Positions 1 to 64,000 of a stretch of DNA of 64,000 nucleotides are shown here, in pieces. The translations under genes were made by a program, and so were the position numbers. Source of the DNA: Myxococcota bacterium. GTDB lineage: Bacteria; Myxococcota_A; UBA9160; UBA6930. The stretch is taken from positions 3,520,001-3,584,000 of the forward strand of contig OZ245002.1 in the NCBI GenBank assembly GCA_965223415.1, given 5' to 3'. Under the pieces are notes generated by a model, which saw only the letters and a program-made list of their open reading frames with translations, did not search any database and was not told where the DNA came from. The stretch's first letter is position 1. Every line of letters starts with the position of its first letter.

Positions 1-83
1 GCGTTGCGACATGGCGCCGTTCTCATCGGCCGGTGCCCCCTCCGTCCTGAGGAGCGTCCGCGACTCCGCTACCGTCCGCGCCC

Positions 84-1145
84 ATGATCTTCCAGACCGA
101 CGACCTGCGGATCCGCGAGCTTCGCCCCCTGATCCCGCCGGCGATCCTCTTCGAGGAGCTTCCCCTCGGGGAAGAGAGCTCTGCGACCGTCGCCGAGGGC
201 CGCAGGCAGATCTCGCGAATCCTCCACGGCGAGGACGATCGTCTGGTGGTCGTCGTCGGCCCCTGCTCCGTCCACGATCCGGAGGCCGCCCTCGCCTACG
301 CGGACCGGCTCGTCCCGGTGGCCGACCGCTTCGCCGGAGAGCTGTGCGTGGTGATGCGGGTCTACTTCGAGAAGCCCCGCACCACCGTCGGCTGGAAGGG
401 CCTGATCAACGATCCGGACCTGGACGAGAGCTTCGCCATCAACGACGGCCTGCGGAAGGCCCGCCGCTTTCTGCTCGACGTGGCGGAGAAGGGGCTGCCG
501 GCGGGCTGCGAGTTCCTCGATCCGATCTCGCCGCAGTTCATCGCCGATCTGGTGTCCTGGGGTGCGATCGGCGCCCGCACCTCCGAGAGCCAGGTCCATC
601 GCGAGCTGGCGTCGGGCCTCTCGATGCCGGTCGGGATCAAGAACGCGACCGACGGCAACGTGCAGGTCGCCATCGACGCGATGGGCTCGGCGCTCCATCC
701 CCACCACTTCCTCTCCGTCACGAAGCAGGGGGTCGCCGCGATCGTGGCGACCGCGGGCAACGAGGACACCCACCTGATCCTCCGCGGCGGGGCGAACGGG
801 CCGAACTACGAGGAGGCCTCCATCTCCCAGGTGCTCACGGCCCTCGACCGGGCGGGCCTGCCCCAGCGCGTGATGGTCGACTGCAGCCACGGCAACAGCC
901 GCAAGGACCACGCGCGGCAGCCCGACGTCGCGAAGGACCTGGCCCGCCAGGTGGCCGCCGGCTCCCGGGCCCTCTTTGGCCTGATGATGGAGAGCTTCCT
1001 CGTCGACGGCCGCCAGGACTACGCCCCGGACGCGGAGCTCGTCCGCGGCCAGAGCATCACCGACGCCTGCATGGGCTGGGAGCGCACCGAGCCGCTCTTC
1101 GAGACCCTGGCGGAGGCGGTGCGGAGCCGCCGCGCGGGCTCGTGA
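84..1145 (+). CDS. aroG: Class I DAHP synthase (AroF/G/H type)
   Basis: Motifs VVGPCSVHD, RVYFEKPRTTVGWKGLIND, GARTSESQVHRE, DCSHGNS. Confidence 0.93.
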   Translation: MIFQTDDLRIRELRPLIPPAILFEELPLGEESSATVAEGRRQISRILHGEDDRLVVVVGPCSVHDPEAALAYADRLVPVADRFAGELCVVMRVYFEKPRTTVGWKGLINDPDLDESFAINDGLRKARRFLLDVAEKGLPAGCEFLDPISPQFIADLVSWGAIGARTSESQVHRELASGLSMPVGIKNATDGNVQVAIDAMGSALHPHHFLSVTKQGVAAIVATAGNEDTHLILRGGANGPNYEEASISQVLTALDRAGLPQRVMVDCSHGNSRKDHARQPDVAKDLARQVAAGSRALFGLMMESFLVDGRQDYAPDAELVRGQSITDACMGWERTEPLFETLAEAVRSRRAGS

Positions 1146-1181
1146 GGCCAGGCGGGCCGTCTTCGGCGGGTCGGGGGGGGG

Positions 1182-1856
1182 TCAGGAGGCCTCGCTGTCC
1201 CCCGCCGCCACCGTCTTCTCCTTCAGCCGCCGCAGCACCTCCTCCGGGCCACCCTGGGAGAGCACCTCCTTGAACTGGGAGCGGAAGCTCGAGACCAGGC
1301 TGACGCCCTCGATCTTGACGTCGATCACCCGCCATAGGTCCTCCCGGAGGCGCAGGCGGTAGTCGATGGCGACGTCGTCCGCCTGGCCGCCGACGATGCG
1401 GGTGAGGACCGTGACGTCCCCCCGCGGCTCGACCCGCTCACCGGTGATCTCGACGCCTTCCTGGTCGTAGCGGTCGATGCGCGTGCCGTAGCTCGCCGCC
1501 AGGTGGTCGGCGAAGGCCTCCACGAACTCGATACGCTGGTCCGGGGTGAACTTCCGCCAGCTCCGGCGCAGCACGAGCTTGGACATCGTCTCGAAGTCGA
1601 AGCGCTCCCGGGCGATCGCCTCGAGGCGCGTGCGCCGCTCCACGGACTCCAGGTCCGGTGCCTGGAGCACCGCCAGCACCGCGCTCACCGTGTCGTCCAT
1701 GACTGCCCGGGCCGCGGCGGTCTCCACGGCGGAGGCCAGGGCCGGCCCCGCCAGCAGCAGGGCGGCGATCCACAGGACGGCCAGCAGGCGTCGTCTGCCC
1801 GTGTCCCTTCCTGCCTCAGGGGCCTTCGTCGAGATCGTCGTCGAGATCGTCGACAT
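1182..1856 (-). CDS. mlaC: MlaC/Ttg2D phospholipid-binding periplasmic protein (start uncertain)
   Basis: Signal-like segment, FDFETMSKLVL, IDVKIEGVSLVSSFRSQF; last gene of mlaE-D-A cluster. Confidence 0.85.
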   Translation of the reverse strand: MSTISTTISTKAPEAGRDTGRRRLLAVLWIAALLLAGPALASAVETAAARAVMDDTVSAVLAVLQAPDLESVERRTRLEAIARERFDFETMSKLVLRRSWRKFTPDQRIEFVEAFADHLAASYGTRIDRYDQEGVEITGERVEPRGDVTVLTRIVGGQADDVAIDYRLRLREDLWRVIDVKIEGVSLVSSFRSQFKEVLSQGGPEEVLRRLKEKTVAAGDSEAS

Positions 1857-2559
1857 CGTAGAGATCCTCATCCTCTTCCTCGGCGGCTTCTTCCCCGTCC
1901 ATGACCCGCCGCTCCCGGTTCTGGAGATAGGCGTTGCGGACGAAGACATAGTAATCCAGGGCGGTCCGGCGGTTCTCGGCGATCTCTTCGAGGTATTCGG
2001 CCCGGGTGTTGATGACGTCGATCACGCTGATGCCGTAGGCGGACGGCACCGTGGCGAAGTCCAACGGGAAGGCGGCCAGGTCCCGGCCCGTGTAGGGGCC
2101 GAAGAACGGTACCTGGATGTAGGGACCGGGCCCGACTCCCCACACACCGAGGGTCTGGCCGAAGTCCTCCTCGTAGTGGGGGATGCCGATCGGGGTGGCG
2201 GGGTCGAACAGGCCCACGATACCGACCGTGGTGTTCACCGCGAAACGGCCGAGGTCGGCCCCGGCCCTTCCCGGCTTGCCCTGCAGGAGGTCGTTCAGCA
2301 GGGTGCGGATCATGCGGAGGTTGTCGAAGAAGTTTCCCACGCCCGTCTGCACGAAGCCCGGCATCACGAAGGCCCAGCCCTTCGCGACCGGCTCGAGCAC
2401 GACCTTGTCCAGCCCTTCGTTGAATCCGAAGATCTCCTCGTTGAAGCCCTGGTAGGGATCCGGCCCGTTGGTGGCACAGCCCAGGCTCCCCGCGAGGAGG
2501 AGACCGGCCGCGGCCGAACGGGCGGCCCGGAGGATTCGACGGGTCGGACGGCGAATCAT
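1816..2559 (-). CDS. mlaA: MlaA/VacJ lipoprotein
   Basis: Lipobox SLGC; RFAVNTTVGIVGLFD, EDFGQTLGVWG. Confidence 0.93.
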   Translation of the reverse strand: MIRRPTRRILRAARSAAAGLLLAGSLGCATNGPDPYQGFNEEIFGFNEGLDKVVLEPVAKGWAFVMPGFVQTGVGNFFDNLRMIRTLLNDLLQGKPGRAGADLGRFAVNTTVGIVGLFDPATPIGIPHYEEDFGQTLGVWGVGPGPYIQVPFFGPYTGRDLAAFPLDFATVPSAYGISVIDVINTRAEYLEEIAENRRTALDYYVFVRNAYLQNRERRVMDGEEAAEEEDEDLYDVDDLDDDLDEGP

Positions 2560-3017
2560 TCATCTCCCCCCAGGCCGGCGTTGTGGACCAGCGTGCCGAC
2601 CAGCTTCTCGAAGTTGAGCGCGCTCTCGGTGAAGGACAGGACGTCGCCCCGCTTCAGGAGCTCGTCCTCGCCACCGGGCTCGAGGGCGATGAACTGGTCG
2701 CCCAGCAGGCCGGAGGTGCGGATGCTCGCGGAGGTGTCGATCGGGAGCTCGAGCCCCGTCGTCACGTCCAGCTCGACCGTGGCCCGCAGGTCTTCGTCGA
2801 GGGCGATGGCGGTCACCTCGCCCACGGGCACGCCGGAGATCACGACCGGCGCACGGGTCGTGAGCCCGCCGATCTCGTCGAAGGTGGCGCGCAGCACGAA
2901 GCCGCCCTTGCCCTGGTACTCGAGCCCGCCCAGCTGGATGGAGAGGTAGGCGAGGGCGGCGATGCCGGACAGCACGAACAGGCCGACCACCAGATCGCGC
3001 ACGGGATGGCTCTGCAT
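2556..3017 (-). CDS. mlaD: MlaD MCE-domain protein
   Basis: N-terminal TM; IGGL...SGVPVGEV, ASIRTSGLLGDQFI. Confidence 0.93.
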   Translation of the reverse strand: MQSHPVRDLVVGLFVLSGIAALAYLSIQLGGLEYQGKGGFVLRATFDEIGGLTTRAPVVISGVPVGEVTAIALDEDLRATVELDVTTGLELPIDTSASIRTSGLLGDQFIALEPGGEDELLKRGDVLSFTESALNFEKLVGTLVHNAGLGGDE

Positions 3018-3029
3018 GACGCCCCTTTC

Positions 3030-3809
3030 CTAGAAGCCCCAGAGGGCCGTGAAGATGTAGTCGGCCAGCAGGATGCAGACGGAGCCCGTGACGACCGTCG
3101 ACGTGGTCGAGGCGCTTACCTCGGCCGTGCTGCGCCCGGTCGTGAAGCCGCGGAAGGTCGCGACCAGCGCGATCAGCGCCCCGAAGAGCAGCGCCTTCAA
3201 CGCGCTGCCCACCACGTCCGTGTCGAATTCCACTGCGTTCTCCAGGCCCGAGAGGTAGATGCCGTGATCCAGGCCGAGTAGCTGCACGCCCACCAGATAG
3301 GCACCGAGAATGGAGGCCACGATGAAGAGCGCCGAGAGCAGCGGCATGGAGAGGGTGAGGGCCACCGCTTTCGGGACCACCACGAACTTGATCGGGTCGA
3401 CCGCCATCGTGCGCATGCCGTCGATCTGCTCCGTGGCCACCATCATGCCGATCTCCGCGGCCATCGCCGAGCCGGCCCGGCCGGTGACGAGGAGGCCGGT
3501 GAGCACCGGGCCCAGCTCACGGATCAGGGTGAGCCCCACGACGGCCCCCAGGGATTCTTCCGCGCCGAAGCGGACGAGCACGTTGTAGAGCTGGAGGCCC
3601 AGCACCAGGCCGACGGCCAGGCCCGAGGCGCAGACGATGGCGAGGGAGAGCACGCCGCTGTCGTAGGCTTCGCGCACGATGCGCCAGGGGCGGTAGGGCG
3701 GGCGGGCCAGCCCGCTCACGATCCAGCCCGCGAAGCGCGCGATCCGCCCGAGCTCGGCCACGATGCCGAGGGTGCGCCCGCCCAGGTGCTCCACCGCCCC
3801 GCGAATCAT
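3030..3809 (-). CDS. mlaE: MlaE ABC permease
   Basis: RELGPVLTGLLVTGRAGSAMAAEIG...EQID. Confidence 0.93.
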   Translation of the reverse strand: MIRGAVEHLGGRTLGIVAELGRIARFAGWIVSGLARPPYRPWRIVREAYDSGVLSLAIVCASGLAVGLVLGLQLYNVLVRFGAEESLGAVVGLTLIRELGPVLTGLLVTGRAGSAMAAEIGMMVATEQIDGMRTMAVDPIKFVVVPKAVALTLSMPLLSALFIVASILGAYLVGVQLLGLDHGIYLSGLENAVEFDTDVVGSALKALLFGALIALVATFRGFTTGRSTAEVSASTTSTVVTGSVCILLADYIFTALWGF

Positions 3810-3884
3810 CCGGTCTGCCGAAGGATGGACGCCGGGCGGGGGGAGGGAGCGGGCCGGGGGGTCATGATCGGCACAGGCTAGCGT

Positions 3885-4994
3885 TCAGATGGAGGCGGTC
3901 GCGAGCCCGTCCCGGGCGCGCCGCACCAGGGCGAGGCCCTTCTCCAGCACCGCACGACGCCAGCCCGGATCGGCGGGGGCGAACACCTCACGCAGCTCCG
4001 TCTTGATGGCCCGGCCCCGGGCGGAGCCCGGATTCCCGTGGTGGTGGAGCCAGTTGTCCGCGCGCAGCGCCCAGAAGACCCGCTCCGGCGGGACCGTGCC
4101 GAACTCGGCGGTGAAGGGAGTCAGCGCGCAGCCCCGGTCCGCCTCCTCGCAGAGGCCCACTTCGATCACGCCGGCAAGGGGGGCGGAGACGGACTCACCG
4201 GCGGCGGTGCTGCGGAATGCGTCGCCGTACCAGGCGCGGCCCCGCCGGTAGACCGGATCGCCGGGCGGCAGCTCGGTAATCAGCTCGGGTACGCCGCGAG
4301 GGCCGAGGCCCGTATGCACGTCGATCCAGGCGGCGCGGGACACGCCGCGGGTCGCCTCCCGGGCGATCTCGCGCAGGATCCGGTTTCCGGGCTCCGGCTC
4401 CCGTCCTCCGTACTGGGTGCCCGTTGGGTGCGCGTACTGCCCGACGGACAGCACCTCCTGGAGCCGATCGGCTCCGTGGGCCCGGGCGAAGGCCGCCAGT
4501 GCCTGGCGGGCCCGGGCGTCCTCCTCCCCGTCGAGCCGGCTCGGGTTCACGTGTTCGTAGAGCGCGTCGTAGTCGGGGCAGGGCGCGTGGTCTTCCGGAT
4601 GGCGCAGGAAGTTGCGGTTGAGGTCCACGTTGTGCTCATTCACGCGCCGGTCGGCGTCGAAGCCCCACGGGTTGAGGGCGTGGACGAGCAGGAGCCCCAT
4701 GTCGCGGGGCAGGTCCAGCCGGTCACCCGGGCGCGAGAGCAGCAGGTGCTGGAGTGCGCTCCCTGCGTGGCCCTCGATGCCGTGGATGCCGGAGCTCACG
4801 ACCAGCAGCGCCGGCGGCGCGCCCGGGCCCAGACGTGCCGTGTCGACCGCGAGCTCGCCGCCGTCGCGCCCCCGGACCGCGAGGGGATGGCTGGCGACCC
4901 GGGCGCCGGCACGCTCGGCGGCGGCCAGGAAGAGCTCGCGCGCCCGGGCATAGCTTCCGGCGAAGTGGGGCGCGGGGTCGGTGGCGTTCGGCAT
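3885..4994 (-). CDS. M14-like zinc carboxypeptidase (DUF2817 family)
   Basis: SGIHGIEG, RVNEHNVDLNRNF, IDVHTGLG; start set at MPNAT. Confidence 0.8.
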   Translation of the reverse strand: MPNATDPAPHFAGSYARARELFLAAAERAGARVASHPLAVRGRDGGELAVDTARLGPGAPPALLVVSSGIHGIEGHAGSALQHLLLSRPGDRLDLPRDMGLLLVHALNPWGFDADRRVNEHNVDLNRNFLRHPEDHAPCPDYDALYEHVNPSRLDGEEDARARQALAAFARAHGADRLQEVLSVGQYAHPTGTQYGGREPEPGNRILREIAREATRGVSRAAWIDVHTGLGPRGVPELITELPPGDPVYRRGRAWYGDAFRSTAAGESVSAPLAGVIEVGLCEEADRGCALTPFTAEFGTVPPERVFWALRADNWLHHHGNPGSARGRAIKTELREVFAPADPGWRRAVLEKGLALVRRARDGLATASI

Positions 4995-5031
4995 GGTGGG
5001 TGTCGAGGGGTCGCTAGCATACGACCCGCCC

Positions 5032-6270
5032 ATGGAGCTCTTCAACGTCGCCGCCCTGCTCGTCAGCTTCTCGGCGCTGTTCGCCTGGCTGAACCACCAC
5101 ACCCTGCGGCTCCCGACCACGATCGGCGTGATGGCCATCGCGCTGGTCTTCTCGTTGGGCGTGCTCTTCCTGGGCCGGGTCGGGCTCGGCTCGGACGAGT
5201 GGTTCGCGTGGTTCGAGGCGGTGGAGTTCGCGCCGGCGCTGCTCGAGGGGATGCTCGGCTTCCTGCTCTTCGCCGGCGCCCTGCACGTCGACCTCGGCGA
5301 CCTGCGCGAGCAGCGCTGGGTGGTGACCTTCCTCGCCACCCTGGGCGTGCTGCTCTCCACCGTGTTGATCGGCGCCGCCGCCTGGTGGCTGTTCGGCGCC
5401 ATCGGTCTCGCGCTTCCCTGGGTGGCGTGCCTCCTCTTCGGGGCGCTGATCTCGCCGACGGATCCGATCGCCGTGCTCGCCGTCCTGAAGCAAGCCGGCG
5501 TGCCGAAGAGCCTCGAGACCAAGATCGCCGGCGAGTCCCTCTTCAACGACGGGGTCGGGGTGGTCGTCTTCCTCGTCGTGCTCGGGGCCGCCGCGGACGG
5601 GGGCGGCTTCGACCCCGGGGCGGCGCTCGGGCTGCTGCTGAAGGAGGCGGTGGGCGGAGTCGCCCTCGGGCTGGTGCTGGGCTCCCTCGCCTTCGCCATG
5701 CTGCGCAGCGTCGACAGCCCCCAGCTCGAGGTGCTGATCTCGCTGGCGCTGGTGACCGGCGGCTACGCCCTGGCCCACGCCCTGCACACCAGCGGTCCCC
5801 TGGCGATGGTGGCGGCGGGTCTCCTGATCGGGAACCACGGGCGCCAGTTCGCCATGAGCGACGACACGCGCCAGAACCTGGACGTCTTCTGGGAGTTGGT
5901 GGACGAGATCCTGAACGCGGTGCTGTTCGTGATGATCGGCTTCGAGGTGCTGGTGCTGGAGTACACGCCCCCGCGGCTGGTCGCCGGCCTGCTGGCGATC
6001 CCCCTCGTGCTGGCGGTGCGGGCCCTCGCCGTCGGGACCGGGGTTTCGCTCCTGCGGCTGCGGCGCAGCTTCAGCCCCCACGCGGTGAAGATCATGTGCT
6101 GGGGTGGAATTCGCGGCGGCATCTCGGTGGCGCTGGCGCTGCAGCTGCCGCCGGGGCCGGAGCGGGACGTCATCGTGTCGATCACCTACACGGTGGTGGC
6201 CTTCTCGATCCTCGTGCAGGGCCTCACGGTGGGTCCCCTGGTGCGGCGCTTGTATCGGGACGCCGGGTGA
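5032..6270 (+). CDS. CPA1/NhaP-type Na+/H+ antiporter
   Basis: Many TM helices; ISPTDPIAV, GESLFNDG, WGGIRGGIS. Confidence 0.92.
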   Translation: MELFNVAALLVSFSALFAWLNHHTLRLPTTIGVMAIALVFSLGVLFLGRVGLGSDEWFAWFEAVEFAPALLEGMLGFLLFAGALHVDLGDLREQRWVVTFLATLGVLLSTVLIGAAAWWLFGAIGLALPWVACLLFGALISPTDPIAVLAVLKQAGVPKSLETKIAGESLFNDGVGVVVFLVVLGAAADGGGFDPGAALGLLLKEAVGGVALGLVLGSLAFAMLRSVDSPQLEVLISLALVTGGYALAHALHTSGPLAMVAAGLLIGNHGRQFAMSDDTRQNLDVFWELVDEILNAVLFVMIGFEVLVLEYTPPRLVAGLLAIPLVLAVRALAVGTGVSLLRLRRSFSPHAVKIMCWGGIRGGISVALALQLPPGPERDVIVSITYTVVAFSILVQGLTVGPLVRRLYRDAG

Positions 6271-6875
6271 CGAGCGCGGAGCGGCGGGTGCTCGTCGTGA
6301 GCGGCCTGCCGCGCTCGGGCACGTCGCTGTTGATGCAGATGCTCGCGGCGGCCCGCGTGCCGATCCTCTCGGACGGCGAGCGGCTGCCCAATGTGAGCAA
6401 CCCGTTCGGGTACCACGAGCACCGGCAGGTCCGGGCCCTGGAGCGGGACGGCGACGCGGCCGCCTGGCTCGCCCGGTACGGCCCGGGCCGCGCGGTGAAG
6501 GTGGTGGCGGCGCTGCTTCCCCATCTTCCCCGGGCGCCCGGCCTCCGCTACGCGGTGCTCTGGGCCGAGCGGGACGCGGAGTCGGTGGCGGCCTCCCAGG
6601 ACGCCATGCTGGCACGGCTCGGCGAGGACGGCGGCGGGCTCCCGCGCGAGCGCCTGGTCGCGGTGCTGGCGGTCCGGCAGGCCGAGGCGCGGGCACTCCT
6701 GGACGCGCGTGACGATTGCGACTGGTGTGCCGTCTCCTTCGAGGCACTCCTCGCCCGGCCGCGGGAGGAAGCGTCGCGCATCGCGGCGTTCCTGGGCGGT
6801 GGCCGGGACGAAGCGGCGATGGAATCCGCCGTGCGTCCGGGCCGGGTGCGGTCCGGAGGCGGCTACACTGCGCCG
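6267..6875 (+). CDS. Sulfotransferase-family domain, in frame with the downstream MalY ORF with no stop
   Basis: GTG overlaps antiporter stop; PAPS-binding loop SGLPRSGTSLLMQML. Confidence 0.72.
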
Positions 6876-8033
6876 ATGGCCGATCCCCGCTTCGACGAGC
6901 TCGACATCGACGTGCTGCGCCGGCGCAGCGGTGAGAAATGGCGGATGTACCCGTCCGACGTCCTGCCCGTGTGGGTCGCGGACATGGACTTCGAGGTCGC
7001 CCTGCCCATCCGCCGCCGGCTCGAGGAGTGTCTGGAGGTCGGCGACCTCGGCTACCCCATGCACCCGGCGCCGACCGGACTGCCGGAGCTCTTCGCGGAG
7101 CGTGCCGCCCAGCGATGGGCCTGGCCGGTGGACCCGAAGCACGTCGAACTGCTGACCGAGGTGGTGCAGGGGATCTACGTCGCCCTCGAGCAGTTCAGTG
7201 AGCCCGGTGACGGCGTGATCGTCCAGACGCCGATCTACCCGCCATTCCTCGGCGCCGTGGAGGAGCTCGGGCGCCGGCTCGAGGAGAACCCGCTGCGTGT
7301 GGGCGAGAGCGGCTACGTCATGGACCTGGACGGCTTGGCGGAGCGGGCGGCCCGCTCGAAGGTGCTGCTGCTCTGCAACCCCCACAACCCGACCGGTCGC
7401 GTGTTCCGCCGCGAGGAGCTGCAGGCCGTGGCCGAGATCGCCGCGGCGAACGACCTGGTGGTGGTGAGTGACGAGATCCACGCGGATCTGGTGTTCCCCG
7501 GCTGCCAGCACATCCCCTTCGCCACCCTGTCGGACGACGCCGAAGCGCGGACGATCACCCTGACCTCCGCTTCGAAGGCCTTCAACATCGCCGGCCTGCG
7601 CTGCGCCCTGGCCGTCTTCGGCAGCGCCGAGCTGCGCCGGCGCTTCCTCGCCTTTCCTCGCCACTTCCGCGGCGGCCTGGGCAGCCTGGGGATCCAGGCC
7701 ACGCTGGCCGCCTGGCGCGAGGGCGACCCGTGGCTGCGCGACCTGCTCGCCTACCTGGAGGCCAACCGCGACTTCCTGGCCGACACCGTCGCCCGCGAGC
7801 TCCCGGACGTCCGCTTCTTCCGCCCCGAGGCCACCTACCTCGCCTGGCTCGACTTCCGCGCCCAGGGCCTGGCGCCGTCCCCCTACCGCCACTTCCTCGA
7901 CAAGGGAAAGGTCGCCCTCAGCGACGGCAGCCACTTCGGCCCCCCCGGCCAGGGCTTCGCCCGCATCAACTTCGCCACCTCCCGCCCCCTCCTCAGCGCC
8001 GCCCTCGACCGCCTCCTCGACTCGCTGAGGTAG
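6876..8033 (+). CDS. MalY/PatB-family PLP-dependent C-S lyase/aminotransferase
   Basis: WVADMDF, CNPHNPTGRVF, SDEIHAD, SASKAFNIAG, EATYLAWLD. Confidence 0.9.
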   Translation: MADPRFDELDIDVLRRRSGEKWRMYPSDVLPVWVADMDFEVALPIRRRLEECLEVGDLGYPMHPAPTGLPELFAERAAQRWAWPVDPKHVELLTEVVQGIYVALEQFSEPGDGVIVQTPIYPPFLGAVEELGRRLEENPLRVGESGYVMDLDGLAERAARSKVLLLCNPHNPTGRVFRREELQAVAEIAAANDLVVVSDEIHADLVFPGCQHIPFATLSDDAEARTITLTSASKAFNIAGLRCALAVFGSAELRRRFLAFPRHFRGGLGSLGIQATLAAWREGDPWLRDLLAYLEANRDFLADTVARELPDVRFFRPEATYLAWLDFRAQGLAPSPYRHFLDKGKVALSDGSHFGPPGQGFARINFATSRPLLSAALDRLLDSLR

Positions 8034-8034
8034 C

Positions 8035-8065
8035 TGTTGCGTTAGGGGCCGGTTCCGTTTGTTGC
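8035..8065 (+). repeat. Left 31-bp inverted repeat flanking the Y1 transposase; imperfect second copy at about 8074-8104
   Basis: tgttgcgttaggggccggttccgtttgttgc is the exact reverse complement of 8946-8976. Confidence 0.92.
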
Positions 8066-8066
8066 G

Positions 8067-8888
8067 TTACTTGTGTTGCGTTGGGACCGGTTCCGTTTGT
8101 TGCGTTGTCTCGTTGCGGAGGGCTCGGGTGACGGAGCTGCGCGAGACGTCGAGCCATCGGGCGATCTCCGCGGGACGGAGTCCCATCTCCGATCGTGCTC
8201 TTCGGGCGAAGGCCGCTCGGGCACGACTCGCTGCCCTGGTCTTGCAGCGGCTGCGCAACGCGGCGGCTTCGATCCCGAACTCGAGAGCGACGACGTTCGC
8301 GAGCTCTTCCATCGTCCGTGCCCGCTCCTCTTCGTCGACCTTCATCCACTCACCGACCCGGGCTCTTGCCCTGTCGTCGTCTTCGTCGAAGAATCGCAGG
8401 GCTCGGTGCGAATCGTGGAAGGGTCGGGACTCGATGAGACCGAGCAGCGACGGGTGGCCGGTCCACGGGTAGTGCGCCAGCGCGCTGAGGGAGGGAATGA
8501 CGCCGCCGCGGACGGGGTTCAGGTGCACGTACCGAATCAGGCCCATCACGTCCGCTTCGTCGCCTGCCAGCCGCGAGATGAATCGGCTCTGGAAAAGGTA
8601 GCCGCGGCGATCATGGCGTCGATTGAAGTGCGTCGCGTACAGCAGATTGACCCGGTGCATCACCTTCGAGAGGTGAACGTCACCGGTGAGGATCAGCAGG
8701 TGCACGTGGTTCGTCATGAACGCCCAGGCGAGGCAGATGGCGCCCGATTCGCCGAGGACCCTCGTGAAGCGGCTCGCGAAGAACTCCCGGTCGAGGTCGT
8801 CCATGAAGACCGCGCGACCGTCGACGCCGCGCATCATGACGTGGTGGATGCAGCCCGGAGCGTCTAGCCGAAGAGGGCGGGGAGGCAT
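8067..8888 (-). mobile_element. REP-associated tyrosine (Y1/HUH) transposase-like protein with C-terminal HTH
   Basis: HHVMMRG, HUH motif NHVHLL, GYLFQSRF, catalytic Tyr in RYVHLNPV. Confidence 0.88.
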
Positions 8889-8945
8889 CGGTGTCTCCCG
8901 GGACCCGGGGCCCTACGAAGTTAGCGAACGGAACCGGCTCGGAAG

Positions 8946-8976
8946 GCAACAAACGGAACCGGCCCCTAACGCAACA
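8946..8976 (-). repeat. Right 31-bp inverted repeat; partial extra copy aacggaaccggc at 8928-8939
   Basis: gcaacaaacggaaccggcccctaacgcaaca. Confidence 0.92.
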
Positions 8977-8982
8977 AGCGGG

Positions 8983-9921
8983 CTACTTTAGCGACGGGAG
9001 GACGGTCTCGGCGAAGAGCTTGGCGGGCTCGCGGGTGTCTCGGCCGAAGAACTCGATGATGAACATGGTGCAGCCGAGGGCGCGGTGGCGCTCGATGCAG
9101 TCGATGACGTGAGAGGGGTCGCCCCAGATGCCGTGGGCTTCGAGGCCGGCGCCCATGTGACCGCCGTAGACCTTGTGGGCCTTCTCGAGGTGTTGCTTCG
9201 CCGTGGCTTCGTCCGGGGCGATCACGACGGTGCACTGCTGGGAGACGACGAGGCTCGACGGGTCGCGTCCCTCCTCCTGGCAGCGCCGGCGGAGGACGCC
9301 GACCTTGTGCTCCAACTGGCCCTGGAAGACGGCCATGTTGTTCCAGATGTCGGCGTGGCGTGCGGCGATGCCCATCAGCACCTTCTCGCCCGCTCCGCCG
9401 ATCAGGACCGGCGGCGGCTCCGCCGGCTTCGGCTCGAGGGCGCAATCCTTCACCTGGAAGTGCTCGCCTTCGAAGCTGGTGCGCTCCTCGCTCCAGAGCG
9501 ATTTCGCGATCCGGGTCATCTCCTCCAGCGCGCGCAGCCGCGCGCCCGTGGAAGGGAAGGGCACGCCGTAGGCCTCGAACTCCGCCTGGAACCAGCCGCC
9601 CCCTAAGCCCGGGATCACCCGACCGCCGCCGGCGATCTGGTCCACGGTCGCGATCTGCTTCGCGAGCACCGCCGGGTTCCGGAAGAAGGGCGGCGTCACG
9701 AGCGTTCCGAGCTTGACCTGCTCTGTCACCGCGGCCACCGCCGCCAGCTCGCTCCACGCCTCGAGGATCGGCAGCTGGGGCATCGGCACGCCGTAGAGGT
9801 GGTCGCACACCCACACCGAGTCGAAGCCGAGGGCGTCGAAGGTCTCGGCGGCGGCCCGGGCCTCGGGCCAGCTGCGCTTGATCTGGGGGAGGGTGACGCC
9901 GAAATGGAGGGGAAGGTCCAT
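8983..9921 (-). CDS. LLM-class (probably F420-dependent) oxidoreductase
   Basis: GFDSVWVCDH, RNPAVLAKQIATVDQI, IGGAGEK. Confidence 0.88.
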   Translation of the reverse strand: MDLPLHFGVTLPQIKRSWPEARAAAETFDALGFDSVWVCDHLYGVPMPQLPILEAWSELAAVAAVTEQVKLGTLVTPPFFRNPAVLAKQIATVDQIAGGGRVIPGLGGGWFQAEFEAYGVPFPSTGARLRALEEMTRIAKSLWSEERTSFEGEHFQVKDCALEPKPAEPPPVLIGGAGEKVLMGIAARHADIWNNMAVFQGQLEHKVGVLRRRCQEEGRDPSSLVVSQQCTVVIAPDEATAKQHLEKAHKVYGGHMGAGLEAHGIWGDPSHVIDCIERHRALGCTMFIIEFFGRDTREPAKLFAETVLPSLK

Positions 9922-9997
9922 GGAGGCGCAGGGTAGGGCGGCAAGTCCGCGTCGGGCAACGCTCAATTCCCCGGTCGTCCCGGCCGATACGCACCCC

Positions 9998-11839
9998 ATG
10001 CCGACCGCAGCGCCCGCCGAGACCGACCACCGCGCTCCCCTCACCCTGGACGAGCTTCTCGAGATCCTCGCCACCGCCGGGCACATGAGCGAAGACCAGG
10101 CGCGGGACGTCGGCGCTCGAGCCCGCACCCTCGCGAGCCAGGTCCTGAAGGACCGGGTCGGCTCGGTGCGCTCTCAGGCGGCCCAGCGCTACGACGTGTC
10201 GCCCGCCGAGATCGTCGCCACCGCCCGCGTCGGCGACCCGAACCGTCCCGGGCGCTTCCTCACCGAGGATTCCATCGCCGAGCTGCTGGCCGAGCGCGCT
10301 GGCCTCGAGGCGAAGAAGATCGACCCGCTCCACCTCGACGCCCAGCTCCTCACCAAGACCTTCTCCCGACCCTTCGCGCGCCGCCATGCCGTCATCCCGT
10401 TGGCGCATACCGAAGCCGGCGGGCTGCTGCTCGCCGTGACGGACCCCTTCGACGGGGTCCTCCGCGAGACCCTGGCCCAGCAGCTGCGCGTTCCCCTCGA
10501 GCTCGTGGTCAGCTCGAAGCGCGACATCCTCGCCATCATCGACCGGGTCTACGGCTTCCACGCCAGCGTGTCGGTTGCAGAGGAGAGCCTCGGCGGCGGC
10601 GCCGACGGCGGCGCCCTGGCGCCCTTCGTCGAGCTCCGCTCCAACGAGGAGCTCGCGACCGCCGGCGACGAGAGCGTCGTCACCGCCGTCGACTACCTGC
10701 TGAACTACGCCTTCGAGCAGCGTGCCTCCGACATCCACCTGGAGCCCCGTGAGGGCGATGCGGTCATCCGCTTCCGCATCGACGGCATCCTCCACGACAT
10801 CGAGCGAATGCCGCTCAACGTGCACGGTGCCGTGGTCTCGCGCATCAAGGTGCTCGCCCGCATGGACATCGCCGAGCGCCGCCGCCCCCAGGACGGCCGC
10901 ATCAAGACCTTCCGCGCGGAGCGCGAGGTGGAGCTACGCGTCTCGAGTCTGCTGACCGCGTTCGGCGAGAAGGTCGTCGTCCGGGTGTTCGACCCGGACG
11001 TGCTCATGACCGATCTCCAGCAGCTCGGCTTCTCCCGCGACGACCGCGAGAGCTACGAGCGCTGGATCACCGCCCCGAGCGGTCTGATCCTCGTCACCGG
11101 TCCGACCGGCTCCGGAAAGACGACCACGCTCTATTCCACCCTCCGCTACCTGGCCGGGCCCGAGATCAACATCACCACCGTCGAGGACCCGATCGAGATG
11201 GTGGACCCGCGCTTCTGTCAGGTGCAGGTGCAACGCCAGGCCGACGTCAGCTTCGCCACGGCCCTGCGCGCGATCCTGCGCCAGGACCCGGACATCATCA
11301 TGGTCGGGGAGATTCGCGACGCGGAGACGGCGAACATGGCGGTGCAGGCCGCCCTCACCGGCCACCTCGTCTTCTCCACGGTCCACACCCGCGATGCCGC
11401 CGGCGCCGTCACCCGGCTGATCGAGCTGGGCATCGAGCGCTTCCTGCTCGCCAGTGTGCTGCGCGGAGTGCTCGCCCAGCGCCTTGTCCGCTGCATCTGT
11501 CCCCACTGCGTCGCCCTGGGCTTCCTCACGCCGAACCAGGTCGACGCCCTCGGCCTCAAGGTGCCCCTCGAGCGCCGCGAGCAGCTCCGCGTGCGCTGGG
11601 GCGAGGGCTGCACCGATTGCCGCCACACCGGCCTCCACGGGCGGACCGGCGTGTTCGAGATGCTCGACGTCGGGCGCCGCGTGCGCGCCCTCGTCACCGA
11701 GGGCGCCGATGCCGGAGAGATCACTCGCGCGGCCCGGGTCGAGGGCATGGAGACGCTGCGCGAGGCCGCCATCCAGAAGCTGGCCTCCGGCGAGACGCCC
11801 TTCGAAGAGGTCGTACGGCTCACGGTGGACGCGGAATGA
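9998..11839 (+). CDS. GspE/PilB-family secretion/pilus ATPase
   Basis: ASDIHLEP, Walker A GPTGSGKTTT, EDPIE, LRQDPDIIMVGEIRD, TGHLVFSTVH, CPHC/CTDC zinc motif. Confidence 0.92.
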   Translation: MPTAAPAETDHRAPLTLDELLEILATAGHMSEDQARDVGARARTLASQVLKDRVGSVRSQAAQRYDVSPAEIVATARVGDPNRPGRFLTEDSIAELLAERAGLEAKKIDPLHLDAQLLTKTFSRPFARRHAVIPLAHTEAGGLLLAVTDPFDGVLRETLAQQLRVPLELVVSSKRDILAIIDRVYGFHASVSVAEESLGGGADGGALAPFVELRSNEELATAGDESVVTAVDYLLNYAFEQRASDIHLEPREGDAVIRFRIDGILHDIERMPLNVHGAVVSRIKVLARMDIAERRRPQDGRIKTFRAEREVELRVSSLLTAFGEKVVVRVFDPDVLMTDLQQLGFSRDDRESYERWITAPSGLILVTGPTGSGKTTTLYSTLRYLAGPEINITTVEDPIEMVDPRFCQVQVQRQADVSFATALRAILRQDPDIIMVGEIRDAETANMAVQAALTGHLVFSTVHTRDAAGAVTRLIELGIERFLLASVLRGVLAQRLVRCICPHCVALGFLTPNQVDALGLKVPLERREQLRVRWGEGCTDCRHTGLHGRTGVFEMLDVGRRVRALVTEGADAGEITRAARVEGMETLREAAIQKLASGETPFEEVVRLTVDAE

Positions 11840-13311
11840 CCGCCGCCGAGCGCGAGCTGGGCCTGCAGCTGCGGGCGGGCGTCCGCCTCATCGTCCTCGA
11901 GACCGTGGAGGAAGAGCGGGCCCTGCGCTTGCTCGGTCGCACCGCGAAGCGCGTCGAGCGCAGTCTGCACACCTGGTCCCTGGCCAGCGGAATGGACGGC
12001 GCGGGAGAGGGCGCCGGCGGTCTCGACGCGGCCGTGCGCGCCTTCGACGCCTGCCGCACGCCGGCGATCTTCGTCGTCGCGGACGCCCACGCGCTCCTCG
12101 CCGATAGCGTCGGCGTCCGTCACCTGCGAGAGGCCCTGCCGCGCTGGGCCGAGCGCCGGCAGGCCGTCGTGCTGCTGGGTCCGCTCGTCGACCTCCCCGT
12201 CGAGCTGGAGCGGGAAGCGGCACGGCTGGCGCTGCCCCTTCCCACGGCGCAGGAGCTGCGAAGCCTCTTCGAGCGGGTGATGCGGGGGGCGCGAGGCGCC
12301 GAGGCCGCCTCGGCGCTCCTCGACGACTGCGTCCGGGCGGCCCTTGGTCTCACCGCCGGCGAGGCGGCGCGCGCCTTCCGCAAGGCCTGGCTCGCCTGCG
12401 GCGAGCTCTCGCCGGACGCGGTGGCCCGCGTCGCGTCCGAGAAGCAGAAGGCACTGCGCCGCATTCCGGCCCTGAGCTTCCACGACGTCCAGGACGATCT
12501 GGCCGGCGTCGGAGGCCTTGGCGAGCTGAAGCGCTGGCTGCGGGAGCGCCGCCGCGCCTTCGGCCAGGAGGCCCGGGACTTCGGCCTGCCGGCACCGCGG
12601 GGCCTCCTGCTCCTCGGCGTCCAGGGCTGCGGCAAGTCCCTGTGCGCGAAGGCGGTCGCGTCGGAGTGGCGCTTCCCCCTGCTGCGCCTCGACCTGGCGG
12701 CGGCCTTCTCCGATCCCACCCGCAGCCCAGAGCTCTTCCTGCGCGAGGCCACGGCCGTCGCCGAGAGCCTGGCGCCGGTGGTCGTGTGGATCGACGAGAT
12801 CGAGAAGGGTTTCGCCGTGAGCGAGCGCGATCCGGGTGCCTCGCGGGTCTTCGGCAGCTTCCTCACCTGGCTGGCGGAGAAGCAGGCGCCGGTCTTCGTG
12901 GTGGCGACGGCCAACGACGTGAGTGCGCTTCCGCCGGAGCTCCTGCGGCGGGGTCGCTTCGACGAGCTCTTCTTCGTCGACCTGCCCACCGAGGAGGAGC
13001 GCGCCGAGATCCTGGCCATCCACCTGCGCAAGCGGGGCCGGGATCCCAAGCAGTTCCCGCTGGCGGAGCTGGCCTCCCGGGCCGTGCATCAGTCCGGCGC
13101 CGAGCTCGAGCAGGTGGTCGCGGCCGGGCTCTACGCCGCCTTCGCCGAGAGCCGCGAGCTCCGGGACACGGACCTGGCCGAAGCCATCCAGGACACGGTG
13201 CCGCTCTACGAGACCTACGAGGAGCGCATCAAGGAGCTGCGCAACTGGGCGCGCCACCGGGCCCGCCCGGCGACCCTGGACGGCAAGGCGGTGAGCTGGT
13301 TCCAGGAGTAG
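11836..13311 (+). CDS. AAA+ ATPase, Ycf46-like architecture
   Basis: [47 protein letters not shown] overlap with upstream stop. Confidence 0.87.
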
Positions 13312-13446
13312 AGCACCGCCGCCGACGGCTCGTGCCGCTGACCGCGAAACGAGCAGCGCCGACCCGAATCGAGGCAGCTCCCCGGCCGGCTGGGTCGCGC
13401 CCGGCCCATCGGGGCTCGCGGGACGGCTCCTTCGGGGGTTCGGGCC

Positions 13447-13462
13447 TGGCACGCCCATTGCT
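13447..13462 (+). promoter_or_regulatory. sigma54 -24/-12 promoter upstream of amtB
   Basis: TGGCACG-CCCA-TTGCT matches TGGCACG-N4-TTGC; GGAGG RBS follows before GTG at 13506. Confidence 0.85.
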
Positions 13463-13505
13463 CTGGGGACTTCCGTGGGCGCGGATGCCCGTGGGAGGAA
13501 ACGAC

Positions 13506-15133
<1,628 letters not shown>

Positions 15134-15193
15134 CTCCCCCACGACCCTTCAGGAACGCAGGCGTTCCCTATGCTCCGGGCAGGAGGACCCTCC

Positions 15194-15385
15194 ATGAGAC
15201 GGCTGCTGCTGCCCGGAGCGTTACTGCTCGGCCTGCTCGCTGGGGGCTGCACCCCCACCGTCCAGGTGCAGGCTCCGGACGAGCCGATCGTGATCAACAT
15301 GAACGTGAAGATCGAGCACGAGGTTCGCGTCAAAGTGGACGAGGAGCTCGATCAGGTGTTCGAAGACGAGCAGGATATCTTCTGA
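15194..15385 (+). CDS. ynbE: YnbE-family lipoprotein
   Basis: Lipobox AGGC, PIVINMNVKIEHEVRVKVD; AGGAGG RBS. Confidence 0.85.
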   Translation: MRRLLLPGALLLGLLAGGCTPTVQVQAPDEPIVINMNVKIEHEVRVKVDEELDQVFEDEQDIF

Positions 15386-15723
15386 TGACGACGCGAGTGA
15401 CGACGGTACTGCTGGCTCTGCTGCTCTTCTCGGCGGCAGCGTACGCGGACGGCGCCCTGGATGCGGCCCGGGACGCTGGCGTGGTCGGCGAGCGCCGCAA
15501 CGGCTACGTGGGACTGGTGGTGAAGAAGCCGACCCCTGAGCAGAAGGCGTGGGTCGAGGACGTCAACAAGAAGCGCCGCGCCCACTACAAGAAGATCGCC
15601 AAGAAGTCCGGCGCCACGGTCGACGAGGTGGCCGCGCTCGCCGCCCAGCGACTGATCGAACAGGCCCGCTCCGGCCACTACGTCCAGGGCGCCGGCGATG
15701 GCTGGGTCCAGGTCAAGAAATGA
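15385..15723 (+). CDS. ydbL: YdbL/DUF1318 family protein
   Basis: GVVGERRNGYVG...VNKKRRAHY; follows ynbE. Confidence 0.85.
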   Translation: MTTRVTTVLLALLLFSAAAYADGALDAARDAGVVGERRNGYVGLVVKKPTPEQKAWVEDVNKKRRAHYKKIAKKSGATVDEVAALAAQRLIEQARSGHYVQGAGDGWVQVKK

Positions 15724-15802
15724 AGAAGCGGGGTGGATTCGCCTCGTAGAAGTTGGGGCCGGACTTCAGCTCGGGCTCGGATAGTCCGATTCGTGGGCGG
15801 CC

Positions 15803-17446
15803 ATGCTGTTGCCCTGGAGCCACGAATCGACGGAGCTGCGGCGCCGTCCCTGGATCACGGTCGCCCTGATCTCCGCCTGCGTGGTGGTGCTGGTCGGCAG
15901 CGAGCTGGACCCGGCGGTCCAGCAGTTCGAGAAGGCGCTGGGTGAGGCCCACGCCTTCTGGCAGAGCCACCCCTACCTGGAGCCGGGCGAGCTCCTGGCC
16001 ACCCACTTCGGCGATGACGGGGCCCGCGCTCGCGAGGAGTTCCGGGCCGACCTGGCCGCCGGTGACGTCCCGATCCCCGCCTCCGCGGTGGAAGCGGAGC
16101 AGGTCGAGCTCGACGCCCTCGCCGCCGACGCGGACGCCGCCCTCAAGCGCCACGTCTGGTATCGCTTCGGTCTCGTGCCGACGGCGCCCCGGCTGGCCGG
16201 CGTCTTTGGCCACATGTTCTTGCACGCCGGCTGGGTGCACCTGCTCGGCAACCTGCTCTTCCTGTTCCTCACCGGACCGTTCATCGAGGACCGCTGGGGG
16301 CGTTCGGTCTACCTGCTCTTCTACCTGGGAGCCGGCGTCGCCTCCGGTCTCGTCTTCGCCATCCAGAGCCCCGACCTCACCGGCCCGCTGATCGGGGCCT
16401 CCGGCGCGATCGCTGGCGCCATGGGCGCGTTCCTGGTGCTGTTCGCGACGGTGCGGATCAAGTTCGCCTACTGGCTCGGGCTCTTCTGGGGAACCTTCGC
16501 GGTGCCCGCCTGGCTGCTGTTGCCGCTCTGGTTCGGCCACGAGCTGGCGACGGCCCGCCTGATGGACGTGACCGGCGCCAGCGACGGCGTCGCCTACTGG
16601 GCCCACGTGGGCGGCTTCGCCTTCGGCGTCGCCACCGCGGCCCTCCTGCGAGCGAGTGGCGCCGACGCGCGCATGCAGCTCCGCGACGCCCGCCGGGACG
16701 AGGCGGCGGCCTCCGCCGGCATGCCGCCCTCGGGCGGGGAGGCTCCCGAGACGACGCGGGAGGCGACGCCTGCGACGCCCGCCGCTTCGATCGGTCGCCT
16801 CTGGACCGCCGTTGCCCGCGCCGACCGGGCCGGAGCCCTGCGCGAGTGGTCGGCCCTCTCGAAGGCCGGCCAGGCCGCGACCGGCGGCGACCCGGACGTG
16901 GCGCTGCGCCTGGCGGGCTGGCTCGCCGCCACCGGCCAGCAAGAGGCCGCCGCCGGCGTCCTGGCCGACCTCCTGCCCCGGGCGGACCGCGCCACGGCGG
17001 GCCGCATCGCCGGAGCCGCCCGCCGCATCGATCCCGAGCTCGCGAGCCGGGCCGCCGAGCTCGCGGCCACCCCGCCCACGCCCGAAGCTTCGCCCGCGCC
17101 CACACCGGCGCCTCCGCAGCCCACGAAATCGCCGGTCGTCGCGCCTCCGCAGCCCACGAAATCGTCGGTCGTCGCGCCTCCGCAGCCGGCCGAGCCGCCG
17201 CCCGCCGCGCGGCCGCCCACCCAGCCGGCCCCCGCGGCGGCGCCTCCCCGACCCGCTCCGGCCCCGTCGCCGGCTCTCGACCTCGATCTCTTCGAGGCGG
17301 ACGCGGTCGATCTTTCCAAGGACGACGAGGAGTGGAGCGTCGAGGCCCAGGGCGTCGATCTCGACGCGCCGGGCAGCCATGGCAGCGAAGGCGACACCGG
17401 CGCCGAGCTCTTCGACACGGACGCCTTCGACTTCTCCGAGGAATAG
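15803..17446 (+). CDS. Rhomboid intramembrane serine protease with Pro-rich linker and acidic C-terminal tail
   Basis: HMFLHAGWVHLLGN, catalytic GASG, AYWAHVGGF. Confidence 0.88.
   Translation: MLLPWSHESTELRRRPWITVALISACVVVLVGSELDPAVQQFEKALGEAHAFWQSHPYLEPGELLATHFGDDGARAREEFRADLAAGDVPIPASAVEAEQVELDALAADADAALKRHVWYRFGLVPTAPRLAGVFGHMFLHAGWVHLLGNLLFLFLTGPFIEDRWGRSVYLLFYLGAGVASGLVFAIQSPDLTGPLIGASGAIAGAMGAFLVLFATVRIKFAYWLGLFWGTFAVPAWLLLPLWFGHELATARLMDVTGASDGVAYWAHVGGFAFGVATAALLRASGADARMQLRDARRDEAAASAGMPPSGGEAPETTREATPATPAASIGRLWTAVARADRAGALREWSALSKAGQAATGGDPDVALRLAGWLAATGQQEAAAGVLADLLPRADRATAGRIAGAARRIDPELASRAAELAATPPTPEASPAPTPAPPQPTKSPVVAPPQPTKSSVVAPPQPAEPPPAARPPTQPAPAAAPPRPAPAPSPALDLDLFEADAVDLSKDDEEWSVEAQGVDLDAPGSHGSEGDTGAELFDTDAFDFSEE
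17108..17187 (+). repeat. 33-nt in-frame tandem repeat (APPQPTKS[P/S]VV, about 2.4 copies)
   Basis: gcgcctccgcagcccacgaaatcg[c/t]cggtcgtc repeated. Confidence 0.9.
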
Positions 17447-17505
17447 CGCCACCCGGCCGGAGCACTCGCGGGGGAACGCCGGACAAGGGCTAGGATGGCC
17501 CGCGC

Positions 17506-19434
17506 ATGCGCGAGCGGGTCTTCGGCATCGAGACCGAGTACGCGGTCGTCTACTTCCCGGCCCGGGGCGAGGAGCGGCGACCGACGAACCTCACCCTCTA
17601 CCCGCTCTTCGAGCGCTACCTGGAGCGGCGGGTGCCCGGCGTGCCGCGCGCCCTCTCCCTGCTGCGTGCGAAGCCGGGCCGCTTCCTCGCCAACGGCATG
17701 TCCTTCCACTACGAGGCGACGCCCCACGCCTTCGAGCACGGGCTCCTCGAGATCGCGAGCCCGGAGTGCCGCGATCCCTTCACGTTGCTCGCCCACGAGC
17801 GGGCCAAGGACGCGCTGGCAGAGGAGCTGCGCGGCGAGGTGAACCGGGAGCTCGCCGCCCAGGGCTGGCGCGGCGAGGTGCGCGTCTTCAAGAGCAACGT
17901 CGACGCCCACGGCCATACCTTCGGCTCCCACGAGAGCTACTGGATCGACGATCCCCTGCCGCCGCTGCGGCGCCTGGCCATCGCCCCCTTGTGGGCGGCG
18001 CTCTGGCTGCTGACCCTGCCGCCGCTGCTGTGGCTGCTGGCGGTGAGCGCCCTCATGCTGGCCGCCCCGCTCCTGCTGCTGGCGGCCCCGCCGTCGGGAG
18101 CCGCCCTGCGCGCCCTGGCCCGGCCTGCGGGCCGCCTGCACGCCCCGACCGGGCGCCGCCTGCGGCTCGCCGCCGCCCGGCTCTCCGGGCTGCCGATGCG
18201 CGTCGCCGCCCGGCTCCAGGCCGATCCCGGGGCCTTGCCCCGGCGTCTCGCCTGGGTCGAGTGGCCCCTGCGGCCGGTCCTCCACCTGCACGCTGCCTTC
18301 GCGCGGCGCTTCCTGTTCCGGCCCGCGGTTCGGGGCGCCATGGCGCACCTGGTGACGCGCACCCTCTACTGCGGTGCGGGCCGGGTCGTGTTCGACGGTG
18401 GCGACCTGCTGCACGCGAGCCAGCGCGCCGCCTTCCTGCGCGTGCCGTCGCACCTCTTCACCCACGGCGACCGCCGCCCCCTGGTGGAGCTGCGCGATCC
18501 GTTCTTCCGGCCCTGGAGCGTGTTCGGCCGGCGCCGGCGCCTGCACCTGATGCTGGCCGACGCGACCCTCTGCGACCAGGCGAGCGTGCTTCGCGTGGGC
18601 ACGACCGCCCTCGTTCTCGAGGCCATCGAGGCGAAGCCCGACGCGGCCTGGCCGGAGCTGGTCGATCCCGTCGCCGCCCTGGGCGCCCTGAGCCGTGACG
18701 TCGGGACTCCCCTGTCCCTGTGCGCCGGCGGCGAGGCGTCGGCGCTGGCGATCCAACGGGAGGTGCTGCACCGGGTGCGGGAGCGACTCCCCGGACCGGT
18801 CGCCGACTGGAAGCGCTGCGTGCTTGGCCTGTGGGAGGAGACGCTCGACGCGTTCGAGCGCGATCCAGACGCCCTGGCCGACCGGGTCGACTGGGTCGCC
18901 AAGCGCAGCCTGCTGCGCCGCGATGCCGCCTCCGCCGAGGACTGGAGGCAGCTCGCCGCCGAGGGAACGCGGCTCACCGGGACCGTTCCCGGCGACCCGG
19001 AAGGCGAGCGCCTGCGGGAGCTCGCCTTCCGCGCCCTGCGCACGGATCTCCGCTACCACGAGCTCGGGCCAAGGGGCGGCCACGCCCGCCTCCGGCGCCG
19101 CGGAGCCGTTCGCGAGCTCGCCTCCGCGGACCAGATCGAGCGCGCTCACCGCGCGCCTCCCGCCGACACCCGCGCCCACGCCCGCGGCCTGGCGATCGGT
19201 GCCGCACTGGCCGCGCCGATCCCCGGCGCCGCCACCTGGCACCGGGTGCGGATCGGTCTCACCGATTGGCGCTGGCTTCCGGATCCCCTCGACCCGGGGC
19301 CGGGTCTCGGTCTGTTCGGCAGGCGTCGACGAAGCCCCGGAACAACTGCAGCCGCCCCTCCCCCGGGAGCTTCTCCGGATGCCACTGCACGCCGAGCTGG
19401 AGGCCAGGGCCTTCGCCCTCGATCGCCTCGATGA
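17506..19434 (+). CDS. PafA/Dop (Pup ligase/deamidase) family protein with hydrophobic insertion
   Basis: GIETEY, FLANG, EIASPEC, FKSNVD..G.TFGSHESY, LVTR..YCGAG, SQRA, RRLHL, DWVAKR, DLRYHEL, PPADTRA. Confidence 0.87.
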   Translation: MRERVFGIETEYAVVYFPARGEERRPTNLTLYPLFERYLERRVPGVPRALSLLRAKPGRFLANGMSFHYEATPHAFEHGLLEIASPECRDPFTLLAHERAKDALAEELRGEVNRELAAQGWRGEVRVFKSNVDAHGHTFGSHESYWIDDPLPPLRRLAIAPLWAALWLLTLPPLLWLLAVSALMLAAPLLLLAAPPSGAALRALARPAGRLHAPTGRRLRLAAARLSGLPMRVAARLQADPGALPRRLAWVEWPLRPVLHLHAAFARRFLFRPAVRGAMAHLVTRTLYCGAGRVVFDGGDLLHASQRAAFLRVPSHLFTHGDRRPLVELRDPFFRPWSVFGRRRRLHLMLADATLCDQASVLRVGTTALVLEAIEAKPDAAWPELVDPVAALGALSRDVGTPLSLCAGGEASALAIQREVLHRVRERLPGPVADWKRCVLGLWEETLDAFERDPDALADRVDWVAKRSLLRRDAASAEDWRQLAAEGTRLTGTVPGDPEGERLRELAFRALRTDLRYHELGPRGGHARLRRRGAVRELASADQIERAHRAPPADTRAHARGLAIGAALAAPIPGAATWHRVRIGLTDWRWLPDPLDPGPGLGLFGRRRRSPGTTAAAPPPGASPDATARRAGGQGLRPRSPR

Positions 19435-20011
19435 CGCCGTCGGGCGCCCGGGCTGCCACCCGCAGACCGGCGCCCGGTGCCTCCACCGCCTGGTGGTGCA
19501 GGCTGTTCACCTCTCCGGCTGCGTCACCGAGCCAGGTGGCCAGCCGGGTGCCCGGAACGAGGGCGAGCCCGTGGCGTCCGCGGGCCTCGTCCAGCTGGTG
19601 CTCGTCGGCCTCCGGACGATCGACGGGGAGGTGGTGGTGCAGGCGGCCCCCGGCTTCGAGGGCGAGCAGCTGCATGCCGTAGCAGATGCCCAGCACCGGG
19701 AGCCCCCGGGCCCGGGCACCGGCCAGGAGCGCCGCATCGAAGGCCCGCTGCTCCGGCGCCACCGGCGTGAAGGGCGTCCCGGGCGGGTAGGGCTGCGGCG
19801 GTGGGAAGTCGTCTCCGCCGGGAAGCACGAGTCCGTCGAGTCCGTCGAGGGCGGCGGCCGGCGGGGTCGGCAGCGGCAGGTAGCACGGGGTACCCCCGGC
19901 CTCGGCCACGGCCACCGCGTAGGCCTCGTCCAGGTAGTGATAGCGGCGCCCGGGCCGGAACCGCTCGGCGGCGTCGAGGCACAGGGGAATGCCGATCCGG
20001 GGTGCGGCCAC
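19259..20011 (-). CDS. Peptidase C26 / PuuD-like gamma-glutamyl hydrolase
   Basis: GLVLPGGDD, LGICYGMQ, VNSLHHQ, GVQWHPE. Confidence 0.88.
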   Translation of the reverse strand: MAAPRIGIPLCLDAAERFRPGRRYHYLDEAYAVAVAEAGGTPCYLPLPTPPAAALDGLDGLVLPGGDDFPPPQPYPPGTPFTPVAPEQRAFDAALLAGARARGLPVLGICYGMQLLALEAGGRLHHHLPVDRPEADEHQLDEARGRHGLALVPGTRLATWLGDAAGEVNSLHHQAVEAPGAGLRVAARAPDGVIEAIEGEGPGLQLGVQWHPEKLPGEGRLQLFRGFVDACRTDRDPAPGRGDPEASANR

Positions 20012-20075
20012 GAACGCAGACTAGCCGGCCCGGCTGTGTCAACATGCCCCTTCCCGAAATCAAGGAGGCCTGCCC

Positions 20076-20558
20076 ATGGCGATTCAGGTCGGTGACAAGA
20101 TCCCCTCGGTGAAGCTCAAGATCGTGACGTCGGAGGGTCAGAGCGACGCGACCACCGACGACCTCTTCGGCGGCAAGAAGGTGGTGCTGTTCGCCGTCCC
20201 CGGCGCCTTCACCCCGCTCTGCTCCGCCCAGCACCTGCCCGGCTACATCGAGAAGGCGGGAGAGTTCGCGGCCAAGGGCGTGGACAGCGTCCTGTGCCTC
20301 TCGGTGAACGACGCCTTCGTGATGGACGCCTGGGCCAAGGATCGCGGCGCCGGCGACAAGGTGACCCTCGTGGCGGACGGCTCTGCCGAGTTCACGAAGG
20401 CGGTCGGCCTCGACTTCGACGCGGGCAACTTCGGCATGGGCACGCGTTCCCAGCGCTACGCCCTCGTCGCCGAGGACGGCGTGGTGACGCATCTCGGTGT
20501 CGAGGCGCCGATGAAGTTCGACGTGTCCGGCGCCGACGCGGTCCTCGCAGCCCTGTAG
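20076..20558 (+). CDS. Peroxiredoxin (Prx5-like)
   Basis: VPGAFTPLCSAQHLPG, SVNDAFVM. Confidence 0.93.
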   Translation: MAIQVGDKIPSVKLKIVTSEGQSDATTDDLFGGKKVVLFAVPGAFTPLCSAQHLPGYIEKAGEFAAKGVDSVLCLSVNDAFVMDAWAKDRGAGDKVTLVADGSAEFTKAVGLDFDAGNFGMGTRSQRYALVAEDGVVTHLGVEAPMKFDVSGADAVLAAL

Positions 20559-20572
20559 CGGAAACCGGCGGC

Positions 20573-21031
20573 GTGAGCTCCGACCCGCGCACGATCGTCG
20601 CCGAGGCGCGCAGGCGCTACTTCGAGGCGAACGGCCTCGGGGAGGGCGGCTACGCGGACCGATGGGTCGTGCTCCGGCTGGCCGGGGTGCCCGTCGCCGC
20701 CTTCCCGAACACGCGGCAGCGGGTGCGCTCCGTGCGCTTCCACGATCTCCACCACGTGGCGACCGGCTACGGCACGAGCCTGCGCGGCGAGGCGGAGATC
20801 GGGGCGTGGGAGCTGGCCAGCGGGTGCCACGACCACGCCGCGGCGTGGCTCTTGAACGGGGCGGCGGTGCTGCTCGCCGGATGGCTCGCGCCGCGGCGCG
20901 TCGCCCGGGCGTTTCGCGCCGGGCGGCGCTGTCGCAGCCTCTACGCGGAGGAGTGGGATGAGCGCGTTCTCGATCTTTCGGTGGCGGCGCTGCGCGCGCG
21001 ACTCCACATCCCCGAGGCCGGGCTGGCCTAG
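20573..21031 (+). CDS. Hypothetical protein with HDxxH...GE motif (Coq4-like metal site)
   Basis: HDLHHVATGYGTSLRGEAEIGAWEL. Confidence 0.6.
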   Translation: MSSDPRTIVAEARRRYFEANGLGEGGYADRWVVLRLAGVPVAAFPNTRQRVRSVRFHDLHHVATGYGTSLRGEAEIGAWELASGCHDHAAAWLLNGAAVLLAGWLAPRRVARAFRAGRRCRSLYAEEWDERVLDLSVAALRARLHIPEAGLA

Positions 21032-22085
21032 CGTCCTGCTCGCGGCGGTCCTGGCTCAGGGCTGCACCTCGCTGGACCCGATCACCACCTGCGAGGCGGG
21101 AGACGGGCTCGAGCCGATCCGCGGCTTCGTGAACCCGGAGGACCTGACGGTCGCCCCCGACGGTGGGTGGCTCCTCGTCAGCCAGTACCCGGCCGCCCGG
21201 GACGCGGCCCTCGGGGACGGGGCGCTGCTCGCCTTCCGTCCCTTCGACGGCGCCCGGCACCGGCTCTATCCGGCGCCCGGCGCCGACGGCGAGGCACGGC
21301 TCGGCGACCCCAGCTGCCCGGGCCCGTCGGACGCGGAGGGCTTCTCTCCCCACGGCATCGACCTGCGCGCCGGCTCCGCCGGCGCCGAGCTCCTGGTCGT
21401 GAACCATGGCGGGCGCGAGGCGATCGAGATCTTCCGCGTCGACACCGCGGAGGCGGCGCCGCGGCTCCATTGGGCCGGCTGCATTCCGCTGCCCGAGGGC
21501 GACATGGCCAACGACGTGGTCGCTCTCCCGGACGGCGGCCTGATCGCCACCCGCATGGTTCCCGCCGAGGGCGGCCTGGGCACGGCGCTGCGTCTCCTCG
21601 CTGGCTGGGACACGGGTTACCTGCTCGAGTGGCAGGCCGGAGAGGGATGGCGGGCGATCGCCGGCAGCGAGGCCAGCGGGCCGAACGGCGTCGAGATCTC
21701 TCCGGACGGGTGCATCGTGTACTTCGCGGCCTGGGGCGGCAAGCGCATCGTGCGCGTGGGCCGCGACGGCCGCGGCCGCCGGGAGGTTCCCGTCGACTTC
21801 CATCCGGACAGCCTCACCTGGGACGCGCAGGGAAGGCTGCTCGCCGCCGGTCAGATGGGCGCGATCTCCGGCATCGCGTCCTGCCTCGAGCGGGGGGAGG
21901 GGACCTGTGGCCTCCCCTTCGGCGTGGTCGGCGTCTCGCCCGATACCCTCGAGGTCACGCCCCTGGTTCGTCACGATCCCGCGACGGTCGGAGGAGCCGC
22001 CTCGGTGGCCCTCGAGCACGAAGGCACGCTGTGGATCGGTACCTTCTCCGGCGACCGCCTGATCCGCGCGAAGGAGGCCCCGTGA
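20958..22085 (+). CDS. SMP-30/gluconolactonase/arylesterase-like beta-propeller, probable lipoprotein (start uncertain)
   Basis: NPEDL, SPHGID, ANDV, GPNGVEISPDG, PDSL; LAQGC lipobox-like. Confidence 0.75.
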   Translation: MSAFSIFRWRRCARDSTSPRPGWPSVLLAAVLAQGCTSLDPITTCEAGDGLEPIRGFVNPEDLTVAPDGGWLLVSQYPAARDAALGDGALLAFRPFDGARHRLYPAPGADGEARLGDPSCPGPSDAEGFSPHGIDLRAGSAGAELLVVNHGGREAIEIFRVDTAEAAPRLHWAGCIPLPEGDMANDVVALPDGGLIATRMVPAEGGLGTALRLLAGWDTGYLLEWQAGEGWRAIAGSEASGPNGVEISPDGCIVYFAAWGGKRIVRVGRDGRGRREVPVDFHPDSLTWDAQGRLLAAGQMGAISGIASCLERGEGTCGLPFGVVGVSPDTLEVTPLVRHDPATVGGAASVALEHEGTLWIGTFSGDRLIRAKEAP

Positions 22086-22465
22086 AGCCGATCGGCGACG
22101 AGACCTACGTGAACCTCGCCACCTTCCGCAAGAGCGGCGCCGAGGTGCGCACGCCGGTCTGGATCGCACCGGGTCCGGGCGGCGAGCGCCTCTACGTCTA
22201 CACGAACCGCACCTCGGGCAAGGTGAAACGCATCCGCAACGGCGCCCGGGTCCGCCTCGCGCCCTGCACCGCCACCGGCCGCGTCACCGGCGACTGGGTG
22301 GAGGGCGAGGCGCGCATGCTCGACGCGCCGGCCGAACGCGACCGCGGGCTCGATGCCGTCGTCCGGAAGTACGGCTGGCAGATGCGCGCCGCGCTCCTCA
22401 CTTCGCGGGTCTCCGGCCGCTACGCGGACCGGGCGGCGATCGAGATCCGGCTGACGGAGGGGTGA
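22082..22465 (+). CDS. PPOX-class F420-dependent oxidoreductase
   Basis: YVNLATFRKSG...TPVW, SGKVKRIRN, KYG. Confidence 0.85.
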   Translation: MKPIGDETYVNLATFRKSGAEVRTPVWIAPGPGGERLYVYTNRTSGKVKRIRNGARVRLAPCTATGRVTGDWVEGEARMLDAPAERDRGLDAVVRKYGWQMRAALLTSRVSGRYADRAAIEIRLTEG

Positions 22466-22563
22466 ACAGGGGCTCCGGGCTTCGCGCCGGGCCCCAGGCC
22501 CTGGTTCGGGCGCCCGTGGGCGAGACCGCATCCGTCACGCCCGCGCGATAGCCTTGGCGCACG

Positions 22564-25500
22564 ATGGGGAACGGGATGGAAGGGGCTGTCGTCGCCTGCC
22601 GCGGTGCGCGGGCCGCCGAGGAGCGGCTGGTGGGCGAGGTCGTGGCGCTCGTCGAGGCGGCGGCCCGCACGCCGGGTGGCCTGCTCCGGCCGGTTCGCGT
22701 GCTCGTTCCGTCGGCCAGCCTGCGCGAGCACCTGTGCGCACGCCTGGTGCGCGACCGCCCGGCGCTCCTGGGCGTGGAGGTAACGACCCTCGCCGCCTGT
22801 GCCCGGTCCCTGGCCGCCCGCCGGCCGGGCCCGGCGCGGAGAGGCGAGCCCCTGCTGCCGGTCCTGGCGCGTCGGGCCGCGCGGGAAGAGCCGGAGCTGC
22901 AGCGCGAGCTGCGGGATCCGGGCGGACGGGGCGGCGTGCTGGTCGGCGTGGTGCGCGATCTGCTCGACGCCGGCTTCGAGCCCGCCCACGAAGAGGGCGT
23001 CTGCGATCGTCTCTCCCAGCTCGCCACGGGTCGGCCCCGGGAGCGCGCGCTCGCCCTGGTGCGGGTCGCGCGCCGGGTGTTCGTCGCCTGCGAGCAGGGT
23101 GGGCTGGTGCCGCGGGCGGCGCTCTACCGCGCCGCGCGGGAGGTGCTCGAGGAGGAGGGCGAAGCCGCGCTTCCGTCGACGGCGGTCCGGATCCACGGGG
23201 TCGCGGATGCGACCGGCGTCGTGAGCGACCTGATCGCCGCCCTGGTGCGCGAGCTGGGTGCCCGGGTGACGCTGCCGCTTCCCGACGACCCGGCCTTCCC
23301 CGGGGCTCCGGCACCGGGTCACCGCTTCACCGATCGGCTCCTCGAACGCCTGGGCGAGCCGGCCCCGGCCGATCCGGCTTCGGGGGCCGAGCCGGCCGCG
23401 GCCGATTCCGACGCCGAACCGCCGCGGCTCGTGCTCCAGCGGGCGCAGGGTGCGAGCGCCGAGGCCCGGGCGACGGCGCTCGAGCTGCGGGCCCGCCTCG
23501 ACGCCGGCGCCGTGCCGGAGCGCCTGGGCATCGTGGCGCGGGATCTCGGCGGCTATCGGCTGGCGCTCTCCCGGGAGCTTCGCGCGTTCGGCATCCCCTT
23601 CTCCGGCGGCCAGGGCTTCGCCACCCGCGAGACGCGCCGGGTGCGGGCGCTGCTCGCGCTGCTGACCGAGGGGGGCGAGTGCACCGCCGACCGCTGGCTC
23701 GACGCCGCCGACGCCTTCCGGGGCGGGCATCTCGCGGACCTGCGGCTCGGGCTCCACGGGCTCGGCATCGGGCGACTGCGGGACGTCGCCGCCCTCGACC
23801 TCGAAGCGCGCCTCGGCGCGGCGAGCGGGCTCCGCCTGCCCGCGGTGCGTGGCGTGGTCGACGACGAGGAGGATCTGCTCTCCGGCGCGGGCGAGGTCTC
23901 CCGCCCGCGGACGCCGTCCCGCCTGCTGCGCCGACACATCTCCCGCAAGACGCTCGCCTGGGCCGTGGCGGCGGCCGGCGCCGCCCTCGAGTGGCTCGAG
24001 GGCTTCGCGAAGTGCCGCGCGCTTTCGGTCCACGGCGAAGCCCTGGATGCGCTGCTGGACGGTCCCCTCGGCTGGCGCCCGACGACCCCGGGGCGCGAGC
24101 TGGTCCGGGCCGCCCGCGACGGGCTGGCAGCAGAGCTGCTCCCGCACTGGGAGTTCGACGGTGAGGAGCTGGCGCTCCTGCTGGCCGGCCCGCTCGAGGG
24201 CGCCGGCACACCCGGCCTGGGCGGGGAGGGCGGCGGTGTCCAGGTGCTCTCGGCCATGGAGGCCCGCGGCCGTTGCTTCGACGCGCTCTTCCTCCTCGGC
24301 CTGAACCGCGACAGCTTCCCGCGACCCGTCGTGGAGGATCCGCTGCTTCCCGACGGGCTGCGCCGGGGGCTGCTGCCGCTGCTGCCGGACCTTCCGGTGA
24401 AGGGCCGGGGCTTCGACGAGGAGCGGCACCTGTTCGCCTGGCTGTGTTCGGCGGCGCCGGAGGTGGTGCTCTCCTGGCAGGCGGTCAGCGACGACGGGAA
24501 GGAGCGGCCGCGCTCCCCGTTGGTCGAGCGCGTGCTCCTGGCCCGGCCCGAGCTGCCCGTGCGCGAAGCCCTGGCACCGGTCGAGGCGGAGGCGGCCCTG
24601 CGGCCCCTTGGCGAGCAGGTACAGCGCGCTGGGCTCCACGGCGGGCCGCGGGCCCAGGCGGCCCTGCTCGGTGCCCTGGACCGGGAGCGCGGGGCCACCC
24701 GCATGGCGGTGCAGGCCGAGCTGGAAGGGCGGGGGCCGGCCCGGCAGGAGCCCGGTCCCTACTCGGGCTTCGTCGGTGCCGATCCCGCGCGCCTCGAGGG
24801 GCTCTTCGTGACCCGCCTCGAGCGCCTCTCCTGGTGCCCCTGGCAGCACTTCCTCGAGCGCCACCTCGGCCTGGAGCCGGTTCCGGACGCCTTCGCCGCG
24901 CTTCCCGACACCAGCCCGGCCCTGCTCGGCAACGTGGTCCACGACGCCCTCGAAGCCCTGGTCGAGCGGGCGGGCGCACCCACTCGGCGCCCTCTGGCAG
25001 AGGGGGCCGACGAGGCCCCGGTCGACGTGCCCTGGCCGGACGACACCGAGCTCGATGCGCTGCTCCTCGCCGCCGCCCACCGGGCTGCCTCCGAGGAGGG
25101 GATCGTGCTGCCGGCGTTCGCCCACTTCCTGGCCCGGCGGGCGCGGCCGCTCCTGGTGCGCATCGGTGAGCTGGAGACCCGGGACGGCGTGCTGCCCGGC
25201 GTCGTCGGCGCTGAGCTCGAGGCGTCGCGTCCGGTGACCGGGCCGAAGGGTCCCGTCGAGCTGCGGTTCCGGGCCGATCGCGTCGACCTTCGGGAGAAGG
25301 GCCTCGAGCTGGTCGACTACAAGACCGGTCGTCCGGTCTCCGACGCGAAGCGGGCGTCGACGCGGGAGGGGCACCTGCTCACGCAGGTCCGCGAGGGCAA
25401 GCGGCTGCAGGTCGCCGCCTACGCCGCGCCGGGGGGCGCCACCGCGGCGCGGGTCGGCCGCTTCGTGTTCGGCCGACCCGGCCTCGAAGACGACCACGCC

Positions 25501-25785
25501 CTCGTGCGCGTCGAGGCCGAGGACGCCGCCGCCCGGGCGGCTTTCGACGACGCCGCGGGCATCCTCCTCCGCGCGCTCGCTGCAGGTGCGTTGCCGCCGC
25601 GGCTGCTCAACCCCCAGCTCACCGAAGAGAACAACGCCTGCGAGCACTGCGAGCTGGCCGAGGCCTGCGGGCGGGGCGACAGCGGTGCTCGCCGGCGCTT
25701 CGCCGCCTGGATCCGCGGCAGGGGCGGCTCCGACGCCGTGCGCGCCGCAAGGGACGCCTTCGATCTCCGGACGGGCGGCGCGTGA
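22564..25785 (+). CDS. addB: AddB-like subunit (degenerate helicase fold plus PD-(D/E)XK nuclease, Fe-S cysteines)
   Basis: EERHLF, WCPW, RADRVD, LVDYKTG, CEHCELAEAC; coupled to addA. Confidence 0.78.
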   Translation: MGNGMEGAVVACRGARAAEERLVGEVVALVEAAARTPGGLLRPVRVLVPSASLREHLCARLVRDRPALLGVEVTTLAACARSLAARRPGPARRGEPLLPVLARRAAREEPELQRELRDPGGRGGVLVGVVRDLLDAGFEPAHEEGVCDRLSQLATGRPRERALALVRVARRVFVACEQGGLVPRAALYRAAREVLEEEGEAALPSTAVRIHGVADATGVVSDLIAALVRELGARVTLPLPDDPAFPGAPAPGHRFTDRLLERLGEPAPADPASGAEPAAADSDAEPPRLVLQRAQGASAEARATALELRARLDAGAVPERLGIVARDLGGYRLALSRELRAFGIPFSGGQGFATRETRRVRALLALLTEGGECTADRWLDAADAFRGGHLADLRLGLHGLGIGRLRDVAALDLEARLGAASGLRLPAVRGVVDDEEDLLSGAGEVSRPRTPSRLLRRHISRKTLAWAVAAAGAALEWLEGFAKCRALSVHGEALDALLDGPLGWRPTTPGRELVRAARDGLAAELLPHWEFDGEELALLLAGPLEGAGTPGLGGEGGGVQVLSAMEARGRCFDALFLLGLNRDSFPRPVVEDPLLPDGLRRGLLPLLPDLPVKGRGFDEERHLFAWLCSAAPEVVLSWQAVSDDGKERPRSPLVERVLLARPELPVREALAPVEAEAALRPLGEQVQRAGLHGGPRAQAALLGALDRERGATRMAVQAELEGRGPARQEPGPYSGFVGADPARLEGLFVTRLERLSWCPWQHFLERHLGLEPVPDAFAALPDTSPALLGNVVHDALEALVERAGAPTRRPLAEGADEAPVDVPWPDDTELDALLLAAAHRAASEEGIVLPAFAHFLARRARPLLVRIGELETRDGVLPGVVGAELEASRPVTGPKGPVELRFRADRVDLREKGLELVDYKTGRPVSDAKRASTREGHLLTQVREGKRLQVAAYAAPGGATAARVGRFVFGRPGLEDDHALVRVEAEDAAARAAFDDAAGILLRALAAGALPPRLLNPQLTEENNACEHCELAEACGRGDSGARRRFAAWIRGRGGSDAVRAARDAFDLRTGGA

Positions 25786-28700
25786 CCCGCCCCGACGACC
25801 GCAAGCTCCGGGACGCCGATCGCCGCGCTCGCGAAGAGGCGCAGCTGCGCTTCGATCGTCCCCTCGTGCTCGAGGCGGGCGCCGGCACCGGCAAGACGGC
25901 AGTGCTGGTCGCCCGCATCGTGGTGTGGTGCCTCGGGCCGGGCTGGGAGCGGGCGGAGGCGCGGCTCGCCGGGCGCTCGGGGCCCGCGGCGCCGGCTCGC
26001 GCCGAGCAGGTGGCGGCGGAGGTGCTTCGCGGCGTTGTGGCCATCACGTTCACCGAGGCGGCTGCGGCGGAGATGGCCTCCCGGGTCGCCGAGGCCCTGC
26101 TCGACCTGCGCGGCGGCGGGCTGCCCCAGGGCTTCCTCGAGCGCGCGCTCCCGCCCCCGTTGATGCGGCATCCGCGTATCGAGGCTCTGGTCGGCGCGCT
26201 CGACCAGCTCGCCGTGCGCACGATCCACGCGGCCTGCCGGCGCTGGCTGGCCGCCCACGCGGTGGACGCGGGCCTGCGGCCGGGCTTCGAGGTGGACGCG
26301 GACGGCCAGCAGCAGGCCGAGGCGGCCCGGGAGGCGCTCGAGGCCCTCCTGCCTCGCGCCTTCGGCGAGTCCTTCGATCCGGACTTCGGCGTCCTGACCG
26401 ACGCGGGTCTCGGGCCGCGGGACGTGGAGGAGGCGCTGATCACCCTGCTCGCCGAGGGCGCCGCGCCGGACGACCTGGCCGGCGAGCCGATCACGCCGGA
26501 CGCCCTGGCCACGCTCGCCGCCCGCCTGCGGGACGCCGTCGACCGCTTTCTCGCGGTCGAGGCCGGGCGCCTGGCCGGGCTCGGCGGCAAGGCGCCGGCG
26601 GTGACCCGAACGATGGAGCGGCTCCTCGCCACCCGCGCCGCGCTCGAGGGCGACCCGCCCGGGGATGCGGAAGGCTGGCAGCCGCTGCGCCAGGCGCTGG
26701 CCGCGCTGTGGCCCGGAGCGCCGAAGGACATGGGTCGTCTGATCGCCTGGGCGAAGGGCGACTTCCCCGCCCGGGCCGAGCTCGGCGACGACGCCGAGGC
26801 CCTCCAGGGCCTCGCCGCTCCCCTGCTGCACGGGCTGCGCCACGTGCTTCGCTTCGACCCGGTCCTGCTCGGTGCGGCGCGGCGGGTGCTGCACGAGCTG
26901 CTCGCCGATGCCCACGAGAGGCTGCAGGATCGCGGTGCCCTCACCTTCGGCGGCCTCCTGCGGGGCGCCCGGGACCTCCTGGATGCGCGGCCCGACGTCG
27001 CCGCCCGCCTGCGCGGCGAGATCGATCAGCTCCTGGTCGACGAGTTCCAGGACACCGACGCCCTCCAGTGCGAGATCCTGGAGCGGCTCGCCCTGGAGGG
27101 CGACGAGGGGGAGCGCCCCGGCCTCTTCCTGGTCGGCGATCCGAAGCAGTCGATCTACGGCTGGCGGGGAGCGGACCTGCGCGCCTACCAGGGCTTCGTC
27201 GCCCGGGCTCGTGCAGCCGAAGGGGAGGTGTTGCCGCTGGTCGTGAACTTCCGCTCGACGGCGGCGGTGCTCGACGAGGTCGAGCGCCTGATCGAGCCGG
27301 TCATGCAGGAGGCCCCCGGCTTCCAGCCCGCCTTCCAGCGGCTGCTTCCGCGGGAGGGCGAGAGGCCGGAAGACCTCCCCACTCCCTTCCGTCCCGTCGA
27401 GCACTGGATCAGCTGGCCCGCGGGCGATGACGGCGTGCCCGACCCGGGTCGGCCCAAGCGCGAGGCCAGCGAGCTGGAGGCCCGGCGCGTGGCCGCCGAT
27501 CTGCAGCGCCTGCGCGCAGCCGGCGTCTCCCCCGGCGACGTCGCCCTGCTGCTCCGCTCCACCGGCGACTTCGACGTCTACCTGGGCGCCCTGCGCGAGG
27601 CCGGGATCCCCTACGTCGTCGAGCGCGAGGAGCAGCACGGCCGCCGCCGCGAGGTGGTCGACGCCCTCGCCTGGCTCCGCTGCCTGCTCGACCCGAACGA
27701 CGCGCTCGCTCTGGTGGCCACCTTGCGCTCGTCGCTGGTCGGTGTACCCGACGCGGCGCTCGTGCCCCTCTGGCGGCGAAAGCTGCCGGAACGGGTCGCC
27801 CGGCTGCGCGGCGCCCCCGCCGACGAGATCGAGACGCTCTGCCGCGAGGTACGGGAGGTCGCGAAGGCGTTGCCGCCGGAGGTGCCGGGCCTCGAGCGCA
27901 TCGCCGGCTGGGAGGAGGGCCTGGTCGCCTTCCTGCGCGAGCTCGGCCCGCTGCGCGCGCTGGCGGAAGAGGGGCCCGTGGATCGCTTCGTGGAGGCGTT
28001 GCGCGGGCCCTTCGGGCTCGAGGCCGCCGAGGCCGGGCGCCACCTGGGCGCGCACCGTCTCGCCAGCCTCGACCGGGTGTTCCGGGAGCTCGCCCTCGCG
28101 CTCGAGAGCACCGGTGGCTCCGCCGCCGCCGTGCTCTCCTACCTGCGCCGGGCCGGCGGACCGGACCGCGAGCACCGGGAAGGGCGGCGCCGCGCCTTCC
28201 ACGAGGACGCGGTGCACGTCATGACCGTGCACAAGGCCAAGGGTCTGGGCTTCCGTCACGTCTACCTGCTGCAGAGCCACAAGGGAGAGGCGCGGGATGC
28301 GGCCCGGCGCACCACCTGGGTGCACCGGGGCGGGCGCAGCGAGTACGTGCTGTTCGGGGCCGCGACGCCGGGCATGCTCTCCCTCGAGGAAGAGCGCGCG
28401 GAGGTCGAGGCCAGCGAGCGGGTGCGGCTGCTCTACGTGGCGGCGACCCGCGCGAAGCAGCGCCTCGTGATCGCCGGCAAGCGTCCGGCGCGGCCGCGCA
28501 ACGCCGCGCCCACTTCGTTCTCCGACCTGCTCGGCCGGCGTCGACGTGCCCCCGCCGACCTGGCGGCGGCCCTGGCCGAGGCCACCGCCGAAGGGCGCAC
28601 CCACGACGGCGACGGCGTGATGTGGGGCTTCCCCGCCCTCTGGCCGCCGCCGGAGCCCCTGCCCGCGGAATCTGGAACCGCGGCCCTGCTGTCTGCCGCG

Positions 28701-29357
28701 GAGGTCCTCGCCGGGGAAGAGCGGCTGGAAGCCGCCCGGGAGGCGGCACGGGAACGGGAGGGGCGGCCGTTCCGCGACACCGCCTCGTCCCGTCACGCTC
28801 CCCTGGACGACGAGGGGGGGAGCGTCGGCGCCCGCGACCCGCGGGCCCGCGCCCGCGCGATGGAGGTGGGCAATGCGGTGCATGCCTGGCTCGAGGAGCT
28901 GGCCCTCGAGACGCCGCCCGACACCTGGCCTCCCGGGCTGGAGGCGGCGCTCGACGACCAGGGCCTGGATCCCGAGAGCCGGGCCCGCGCCGCCCAGCTC
29001 GCCGAGCGCTTCGTCGGCTCGCCGCTGGCCGCCCGTCTGCACGGGCTCGCCGGGCGCCTGATCGGGCGGGAGGTGCCGCTGCTCCTCGCGCCGGAGGAGG
29101 GCCGCGACCCGAGCGTGGGCTGTGTGGTCGGCAACATCGATCTCCTCTACCGCGACGAGGACGGCGAAGTGGTGGTCGCCGACTACAAGACCGATGCGGT
29201 CCGCGGCGCCGACGCCCTGGCCGCTCGCAGCCAGGCCTACGCCGGCCAGGGCCAGGTCTACGTCCGGGCCGTCCAGGCCGCCCTGGGCCTGGCCGAGCCC
29301 CCGCGCTTCGAGCTCTGGTTCCTCGACGCCGGCCGGATCGTCACGCCCGGGCCGTGA
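25782..29357 (+). CDS. addA: AddA-like UvrD helicase-nuclease
   Basis: AGAGTGKT, VDEFQDT, VGDPKQSIY, TVHKAKG, LYVAATRA, GNID, DYKTD. Confidence 0.88.
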   Translation: MTRPDDRKLRDADRRAREEAQLRFDRPLVLEAGAGTGKTAVLVARIVVWCLGPGWERAEARLAGRSGPAAPARAEQVAAEVLRGVVAITFTEAAAAEMASRVAEALLDLRGGGLPQGFLERALPPPLMRHPRIEALVGALDQLAVRTIHAACRRWLAAHAVDAGLRPGFEVDADGQQQAEAAREALEALLPRAFGESFDPDFGVLTDAGLGPRDVEEALITLLAEGAAPDDLAGEPITPDALATLAARLRDAVDRFLAVEAGRLAGLGGKAPAVTRTMERLLATRAALEGDPPGDAEGWQPLRQALAALWPGAPKDMGRLIAWAKGDFPARAELGDDAEALQGLAAPLLHGLRHVLRFDPVLLGAARRVLHELLADAHERLQDRGALTFGGLLRGARDLLDARPDVAARLRGEIDQLLVDEFQDTDALQCEILERLALEGDEGERPGLFLVGDPKQSIYGWRGADLRAYQGFVARARAAEGEVLPLVVNFRSTAAVLDEVERLIEPVMQEAPGFQPAFQRLLPREGERPEDLPTPFRPVEHWISWPAGDDGVPDPGRPKREASELEARRVAADLQRLRAAGVSPGDVALLLRSTGDFDVYLGALREAGIPYVVEREEQHGRRREVVDALAWLRCLLDPNDALALVATLRSSLVGVPDAALVPLWRRKLPERVARLRGAPADEIETLCREVREVAKALPPEVPGLERIAGWEEGLVAFLRELGPLRALAEEGPVDRFVEALRGPFGLEAAEAGRHLGAHRLASLDRVFRELALALESTGGSAAAVLSYLRRAGGPDREHREGRRRAFHEDAVHVMTVHKAKGLGFRHVYLLQSHKGEARDAARRTTWVHRGGRSEYVLFGAATPGMLSLEEERAEVEASERVRLLYVAATRAKQRLVIAGKRPARPRNAAPTSFSDLLGRRRRAPADLAAALAEATAEGRTHDGDGVMWGFPALWPPPEPLPAESGTAALLSAAEVLAGEERLEAAREAAREREGRPFRDTASSRHAPLDDEGGSVGARDPRARARAMEVGNAVHAWLEELALETPPDTWPPGLEAALDDQGLDPESRARAAQLAERFVGSPLAARLHGLAGRLIGREVPLLLAPEEGRDPSVGCVVGNIDLLYRDEDGEVVVADYKTDAVRGADALAARSQAYAGQGQVYVRAVQAALGLAEPPRFELWFLDAGRIVTPGP

Positions 29358-29531
29358 AGCCCGGCGCGAGGGCTTCCGCTCCCACGGGTTCGCCAGCCCC
29401 GACCGGTGAGGCCGGTCACCTCGGGAGGGCGCAACTCACGGGCTTCCTGGCCGCCAGCGCACGGGGACCGGCGGAACCCCCTCAAGCGAGTCGGGAGGGG
29501 GGTCGATGCAAGCTCCGATGGGGAGCGAAGT

Positions 29532-31055
29532 ATGAGAAAAGCCCTCTTCGTGCTGGCGTTCTTCGGGCTGGTGGCGTCCGCGCTGTCCGTGTGGGTGGCC
29601 CTGCGCGTGGAGGCCCGGCACCACGAGCTGGTGGCCGAGCTCGAAGGCCATCCCCACGTTCGCGTGCTCGAGAGCCGCTTCGAACGCGGCTTCGTGCGAT
29701 CACGGGCCGAGACCAGCATCGAGCTTCGCGGCCCGGTGGGCATGCTGTTCCAGGCGCCGCTCACCTGGGCGGGCCGCGAGAACGTCCGCCCGCGGGTCGG
29801 CTTGCGCTTGGAGCAGGAGATCGACCACGGGCCCACGAGCCTCTGGACGTGGCTGCAGAGCGGGGCTCGCGGCACGCCGCCGGTGGCCCACGTGCGCGCC
29901 CGCGTCGCCCTCGATCAGGAAGCCTTCGCCGAGATGGCCGCGGCCTTCGGCAAGTTCGCACCGGCGAGTCTGACCCTGCAGGTGGCTGCCGACGGACGCG
30001 TCGCCGGGCACGTCGCCCTCCCGGCGACGGCGCTCCAGCCGCGGGACGTCGACCCCGGGAAGTCGCCGCCGTGGGTCGGACGGCTGGGTGCGGTGCACGC
30101 GGATCTCCGGCTCGCGCCGGGCAGCGACATGCTGCAGGTGAGCCTGCGCGGCGGCGGGCTCCGGCTCGGTGGCGAGGCTCTGGCCCTGGATCTCGGCAGC
30201 TGGACCGGCAGCATCGAGCTGCCGATCGGCGATTCGCTTCGCGCCAGCCGCGGGGAGCACGTCGTGGAGCACCTGACCATCGGCTGGCCCGGGGCCGAGG
30301 GGGCGGACCCGACCGAGATCGAGCTCGCCGGCATCGCCTGGACCCGCGACGGCCGGCCCGAGCAGCTCCTCCTGGCGGCCGGGGTCGACCAGGCACGCTG
30401 GAACGAGCTCGAGGCCCGGGACCTGCGCATGGAGCTCCAGGCCGAGCGCGACCCGGACACGGCGGACCCCGCCACGCTGCCGCCTCACCTTCCCGGGGTG
30501 CTCGGACTGCGGCCGCAGCTCGAGCTCACCGCGCTCGGCGGCCAGACGCCCCACGGCCCCTTCCATGTCAGCGGTCGGCTGGACTTCGCGCCCCCCGGCG
30601 GCGGCGACATCCACGGGGATCTCGAGCTGCGCCTGCCCGGCGCGTGGGCCGAGCAGCTCGTGGACGAAGACGAGGCGCTGCTCAGCACCTGGATCGACGA
30701 GGGCGAGCTGCGCCCGGACGACGACGGCGGCTTCCGCACCCATCTGCGGCTCGGCGCGGCCGGTAGTGTCGCCGAGCGGCTGATCGCGCTGCTGCCGGCG
30801 CCGCCGGTCGGCGCGCCGGAGCCGGAAGAGGCGGAGCCGGGCGAAGGCGAGACGGAGCTGGCCGAGGATCCGTCGGCCGAGGAAGGCGACGCCGCGAGCG
30901 TTCCGGCGGCGACCGCCGACGAGGGCGAAACGGCGACCGGGGCGAGCTCCGGGGAGGCGCTCGCCGAGGCGGACGCCGGCGAGACGCGCTCGGAGCCGGC
31001 GCTCCCCGACGCCGCCACGCCGCCCGTCGCGCCCCCCGCTGCCGCGGCACCCTGA
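29532..31055 (+). CDS. YdgA/DUF945-like protein with acidic low-complexity tail
   Basis: N-terminal anchor, FERGFVRSRAET, EIDHGP. Confidence 0.6.
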   Translation: MRKALFVLAFFGLVASALSVWVALRVEARHHELVAELEGHPHVRVLESRFERGFVRSRAETSIELRGPVGMLFQAPLTWAGRENVRPRVGLRLEQEIDHGPTSLWTWLQSGARGTPPVAHVRARVALDQEAFAEMAAAFGKFAPASLTLQVAADGRVAGHVALPATALQPRDVDPGKSPPWVGRLGAVHADLRLAPGSDMLQVSLRGGGLRLGGEALALDLGSWTGSIELPIGDSLRASRGEHVVEHLTIGWPGAEGADPTEIELAGIAWTRDGRPEQLLLAAGVDQARWNELEARDLRMELQAERDPDTADPATLPPHLPGVLGLRPQLELTALGGQTPHGPFHVSGRLDFAPPGGGDIHGDLELRLPGAWAEQLVDEDEALLSTWIDEGELRPDDDGGFRTHLRLGAAGSVAERLIALLPAPPVGAPEPEEAEPGEGETELAEDPSAEEGDAASVPAATADEGETATGASSGEALAEADAGETRSEPALPDAATPPVAPPAAAAP

Positions 31056-31103
31056 ACCCGGGCCACCGGGAGCCCCCGAACCCGGGCCGCCGGGCGGCGA
31101 AGC

Positions 31104-32663
31104 TCAGGGGCGGAGGCTGTAGTGGCGCGGCCCCCGCAGCGCTTCGAGCTGCGGACCGCACAGCTCGATCCACTGGCAGAGCGCCGGCCGCGTCTCGCGG
31201 GGGTCGAGCAGGTCGTGGACGCCGAAGCTCTCGGCGCGGGGGAACGGGTTGCGCCGCGCGGCGAAGCGCTCCTCGAGCTCCGCGCGGCGGGCGTCCGGAT
31301 CCGGGGCGGACTCGATCTCCCGCCGGAAGGCCACGGCCACGCCCCCCTCGATCGGCAGCGCGCCGCTCTCGGCAGAGGGCCAGGCGAAGACCGTGCCCTC
31401 CGGGCCAAAGTGGGCCGCCGCGGCCACGCCGTAGGCCTTGCGCACGATCACCGACGCCATCGGCACCGAGGATTGCTGCACGGCGAAGAGCGCCGCGGCG
31501 CCGTGGCGGATCGTGCCGGCCTTCTCCGCGGCCGAGCCGATCATGAAGCCGGGCTCGTCGACGAAGGCCACGATCGGCAGGTGGAAGGTGTCGCAGAAGT
31601 CGACGAAGCGGCGGACCTTCTGGGCCGCGTCCGCGGTCATGGCGCCGGCGTAGAAGCGGCTGTCGTTGGCCCACACGCCCGTGGGCCGGCCGGCGAGCCG
31701 GGCCAGGCCGGTCACCTGGGAGCGGCCGAAGCCCGGCGTCATCTCGAAGAAGCTGCCCCGATCGACCACGTGGCCCACGAGCTTGCGGGCGTCGTAGACC
31801 CGGCGTCGCTCGCGGGGGATGATCTCCGCCAGGGCGTCCTCGCAGCGGCCCGGGTCGTCGTCGCAGGGAGCCCGGGGCGGGAGCTCCCAGACGTTGGTGG
31901 GCAGATAGGAGAGGAAGCGACGCATGGCCTGCATCGCCTCCTCCTCGTCCTCGACCACGTTGTCGACGACGCCGCTGCGGGCGTGCAGCTTGGCGCCGCC
32001 GAGCTCGTCCTTGGAGAGCTCCTCACCGGTGGCGCGGGCCACCACGGCAGGGCCGCCGATCAACACCTGGGCGGTGTGGCGGGTCATCAGCGAGAAGTGG
32101 GAGGCGACGAGCCGCGCGGCGGGGAAGCCAGCCACCGCGCCCACCGCAGCGGAGACCACCGGCGCAGTGGCCATCACCTGCATGATCGAGCGGAAGCGCG
32201 GCGGCGCGAACACCGGGTCGCCCATCGGGCGCGGGGCGCCCTTGCCGCCGCTGCCGGTCACGCTGCCGCCGCCGCCCTCGAGGAAGCGGACGAGGGGCAG
32301 GCGGTACCGGAGGGCGAGGGTCTCGCTGTACACGCTCTTGCGCAGGCCCGCCGGCGAGGGTGAGCCGCCGCGCTGGGTGAAATCCTCGCCACCGATCACG
32401 ACCGGTCGCCCGTCGACGTGGGCGGTGCCGAGCACGTAGTTGGCGGGCTGGAAGGAGGTGAGGCGGCCCTGCTCATCGGTCTCGCCGTGACCGGCGATCG
32501 GGCCCTGCTCGCGGAAGCTGTCGGCGTCGGCGAGCCGCGCGATCCGCTCGCGGATCGTGAGCCGGCCCTTCTCGTGCTGCTTCGCGATCGCCTCGTCGCC
32601 GCCCATCTCGAGGGCGCGACGGCGGCGCTCCCCGATTCCGTCGATCTCGGACTTCCAGCTCAA
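31104..32663 (-). CDS. Acyl-CoA carboxylase carboxyltransferase (beta) subunit
   Basis: GRLTIRERI, FCDTFHLPI, VDEPGFMIG, RKAYG. Confidence 0.9.
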   Translation of the reverse strand: MSWKSEIDGIGERRRRALEMGGDEAIAKQHEKGRLTIRERIARLADADSFREQGPIAGHGETDEQGRLTSFQPANYVLGTAHVDGRPVVIGGEDFTQRGGSPSPAGLRKSVYSETLALRYRLPLVRFLEGGGGSVTGSGGKGAPRPMGDPVFAPPRFRSIMQVMATAPVVSAAVGAVAGFPAARLVASHFSLMTRHTAQVLIGGPAVVARATGEELSKDELGGAKLHARSGVVDNVVEDEEEAMQAMRRFLSYLPTNVWELPPRAPCDDDPGRCEDALAEIIPRERRRVYDARKLVGHVVDRGSFFEMTPGFGRSQVTGLARLAGRPTGVWANDSRFYAGAMTADAAQKVRRFVDFCDTFHLPIVAFVDEPGFMIGSAAEKAGTIRHGAAALFAVQQSSVPMASVIVRKAYGVAAAAHFGPEGTVFAWPSAESGALPIEGGVAVAFRREIESAPDPDARRAELEERFAARRNPFPRAESFGVHDLLDPRETRPALCQWIELCGPQLEALRGPRHYSLRP

Positions 32664-32740
32664 GGCTTCTCCTCGCTTCCGATCTCGGACTCCTCGCTCG
32701 AGGCTTCTCCTCGCCTTCGATCTCGGACTTCCCGCTCGGG
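32643..32740. repeat. Imperfect 38-bp tandem repeat (about 2.6 copies) over the carboxyltransferase start region
   Basis: Units start gatctcggact at 32643, 32681 and 32719. Confidence 0.8.
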
Positions 32741-32756
32741 GCCGCGAGCCCGGATC

Positions 32757-33211
32757 CTATCGCGCCCGCTCCGGGTCCGGCCGGCTGGGCAGGGCCTCGA
32801 GCCAGGCCAGCCAGTCCTCCGGCAGTCCGTGCTCCCGGGCGCCCTCGAGGATCAGCTGCCGGTACCAGTCGAAGGGCACGGGATCGCCGGTTCGGCGCTC
32901 GGAGCGGTAGGTGAGGGCGGCGTGGGAGGCGCCCCGCGGCGATTGCACCTGCACCTGGAGGCGCTCGTAGCCTCCCTCGAAGCGATCGAGGATCTCGAGC
33001 TGCCCCGGCCCGAGCCGGTAGAGCGCCCCCCAGACGTGAGCCCTCGGATCGGCGCGGAGGTTGGCCTTGGCGGAGCCGTCGCTGCCGGCCTTGTCGCACA
33101 CCAGGCGTGTCCCGGAAGGCGCGCCGCTCCGAGCGGCTCGATCACGGGGACGCGCTCGCGGAGGCGACCCATCGAGAGGTTCGAGCCGTAGGCGAAGTAG
33201 AGGACGGTCAC
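32757..33211 (-). pseudogene. Gamma-glutamylcyclotransferase (GGCT/AIG2-like) with a 1-nt frameshift at about 33107 (real lesion or sequencing error)
   Basis: YFAYGSNL in one frame; VWGALY, LDRFEGGY, GAREHGLP in another; one added C restores GHRLVCDK. Confidence 0.8.
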
Positions 33212-34173
33212 CGAGCCCGAAGGGCCTGCACGCTGAACCACTGCCTCGGGTCGGTCCACACGCGCTCCACCTCGAAGCCGGCCTCCCGGGCGACGCCGGC
33301 GAAGCTCTCCAGCGAGTACTTGTGGGAGTGCTCGGTGCAGATCGTCTCGCCGGCGGTGAACCCGATCGTCTCGCCGCCGAGCCGCACCTGCTGGGCCACT
33401 TCGCTCACCAGGTGCATCTCGACGCGGGCGTCCTCGGCATTCCAGTGGGCGCGATGGCGGAAGGCCTCGAGATCGAAGTCGGCCCCGAGCTCCTCGTTCA
33501 GGCGGACGAGAAGGTTGCGGTTGAAGGCGGCGGTGACGCCTGCTGCGTCGTCGTAGGCCCGCTCGAGGACCTCCACGTCCTTGACCAGATCGACCCCGAT
33601 CAAGAGCACGCCGCCGCGTCCGACCTCGGCGTGGGCGGTGTGCAGCAGGGCGGTGGCCGGACCGGTCTCGAAGTTGCCGATGGTGGAGCCCGGGAAGTAG
33701 ACGGCCACCGTGGCCGGCGGCACGCGGGAGGCCGGCACGTCGAAGGGCCGGGTGAAGTCGGCGCACACCGGCAGGATCTCGATCTCCGGATGCTCCGCGT
33801 CGAGCGCTTCTGCCGTGGCCAGCAGGTGCTCGCGGGAGATGTCGACCGGCGCGTAGCCGGCGGGCTCCTCCAGGAGGTCGAGCAGCAGGCGGGTCTTCGT
33901 GCTCGAGCCGCTCCCGTACTCGACGAGCAGGCAGCGGGGGCCGAGCACGGCGGACATCTCCTTCCCGTGCAGGCGCATGATCTCGAGCTCGGTGCGAGTC
34001 GGGTAGTACTCGGGCAGCTCGCAGATCTCCTCGAAGAGGGCGGAGCCCCGCTCGTCGTAGAAGTACTTGCAGGGCAGCTCCTTCGGCGAGCGGGCCAGGC
34101 CCGCGAGCGCGTCGCGCAGGAGCTCGGCTCGCTCGGGCTCGTAGTCGGTGAGCGCGAGTTCGGCCGTCTTCAT
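33208..34173 (-). CDS. egtD: L-histidine N-alpha-methyltransferase EgtD
   Basis: KYFYDERGS, PEYYPTRTE, EYGSGSSTKT, FPGSTIGN, TEHSHKY. Confidence 0.92.
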   Translation of the reverse strand: MKTAELALTDYEPERAELLRDALAGLARSPKELPCKYFYDERGSALFEEICELPEYYPTRTELEIMRLHGKEMSAVLGPRCLLVEYGSGSSTKTRLLLDLLEEPAGYAPVDISREHLLATAEALDAEHPEIEILPVCADFTRPFDVPASRVPPATVAVYFPGSTIGNFETGPATALLHTAHAEVGRGGVLLIGVDLVKDVEVLERAYDDAAGVTAAFNRNLLVRLNEELGADFDLEAFRHRAHWNAEDARVEMHLVSEVAQQVRLGGETIGFTAGETICTEHSHKYSLESFAGVAREAGFEVERVWTDPRQWFSVQALRAR

Positions 34174-34192
34174 GGGGTCTCCTCCGCGGTGC

Positions 34193-34681
34193 TCAGAATC
34201 GGATCAGCTCCACGTCGAGTTGCTCCAGGTCGACGACGCCGATCGTGTTGTGTCCCTGCATCATGCCGGCGCACTCGCCCGGGTTGAAGGCCAGCCCGCC
34301 ATCCTGCTGCCATTCCCGGGTGGTGAGGTGGGTGTGGCCGTGGAGGGCCAGGGTACCGGGCCCGAGGGCGACGTCCGCGAGCTCCAGCGGATCGTGCACC
34401 ACCACGACATCGCGGTCCTGCCAGGTGACGCGAAGTGGTGGGTCGACGATCTGGAAGCCCAGCTGGCTGGCGGTCTCCTCGAGGCTCGGGCGCTCGAGAT
34501 CGTTGTTGCCGTAGACGCCGACCATCGGACACACGAGAGGCGAGAGGGCGTGCAGGGTCTTGGCCTGGGTGATGTCGCCGGTGTGCACGACGCGACTCAC
34601 GCCGGCGGAGTTGAAGAGCTCGACGATGCGGGCGACGTTGCGCAGGTTGTTGTGGGTGTCGCTGACGACTCCAATGCGCAT
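34193..34681 (-). CDS. YfcE-family metallophosphoesterase
   Basis: SDTH, HTGD, GNND, HGHTH, NPG. Confidence 0.88.
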   Translation of the reverse strand: MRIGVVSDTHNNLRNVARIVELFNSAGVSRVVHTGDITQAKTLHALSPLVCPMVGVYGNNDLERPSLEETASQLGFQIVDPPLRVTWQDRDVVVVHDPLELADVALGPGTLALHGHTHLTTREWQQDGGLAFNPGECAGMMQGHNTIGVVDLEQLDVELIRF

Positions 34682-34692
34682 CGCGGCGTGAG

Positions 34693-35364
34693 CTACTCCG
34701 GCGGGGTGAGGGAACCTCGACGGTACCCCTTCACATAGGAGGGTGCCTCCTGGCGCGGGGGATGGCTCTCGTCCGGCACCGGCTCGCCGGCGGCGAGGCG
34801 CAGCGGGATCACGCCGGCCCAAGCCGGATGGCCTTGGTCTTCCGGGTCGTCCTTCGGAGGGCCCGTGCGCAGCTTCGCCGAGGCCTCCTCCATGGGGACC
34901 GCCAGCACCCGGGTGAACGCGAGCTCCTCTTCGTTCGGCGGCCGCGCGTCTGCCGTGCGCCCCGGGGCCACGTGCTCGACGAGGGCGTCGAGCACCCGCC
35001 GCTTCTCGTCCAGGTCGTCGACGCTGCGGGCGGTGCCGAACACCACGACCGAGCGGAAGTTCATCGAGTGGTGGAACGCGGAGCGGGCGAGGACGAGGCC
35101 GTCGAGGTGGGTGACGGTGACGCAGACCGGTACGCCCCTTCGCAGCTCCTTCAACATGCGGCTCGCCGGCGAGCCGTGCAGGTAGAGCACCTCGTCGATC
35201 CGCACGTAGGCGGTCGGGATCACGAAGGGCTGTCCCTTCACGGCGAATCCCACGTGGGCGACCAGGCCCTCGTCCAGCAGGGCGTGGACCGTGTCGCGGT
35301 CGTAGGTGCCCCGCTCGGGGAGGCGCCGGAGGACGTTGCGGGTGCCGGCAGGGTAGGTCTTCAT
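34693..35364 (-). CDS. Pyridoxamine 5'-phosphate oxidase-like flavin-binding protein (NimA-like)
   Basis: YLHGSPASRM, DGLVLARSAFHHSMNFRS. Confidence 0.88.
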   Translation of the reverse strand: MKTYPAGTRNVLRRLPERGTYDRDTVHALLDEGLVAHVGFAVKGQPFVIPTAYVRIDEVLYLHGSPASRMLKELRRGVPVCVTVTHLDGLVLARSAFHHSMNFRSVVVFGTARSVDDLDEKRRVLDALVEHVAPGRTADARPPNEEELAFTRVLAVPMEEASAKLRTGPPKDDPEDQGHPAWAGVIPLRLAAGEPVPDESHPPRQEAPSYVKGYRRGSLTPPE

Positions 35365-35404
35365 GATTGTACCAGTACAAAAGAATGTATAAGGCGATAC
35401 AATC
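35365..35404. promoter_or_regulatory. AT-rich putative operator in a divergent intergenic region
   Basis: TTGTAC-CA-GTACAA palindrome (35367-35380) and GATTGTA...TACAATC inverted pair. Confidence 0.55.
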
Positions 35405-35423
35405 TAGCGCCTACTCTTCGCCG

Positions 35424-36401
35424 GTGCTCGTCGTCACCGCTCCCGCTCGCGCCAACCTGATCGGCAATCCCTCGGACCAGTACGGCGGCTCGACCCTCTC
35501 CTGCTCGGTCCCCCTGCGCGCGCGGGTCGAGGTGAGCGCGGCGCCGAAGGGGCTGCTCGAGACGGCGGGGCAGTCGTTCCGCATCGCCGGGGCCGAGGAC
35601 CTGGCCCCGCGCGGGGACCGTTTCGACATCGCTCGCTGCGTGCTGGCCCACCTCGGAATCGATCGGCCCGAGGTGTGCGTGCGCTATGGGAGCGAGATTC
35701 CCCTCCAGAGCGGCATGGCGGGCTCGACCGCCCTGGTGGTGGCGCTGCTGCGCGCCCTCCTGGAGTGGCTGGGCGAGCCTCCCGGGGCCTACGCCCTGGC
35801 CGAACGGGCGCGTCGCGTCGAGCGGGAGCAACTCGGTGTGCAGTGCGGCTACGTCGACCAGTACCTGGCCGTGTTCGGCGGTCTCCGCCACGTCGACCTG
35901 CGCGGCAAGGCGCGTGAAGACGCCGGCCCGACGCCCTACGCCAGCGTCGAGGACCTCGCGCCCCACGTGTCGAAGCTTCCCTTCGTGCTCGCCTTCACCG
36001 GCGTGCGCCACTCGTCGGACTCGGTGCATCGTCCGCTGCGGGAGCGATGGGAGGCCGGCGAGACGGAGGTGGTGACGGCCTACGAGCGCATCGGCGAGCT
36101 GGGCCGGCTCGGCAAGCGTGCGCTCCTCGACGCGGCCTGGGACGAGCTCGGCGCCCTGATGGACGAGAACCACGCCATCCAGCAGCGCCTCGGCGGCTCC
36201 GGCCCTTCCAACGATCGCCTGATCGAGGCCGCCCGGGCCGCCGGCGCGCCCGGCGCCAAGCTCGCCGGCGCGGGCCGGGGCGGCACCATCGTGGCCCTCT
36301 GGCCCGAGAAGGATCCGGCTCCCCTCGAGGCCGCCCTCCGCCGCGCCGGTGCCACCGCCCTCTACCGCCCCCACCCCGTCCCCGGCACCCGGCTCGAATG
36401 A
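35424..36401 (+). CDS. GHMP-family sugar kinase
   Basis: IPLQSGMAGSTA, CGYVDQ, AKLAGAGRGG, N-terminal GNPSDQYGG. Confidence 0.85.
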   Translation: MLVVTAPARANLIGNPSDQYGGSTLSCSVPLRARVEVSAAPKGLLETAGQSFRIAGAEDLAPRGDRFDIARCVLAHLGIDRPEVCVRYGSEIPLQSGMAGSTALVVALLRALLEWLGEPPGAYALAERARRVEREQLGVQCGYVDQYLAVFGGLRHVDLRGKAREDAGPTPYASVEDLAPHVSKLPFVLAFTGVRHSSDSVHRPLRERWEAGETEVVTAYERIGELGRLGKRALLDAAWDELGALMDENHAIQQRLGGSGPSNDRLIEAARAAGAPGAKLAGAGRGGTIVALWPEKDPAPLEAALRRAGATALYRPHPVPGTRLE

Positions 36402-36476
36402 AGAAACGGGGCCAGAGTTAAGAATTCAGTTACGCCCCAGGGGCGTAACTGAATTCTTAACTCTGGCCCCGTTTCT
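36402..36476. repeat. Perfect palindrome with 37-bp arms and 1-nt centre (copy 1)
   Basis: agaaacggggccagagttaagaattcagttacgcccc-a-reverse complement. Confidence 0.95.
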
Positions 36477-37960
36477 CAAGCGCGGGTGCGGACGGTGCGG
36501 CGGAGGGCGGAGGGGAGGGTGACGCGCATGCGCGTGCCGCCCGGGCTGGTGTCCACGTCGATCGTGCCGCCGTGGCGGGCGATGAGCTGGCGGGTCACCG
36601 GCAGGCCCAGGCCCGTGCCGCGGCCCGCCTCCTTCGTGGTGAAGAAGGGGTCGAAGATCCGCGGCAGGACGTCGTCGGGAATCCCGTTGCCGTCGTCGAT
36701 GACCGACAGCTCGACCTGCTCGCCCAGGTCGCGGACGCGCAGGGTCACGTGGCCGCCGCCGGAGCGGTCGTCGGGGATCGCGTGGATCGCATTCACGAGC
36801 AGGTTCAGCACGACCTGGCCGAGCAGCCGCTCGTCGCCGATCACCGGTGGCGCCGGATCGAGCTCGGTGCGCAGCACCACGTCGTCCCGCGCCTGGTGGC
36901 GGGCGAGCCGCAGCACGGCCTCGATCACGCCCTCGAGCTCCACCGCGTGGGCGGCGCCCTCCTCGCGCTGGGCCATGGCCACGAGGCTGGTCACCGTCGA
37001 CGAGATGCGCGCGAGCCCCTCGCGGGTCTCGTGCAGGATCTCCTCGAACAGCGCGCCGGCGTCCTCCTGGTCCGGGTCCTTCGCCAGCTCCTCCAACTGG
37101 TTCAGGTTCGCGGAGACGAAGGCGAGCGGGTTGTTGATCTCGTGGGCGACGCCGGCGGCGAGGGTGCCCACCGTGGCCATCCGGTCGCCGTGGGCGAGCT
37201 GGAGCTCGCGTTGGCGGATCTCCTCGAGCCGTTCCTCGGCCTGCACCTGGAGCTGCTCGGCGCCCTCGAGACTGAGGGCACGGGAGCGCGCGATGCGGCT
37301 CACCAGCAGCCCCGTGAAGGCGCACGCGAAGGCGTCATAGCCCATCACCATGAGGAACGGCCCGGAAATCAGCCCCGCTCCCACCGCCGTGTCGAAGGCG
37401 GCGCAGCCGGCCCAGAACACGGCCGCGATCAGGAGTGGACTCGCCGGAACCCCCGTGCCCGGCAGGTGCCGCCGGTAGTGGCGCACCATCAGCACGAACG
37501 CCGCGATCAGGCTGACCGAGGCCACCCCCATTCCGGGTGCGATGACCGTGTCGACGTAGCGAATGCCGAGGGGCGGAACTTCCCGGACCACCGGCTCGAA
37601 GGTGTGACCGAGGCCGGGCACCCAGGAGAGGGGGAAGAGGATGGCGATGCCGCCGACCAGCAGCGGCTTCACCCAGCCCAGGGGCGCGTTCAGGAAACTC
37701 TCGCTGAAGCGGGCGATGCCCCAGGCCAGGACCACGCACGAGAGCAGCACGCCCTCCCGGATCAGGCCGGCCTCCCAGGGGCCGGTGGAGTGGTAGAGGG
37801 CGGCCGTGAACCCGGCGGCGGGCACCACGCCCGCGGCGGCCACGGCCAGCCAAAGGTGCGCCCGCTCGCCGCGCCGAAAGGAGAAGAAGAGGGCGTTGAA
37901 CGCGGCGACGCAGAGCGCCACTACGCCTAACATCAAGGTCAGGGAGGCGGCGGTGTTCAT
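36476..37960 (-). CDS. Membrane sensor histidine kinase (multi-TM N-terminus)
   Basis: HEINNPL, QVVLNLLVNA, DDGNGI, FFTTK, GTGLGL. Confidence 0.92.
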   Translation of the reverse strand: MNTAASLTLMLGVVALCVAAFNALFFSFRRGERAHLWLAVAAAGVVPAAGFTAALYHSTGPWEAGLIREGVLLSCVVLAWGIARFSESFLNAPLGWVKPLLVGGIAILFPLSWVPGLGHTFEPVVREVPPLGIRYVDTVIAPGMGVASVSLIAAFVLMVRHYRRHLPGTGVPASPLLIAAVFWAGCAAFDTAVGAGLISGPFLMVMGYDAFACAFTGLLVSRIARSRALSLEGAEQLQVQAEERLEEIRQRELQLAHGDRMATVGTLAAGVAHEINNPLAFVSANLNQLEELAKDPDQEDAGALFEEILHETREGLARISSTVTSLVAMAQREEGAAHAVELEGVIEAVLRLARHQARDDVVLRTELDPAPPVIGDERLLGQVVLNLLVNAIHAIPDDRSGGGHVTLRVRDLGEQVELSVIDDGNGIPDDVLPRIFDPFFTTKEAGRGTGLGLPVTRQLIARHGGTIDVDTSPGGTRMRVTLPSALRRTVRTRA

Positions 37961-39438
37961 GCCGGCTCCGCGGACACGCCCAAGGCCGGAAGCTCCACGT
38001 GGAACGTGGTGCCGCTCGGCGAGCTCTCCATGTCGATCCGACCGCGATGCCGCTCGACGAGCTGGCGGGTCACCGTGAGCCCGAGGCCGCTCCCCTCGCC
38101 CGGCGGCTTGGTCGTGAAGAAGGGCTCGAAGACGTGCGCGCGCACCTCCTCCGGGATGCCCGGGCCGGTGTCGCTCACCGAGAGACGCACGCCCGAATCG
38201 GTCGCGGTGGTTTCGACGACGACCCGATGCTGACTGGCGTTCGCCAGGGGCACCGCGTGCAGCGCGTTCAGCACCAGGTTGAGCACGACCTGGCCGAGGA
38301 GGCGCTCGTCGCCCTCGATCGGCGGCAGGGGCGCGAGCGAGGTCTCGAGCACCGCCCGCCCCCGCGCCTCGTGGCCGACGATCGGCAGCACGCCCTCCAC
38401 CACCTGGTTCAAGTCCACCGGCCCGAGCTGGCCCGCATCGCGGCGCGCGACGTGCAAGAGCTCGGAGACGATCGAGCGGATCCGATCGACCGCCTCCCGG
38501 GCGTCCGCCAGCCCGGTGTCGAAGGCGGTGCGCTCGCCCTCCTCTCCGAAACGGCTCGCGACGCCGTCGAGCTGCTGGTTCACCTCGCTGAGCGGGTCCT
38601 GGATCTCGTGGGCGAGGCCCGCGGCAAGGGTTCCCACCGTCGCCATGCGCGCACCATGAGCCACCTGCAGGTCCTTCTGGCGAAGGTCTTCGGTGCGCTC
38701 GTCCACGAGCCGCCGGAGCTCATCGGCGCTGGCCTCGAGGGTGCCGAGGGAGTCCACGAAGCGTCGCACCAGGAAGAAGGTGAACGCGAGGAGGAAGAGG
38801 ACGTAGCCCGCCACCACCAGGTAGGGGCCGCGGTAGGCGCCCATGCCGATCGCCACGTCGTGGGTGGCGGCCACCAGCCAGAGGACCGCCGAGCCCACCA
38901 GGAGCGCCGGCTGCTCCAGGTGCCGCCGGCGCTTCCAGAACAGCACGATCACGACGACGAAGATCAGCAGGAAGGGCCCGAACATCACGCTCGCGAGGGG
39001 CGAGAGCCGGCTCTCGACGAAGTCGAGGCCCAGCGCCGGCACCCGCGCGTGGACCAGCTCGCCCGCGAAGACCAGGTCGGGACGCGCGAGCGCCACGGCG
39101 ACGAACAGCACCGAGAACACCGCCGCCGGGATCTCGAGCCACCGGATGCGCACATCGGCGAAGAGCGACGTGAAGCGCAGGAAGCCGATCACCAGGGGCG
39201 GACAGCAGCCGAGCGAGACGAGCTGGGCGCGCTGGGCCGCGGCGAGGGTCTGGGCGTCGTACGCCAACGCGTTGCCCACGGCGAGCTGCACGATGCCCAG
39301 GGCCGCCACGGCGAGCCAGAAGTGATCGCGGCTCCGCCGCCCGAGGCGGTGGAGCCCGAAGTTGAGCAGGGCCGCGCAGAGGGCGGCCACGCCCAGCGCG
39401 ATCGAGACGACGGAGGCGGGGCCCATCGCCGCTTGCAT
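37957..39438 (-). CDS. Membrane sensor histidine kinase, paralog of the downstream gene
   Basis: HEIQDPL, QVVLNLVLNA, DTGPGI, FFTTK, GSGLGL. Confidence 0.9.
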   Translation of the reverse strand: MQAAMGPASVVSIALGVAALCAALLNFGLHRLGRRSRDHFWLAVAALGIVQLAVGNALAYDAQTLAAAQRAQLVSLGCCPPLVIGFLRFTSLFADVRIRWLEIPAAVFSVLFVAVALARPDLVFAGELVHARVPALGLDFVESRLSPLASVMFGPFLLIFVVVIVLFWKRRRHLEQPALLVGSAVLWLVAATHDVAIGMGAYRGPYLVVAGYVLFLLAFTFFLVRRFVDSLGTLEASADELRRLVDERTEDLRQKDLQVAHGARMATVGTLAAGLAHEIQDPLSEVNQQLDGVASRFGEEGERTAFDTGLADAREAVDRIRSIVSELLHVARRDAGQLGPVDLNQVVEGVLPIVGHEARGRAVLETSLAPLPPIEGDERLLGQVVLNLVLNALHAVPLANASQHRVVVETTATDSGVRLSVSDTGPGIPEEVRAHVFEPFFTTKPPGEGSGLGLTVTRQLVERHRGRIDMESSPSGTTFHVELPALGVSAEPA

Positions 39439-39485
39439 CGGCGCAGCGCGATTTCCCCTTGAGATGGCTGGGTTATGCTGCCCCG

Positions 39486-40145
39486 ATGCCGTCTGGATGG
39501 GGCGTCTGGGCCGGTCTCTTCGTCGCCGCGGTCCTCGCCTGGGGCCTGTGGCGGGTGTTCGGCGGCTACCGCCGGGCCCGCGGTTCGGCCGGCGCCCTGG
39601 CCCCTCGCGAGCTCGCCTTCCTGGCCGCCGCTGCCGACGCCACCTATCCGGCGGGCGGCCCCGTGCCGCCCTCCGGCCCCGCAGCCGGCATTCCCGCCTT
39701 CGCGGATCGCTACGTCGCCGCGGTCCCGCCCGGCACGGCGCTCCTGATGCGGCTGCTCTTCTTCCTGATGGAGCACGCCACCTTCCTCTTCGCTGCGCCG
39801 GGGCGGGGCGGCCGACGGCGCTTCTCGGCGCTCTCGGCGGAGCAGCGCTGCGCGGTGCTCGAGGGGTGGCGGACCAGCGCCTGGTTCCCGCGCCGGCTCG
39901 TGTTCTCGAGCCTGCGGGCCATCCTGACCATGGGCTACTTCTCCGATCCGGTCGTCCTGCGCCACCTGCACCTGGCGGCAAAGCGGATCGATTCGCCGGT
40001 GGTCGAGGCGGATCTCCTCTACCCGGCGATCGGCGCCCACCCGAGCACGATTCCCTACGGACCCGGCGATCTGTCCGAGCCATCCGGAGAGCCGCTGCCG
40101 GCGGACGCGCCGCTGCATCCCGCCCACGCCGGAGAGCCGGGATGA
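39486..40145 (+). CDS. Gluconate 2-dehydrogenase subunit 3-like partner protein
   Basis: RRFSALSAEQR, LRAILTMGYFSDP; coupled to GMC gene. Confidence 0.65.
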   Translation: MPSGWGVWAGLFVAAVLAWGLWRVFGGYRRARGSAGALAPRELAFLAAAADATYPAGGPVPPSGPAAGIPAFADRYVAAVPPGTALLMRLLFFLMEHATFLFAAPGRGGRRRFSALSAEQRCAVLEGWRTSAWFPRRLVFSSLRAILTMGYFSDPVVLRHLHLAAKRIDSPVVEADLLYPAIGAHPSTIPYGPGDLSEPSGEPLPADAPLHPAHAGEPG

Positions 40146-41680
40146 GCGCGCCGCCCTCCGGTCTCGTCCGGGTCTTCGCCGAGTACGAGCGGGACTTCAC
40201 CGAAGAGGCCGACGTCGTGGTGGTCGGCTCCGGCCCCTGCGGCGCGGTCGTCGCCTACGAGCTGGCCACCCGGGGCAAGCGCGTGGTCCTGCTCGAGGAA
40301 GGCCCGCCCTTCACGCCCCAGGAGTTCGAGCTCGACGGCGCGCTCTCGATGACCCGCACGATGCGCGAAGCGGGCCTGCGCACGACCCGTGGCACGGTCA
40401 TCCCCACCATGCAGGCGATCGCGCTGGGAGGCGGCTCCCTCGTCAACTCCGCCATCTGCGTTCGACCGCCGGACTTCGTCTTCGAGGGCTGGGAGGAGCA
40501 CTTCGAGCTCAGTGGGACGCGTCGCAAGGATCTGGACCCGCACTTCGACGCGGTCGAGCGCTTCCTCGGCATCGCCCCCACCCCCGACGACGTGCAGGGC
40601 CCCCGCAACCTGCTCTTCCGGGACGGCTGCCGAGCCCTCGGCATCGAGAGCGAACCGATCGCCCGCAATGTGCGCGGTTGTCGCGGTAGCGGCGAGTGCT
40701 TCACCGGCTGCCGCGCCCGTGCGAAGCAGTCGATGGACATCTCCTACGTCCCCGCCGCCATTCGCGCCGGCGCCCGGGTGCTCACGTCGGTGCAGGTGCA
40801 GGAGGTGCTGGCCGACGGCCGCCGCGCCACTGGCGTGCGCGGCCAGGTGGTCGAGCCCTTCACGGGTCGGCGCAGCCATCGCTTCCGCGTCGACGCCAAG
40901 ATGGTCGTGCTGGCTGCCGGCTGCATGGCGACGCCGGTGCTGCTCCAGAAGAGCGGCAACCTGGCGAACGGCTCCGGCCAGGTCGGGCGCAACCTTCAGT
41001 TCCACCCGGGCATCGCGGTGCTGGGCGTCTTCCCGGAGAAGGTCGATCCGGGCTTTGGCGCCACCCAGGGCTATCAGAGCCTGGCCTTCCTGCGCGACGG
41101 CTACAAGCTCGAGACCCTCTGGGCGCCGGCCGCGGTGCTGGCGGTGCGCTTCCCCGGCTTCGGCCACGCGCTGAAGCGCCACCTGGCCGACGTGCCCTAC
41201 GCCGCCAACTGGGACGCCATCGCCAGCTGCCACCGCTCCCTCGGCACGGTGCGGCCCCGGCGCGGCGCCTCCCTGGACCCGGTCCTCCACTGGCGTTTCG
41301 ACGAGGACGACGTGCAGGTGCTCGGTCAGGCGCTCTACCAGATCGCGCGCATCTTCTTCGCCGCCGGCGCCCGCAAGATCCTGCCCGGCGTGCACGGCAT
41401 CCCCGACGAGCTGCACTCCCTCGAGGAGGCGGCCATCTTCCGCACCCGAAGGCTCTCCTCCACCGACTTCGTGTTCGGCGGCAACCACGCCTTCTGCACC
41501 ACCCGCATGCACGGCCGGCCCGAGGGCGGTGTCGTGGACGAGCACGGGCGGGCCCATGAGATGGACGGGCTCTACGTGGTGGACACGGGGATCTTCCCGC
41601 GCTGCAGCTCGGTGAACCCGATGCTGACGGGCCTGGCCCTGGCGCACCGGGCGGCGGGGGCCCTGGCAGAGGAGCTCTGA
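40142..41680 (+). CDS. GMC-family FAD oxidoreductase
   Basis: VVGSGPCG, LGGGSLVN, CRGSGECFTGC, VGRNLQFHP, VNPMLT. Confidence 0.9.
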   Translation: MSAPPSGLVRVFAEYERDFTEEADVVVVGSGPCGAVVAYELATRGKRVVLLEEGPPFTPQEFELDGALSMTRTMREAGLRTTRGTVIPTMQAIALGGGSLVNSAICVRPPDFVFEGWEEHFELSGTRRKDLDPHFDAVERFLGIAPTPDDVQGPRNLLFRDGCRALGIESEPIARNVRGCRGSGECFTGCRARAKQSMDISYVPAAIRAGARVLTSVQVQEVLADGRRATGVRGQVVEPFTGRRSHRFRVDAKMVVLAAGCMATPVLLQKSGNLANGSGQVGRNLQFHPGIAVLGVFPEKVDPGFGATQGYQSLAFLRDGYKLETLWAPAAVLAVRFPGFGHALKRHLADVPYAANWDAIASCHRSLGTVRPRRGASLDPVLHWRFDEDDVQVLGQALYQIARIFFAAGARKILPGVHGIPDELHSLEEAAIFRTRRLSSTDFVFGGNHAFCTTRMHGRPEGGVVDEHGRAHEMDGLYVVDTGIFPRCSSVNPMLTGLALAHRAAGALAEEL

Positions 41681-41764
41681 GGGCCCGCGATCCCCGCGGG
41701 GCGCAAGCCTTCATTTCCAGCCCCGACCTGCCGATACGCCTCCCGGCTCTCCGGGGGGACTGCC

Positions 41765-42082
41765 GTGAAGACGCTCGTTCGCGCCATCCTGATCGCGATG
41801 CTGGCCGCTGGCCCGGCGCTGGCCGCGCCGAAGCCGGTCGGCCGGGAGTGCGTGAAGCTCACCCAGCAGATCAGTCGCTATCAGCGCGACGCCGGCTGGG
41901 CCCGTGAGCGCGAGAACGCCCTGTGGGAGAAGGCCAGCCTCGACCAGATCGAGCGCCTTGCCATCCGCCGTGCCAAGCGCTGCCCGGAGTTCCGCGAGCA
42001 GGAGAGCACGATCGCGCGCCTGGCGGACCTGGCCGTGAAGCTCGGCTCGCTGGCCGCCCGCTACTTCCTGCTCGGCCTCTAG
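41765..42082 (+). CDS. Hypothetical secreted protein
   Basis: Signal peptide ending ALA-A; two Cys. Confidence 0.65.
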   Translation: MKTLVRAILIAMLAAGPALAAPKPVGRECVKLTQQISRYQRDAGWARERENALWEKASLDQIERLAIRRAKRCPEFREQESTIARLADLAVKLGSLAARYFLLGL

Positions 42083-42088
42083 CAAAAG

Positions 42089-42113
42089 CGCAAGGAACGT
42101 CCCCGTTCTTGCG
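42089..42113. repeat. Short hairpin between convergent genes (REP-like or terminator)
   Basis: cgcaaggaacg-tccc-cgttcttgcg. Confidence 0.55.
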
Positions 42114-42120
42114 TTCTCGG

Positions 42121-42519
42121 CTAGCGGGGCCACCAGGCCTGGACGGTGGCGGCGAAGAGGCCGTGGTAGCGGCGGGTGAGGTCGTCGGCGTCGGCGGGGA
42201 CCTCCTGCATGCGCGTCTCGGGGAGCGGAGATGCGCCGGGCATCGGGTCCACCCACTCCAGGTTCACGCTCTCGCACACCTCGCCGAGGCGCGGCGACGC
42301 CGCCTCGTGGTGGTCGCTGGTCTGGTGGCGCAGGAAGGCGTGAAAATCCTCGAAGGCGAGGAGCGCGTAGTAGAAGCCGGGCTCGGCACCGCGCCAGTAC
42401 TCGTAGCGGAGGCAGCCGCTCTCGGCGGCGTGGGTGGCATCGTGGAGCTCCGCCGCGATGGTCTCGAAGTCCTTCTCGCGGCTGGGCTTCACCCGGATGT
42501 GGGCCAGGAGGGTCGCCAT
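42121..42519 (-). CDS. ABM (antibiotic biosynthesis monooxygenase) domain protein
   Basis: ESGCLRYEYW, AFLRHQTSDHH. Confidence 0.8.
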   Translation of the reverse strand: MATLLAHIRVKPSREKDFETIAAELHDATHAAESGCLRYEYWRGAEPGFYYALLAFEDFHAFLRHQTSDHHEAASPRLGEVCESVNLEWVDPMPGASPLPETRMQEVPADADDLTRRYHGLFAATVQAWWPR

Positions 42520-42560
42520 GGGCCCGAGCGTAGCGCTGCAGGTACGGGCCCTGCCGGCCG

Positions 42561-42941
42561 ATGCGGCAGGGGATGCGCTTCCTCGCCTTCGCCGGAACCA
42601 CGCTCGCGGTACTCCTCGGGCTGTTCCTCGCCCTCGCCCTGGTGCTGCCGGTCGGCGAGGCGAGGATCCACGCGGGGCTGATGGCGCTTCCCTGCATGTG
42701 GGCGGCGCGACTGATCCTGGCCCATCGCCGAGGTCGAATCACGAAGCGCCTGCTCTTCCTGGCAACGCCGGGCATCGACACGTCCCTGTCGCTCACGAAC
42801 CCGAGCGTCCTCGACCGGGACAGCCAGCGCTGGGAGTTCAGCAGCTACTTCCTGCGCGAGTGCGCCGTGTGCGCCTTCGCCTGGATCTTCCTCCTCGCCA
42901 ACATGGTGCTTCCCGCCGTCGCCGAGTCGGTTCGCCTCTAG
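42561..42941 (+). CDS. Hypothetical membrane protein
   Basis: About three hydrophobic segments; stop TAG lies in the IS target CTAG. Confidence 0.55.
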   Translation: MRQGMRFLAFAGTTLAVLLGLFLALALVLPVGEARIHAGLMALPCMWAARLILAHRRGRITKRLLFLATPGIDTSLSLTNPSVLDRDSQRWEFSSYFLRECAVCAFAWIFLLANMVLPAVAESVRL

Positions 42942-44232
42942 CAGGCTGCGGAAGAACGCCGATGGTACGCAGAGAACGGTGCCTTGGAGGCGCTTTGGCT
43001 AGGAAAGGAGCGCGGAATCGAGGCCTTGCCGCCGGTTGACGCCCGGCTCGCTGCCAACGGGGCCCTCCACTCGACCCGACAAGCTACGTGGGGCATAGCA
43101 GGTTCCTCATCCTCACAAGGTTGTAGGCCGCCTGGGTGAACGTGAACATCCAGCCCACCCGCTCCTTGCCGCGATGCTTCACCTTGCGAATCGGGCCTAC
43201 CGTCTTCCCCCAGCCGAAGACCTGCTCGATCGCCTTGCGTTTGCGCTGGCTGATCTCGTAGCCCACGTGCGTCGTCGTTCGATCATCGATCGCGCTGCGG
43301 CGGCCCTTGTCGTTCTGCGCAACGTGCGGGGTCACGCCCAGCTCTCGAAGCTCTTCGACATGCGACACCGTGTCGTAGCCCTTGTCTCCGCCCAACGTCG
43401 ATCGCCGTCCGCGTGGCACCCGCTTCACCATCGCCACCGAGGCCTCGCGCTCCGCCGTGCCCGTGGCCAGCGTCGTCTTGGCCGCCACCACCAGGCCATG
43501 CCGGTTCTCCGTCACCACGTGGCCCATGAAGCACAGCTTCGCTTCCTTCCCCTTCCCCTTGCGGTAGAGCCGGGACTCCGGGTCCGTCGTCGAGGCGTGC
43601 GTGTCGTTCTTCCTACGCTCACCGTGGAAGTCCCGCTCCGTCGCCTTCCGTCCACCCCCGCGGCCGCCCCGGTCCTCGTCCTTCGGCCGAAAGCTCTTCT
43701 GCCCCGCCCATGCCTCGATCAGCGTGCCGTCCACCGTGAAGTGCTCGTCCGACAGAAGCCCCTCCTCGCGGGCCTCCGCCAACACGGCCTGAAAGAACCC
43801 CTCCGCGATCTCTCCCCGAAGCAACCGATCCCGATTCTTCGTGAACACCGTCACGTCCCAGACCCGGTCGTCCATCTCGAGCCCCACGAACCAGCGGAAC
43901 AGCAGGTTGTACTCGAGCTGCTCCATCAGCATCCGCTCGCTTCGCACCGAGTAGAGCACCTGCAGCAGCAGGGCCCGCAACAGGTGCTCGGGCGGAATCG
44001 ACGGCCGACCCGTCCGCGAGTACAGCTTCCGCAACCTCCCGTCCAGCCGGACCAGGGCGCGATTCGTCATCTCCCGCGTCACGCGCAGTGGATGATCGGC
44101 GGGGACACGCGCCTCCGGCGACACGTAGCTGAACATCGTGGACTGCGTTCGATCGGTTCCGCGCATCTCCATCCCCCCGGTATGCCTGTACCAACCGATT
44201 CGACCCGTCGCACGGGGTTTTTCCGCAGCCTG
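42942..44232 (-). mobile_element. IS5-family insertion sequence with 16-bp IRs (15/16 match) and CTAG target duplication
   Basis: caggctgcggaagaac / gtttttccgcagcctg; CTAG at 42938-42941 and 44233-44236. Confidence 0.93.
43084..44172 (-). CDS. IS5-family DDE transposase
   Basis: GRPSIPPE, YNLLFRWF, VDGTLI, GDKGYD, RKAIEQVFG. Confidence 0.95.
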   Translation of the reverse strand: MEMRGTDRTQSTMFSYVSPEARVPADHPLRVTREMTNRALVRLDGRLRKLYSRTGRPSIPPEHLLRALLLQVLYSVRSERMLMEQLEYNLLFRWFVGLEMDDRVWDVTVFTKNRDRLLRGEIAEGFFQAVLAEAREEGLLSDEHFTVDGTLIEAWAGQKSFRPKDEDRGGRGGGRKATERDFHGERRKNDTHASTTDPESRLYRKGKGKEAKLCFMGHVVTENRHGLVVAAKTTLATGTAEREASVAMVKRVPRGRRSTLGGDKGYDTVSHVEELRELGVTPHVAQNDKGRRSAIDDRTTTHVGYEISQRKRKAIEQVFGWGKTVGPIRKVKHRGKERVGWMFTFTQAAYNLVRMRNLLCPT

Positions 44233-44362
44233 CTAGGGCACGCGACCCGTACGCAAGAAGCTGCGGAAGTCCCCGTGTCCAATCACGGTTTCCTCTTCCC
44301 GCTCTCGAGATTCCGGCGCAGCGCCCTGGGCGAGCGCATCGCCGGCGCCCCGGCGGAGACCG

Positions 44363-44749
44363 ATGAGCGAGGCGGGCCTGGCCGCGCGTCCGACGCCGAA
44401 GGCGCCTCGGACGCGTGCTCGCATCCTCGGCGCCTCGCTCGGGCTCTTCCAGGAAAGGGCTTCCACGAGACGTCGATGCGGGACATCGCCTCCGCGGCGG
44501 GCCTCTCCCTGGGCGCCATCGAGGAGCGCATCCGCACGCTCCTCGCGATGCGCCTCGAGCACCTCGCGCCCTACCACCTACGGGGCTTCCTCTCGGGCCT
44601 CGCGCACCGCGCGCATCACCGAGCAGAGCCTCTCGCTGCTCGGCAGCCTGCTCGCGCTGACCGCCGCACCCATTCCGGGCCTGGGTCGCGTGGTCGAGCT
44701 GGTCGACCAGCTCGTCGAGTCGGTGATGGCGATCGGCGACGGGAGCTAG
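44363..44749 (+). pseudogene. Degraded TetR-family regulator
   Basis: RTRARILGASLGLFQE shifts frame to GFHETSMRDIASAAGLSLGA; rest of the HTH is missing. Confidence 0.72.
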
Positions 44750-46761
44750 CTGCCCGGCCGGTACTGGATCGGCGACGACCAGGCGCGCTCCTGCAGGGTC
44801 GCCGGAAGGTCCGAGCGCGGCGGGACGCCGCTGCGGATCGCGTCCCAGGTGGACCAGCGGCAGGTGGGGTTCTCGAGCACGCGGGCGTAGTAGAAGGCCC
44901 GCTCGCCGGCGTCGAAGTCGGGATCCCGCCAGAGGGCGCGGAGCTGCGTGTCGCCCTCCGCCGGCGCGTAGGAGCAATCCGAGACGTCGACGCTCGCGCC
45001 GTTCGCCGGGCAGCGACGGGTCGCCGGGTCGACGGCGGCGCCGCCGGCGCAGGCCACGTCGTGGACGACCTCGTGAGTGTCGCCGGCGGCATCGATCCAG
45101 CCCTTGACGATCTGCAGGCGCTGGAGCGGGGCGCTCAGCGGATCGCCGAGGGCCCAGACCAGGAAGCGCGGCGTCTCGCCGCCGCTACCCGGCAGCTCGC
45201 CCCCCATGCTCACGCCGGAGGCGTAGGCCCGGGAGACGGCGTCCCGAGCATCGAGGATCCGATCCGAGAAGTCGTAGCCGGCGAAGAAGCGCAGGCGGAT
45301 GCGCGGGCCCGAGGTGGCGAAGGTCTCCTTGCGGCGGAAGGCCTCGTAGATCGCCGCCCGGGTGTTCTCCTCCGCCCACACGCCGGCCACGCCGGAGGCG
45401 CCGTAGGTGGACGTCGCGCTGTGGAGGTAGGTCTCGCCGTCCACCTCCTTGCGCATCTGTGGCGCGCCGAACCGGGTGAACACGTCCTGGACGAGGCCCA
45501 TCGGCACGGAGCCGCGCAGCTCCGGCGTGGCGTCCAGCAGGCCCACCTTCGAGAAGAAGTTGGACTCGTCGTCCGACATCGCGGCGGTGTGCGTATCGCT
45601 CGCGGCGACGAAGCCGAAGGCGTAGGGGTTGGTGATGCCCTGTCGCTCGAGGGCGAGCCCGCGGCGCAGGGCGTCGCGCACGTAGCTCCCGGCGGGCTCG
45701 CTCGGCTGCATGGTGGCGACCCGGTAGGGCATGATCTCGAAGTCCGCCCACTCGTCGGTGGTCGAGAGTGCCGGGTGGGTCTCGGAGGTTCCCTTCACCT
45801 GGGTGATCTCGACCAGCGGCTCGTTGCGGATGCGCTGGCGGGCGTAGTCGTCGTCCATCGGGTCGCCGGCCCAGTCGACCAGCTTGAACATCTGGCCATT
45901 CGAGCCGTTCGAGTTGTGGGGGATCGCCAGGCTCTCGATGCCGCGCTGCCGGAGGCCGTCCATCCAGTCCCACAGGCCCTCCGGGTTCTGGGAGTGGAAG
46001 CGCGAGAAGGGCACCGCCGGCAGGCGCTCGCTGCCCTTGAAGATCACGTTGCGGTGCAGGTTGCCGCGGTCGTCGCTGGAGGTGGTGTACTCGTAGGCGA
46101 CGAAGGTGGTGAAGCGGCCGGGCTCGTTGAAGAGCTCGGCGGCGTCGATCGAATCCTTCCAGGCGGAACGCGCGATGTCCAGCACCATCTCCCGGTCGAC
46201 CGTCCCGTCCTGGATGCCGCTGACGGCGTTCGTCAGGAAGGACCCGAAGGCCTGGAGACGGCCCGGCAGGCTCGAGACGTCGCGGTTGTCCGGCCCGTTC
46301 AGATCGTGGAGTGGCTCGTTGAAGCCCAGCCTGGATAACTCCGTCGAGGTGTCGGCCGCCGCACGAACCGCGCCGAGGAACATGGCGTGGTCCGTGACCG
46401 CGTAGAAGTCCAGCGGCTGCCGAAGCGTCACGTCGAAGCCGGCCGGGTGCTGGATCGTCTCGCCCTTCGCATAGCGGTAGGCGTCGTAGGGAGTGGCGAG
46501 GGTGCCGAACACGAAGGCGTCGAAGGAGTAGGTGGTGTGGACGTGGAGATCCCCGAAGTAGGCGTTGCGGTCCGGGTTCGCCGGCGGGCGCAGGGTGAGG
46601 ACCTGGTCGTCGGTCTCGAAGACCGCTCCGCCCGGCAGCGCGTTGCGGTACTGGGTATCGGCTCCGGTCTCGGCGGCCGGCGCCGGCTCGCTGTCCTCGG
46701 AGCAGCCCGCGCCGAAGAGGAGGAGGAGGGTCCCCGCGAGGATCGTGCAGCGCTTCATCAT
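44746..46761 (-). CDS. DUF3604-family (PHP-like metallohydrolase) lipoprotein
   Basis: Lipobox GAGC; YFGDLHVHT, TDHA, NLHRNVIF, QERAWSSPI. Confidence 0.87.
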   Translation of the reverse strand: MMKRCTILAGTLLLLFGAGCSEDSEPAPAAETGADTQYRNALPGGAVFETDDQVLTLRPPANPDRNAYFGDLHVHTTYSFDAFVFGTLATPYDAYRYAKGETIQHPAGFDVTLRQPLDFYAVTDHAMFLGAVRAAADTSTELSRLGFNEPLHDLNGPDNRDVSSLPGRLQAFGSFLTNAVSGIQDGTVDREMVLDIARSAWKDSIDAAELFNEPGRFTTFVAYEYTTSSDDRGNLHRNVIFKGSERLPAVPFSRFHSQNPEGLWDWMDGLRQRGIESLAIPHNSNGSNGQMFKLVDWAGDPMDDDYARQRIRNEPLVEITQVKGTSETHPALSTTDEWADFEIMPYRVATMQPSEPAGSYVRDALRRGLALERQGITNPYAFGFVAASDTHTAAMSDDESNFFSKVGLLDATPELRGSVPMGLVQDVFTRFGAPQMRKEVDGETYLHSATSTYGASGVAGVWAEENTRAAIYEAFRRKETFATSGPRIRLRFFAGYDFSDRILDARDAVSRAYASGVSMGGELPGSGGETPRFLVWALGDPLSAPLQRLQIVKGWIDAAGDTHEVVHDVACAGGAAVDPATRRCPANGASVDVSDCSYAPAEGDTQLRALWRDPDFDAGERAFYYARVLENPTCRWSTWDAIRSGVPPRSDLPATLQERAWSSPIQYRPGS

Positions 46762-47894
46762 CAGGAGAGCCCCTTGCCCGGGTTGACGAGCACCTTCTCG
46801 CCCGTGGCCTGCCGGCGGTAGGCGCGGGCCGTCTCCGGGTCGAGAGCCTCGGCCAGGGAGACCTCCTTCGTGTAGTGGCTCGCGAAGGTGGTCTGGATCT
46901 CCCGGGCGACGCGCTCGCGCAGCTCCTGGCCGCGCTCGCGGCCGACCCGCTGCAGGAAGGGCGGGAGCAGCCAGCCGCCGATGCCCCAGGCCATTCCGAA
47001 GCCGCGGTGGAACTCGGTGGGAGACGGGTCGAGGCCGCCGTAGATGTACACCTGTTTGTGGACGTTCGACCCATAGCGGGTGAACTCCGTGGCCGTGCGG
47101 CTGGCGGCGCGCTCCATGCAGGTCAGGATCTGGCCGGCCTGGCGCCCGCCGCCGATCGCGTCGAAGGCGAGGGTCGCGCCGGTCTCCACCAGTGCCTCGG
47201 TGAGATCGTCGAGGAACGAGTCCGCGCTCGAACTCACCACCTGCTTCGCACCGAGTCCCCGGAGCAGCTCCGCCTGCTCGGGTCGTCGCACGACGTTCAC
47301 GAGGGGCACGTCGTCGGCGCGGCACAGCTTGACGAGCATCTGGCCCAGGTTGGAGGCGGCGGCGGTGTGGACCAGCCCGGTGTGCCCCTCCATGCGCATG
47401 GTCTCGACCATGCCGAGGGCGGTGAGCGGGTTCACGAAGCAGGAGGCGCCCTCCGCCGGCTTCGTACCCTCGGGCAGCGGCAGGACGAAGGCGGCGGGGA
47501 GACAGCGCAGCTGCGCGTAGGTCGGGCCCCCGAAGATCGCGACCGTCCGGCCGAGGAGCGCCTGGGCCGCCTGCGAGCTGCCCGCCTCGATCACGACTCC
47601 GGCCCCTTCGTTGCCGACGGGCATCGCCTGTTCCAGGCGGGCGGCCGCGAGCTTCACCAACGCCGGCGGCACCTGGGCCGTCAGCACGGGACGCTCGGGC
47701 GTTCCCTCGCGCTTCGCGGTGGCGAGGTCCGCCCCCGCCAGTAGGAGACCCAGGTCGGAGGGATTGATGGGCGCCGCCTCGACCCGCACGAGCACGTCGT
47801 CCGGGCCCGGTGCGGGAACCTCGACCTCCGCGAGGGACACCTCGAGGACGCCTTCGCGGCGGAGCGTCGACTGCATCTGGAGACCGGTGGGCAT
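46761..47894 (-). CDS. MDR-family (zinc-type) NAD(P)H oxidoreductase
   Basis: AAPINPSD, GNEGAG, HTAAASNLG. Confidence 0.87.
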   Translation of the reverse strand: MPTGLQMQSTLRREGVLEVSLAEVEVPAPGPDDVLVRVEAAPINPSDLGLLLAGADLATAKREGTPERPVLTAQVPPALVKLAAARLEQAMPVGNEGAGVVIEAGSSQAAQALLGRTVAIFGGPTYAQLRCLPAAFVLPLPEGTKPAEGASCFVNPLTALGMVETMRMEGHTGLVHTAAASNLGQMLVKLCRADDVPLVNVVRRPEQAELLRGLGAKQVVSSSADSFLDDLTEALVETGATLAFDAIGGGRQAGQILTCMERAASRTATEFTRYGSNVHKQVYIYGGLDPSPTEFHRGFGMAWGIGGWLLPPFLQRVGRERGQELRERVAREIQTTFASHYTKEVSLAEALDPETARAYRRQATGEKVLVNPGKGLS

Positions 47895-47945
47895 GGCGCA
47901 CTCCTGGGACGAGAAGGGCGCTCAGTATGCCACGCCTCCGGCGCG

Positions 47946-49094
47946 TCAGTGGGGAAGGGTCAAACCGTAGATCCGCGCGGCGTTCTCGTACAGGAGCTTG
48001 CGCTGCACCCGCGGCTCGAGGCCGCCCAGGCTCGCCTGGATGTGCTCCTTCACGCCCGGGTAGAGACAGGTGGCGTGGGGGAAGTCCGTCTCGAACATCA
48101 GGTTGTCTTCGCCGAGCCGGGCGATCGCGTCCGTCGGGTCCTTCTCGAACCAGAAGGAGCCGTGGATCTGGCGCCGGAAGTACTCGCTCGGCAGCAGCTC
48201 GAGGTCGGTCACGCCGTTCTCGTGGTACTGGTAATCAAGGCTCTCGAGCAGGAAGGGGAGCCAGCCTATGCCGCTCTCCACCGACACGAACTGCAGCCGC
48301 GGGAAGCGGTCGAGGAGCCCGCTGTAGATCAGGTTGGTGAGGCAGGCCATGTTGCCCATCTGGGCCATCGTCGAGAGCGCGGCGAACAGCCGCGCCGGCG
48401 GGTAGCTCGCCCAGACCCGCGGCGTGATCAGCCCCGCGCCGATGTGGAAGTTCACGGGGATACCGCGCTGCTGGGCGGCGTCCCAGAGCGGATCCCACTG
48501 GGGATCGCAGAGCGGCGTCAGGCCCCAGCTCTCGGTGGCGTCGGTGATCACGAAACCGGTCAGTCCGAGCTCGTCCTGGCATCGCTCCAGCTCGCGCACG
48601 GCGGCGGGCACGTCCCAGAAGGGCAACATCGCCTGGGGGTAGAGACGCCCCTTGCCCTCCGCCTGCATCTCGCCGCAGGCGTCGTTGTAGGCGGTGACGC
48701 AGAAGCTCCGGTGCGTCTCGTCCTCCACCCGCATCACACCGCTGCCCGCGAAGCCCAGCACGTTCGGGTAGACGATCTGGACCGTAAGCCCGTGCTCGTC
48801 CATGTAGTCGAGGCGCTCCGGAACGCGGATCGCACCCGGGTGCACCTCGTCGTAGGTGTCGAAGGCGATCATGCCCTGGCTCTTGCTGCCGTCTGGGCGG
48901 ATCGAGCAGTAGCCGACGGAGCCCATCACCTGGCCGTCCTCGATCACCCACTGCTCCACGCCGCGCTCGTTGCGCTCCACGCGGAGGGTGCGGTCCTTGA
49001 GGCTCGCGGGGGCCCGGGAGGTCCACAGGTCGGCGGGCTCGGTCCAGTGGGAGTCCACGTCGATGACGGGCAGCTGGGCCAGGGCTTCGGACAT
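47946..49094 (-). CDS. Amidohydrolase_2 family protein
   Basis: DVDSH, NFHIG, SVESGIGW, FETDFPH. Confidence 0.88.
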   Translation of the reverse strand: MSEALAQLPVIDVDSHWTEPADLWTSRAPASLKDRTLRVERNERGVEQWVIEDGQVMGSVGYCSIRPDGSKSQGMIAFDTYDEVHPGAIRVPERLDYMDEHGLTVQIVYPNVLGFAGSGVMRVEDETHRSFCVTAYNDACGEMQAEGKGRLYPQAMLPFWDVPAAVRELERCQDELGLTGFVITDATESWGLTPLCDPQWDPLWDAAQQRGIPVNFHIGAGLITPRVWASYPPARLFAALSTMAQMGNMACLTNLIYSGLLDRFPRLQFVSVESGIGWLPFLLESLDYQYHENGVTDLELLPSEYFRRQIHGSFWFEKDPTDAIARLGEDNLMFETDFPHATCLYPGVKEHIQASLGGLEPRVQRKLLYENAARIYGLTLPH

Positions 49095-49113
49095 ACGGGC
49101 GTCCTCCCGGGGT

Positions 49114-50292
49114 TCAGTCGACACCATAGACGCGGGCGGCGTTGTGGTGCAGGAGCTTGCCGGCCACGTCTCGGGGCAGCTTCTCCAGCGCCCGGGCGGC
49201 GTACTCCCGCGGCGGCACCGCCGGTGTCGCCGGGCCCGGGGACATCGACGTCGGGTGCGGGAAGTCCGTCTCGTAGAGCACGTTGTCCGGGTAGCGCTCC
49301 ACCGCCGGGGTGAGCATCTCGCGCTCGAACCAGAAGCAGGCGTAGACCTGCCGGCGGAAGTACTCGCTCGGAATCAGCTCGTACTCCAGGTGCTCGCGGC
49401 GGACGCCGACGTTTTCCCACTGCCAGTCGAGGGCCTCGAGGAGCCCGGGGATCCAGCTCACCCCGCTCTCGACGGAGACGAAGTCGAGCTCCGGGAAGCG
49501 GTGGCACACCCCCCCGCAGATGATCTCGCTGATCCCGAGCCCGTTGCCGATGAAGGCCAGGGCCGAGAGCCGCGCGAAGTGGGCGTGGATGCCCATCTCG
49601 GCCTTGTCCACGAAGGGATGTCCGTCGGAGGCGCCGAGCCACTCCTGGCTTCCGATGTGGAAGCTGATCGGTAGCCCGGCCTCCTGGGCGACGGACCAGA
49701 CCGGGTCCCAGTCCCGGTGGGCCAGTGGCGCAAAGCCGAAGTCCTGGGGCTGGCTCGGGAAGAGGACCGACTTGTGTCCCTTGGCGATGCAGCGCTCGAT
49801 CTCTCGCACGCTCGCCTCGACGTCCCAGAAGGGGAGGGCGGTGACGGGCAGCAGGCGGTTAGGGGCGGCACTCGCCCAATCGCTCAGGAAGTCGTTGTAG
49901 GCGCGCACGCAGGCGAGCATGAGCGCCTCGTCCTTCATCTGCAGGAAGGACTGGGAGCCGAAGCCGCCGACGTTCGGGTACAGCACCTCGGCCCAGATGC
50001 CGTCGGCGTCCATCCGCTCGATGCGCGCCGCCGGGTCGTAGCCCGCCGGGTCGCACTCCTCGTAGGTTGCGGGGAACTCGGTGGGCGGCCGGCCGTCGTA
50101 GCCCGCCATCGTCACCAGGCCGGGGCCGAGCGTGGGCTGGCCGTCGACGACCCACGTGTCGACGCCCTGGATGCGCTCGATGCGCGGCGCCCGGTCGGCG
50201 AACTTGGCGGGAACCCTCGAGGTCCAGGTGTCCGCCGGCTCGGTCACGTGGGTGTCGACGTCGATGACGCGGAATTCGTCGAAGAGATCCAT
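49114..50292 (-). CDS. Amidohydrolase_2 family protein (tandem paralog)
   Basis: DVDTH, SFHIG, SVESGVSW, YETDFPH. Confidence 0.88.
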   Translation of the reverse strand: MDLFDEFRVIDVDTHVTEPADTWTSRVPAKFADRAPRIERIQGVDTWVVDGQPTLGPGLVTMAGYDGRPPTEFPATYEECDPAGYDPAARIERMDADGIWAEVLYPNVGGFGSQSFLQMKDEALMLACVRAYNDFLSDWASAAPNRLLPVTALPFWDVEASVREIERCIAKGHKSVLFPSQPQDFGFAPLAHRDWDPVWSVAQEAGLPISFHIGSQEWLGASDGHPFVDKAEMGIHAHFARLSALAFIGNGLGISEIICGGVCHRFPELDFVSVESGVSWIPGLLEALDWQWENVGVRREHLEYELIPSEYFRRQVYACFWFEREMLTPAVERYPDNVLYETDFPHPTSMSPGPATPAVPPREYAARALEKLPRDVAGKLLHHNAARVYGVD

Positions 50293-50353
50293 CGCTACCT
50301 CCGGGGAGACGATACCGCGCTCGTGCGAGGCCGGCTCTGGAGCCGGCCGGCCG

Positions 50354-50848
50354 CTAGCGCAGGTCGAAGCGATCCACGATCGGAAGGAAGATCCCCGCAT
50401 CGATCACGCCCCGGTGAAGGGTGCGGGTGCCGTCGCGCTCGACCGCGATGGCGAAGGGGGCCCGTCCGCCTCCGGAGCAGCGGCGCGGGAAGTCGACGCC
50501 GATGCGGTAGCGGCCCTTCGGCGGCGTCTCCCAGCGCACGGTCTCGAAGTGCGGGGCCGGCGTCTCACAGCGGGCGTCCGCGTCCAGGGCGCCTCCGCTG
50601 CGGCTGCGATCGTTGGCGAAGTAGACCGACTCCTCGAGCGGGTCGGTCACGAACAGGTCGAGATCGACCTCCGCTTCGAAGGCGAGACGCACGCGCAGCT
50701 CGCCGGGCGGGGCCGGCGGAGCCTCGGTCAGGGAGGCGGCCAGGGCTTCGGCCCGTTCGGTGAGCTCCGACCCCCACGGCGCCGGGTCCACGGGGATGGT
50801 CGCCGGGGTGGGCGGGCCGCCGCAGGCGCCCAGTAGGAGCGCCGCCAT
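50354..50848 (-). CDS. Hypothetical lipoprotein (YfaP-like DLDLxVxDP motif; start uncertain)
   Basis: LLLGAC lipobox; VDLDLFVTDP, GGALDAD. Confidence 0.6.
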   Translation of the reverse strand: MAALLLGACGGPPTPATIPVDPAPWGSELTERAEALAASLTEAPPAPPGELRVRLAFEAEVDLDLFVTDPLEESVYFANDRSRSGGALDADARCETPAPHFETVRWETPPKGRYRIGVDFPRRCSGGGRAPFAIAVERDGTRTLHRGVIDAGIFLPIVDRFDLR

Positions 50849-50918
50849 GAAGGCCTGGGGCGCGCGGCGCAGGCCGCGCGCCGGGGTATCCTGGGGCGGA
50901 ACCTCGGGAGGCGGCGAG

Positions 50919-52760
50919 ATGACGAACGGGCGAAGCGACACGGCGGGCCGGTTCTTCCTGGGTTGGGTAGCCGGCATGGTAGCCGGCCTCGGCCTGGTGT
51001 CGTCGCCGGCGGCGGCGGGGGTGCTGGCCGGCACCGTTCGCGACGTCGACGGCCCGGTGATCGGCGCCATGGTCACGGTGCAGCACGGCGACCCGATCTA
51101 CGCGTTGACCGTCTTCACCGACACGGAGGGCTTCTTCCGCACGCCCGAGCTCGCGGCGGAGCGGGTCGCTCTCCGGGTGCGGCGCATCGGCTGGAAGGAC
51201 CACCGGGAGGACGCGGTCCCGGTCCCCGAGGAAGGCCTGCTCGTCGAGCTGGAGCGCGAGACCGATCCGGCGCTCCTGGCCGCCCAGCTTCCCGCCCACC
51301 GCTGGCTGCCCCTCCTCACCGACCAGATCGAGGATGCCCAGCACCGGGAGCAGTTCGTGCGCCAGTGCACCTACTGTCACCAGCAAGGCAACCCCGCCAC
51401 GCGCGTGCCCCGGGAAGACTGGCAGTGGGAGAAGATCCTCTCCCTCATGGCCCGCATGGGCGGCATCCTGCCCCTCGAGCTGCGCGCCCAGGTGCCCGAG
51501 CTCTTCCGCAAGGCCTACGACCCGGCGACCGCGGTCCCCGCCCTTACCGCGGGCGCGGGCTCGCCGGACTTCGCGCCCGCGCCGCCCGCCGACGTGCGCC
51601 AGGCGGTGATCGAGGAATGGGAGCTCGGCTCCCGCTCGTCGATGCAGCACGACCTGGCCTTCCACCCGGACGGCCGCGCCTACTCCGTCGACATGATGCA
51701 CGACAAGCTCTACCGGCTCGATCCGGCGACGGGCGAAGCCGCCGCCTTCCCGATCGATTCCGACCTCGGGCTCGGAGGCGTGTTCGGCGGCCGCGATCAG
51801 CCGCTGCCGCCCACCGCCGACGCGCGGGAGGGCCCCCACTCCCTGCAGTTCGGCCCCGACGGGGACGTGTGGATCACCTTCGCCCTCGGCAACAAGCTCG
51901 GCCGCTTCGACGTCGCCACCGAGACCTGGACGAGCTACCCACTCGAGGAGGGCTACTACCCGCACACCCTGCGCTTCGACGGCAAGGGCCGGGTGTGGTT
52001 CACGATCGCGGCCTCGAACCATCTCGGCATGTTCGATCCCGAGACCGAGACCTTCCGGACCCAGCGGCTTCCGGCCGGGAGCCTCGGCCAGGACATCGCC
52101 CTGCGGCTGCTCCCGCTCATCCTGTGGGCCGCGGACACCTTCGGCGGCGCGTCCGGCGTCGGCATGGAGGGGGGCGACCCGGACTTCATGCCCGTGCCCT
52201 ACGGCATCGACGTCGCGCCGGACGGCTCGGTCTGGTTCAGCCAGCTGAACCAGCACAAGATCGGACGCATCGACCCGGAGACCTTCGAGGTGCAGATGGT
52301 GGAGACGCCCTTCCCGGCGCCCCGCCGCCTGCGCTTCGATTCGGAGAACGGGCTGTGGATCCCGAGCTTCTCCTCCGGCAAGCTCGCGCGCTTCGACGTC
52401 GTGACCCGCGAGTTCGAGGAGTGGGTCCTCCCCACGGCGAAGGAGGGCGTCGAGACGCCCTACGCCCTGCACGTGAACCGCAAGACCGACGAGGTCTGGG
52501 TCTGCGGCACGAACTCCGACACGCTCATGCGCTTCGACCCGAAGGCCGAGCGCTTCACCGTCTATCCCCTGCCGACCCGCGTCACCTACACCCGGGAGAT
52601 CGATTTCGACGAGCAGGGGCGGGTGTGGACCTCGAACTCCAATGCGCCCACGTGGCAGGTCGAGGGCGGCTTCCCGCGGGTCCTGCGCCTGGATCCGGAC
52701 GGCGGGCTCGCCGCCGGTCCCGCCGAGATCGTGCTCGGCGGGCAGGAAGCAGGCCGGTGA
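50919..52760 (+). CDS. Secreted protein: carboxypeptidase-regulatory-like domain, c-type heme motif, Vgb-like beta-propeller
   Basis: Signal peptide; CTYCH; repeats such as GPDGDVW, FDGKGRVWF, PYGIDVAPDGSVWF. Confidence 0.78.
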   Translation: MTNGRSDTAGRFFLGWVAGMVAGLGLVSSPAAAGVLAGTVRDVDGPVIGAMVTVQHGDPIYALTVFTDTEGFFRTPELAAERVALRVRRIGWKDHREDAVPVPEEGLLVELERETDPALLAAQLPAHRWLPLLTDQIEDAQHREQFVRQCTYCHQQGNPATRVPREDWQWEKILSLMARMGGILPLELRAQVPELFRKAYDPATAVPALTAGAGSPDFAPAPPADVRQAVIEEWELGSRSSMQHDLAFHPDGRAYSVDMMHDKLYRLDPATGEAAAFPIDSDLGLGGVFGGRDQPLPPTADAREGPHSLQFGPDGDVWITFALGNKLGRFDVATETWTSYPLEEGYYPHTLRFDGKGRVWFTIAASNHLGMFDPETETFRTQRLPAGSLGQDIALRLLPLILWAADTFGGASGVGMEGGDPDFMPVPYGIDVAPDGSVWFSQLNQHKIGRIDPETFEVQMVETPFPAPRRLRFDSENGLWIPSFSSGKLARFDVVTREFEEWVLPTAKEGVETPYALHVNRKTDEVWVCGTNSDTLMRFDPKAERFTVYPLPTRVTYTREIDFDEQGRVWTSNSNAPTWQVEGGFPRVLRLDPDGGLAAGPAEIVLGGQEAGR

Positions 52761-53773
52761 AGCAGCGCAGGCTCGGCCGGACCGGCATCACCGTGTCCGA
52801 GATCGGCATGGGCACGATGACCTTCGGCTCGATGGCCGACGAAGGCGAGAGCCTGAAGATCCTCGACCGGGCCTTCGACGCCGGCGTCGACTTCCTCGAC
52901 GTCGCCGAGATCTACCCGGTGCCGCCGGATCGGAGCACGGCCGGGCGCAGCGAGGAGATCTGCGGAAAGTGGCTCGCGTCGAAGCCCCGGGACGCGCTGG
53001 TGGTGGCCTCGAAGATCGCCGGGCCCACCGGCGGCTGGTTCCAAGGTCCGGTGCGCTACGGCAAGACCGCCCTCGACCGCCACCAGATCGAGCGCGCGGT
53101 GGAGGGCAGCCTGCGCCGGCTCGGACTCGACTACCTCGACCTCTACCAGGTGCACTGGCCCGACCCGGGCCTTCCGATCGAGGAGACCCTCGAGGGGCTC
53201 GACCGCGTGGTGGAGGCCGGCAAGGCGCGCGCCGTCGGCTGCAGCAACGAGACCTGCGGCGGCCTGATGGAGAGCCTGTGGGCCGCGGACAAGCACGCCA
53301 CCGTCCGCTACGAGACGATCCAGAACAACTTCAGCCTGCTGAACCGTCGCTTCGAGGACGAGCTGGCCGCGGTCTGCCGCAAGCACGACGTGAGCCTGCT
53401 GCCCTACAGCCCGATCGCAGCGGGGGTGCTCTCCGGCAAGTACCAGGACGACGTGTGGCCCGAGGGTTGCCGCTTCACCCGTTACCGCGAGCTCAGCGCG
53501 CGCACCAAGGCGATGACCGCGCGCTTCGTCAACTCGCGCAGCATCGACGCGGCGAACCGCTTCGCCGCCGTGGCGTTCGAGCACGAGATCTCCCCGGTCA
53601 CCTTCGCCGTCGCCTGGACCCTGAGCCGCGATTTCGTCGCCTCCACCCTGATCGGCGCCACCGACGCGCGACAGCTCGAGGAGAGCCTCGCCGCCGCGAG
53701 CGTCACCCTCGACCCGGCCGCCCTGTCCGCCTGCGACGCCATCTCGAAGGCGGTGCCCTACCCGCTCGGGTGA
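52757..53773 (+). CDS. Aldo/keto reductase (Tas-like)
   Basis: GMGTMTFG, DVAEIYP, DLYQVHWP, YSPIAAGVLSGKY. Confidence 0.9.
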   Translation: MKQRRLGRTGITVSEIGMGTMTFGSMADEGESLKILDRAFDAGVDFLDVAEIYPVPPDRSTAGRSEEICGKWLASKPRDALVVASKIAGPTGGWFQGPVRYGKTALDRHQIERAVEGSLRRLGLDYLDLYQVHWPDPGLPIEETLEGLDRVVEAGKARAVGCSNETCGGLMESLWAADKHATVRYETIQNNFSLLNRRFEDELAAVCRKHDVSLLPYSPIAAGVLSGKYQDDVWPEGCRFTRYRELSARTKAMTARFVNSRSIDAANRFAAVAFEHEISPVTFAVAWTLSRDFVASTLIGATDARQLEESLAAASVTLDPAALSACDAISKAVPYPLG

Positions 53774-53843
53774 CGGCCTGCCCGAAACCCTCCCCGGGTG
53801 CCCGTCGTACCTCCTCCGCAACCGCGCCCGAAGGAGCCCCGCC

Positions 53844-54245
53844 GTGATCCGCTTCGTCCTGGCCCTCGCCCTCCTGCTCTCTCCCGTCGTCTCGTTCGCC
53901 GCCGACGATCCCTCGATCCAGGGCGCGCGCCGGGCCGGGATCCAGGCTGCCATGAAGTCCTTCATCGAGGGGCAGTCCGTGGCCGAGCGGCTGCTCCACT
54001 ACGACCCGGTGGCCGGCGAGCTGCTGCAGCTGCGCCTCGCCGAGCTCCACGAGGGCATCGTCAAGAAGGGCGACTTCTACGTGAGCTGCGCCGACTTCAC
54101 TGGCGAGGACGGCCGCCGTTACGACCTGGACTTCCTGGTCGTTCCCGCCGGCGAGGGATACCGCGTGAACCAGGCCATCGTCCACGCCGTCGAGGGCCAG
54201 AAGCGCAAGTACCACCTCGAGAGCCGCTGGCCCAGCCTGTTCTAG
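53844..54245 (+). CDS. Hypothetical secreted protein
   Basis: AAGGAG RBS; signal peptide ending SFA-A. Confidence 0.7.
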   Translation: MIRFVLALALLLSPVVSFAADDPSIQGARRAGIQAAMKSFIEGQSVAERLLHYDPVAGELLQLRLAELHEGIVKKGDFYVSCADFTGEDGRRYDLDFLVVPAGEGYRVNQAIVHAVEGQKRKYHLESRWPSLF

Positions 54246-54428
54246 GCTCCGCTCGCCCCGGGGCGCCTGCGCCGCGCGCGGAGCCCGAGCAGCAGCGCGA
54301 GGGCCGGCAGCAGCTCGGGCCCGAGGCCGCAGGTCGGCGACGGTGGGAGCGTGGAGGACGAGGGTCGGAACCGCGCCGACCAAAAACACCGAGGGATTTT
54401 CCCTCACTCTGCCCGCGCTGCGGTGGTC

Positions 54429-55376
54429 TCAGGCCTCGACGCCGGTCCCTTCCATCCGGGCGACCGGCAGCTCCTGTGCAGCTTCGAAGCCTACCCGCCG
54501 CTCCGCCCGTTGCGGGTGGAGGATGCGGGCCAGGAGCTCGAGGCTGTCCACCAGGCGCGGGCCCGGGCGGTTGAAGTAGGCGTTGCCGTCCACGAGGAAC
54601 ACCCGGCCCGCCTTCACGGCGCCCAGCTCGCTCCACCCCGGCAGGCGCTCGAGGACCGGAAGCTCCCGGCGGGTGCGGGCGAGGTCGAAGCCGCAGGGGA
54701 GCAGGACGATCACGTCCGGGTCGGCTCGGCGCAGCTCGTCCCATGGGAGCGTGGGGGAGGGGTGGCCGGGGGTTCCGAAGAGCGGCTCGCCGCCGGCCAG
54801 CGCCACGAGCTCCGGCATCCAGTTGCCCGCCGCCATCAGCGGGTCCAGCCACTCGATGCACGCGACCCGCGGGCGCGGAGCGATTGCTCCGGTGCGCTCG
54901 CCGACAGCGGTTACCCGGTCGGTCAGCTCGGCGATCAACGCCTCGCCGCGCGCCTCCCGGCCGAGGGCAGCGGCGAGCGTCCGGATCTGGTCCCACACGC
55001 CAGCGAGATCGGCGGGCGCGACGGAGACCAGGCGGGGCGCGGCGCCGGTCCACGTACGGAGGGCGGCCTCCACGTCCGCCAGGCTGGCGGCGCACACCGC
55101 GCAGTGGTCTTGGGTGAGGATCAGGTCCGGCCGCAGCTCCCGCAGCCGCCGTGTCTCCACCTCGTAGATCGACAGTCCCTGCTGCACGAGCCGCTTCACC
55201 CGGTCGTCGATGCGGCGGGACGGCCCATCGGGCTCGAACTTCGGGCGCGTGCAGACCGGCAGCCCGCCGACCCCCGGCGGGTGGTCGCACTCGTGGGAGC
55301 GCCCGACCAGCTCGTCCGCCGCGCCGAGGGCGCAGACGATCTCCGTCAGGCTCGGCAGCAGGGAGACGACGCGCAT
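54429..55376 (-). CDS. BtuF-like cobalamin/iron ABC substrate-binding protein
   Basis: RVVSLLPSLTE, GRSHECD, DGNAYFNRPGPRL. Confidence 0.85.
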   Translation of the reverse strand: MRVVSLLPSLTEIVCALGAADELVGRSHECDHPPGVGGLPVCTRPKFEPDGPSRRIDDRVKRLVQQGLSIYEVETRRLRELRPDLILTQDHCAVCAASLADVEAALRTWTGAAPRLVSVAPADLAGVWDQIRTLAAALGREARGEALIAELTDRVTAVGERTGAIAPRPRVACIEWLDPLMAAGNWMPELVALAGGEPLFGTPGHPSPTLPWDELRRADPDVIVLLPCGFDLARTRRELPVLERLPGWSELGAVKAGRVFLVDGNAYFNRPGPRLVDSLELLARILHPQRAERRVGFEAAQELPVARMEGTGVEA

Positions 55377-55379
55377 GGG

Positions 55380-56255
55380 CTAAAGATACTGCCCCGTGCC
55401 GGCGCCCGGCTTGGTCGGCGGCGGCGATTCGGCGGAGCGGCCGGCCAGCACCTCCTGGTAGGTGACGCCGCCGAACATCTGCTTCAGCCGATCGTCCCAC
55501 TCGTCCGCCGTCGAGGCCACCACCCCGATCGCAAAGCGCAGCTCCTCCTCCCGGAACTGCTCACCGAGCAGGGTCTCGTCGAACCAGATCGAGCGGTTCT
55601 CCGTGTCGAGGGCGAAACGGCCGAACATGAGGCCGAAGTTGAGGCGCGCCAGGAAGAGCCCGAGCTCCGGCGTCACCTCCACACCGACGTTGGCGATGGC
55701 GAAGACGCGCACCACGATCTGTCCGTTCGGAGCGGCGCGCGGCGAGACCATCACGTGGACCTCCTGGATGGGGAGCACATAGTCGCCGTCGCTGTCCTGC
55801 TCCGGCCGGCTTCCCAGGAGCTCGGTGACGATGTCCTCGATCCGCGTCCGGGCCACGGCCAGTTTCTTCAGGGCCTCGTGCTCCGCCCGATGGCTGCCGT
55901 GCCCCACGTCGAGGCGGCCGTCGGCCTTCTCGTCGAAGACGCCGGTGAGCAGCTCGCGCAGCAGGGTCACCGCCTCCTGGGCGCTCGCCGCCTCCCGGGT
56001 CCACGGCTTGTCCGGGTCGTCCGGATCCTCGGAGGTGAAGCCGCGATCGCGCAGCGCGGTCCGGACGGCGGCCGGAAGCTCCGCCATGACCGGTGGCCGG
56101 CCCGGCACCCGGACCTGGAGGCGGCTGTCCTCGAGGCGCGTCGTCTCGAGCAGACGATCCGATCGACCCGGAGGCATGACGGCCACGAAGTCGAAGGGCG
56201 CGAGCGCCTCGACCTCCGCGACCAGGAAGGCGTGAACCACGTCGGGATCGGTCAC
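55380..56255 (-). CDS. YbjN / type III secretion chaperone-like domain protein
   Basis: AGGAGG RBS; DSDGDY, LNFGLMFGRF, ADEWDDRL..FGG. Confidence 0.65.
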   Translation of the reverse strand: MTDPDVVHAFLVAEVEALAPFDFVAVMPPGRSDRLLETTRLEDSRLQVRVPGRPPVMAELPAAVRTALRDRGFTSEDPDDPDKPWTREAASAQEAVTLLRELLTGVFDEKADGRLDVGHGSHRAEHEALKKLAVARTRIEDIVTELLGSRPEQDSDGDYVLPIQEVHVMVSPRAAPNGQIVVRVFAIANVGVEVTPELGLFLARLNFGLMFGRFALDTENRSIWFDETLLGEQFREEELRFAIGVVASTADEWDDRLKQMFGGVTYQEVLAGRSAESPPPTKPGAGTGQYL

Positions 56256-56319
56256 GATCGCCTCCTGCCGGTGCGGCCGGTGTCCATGCCGCCCGGATTG
56301 TGTAGCGTCGCCGCCTGCC

Positions 56320-57183
56320 ATGGGCGAGCGAGTCGCGTTCCTCTGTCTCGGGGCGATGGGTTTCCCCATGGCGGGGCACCTGGCGGCCGCCGGCCACGCG
56401 GTGACGGTCTACAACCGCACGCCGTCGAAGAGCGAGGCCTGGGTCCGGGCCCATGGTGGCGAGCGAGCCGGAACCCCCGGCGAGGCCGCCCGCGAGGCCA
56501 GCTTCGTCTTCTGCTGCACCGGCAACGACGACGACCTGCGGCAGGTCGCCGAGCCGGCCATCGACGCCATGGGCGAAGGCACCTTCTTCGTCGACCACAC
56601 GACGGCCTCCGCCTCGGGCGCGCGGGCCCTGGCCGCGCGGGCGGGGGCCCGGGGCGTGGGATTCGTCGACGCGCCGGTCTCCGGCGGCGAGGAGGGGGCC
56701 CGGACCGGGCGCCTCACCGTCATGGCCGGCGGGGAGCGTGCCGCCTTCGATGCCGCCCGGCCGCTGATCCGGGCGTTCGCGCACCAGGCCACGTGGATGG
56801 GACCGGCGGGCGCGGGCCAGCTGACGAAGATGGTCAACCAGGTCTGCATCGCCGGCGTGATCGAGGGCCTCGCCGAGGGGCTCGCGTTCGCCGAGCGTGC
56901 CGGCCTCGATCCCGCCCGTGTGGTCGAGGTGATCTCGAAGGGCGCCGCCCAGTCGTGGCAGATGGACCAACGCGCCGGGACGATGATCGAGGGCCGCTTC
57001 GACTTCGGCTTCGCTGTCGACTGGATGCGCAAGGACCTGGCGATCGCCCTGGCCGAGGCTCGACGAAGCGGCGCGCGCCTGCCCCTCGCCGCCCTGGTGG
57101 ACCAGCTCTACGCCGCCGTGCAGGCCCGAGGCGGCGGGCGCTGGGACACGTCGAGCCTCCTGACCCTGCTTCGCGACGACTGA
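56320..57183 (+). CDS. Beta-hydroxyacid (3-hydroxyisobutyrate-type) dehydrogenase
   Basis: LGAMGFPMA, DAPVSGG, KMVNQ, KDL. Confidence 0.9.
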   Translation: MGERVAFLCLGAMGFPMAGHLAAAGHAVTVYNRTPSKSEAWVRAHGGERAGTPGEAAREASFVFCCTGNDDDLRQVAEPAIDAMGEGTFFVDHTTASASGARALAARAGARGVGFVDAPVSGGEEGARTGRLTVMAGGERAAFDAARPLIRAFAHQATWMGPAGAGQLTKMVNQVCIAGVIEGLAEGLAFAERAGLDPARVVEVISKGAAQSWQMDQRAGTMIEGRFDFGFAVDWMRKDLAIALAEARRSGARLPLAALVDQLYAAVQARGGGRWDTSSLLTLLRDD

Positions 57184-57237
57184 TCGGAAGGCCGCTTCCG
57201 CTTCATCTGGACGTGCCGGTCGGCCGATAATGCCGGG

Positions 57238-58986
57238 ATGCATCCCGCGCTGCTCCCCATGTGCCTGAGCTTCGTGGCCACGGCGAGCCTGGCCGCGGTG
57301 CTCGCCTGGCAATCGGGGAAAACCCGGATCCACTGGGCGCTTCTCTCGCTGCTCCTGGCCGTGGTTCTCTGGACCGCCGGCGCGAGCTGGCGCTACCTCG
57401 CCGGCGATCTCGCCCACGTGCATGCCGCCTACCGGATCTCCTTCCTGGGTGCTTCGTTCGCACCCGGGGCTTGGCTGCTGCTTTGTGGTCACTTCTCCCG
57501 GGTCGAGTGGTTCGAGGTACGGCCCGCGGCGACCGCGCTCTGCCTGCTCCCCGGAGCGCTGTTCTACCTGGCCTTCGTCACCAACGACGCCCACGGCTGG
57601 GTGGCGCAGATCGACGCCGCCGGCGTCGTGAACGGCCCGCTCTTGCAGGTCTTCCTGCTGTGGAGCTACGGCCAGGTGATCGCGGGGATGACACTGCTGC
57701 TCCGGCAGGCGCGGGAGCTGGCGGGGCAGGGTGGACGGGTCCGCGCAGCCGTCCTGATCTCGGCCGCACTGGCGCCCCTCACCGTCAGCGTCGCCTACCA
57801 ACTCGGCTGGACCGGCCTGCGCTGGGACCCGACGGCGTCGGCCCTCGGCGTTTCCGCGGTCCTTCTCTACCCCCTGGTCTTCCGCTTCGGCTTCCTCGAG
57901 CGGGTGCCGCTGGTGCGGCGGGACGTCTTCGACCACCTGCGGGACGGCGTGCTGGTGGCCGACGCCGACGCCCGGGTGGTCGACCTGAACCCGGCGGCCG
58001 AATCCCTGCTGGGAGCTCCCGCCGAGCGCGTTCGCGGACGCGCCCTGGTGCATTGCCTGGAGGAGATCGTCGAGCCCGCCGATCGCGGTGCCCTGGCGAT
58101 GGCGACCGAGGGCCCGGGGCCCGGCGGACCGCGCGTCCTGCCCGAGGTGAACACCCTCTCCGGCCGCCTCCTGCGTCTCTCCTCGGGAGCGCTCGGTGAC
58201 GCCGGCACCGTCGTCGTGCTCCACGACCGCACCGAGGAGCGCAAGAGCGAGCGGGCGCTGCGGCAGGCCCAGAAGCTCGAGAGCGTGGGTTTCCTGGCGG
58301 CGGGGGTCGCCCACGAGGTGAACAATCCGCTGGCCTTCGTGCGCTCGAACCTCGCCCACATCCGGGCGGCCTGCGATTCGCTGGAGGAGCTCGCGAAGTC
58401 CGAACGGGCGGAGCTCCCGGCGGATCTCGTGGAGCTGCCCGAGGTGGTTGTCGAGACTCTCGAGGGCGTCGAGCGCATCGCCGGCATCGTCGACCAGATG
58501 CGCCGGCTCTCCCGGGACGCGACGGAGGAGGAGGGCCCGGTCGACCTCAACGACGTCGTGCGGGAGGCGATGCGCTTCGCCGATCTCCACCGGGGGAGCG
58601 CCGACGTGGCCGTGGAGGCGGAGCTCGCGGAGGGGATCCCCGCCGTCGCCGGCAACCGGGACGCGCTCGTGCAGGTGCTGCTCAATCTCCTGCTGAACGC
58701 GCGGCAGGCCCTCGGCGATGCGCCGGGTGGGAGCATCCGCGTCGGGACGGGCGCCGGGGAGGAGGGGGTCTTCGCGCGGGTGGCCGACGACGGGCCCGGC
58801 ATCCCGCCGCAGATCCGCGAGCGGATCTTCGACCCGTTCTTCACGACCAAGGCGCCGGACGAGGGCACGGGGCTCGGGCTGGCGATCGCCTGGGACATCG
58901 TGCGGGAGCATCGGGGGACGATCGAGGTGGCGTCGCCGCTGGAGGGTGGCACGGCCTTCCGGGTCGTGCTTCCCGCGTCCACTTGA
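57238..58986 (+). CDS. 7TM-PAS sensor histidine kinase
   Basis: About 7 TM helices, PAS-like [27 protein letters not shown]. Confidence 0.9.
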
Positions 58987-59040
58987 GCGCGTCGCCACAC
59001 CGCTACACTCCGCGCCCTCACTCGGGAGGGAGGGGAGCCC

Positions 59041-60709
<1,669 letters not shown>

Positions 60710-60711
<2 letters not shown>

Positions 60712-60786
60712 AAGCGGGGCCAGAGTGAAGAATTCAGTTACCCCCCTTTGGGGGGTAACTGAATTCTTCACTCTGGCCCCGCTTCT
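60710..60786. repeat. Perfect palindrome with 37-bp arms and TTT centre (copy 2)
   Basis: agaagcggggccagagtgaagaattcagttacccccc-ttt-reverse complement. Confidence 0.95.
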
Positions 60787-61527
60787 TCATTTCCAGCCGG
60801 AGCCGGCGCCCTGGATCATGGCGAAGGGGCCGACGGGCCAGCGGTAGCAGTCGACCATCAGCTGGTTGACTTCCTCGTGGCTGGCGATGCCCTCTTCGAC
60901 GACGCGAGAGGCCTCGCGGAGCATGGCGGCGTAGATGCGGTTGGCGACGAAGCCCCAGGCCATGGGGTTGTCCTTCACCACCACCGGGTTCTTGCCGCAG
61001 GCGGAGGCGATCGAGACGACCTGATCGCGGACCGCGTCCGCGGTCTCGGCGGTGACGACGATCTCCGCGAACTTCATCACGAAGGCGGGTGAGGCCCAGT
61101 GCCAGCCGATCACCCTCTCCGGACGGTTCGTCGCGGCGGACAGGGCGGCGATGGGGAAGCCCGAAGTGTTCGATGCCAGGATGGCGTCTGCAGCGCAGGC
61201 GGCATCCAGGTCGCGGAACATCCGCACCTTCAGGTCGAGGCGCTCCGGGATGCACTCGATGATCAGGTCGCAGGCGGCAGCGGCCTCGAACTCCCCGGTG
61301 AAGGTGAGGCGGCTCATCGCCGCCCCCGCATCGTCCTCGCTCATCTTGCCGCGCGCGACGGCCCCCGCCAGGCCGAAGCGGCCCTCGGCGGCGTCCTTCC
61401 GGGCGGTGTCGAGGGACGCCTCCGCGATGTCCGTGCAGACCGTCCGGTAGCCGGCGGCGGCCGTGCTCTGGGCGATGCCGCCGCCCATCACACCGGCACC
61501 GATCACCCCGATCGAGAGCTCGCTCAT
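60787..61527 (-). CDS. 3-hydroxyacyl-CoA dehydrogenase family protein
   Basis: GAGVMGGGIA, ECIPE, ASNTS, GFVANR. Confidence 0.88.
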   Translation of the reverse strand: MSELSIGVIGAGVMGGGIAQSTAAAGYRTVCTDIAEASLDTARKDAAEGRFGLAGAVARGKMSEDDAGAAMSRLTFTGEFEAAAACDLIIECIPERLDLKVRMFRDLDAACAADAILASNTSGFPIAALSAATNRPERVIGWHWASPAFVMKFAEIVVTAETADAVRDQVVSIASACGKNPVVVKDNPMAWGFVANRIYAAMLREASRVVEEGIASHEEVNQLMVDCYRWPVGPFAMIQGAGSGWK

Positions 61528-62201
61528 GTTCCTTCTCCCGATGGCTCGAGCTTCTGTTCGAGGGCGGCCAGCAGGTCGCCGTACTGGTCCGTGCGCAGCC
61601 GGGCCATCACCGGCTTCGCCTTGTCGGCGAGGGCCGCCGCGCGCTCCAGCGCCGCGGGCAGCACCTCTCCTTCGGGTAGCGCCGCCTCGACGATGCCTGC
61701 GGCGGCGGCGTCCCCGCCTCCGTACCGGCGCCCGGTGACGATCACCTCGTGGGCGGTCTGTGGCGCGAGCCGCGCCCGGATGATCGCCGTCATGCCCGGG
61801 TGCAGGAACGCCCCCATGTCGATCTCCGGCATGCAGAAGTAGCCCCGGTCCGAGCGCATCAGGCGGAAGTCGTGAGCCAGCGCGATCTGGGCGCCGGCGC
61901 CGAAGGCGTGGCCGTTCATCGCCGCCACGCTGATGCAGGGCAGGTACAGCACCCGCCGGAAGAGGCCGAGCACGCTCTGCACGTAGCCGGGCATGTCGCC
62001 GCTGCCCATGCCGTAGTCGAGGTCGAGCCCGTTCGAGTAGAACTTGCCTGTCCCCACGGTCACCAGGGCCTTGGCACCCGGGGCGTCCTCGACCTCCGCG
62101 AGGGCGGCGTCCCAAGCGGCGATCATGTCCGGCCCGAAGCGGTTCTCGTCCGCGTCCATCTGGAAGACGAAGACGTCGCCTTCGCGGCGCAGCCCCGTCA
62201 C
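61524..62201 (-). CDS. Enoyl-CoA hydratase/isomerase family protein
   Basis: [24 protein letters not shown]. Confidence 0.88.
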
Positions 62202-63439
62202 GCGCCGCTCCCGAAGGCCCGCTGGATCCGGTCGACCGCCTCGTCCACGTTCTCGCGGGAGTTGAAAGCCGAGATGCGGAAGTAGCCCTCGCCGGAGGGC
62301 CCGAAGCCAGAGCCGGGCGTGCCCACCACGTGGGTCTTCCCGAGCAGCGCGTCGAAGAAGTCCCACGACGAGAGGCCCTCGGGCGTGCGCAGCCAGATGT
62401 AGGGCGCGTGCACGCCCGCGAAGACCGTGAAGCCTGCCGCCGCCAGCCCTTCGCGCACCCGGCGCGCGTTCTCCAGGTAGTAGGCCACCTGCTCGCCGGT
62501 CTGCTTGCGTCCTTCCGGCGAGAACGCCGCCGCAGCGCCACGCTGGATCACGTACGGCACCTCGTTGAACTTCGTGGACTGGCGCCGCGACCAAAGCGAG
62601 TGGATCGAGACCTTCGCCCCCGCCCCGTCGCTGCCCTGGAGCGCCTTCGGCACGATCGTGTAGGCGCAGCGCATGCCGGTGAAGCCAGCCCGCTTCGAGA
62701 AGCTGCGCATCTCGATCGCGCACTCCTTCGCCTCCGGGATCTCGTAGATCGAGCGGGGCAGGACGGGATCGGAGATGAAGGCGTCGTAGGCGGCGTCGAA
62801 GAGGATCACTGCGTCGTTCGCCCGCGCCCAGGCCACCCAGGCGGCGAGCTGCTCGCGGCTCATCACGCTGCCGGTGGGGTTGTTCGGCGAGCACAGGTAG
62901 GCGAGGTCGGCGCGCTCCGCCGGCGGATTCGGGACGAAGCCGTTGGCCTCCGTGGCAGGGAGGTAGGAGATCCCCTCGTAGTAGCCGGACCCGTCGGCGC
63001 CGCCGGTGCGGCCGGCCATCACGTTCGTGTCGACGTAGACCGGGTAGACCGGGTCCGTGACCAGTACGCTGCAGTCGCTGCCGAAGATCTCCTGGATGTT
63101 GCCGCTGTCCTGCTTGCTGCCGTCGGAGACGAAGACTTCGTCGGCTTCCAGCTCGACGCCCCGGGCGCGGAAGTCGTGCTCGAGGATCGCTTCGACCAGG
63201 AACGGGTAGCCGTGCTCCGGCCCGTAGCCCTTGAAGTCCTCGGCGCGGCCCATGTCGTCCACCGCGGCGTGGAGCGCGTCGACGATGGCGGGCACGAGGG
63301 GCAGGGTGACGTCGCCGATCCCCAGCCGGATCACCGGGGCGTCCGGGTTCGCCGCCTGGTAGGCCCGCACCCGGCGGCCGATCTCCGGGAAGAGGTAGCC
63401 GGCCTCGAGCTTCAGGTAGTGGTCGTTGATGTGCGCCAT
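62198..63439 (-). CDS. dapL: LL-diaminopimelate aminotransferase
   Basis: [38 protein letters not shown]. Confidence 0.95.
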
Positions 63440-63498
63440 GGCGCCGAACGATAACGCCCCCCATCGCACCCGTCCGCGCCTCCTCTACCTTCCCCGGG

Positions 63499-64000
63499 AT
63501 GTCCGGAAGCGCCCTCCCGAGGCTCGCGTGTGTCGGCCTCTGCGCCTGGCTGGCCAGCGCACCCGCTGCGCCCGCCCCGCCCACGGGCCCGGCGCCGGAG
63601 CCCTTCCTCCTGGACGCGCCGGGCCTCCGCGTCCTCGGCCCGGAGGCCCTCGCTGCGCGACCCAGCCGCTTTCCCTTCGCCGTCGGCGAGCGCCTCGACT
63701 ACGACGTCGCCTGGTGGGGCATCGCGGTGGGCCGCGCCTCCCTCGAGGTGGCCCGCCTGGTCGAGTGGCAGGGCGCCCGCCTGGCCCACGTGGTCGCCAC
63801 CGCCCGCACCAACGACTTCTTCTCCGTCTTCTACCGGGTGGACGACCGCAGCGAGTCCTGGATCGACGTCGACCGACTGCGCACCCTGCGCACCGCCACC
63901 CTCACCCGCCACGCCGACAAGGAGACCTGGGAGGAGGTCGAGTTCGACTGGACGACCCACCTCGTGCACGTGGTCGAGGAGAAGCGCCATGCGGTGCGGG
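63499..64000 (+). CDS. DUF3108-like protein, cut by the window end
   Basis: Own translation: signal-like start, then FPFAVGERLDYDVAWWGIAVGRASL. Confidence 0.65.
   Translation, partial: MSGSALPRLACVGLCAWLASAPAAPAPPTGPAPEPFLLDAPGLRVLGPEALAARPSRFPFAVGERLDYDVAWWGIAVGRASLEVARLVEWQGARLAHVVATARTNDFFSVFYRVDDRSESWIDVDRLRTLRTATLTRHADKETWEEVEFDWTTHLVHVVEEKRHAVR

Follow-up and report, generated by a model that had tools for sequence, protein, structure and literature searches.

What does a PafA/Dop-fold enzyme do when its gene stands away from Pup and proteasome genes and a long hydrophobic stretch interrupts its catalytic domain? The question is raised by one gene, here called PafX, in a 64-kb stretch of Myxococcota DNA (the window). 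Pupylation has been studied so far as a soluble, cytoplasmic pathway. From genomes, Iyer, Burroughs and Aravind predicted in 2008 that there are membrane-anchored Pup ligases with a transmembrane insertion at the same site (PMC2588565). A literature search for experiments on membrane-bound Pup ligases returned only this prediction and a 2010 essay citing it.

PafX is a third PafA/Dop paralogue

The PafX open reading frame has a GC content by codon position of 0.80/0.57/0.90, as in real genes of this 72% GC window. In a Pfam profile search it matched Pup_ligase (PF03136) with an E value of 1.2e-76 and 259 bits against a cut-off of 25, residues 4 to 581 aligning to profile positions 1 to 440 of 441, i.e., end to end, which bears out the PafA/Dop fold proposed in the initial annotation. 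The family motifs also follow one another in the order described there: GIETEY (residues 7 to 12), FHYE (67 to 70), SHESYW (141 to 146), LVTR (282 to 285), PPADTRA (551 to 557), and PDP (592 to 594). Judged by its sequence, PafX is the third PafA/Dop paralogue of its genome and belongs to a transmembrane-insert branch of the family; it has more than 200 homologues at 49 to 76% identity. The features of the gene and its neighbors are collected in Table 1.

Neither NCBIfam equivalog claims the protein, as PafX scores 194.6 with the PafA model (TIGR03686; cut-off, 551.3) and 166.4 with the Dop model (TIGR03688; cut-off, 492.3). The PafA model nonetheless outscores the Dop model by 20 to 28 bits in all four branch members scanned and, together with the lack of a Dop loop, this suggests that PafX is more PafA-like than Dop-like. 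The best PDB sequence match is a Dop (9cku_G; E value, 2.8e-33), with PafA entries at 2.7e-32. BLASTP against the genome's own PafA gave two blocks, residues 3 to 148 and 282 to 584, with 28 to 31% identity over both halves. A second, smaller insertion lies opposite a gap of ~25 residues in the genome's own PafA and Dop, and the C-terminal tail is common only to the two closest relatives, P0004 and P0005 (643 amino acids, 100% query coverage). PADLOC defense models matched neither PafX nor four other branch members, the rhomboid, or the C26 peptidase. A suspected "lysine desert" was set aside, as the 0.93% Lys of PafX is at the 21st percentile of 2,475 long open reading frames of the genome.

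Table 1. Coordinates of PafX, its features, and the adjacent genes in the window
Feature	Position	Strand	Basis or remark
Rhomboid-family intramembrane protease gene	15803..17446	+	PF01694, E 1.6e-24; 59 bp upstream of PafX
PafX open reading frame, 642 aa, ATG start	17506..19434	+	Pup_ligase PF03136, transmembrane-insert branch
GhExE motif GIETEY, G7-Y12	17524..17541	+	E9/E11, counterparts of Dop Mg ligands Glu8/Glu10
Glu70 codon	17713..17715	+	Position of catalytic Asp, PafA D64 (C. glutamicum numbering)/Dop D94
Family-specific insertion, residues 149-281, after strand ending in His142	17950..18348	+	Lies between the two segments that BLASTP aligns to the genome's PafA
Predicted two-helix membrane hairpin, residues 157-201	17974..18108	+	Hydropathy, charge
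Arg-rich second half of insertion, residues 202-281	18109..18348	+	Charge, hydropathy
R324...R330	18475..18495	+	Equivalent to PafA "extended loop" R201/R207
Second, smaller insertion in C-terminal domain, about residues 473-510	18922..19035	+	Gap versus PafA/Dop
Unconserved C-terminal tail of PafX	19300..19434	+	Overlaps 3' end of convergent C26 gene
Convergent Peptidase C26 (gamma-glutamyl hydrolase-like) gene	19259..20011	-	PF07722, E 1.9e-46

The active site is altered yet conserved

Dop binds Mg through Glu8, Glu10, Glu99, His155, and His241 (PMC8599861). The counterparts in PafX, E9, E11, E82, H142, and H347, do not vary among the 43 clade members, nor does the whole GIETEY motif; in most of the insertion branch the two His positions, 142 and 347, are Gln. 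As had been noticed initially, PafX has Glu where PafA has its catalytic Asp: in alignments with both the PafA and the Dop of the same genome, Glu70 falls on the Asp of the RxYxD motif. This Glu is likewise found in every one of the 43 members, and the active site, though altered, is conserved and not degenerate. Its compatibility with function is suggested by 120 representatives of the branch, which carry the same Glu along with a hydrophobic insertion.

The acceptor side is remodeled further. Ser66 and His68 stand where RxYxD has Arg and Tyr, the latter position being that of Dop Tyr92, a metal ligand on this strand, which varies among H, Y, W, and N across the insertion branch. The loop after this strand has 7 more residues in PafX than in PafA. 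As this beta3/4 region contacts the substrate in PafA, S66, H68, and E70 together with the longer loop imply that the acceptor, and even the chemistry, may differ. On the tag side, R324 and R330, mapped on the genome's own PafA, are invariant in the clade; the role of their PafA equivalents, R201 and R207, is described in a preprint (bioRxiv 10.64898/2026.04.10.717840).

A predicted membrane hairpin interrupts the fold

Residues 149 to 281 of PafX face 15 residues in the genome's own PafA, a net gain of ~118 amino acids, in agreement with the insertion of about 130 residues and the hydrophobic run first reported. Residues 157 to 201 comprise 45 amino acids without D, E, K, R, H, N, or Q, and the Kyte-Doolittle 19-residue mean of the hydrophobic run peaks at 2.3 (threshold, ≥1.6). 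Both features are conserved: the aligned segment (residues 147 to 280) is 120 to 135 amino acids long in 43 of 43 clade members, and the uncharged run has a median of 49 residues (range, 24 to 55), with a single Gln dividing it into 24+24 in P0104 and P0116. Net charge is positive in the flanks; of the tryptophans, W167 is invariant and W163 nearly so. Hydropathy and charge therefore point to a hairpin-like membrane anchor.

The second half of the insertion (residues 202 to 281) stays below the transmembrane threshold on the Kyte-Doolittle scale. Residues 205 to 262 have a clade median net charge of +7, and P241, P254, P257, and H262 are conserved, so that this half probably forms membrane-surface helices returning to the fold. 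As the GhExE motif begins at residue 7, PafX has no room for a signal peptide, and an even number of spans would keep both halves of the catalytic domain on the ATP side. An ESM Atlas search with the insertion alone gave no usable match.

The insertion branch is large and carries its own tags

Among the best 150 matches, 137 representatives were assessable: 120 have both Glu and a hydrophobic insertion, 14 have Asp and no insertion, and 3 are exceptions. Glu is thus present at the catalytic-Asp position in 120 of the 121 insertion-bearing representatives. This pairing of Glu-for-Asp with a membrane insertion offers a family marker, with which annotation could drop the name "PafA2/Dop." In the phylogenetic tree, the 42 rows of the insertion branch and the 12 rows of canonical enzymes part with 100/100 support, and the clade of PafX, equally well supported (100/100), is nested among the insertion-bearing rows, indicating common descent of PafX and the other insertion-bearing enzymes. 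An uncharged run of 45 to 55 residues with basic flanks is conserved branch-wide despite identities of 28 to 41%. The branch numbers at least 120 representative clusters among those best 150 matches, and ligases with a same-site transmembrane insert had been foreseen in 2008 (PMC2588565); the enzyme type is hence not "undescribed," as the initial annotation had it.

Outside the PafX clade, a small Pup-like open reading frame lies directly upstream of the enzyme gene on the same strand at all 15 loci compared, 14 of the products ending in PxGGE and 1 in KGAE. The likeness is apparent when the canonical FVKNYVQRGGE is set beside, for example, the branch tag YVKNFVAPGGGE. In five of five tag-bearing genomes tested the branch enzyme is the sole PF03136 member, and none of these genomes has a protein above the Pfam Pup cut-off. 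Pfam and NCBIfam recognized none of the six branch tags scanned.

The PafX clade has no tag gene of its own but a canonical Pup elsewhere

The 64 kb indeed hold no pup, mpa, or prcAB, as first stated, and no conserved open reading frame ending in G[EQ] was found within 5 kb of PafX in the window or at 31 related loci. "Stand-alone" is accurate for the locus but not for the genome, which carries a Mpa-Dop-Pup(GGE)-PrcB-PrcA-PafA cluster at C1:3295514-3302616, ~235 kb upstream and with no physical link to PafX. The PafA and Dop of this cluster score 557.2 (cut-off, 551.3) and 587.6 (cut-off, 492.3), Mpa passes its NCBIfam equivalog cut-off, and Pup matches PF05639 and ends in ...QRGGE. A scan of all 80,821 open reading frames of the genome found 25 ending in GG[EQ], of which only the canonical Pup qualifies as a tag, and an HMM built from eight branch tags found nothing in the genome (best E value, 2.4). 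The C terminus of PafX itself was considered as a tag and rejected, a GE ending occurring in only 3 of 31 loci.

Given an ordinary Pup, Dop, PafA, Mpa, and PrcBA at another site in the genome, the suggestion that PafX is the core of a separate tagging system is weakened. What is new is the arrangement: a PafX clade without a tag gene, in a genome with a complete canonical Pup-proteasome system. Their co-occurrence carries little weight, because the PafX clade occurs only in a class in which 148 of 151 genomes have PafA/Dop anyway.

A membrane-tethered Pup ligase and its alternatives

We propose, with moderate confidence, that PafX is a membrane-tethered Pup ligase using the canonical Pup. As the clade has lost the tag gene and the only Pup-like tag of the genome is the canonical GGE Pup, that Pup is its most likely partner. 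PafX would be a PafA/Dop-fold ligase that joins carboxylates to amines at the expense of ATP, with its catalytic domain in the cytoplasm and the two-helix hairpin behind the His142 strand holding it to the inner membrane. On the model of PafA, it would first phosphorylate the C-terminal Glu of a Pup-type tag on its gamma-carboxylate; lysines of membrane-embedded or membrane-associated proteins would then receive the tag, Glu70 serving as the base in the role of PafA's Asp. Pupylation, and so possibly targeting to the Mpa-proteasome, would thereby extend to membrane proteins. The insertion into the membrane, the activity as a ligase, the choice of the canonical Pup, and the targets are all predicted features of PafX.

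A doubtful alternative is that PafX handles no protein tag and instead joins or turns over some other carboxylate and amine at the membrane; gamma-glutamyl compounds or the amines of lipid head groups would be examples. The missing tag, set against its presence beside the enzyme throughout the rest of the branch, would fit, as would the remodeled acceptor-side strand. So would the C26 gene, which among NCBIfam models comes closest to gamma-glutamyl-GABA hydrolase, with a score under the cut-off; it converges on PafX in the window and in 10 of the 31 related loci compared, and other ligases of the superfamily are paired with GATase-like peptidases (PMC2588565). However, C26 stays in relatives without PafX, which marks the pairing as backbone synteny, and the neighborhood is not conserved clade-wide: one subclade has the rhomboid upstream and C26 downstream, while the other lacks C26 and has fpg and thiI upstream and gatC downstream. 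The conservation of R324 and R330, which in PafA face the tag C terminus, and of the whole C-terminal domain also argues for a tag.

It is unlikely that PafX is instead a membrane-bound depupylase or Pup transferase, removing or moving canonical Pup on membrane proteins and not attaching it de novo. The fold is that of Dop, the genome already has a dedicated soluble ligase, and PafA can itself move Pup between substrates (PMC5358908). However, the Dop loop, 40 to 65 residues before strand beta2 and found in all Dop orthologues (PMC8599861), is absent from PafX, which is ~25 residues shorter there than the genome's own Dop and lacks the conserved sequence; the Dop model, too, scores below that of PafA. 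Moreover, where a genome has no PF03136 protein but the branch member, and that member sits beside a GGE tag ready for ligation, it must be the ligase. The deamidase activity initially entertained is also improbable, since PafX has no Dop loop and Glu is already the last residue of the tag.

That PafX uses a tag of its own, encoded elsewhere and too divergent to recognize, seems very unlikely. Branch tags are short and diverse, escape the Pfam and NCBIfam models, and in one case end in GAE and not GGE. Against this, the single plausible GG[EQ] tag of the genome is the canonical Pup, the branch-tag HMM detects no other, and in the comparison loci the tag always adjoins the enzyme and is never remote. 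Finally, replacement of the catalytic Asp might mark PafX as a catalytically dead scaffold, or the insertion might be no membrane anchor, but both are extremely improbable given the invariant metal and nucleotide ligands and the uncharged run with basic flanks kept across so divergent a family.

Comparison with known systems

The closest known relatives are the Pup ligases with a transmembrane insert predicted in Plesiocystis pacifica and Rhodopirellula baltica (PMC2588565), which share the fold of PafX and its insertion site, immediately behind the conserved strand bearing the His; like PafX, they have no proteasome gene at the locus. Whereas the 2008-type ligases have an adjacent Pup-like gene in genomes without a canonical system, PafX stands without a tag gene beside it in a genome that encodes Dop, PafA, Pup, Mpa, and PrcBA. 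The 2008 paper gives its ligases four transmembrane segments, compared with two predicted segments of ~24 residues in PafX; in several further members of the branch, too, there is just one long hydrophobic run. The PafX clade is the cleanest test case of the 2008 prediction, with one ordinary Pup, a soluble ligase, a depupylase, and a proteasome alongside a putatively membrane-tethered paralogue.

PafA of C. glutamicum and mycobacteria (PDB 4B0T and 4BJR) shares with PafX the GhExE motif, the Mg/ATP ligands, the R201/R207 equivalents, the C-terminal domain, and the lack of a Dop loop. It differs in its catalytic Asp, the Arg and Tyr of RxYxD, a shorter loop, the absence of both insertions, and a gene placed in the Pup cluster. 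Dop (PDB 4B0R, 5LRT, 7OXV and others, and 9CKU) has the same fold and metal ligands, but retains the catalytic Asp that is replaced in PafX. If PafX is a tethered Pup ligase, it would show how a bacterium sends the same tag to a second compartment and could uncover a proteasomal route for membrane proteins.

Eukaryotic ER-associated degradation (ERAD) combines a membrane E3 ligase, rhomboid-like Derlins, an AAA ATPase, and the proteasome. Derlins are inactive, unlike rhomboids with catalytic Ser and His. The rhomboid beside PafX, with HxxxN, GASG, and AHVGG motifs in its translation, has the catalytic Ser and His motifs that set it apart from Derlins, and the 59-bp spacer between the two genes contains no terminator-like site. 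Only one subclade has the rhomboid immediately upstream of PafX, and the rhomboid persists where PafX is absent: two PafX-negative relatives keep Amt-PII-rhomboid converging on C26-Prx, which rules against rhomboid and PafX as an inseparable module. An acidic C-terminal tail of the rhomboid as a fused Pup-like tag was also rejected, as the C termini vary at syntenic loci (SEE, GED, DDE, DLF, and DIF). It is distinctly unlikely that PafX and the rhomboid form a bacterial counterpart of ERAD, with recognition or clipping in the bilayer, Pup attached at the cytoplasmic face, extraction by the AAA ATPase, and degradation. Bolder still is a variant in which the remodeled acceptor site would take a lipid amine, giving a lipid-anchored Pup. 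Although the proteins and the chemistry are unrelated to those of ERAD, the layouts are alike: the gene of a predicted membrane tagging enzyme adjoins a rhomboid gene in a genome with an AAA unfoldase and a 20S proteasome.

PafX contains a hydrophobic insertion within a complete Pup_ligase fold

The initial annotation had assigned the ORF that we call PafX, the third PafA/Dop paralogue of this genome, to the PafA/Dop fold, and every motif that it listed is found in the product. The 642-aa ORF shows GC by codon position as in real genes of 72% GC sequence, and an HMM search with Pfam Pup_ligase (PF03136) aligns residues 4 to 581 with nearly the full profile (positions 1 to 440 of 441; E = 1.2e-76). 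PafX also matches the NCBIfam equivalogs of PafA and Dop, but its scores of 194.6 and 166.4 are far under the respective cut-offs of 551.3 and 492.3. Among solved structures, the closest by sequence are those of Dop (9cku_G, E = 2.8e-33) and PafA (4b0t_A, E = 2.7e-32), whose alignments are broken into blocks and leave out the central part of PafX. As BLASTP against the genome's own PafA yields blocks at PafX residues 3 to 148 (28% identity) and 282 to 584 (31%), residues 149 to 281 lie opposite just 15 PafA residues. PafX and the convergent Peptidase C26 gene (C26) overlap at their 3' ends by ~176 nt (window 19259-19434); the overlapping tails are outside both conserved domains and common to the closest relatives only.

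The insertion was analyzed in A1, an alignment of 43 PafX-clade members (49 to 76% identity) taken from 120 listed of 201 matches. The segment aligned to PafX residues 147 to 280 is present in all 43 members and comprises 120 to 135 aa. It starts with a run free of D, E, K, R, H, N, and Q (45 residues in PafX; A1 median 49, range 24 to 55), which one Gln divides 24+24 in some members; near its start, Trp167 is invariant and Trp163 nearly so. Both flanks of the run have a net positive charge, the remainder of the insertion has a median charge of +7 across A1, and the Kyte-Doolittle 19-residue mean of PafX peaks at 2.3. Because the catalytic GhExE motif starts at residue 7, PafX has no signal peptide, and because the insertion splits the ATP-using domain, both halves of which are needed on the cytoplasmic side, an even number of spans fits. 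From these sequence properties, we read the insertion as a putative two-helix membrane hairpin followed by basic surface helices.

The active site is altered but conserved

In Dop, the metal ligands are Glu8, Glu10, Tyr92, Glu99, His155, and His241, with D94 at the catalytic center (Cui et al. 2021, PMC8599861), while for PafA, a 2026 preprint (10.64898/2026.04.10.717840) proposes D64 as the catalytic base and reports R201 and R207 to be essential. The PafX counterparts, E9, E11, E82, H142, H347, R324, and R330, are all invariant in A1. In contrast, the canonical RxYxD strand motif is S66-x-H68-x-E70 in PafX, and the loop behind this strand is 7 residues longer. The active site is thus altered but conserved and not decayed, and we infer that Glu70 takes over the role of the catalytic Asp.

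PafX belongs to a branch of insertion-bearing enzymes

An exhaustive HMMER search recovered 2,736 representatives with E-values up to 1e-3, of which 219 reach E ≤ 1e-30. The best 150 of the 2,736 were mapped onto PafX together with the genome's own PafA and Dop, and 137 of these 152 rows have the needed positions aligned. Glu at position 70 is paired with a hydrophobic insertion in 120 rows (median H142-R285 spacing, 130 residues) and Asp with no insertion in 14 (median, 31), with three exceptions. In a maximum-likelihood phylogeny of 54 rows, rooted at the midpoint only, 42 insertion-bearing enzymes split from 12 canonical ones with support of 100/100 (ultrafast bootstrap/SH-aLRT). The PafX clade (12 rows) lies inside this insertion branch, again at 100/100; its grouping with a further homologue, P0125, is weak (85/83). 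PafX is a member of a family, not a singleton.

Tag genes accompany the other branch members compared

As a comparison, we used 15 loci of insertion-branch members outside the PafX clade: 8 belong to the same phylum but to other families, and the other 7 are in MAGs of Planctomycetota and Vulcanimicrobiota. Each of the 15 has a small ORF on the same strand immediately upstream of the enzyme gene, ending PxGGE in 14 cases and KGAE in 1, and these branch tags have an aromatic-[VLI]-[KRQ]-[NDE]...GGE pattern in common with canonical Pup. As Pfam and NCBIfam models recognize none of the six tags scanned, such ORFs, seen here in Myxococcota, Planctomycetota, and Vulcanimicrobiota, are probably unannotated in most records. 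In all five myxobacterial genomes tested (93 to 99% complete), the insertion enzyme is the sole PF03136 member, and Pfam Pup has no match above cut-off.

The genome of PafX has a canonical Pup-proteasome system

PafX had been described as stand-alone. That holds for its surroundings, where no Pup or proteasome genes are found, but not for the genome: a search for pup and prcAB locates a full Mpa-Dop-Pup-PrcB-PrcA-PafA cluster ~235 kb upstream. The genome that carries this complete cluster is of the Gram-negative type, with LolA, Mla, and AsmA. Among 35 aligned relatives, canonical Pup ends in GGE in 31 and GGQ in 4. Lysine makes up 5.3% of the canonical Dop and 5.8% of PafA (median of 2,475 long ORFs, 1.76%), which could reflect strong constraint or foreign origin; the lysine check rejected the idea that PafX is unusually lysine-poor.

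Of the 151 genomes sampled from the class, 148 contain PF03136. Scoring with the A1 profile (E ≤ 1e-100) places PafX in 26 of the 151: its own genome, 6 of the 22 other genomes of its family, and 19 of the 32 genomes of one family in another order. None of the 96 genomes from nine further families has it. At least three PF03136 matches are found in 23 of the 26; the other three genomes are those of lowest completeness (58 to 75%). Because the canonical system is nearly universal in the class, its co-occurrence with PafX is only weakly informative. More telling, though drawn from few independent lineages, is a complementary pattern: branch enzymes with their own tag are found where canonical Pup is absent, and the tag-less PafX clade where it is present. 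A flag of one internal TGA marks four of the 26 PafX matches (G103, G064, G038, and G150); recoding in G150 was rejected by comparison with locus L009, as the profile overruns the true stop into an unconserved tail.

Gene neighborhood

The window order is Amt, P-II, DUF1318, rhomboid, PafX, convergent C26, and peroxiredoxin. The rhomboid, with HxxxN, GASG, and AHVGG motifs, ends 59 bp before PafX, and no terminator-like site was found in this spacer. Analysis across the clade places a rhomboid directly upstream in the window, at 9 related loci (one a weak match ~1 kb off), and in every judgeable PafX-positive genome of the family; within this subclade it fills the upstream space, 50 to 100 bp from PafX. 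The second subclade (18 loci), however, has a wholly different, housekeeping context, with fpg divergently upstream and gatC 22 to 239 bp past PafX on the same strand, probably synteny inherited within one family. In L033, one of these loci, gatA and gatB do not adjoin gatC. In two PafX-negative relatives, Amt, P-II, and rhomboid converge on C26 and peroxiredoxin without PafX, so PafX is gained or lost at this junction while its neighbors stay. Given this and the second subclade, the neighborhood does no more than hint that PafX is co-transcribed with the rhomboid.

The cytoplasmic C-terminal part of the rhomboid is highly variable: the window protein (547 aa) has a Pro-rich, acidic tail, while those of other genera (740 to 950 aa) have a TPR-like region and a conserved 'LRLRSDRYDPR' domain without a Pfam match. 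A check rejected the tail as a conserved tag.

Coordinates of PafX, the canonical cluster, branch tag ORFs, and other genes
Feature	Location	Strand	Details
PafX	window 17506-19434	+	
IS200-like transposase gene	window 8070-8912	-	Y1_Tnp
IS5-like transposase gene	window 43087-44232	-	DUF772/DDE_Tnp_1
Two large genes	window 22552-29354	+	PD-(D/E)XK nuclease and UvrD-helicase domains, AddB/AddA-like arrangement
Histidine-specific SAM methyltransferase	window 33211-34203	-	Methyltransf_33, E 3e-110; EgtD type, ergothioneine synthesis
Canonical cluster	C1:3295514-3302616 (L004 6720-14758)		
Mpa	canonical cluster		pup_AAA 744.7 vs cut-off 504.75
Dop	L004 9011-10492		587.6 vs cut-off 492.3
Pup	canonical cluster		ends QRGGE; PF05639 E about 1e-17, sole such match in genome
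PrcB, PrcA	canonical cluster		
PafA	L004 13361-14758		557.2 vs cut-off 551.3
Rhomboid, variable C-terminal part	L012 7607-9949		
Rhomboid, variable C-terminal part	L099 2906-5668	-	
gatC, second subclade	L033 11801-12124		also at 17 other loci
Small upstream tag ORF	L062 6097-6264		
Small upstream tag ORF	L063 about 7567-7700	-	
Small upstream tag ORF	L064 6102-6278		
Small upstream tag ORF	L065 5851-6075		
Small upstream tag ORF	L066 5878-6045		
Small upstream tag ORF	L067 7515-7679	-	
Small upstream tag ORF	L068 6038-6262		
Small upstream tag ORF	L069 4171-4350	-	
Small upstream tag ORF	L070 3744-3920		
Small upstream tag ORF	L071 3253-3420		
Small upstream tag ORF	L072 3594-3770		
Small upstream tag ORF	L073 281-478		
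Small upstream tag ORF	L074 3791-3976		
Small upstream tag ORF	L075 3780-3974		
Small upstream tag ORF	L076 3781-3975		

Proposed activity and relation to known systems

The data above show the fold of PafX, its insertion, an active site that is conserved in altered form, and its place in the family. We propose that PafX may be a ligase, since genomes that pair a branch enzyme with a tag already ending in Glu have no other family member and since the Dop loop is absent from PafX. Glu70 would do the job of Asp, and the PafX clade would use canonical Pup, the only plausible tag among the 25 ORFs ending GG[EQ] in the whole genome (80,821 ORFs of ≥25 aa). Taken as a whole, this chain seems evenly poised between right and wrong. 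Tag-independent chemistry by PafX, which is unlikely, is consistent with the finding that none of 4,334 ORFs at ≤5 kb, in the window or at 31 related loci, is a conserved small ORF ending G[EQ]. A depupylase or transferase, which we consider rather doubtful, would fit the fold that PafX has in common with Dop, and the missing Dop loop speaks against it. A hidden tag is improbable: an HMM built from eight branch tags has no match in the whole genome (best E, 2.4). That PafX lacks an anchor or activity is very improbable given the invariant residues and the insertion retained throughout A1.

The system had been suggested to be undescribed, yet its kind was already predicted in 2008: Iyer, Burroughs and Aravind (PMC2588565) describe transmembrane-insert Pup ligases, linked to Pup and a membrane-protein gene, without a link to proteasome genes, and probably modifying membrane proteins. 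Literature searches found no experimental follow-up, and the words "membrane" and "transmembrane" are both absent from a 2025 minireview (PMC12288473). PafX is a real, well-conserved feature that is worth a bench test. It does not constitute a new category; it is a distinct variant of the type predicted in 2008, as a third paralogue that has no tag of its own and coexists with a full Pup-proteasome system.
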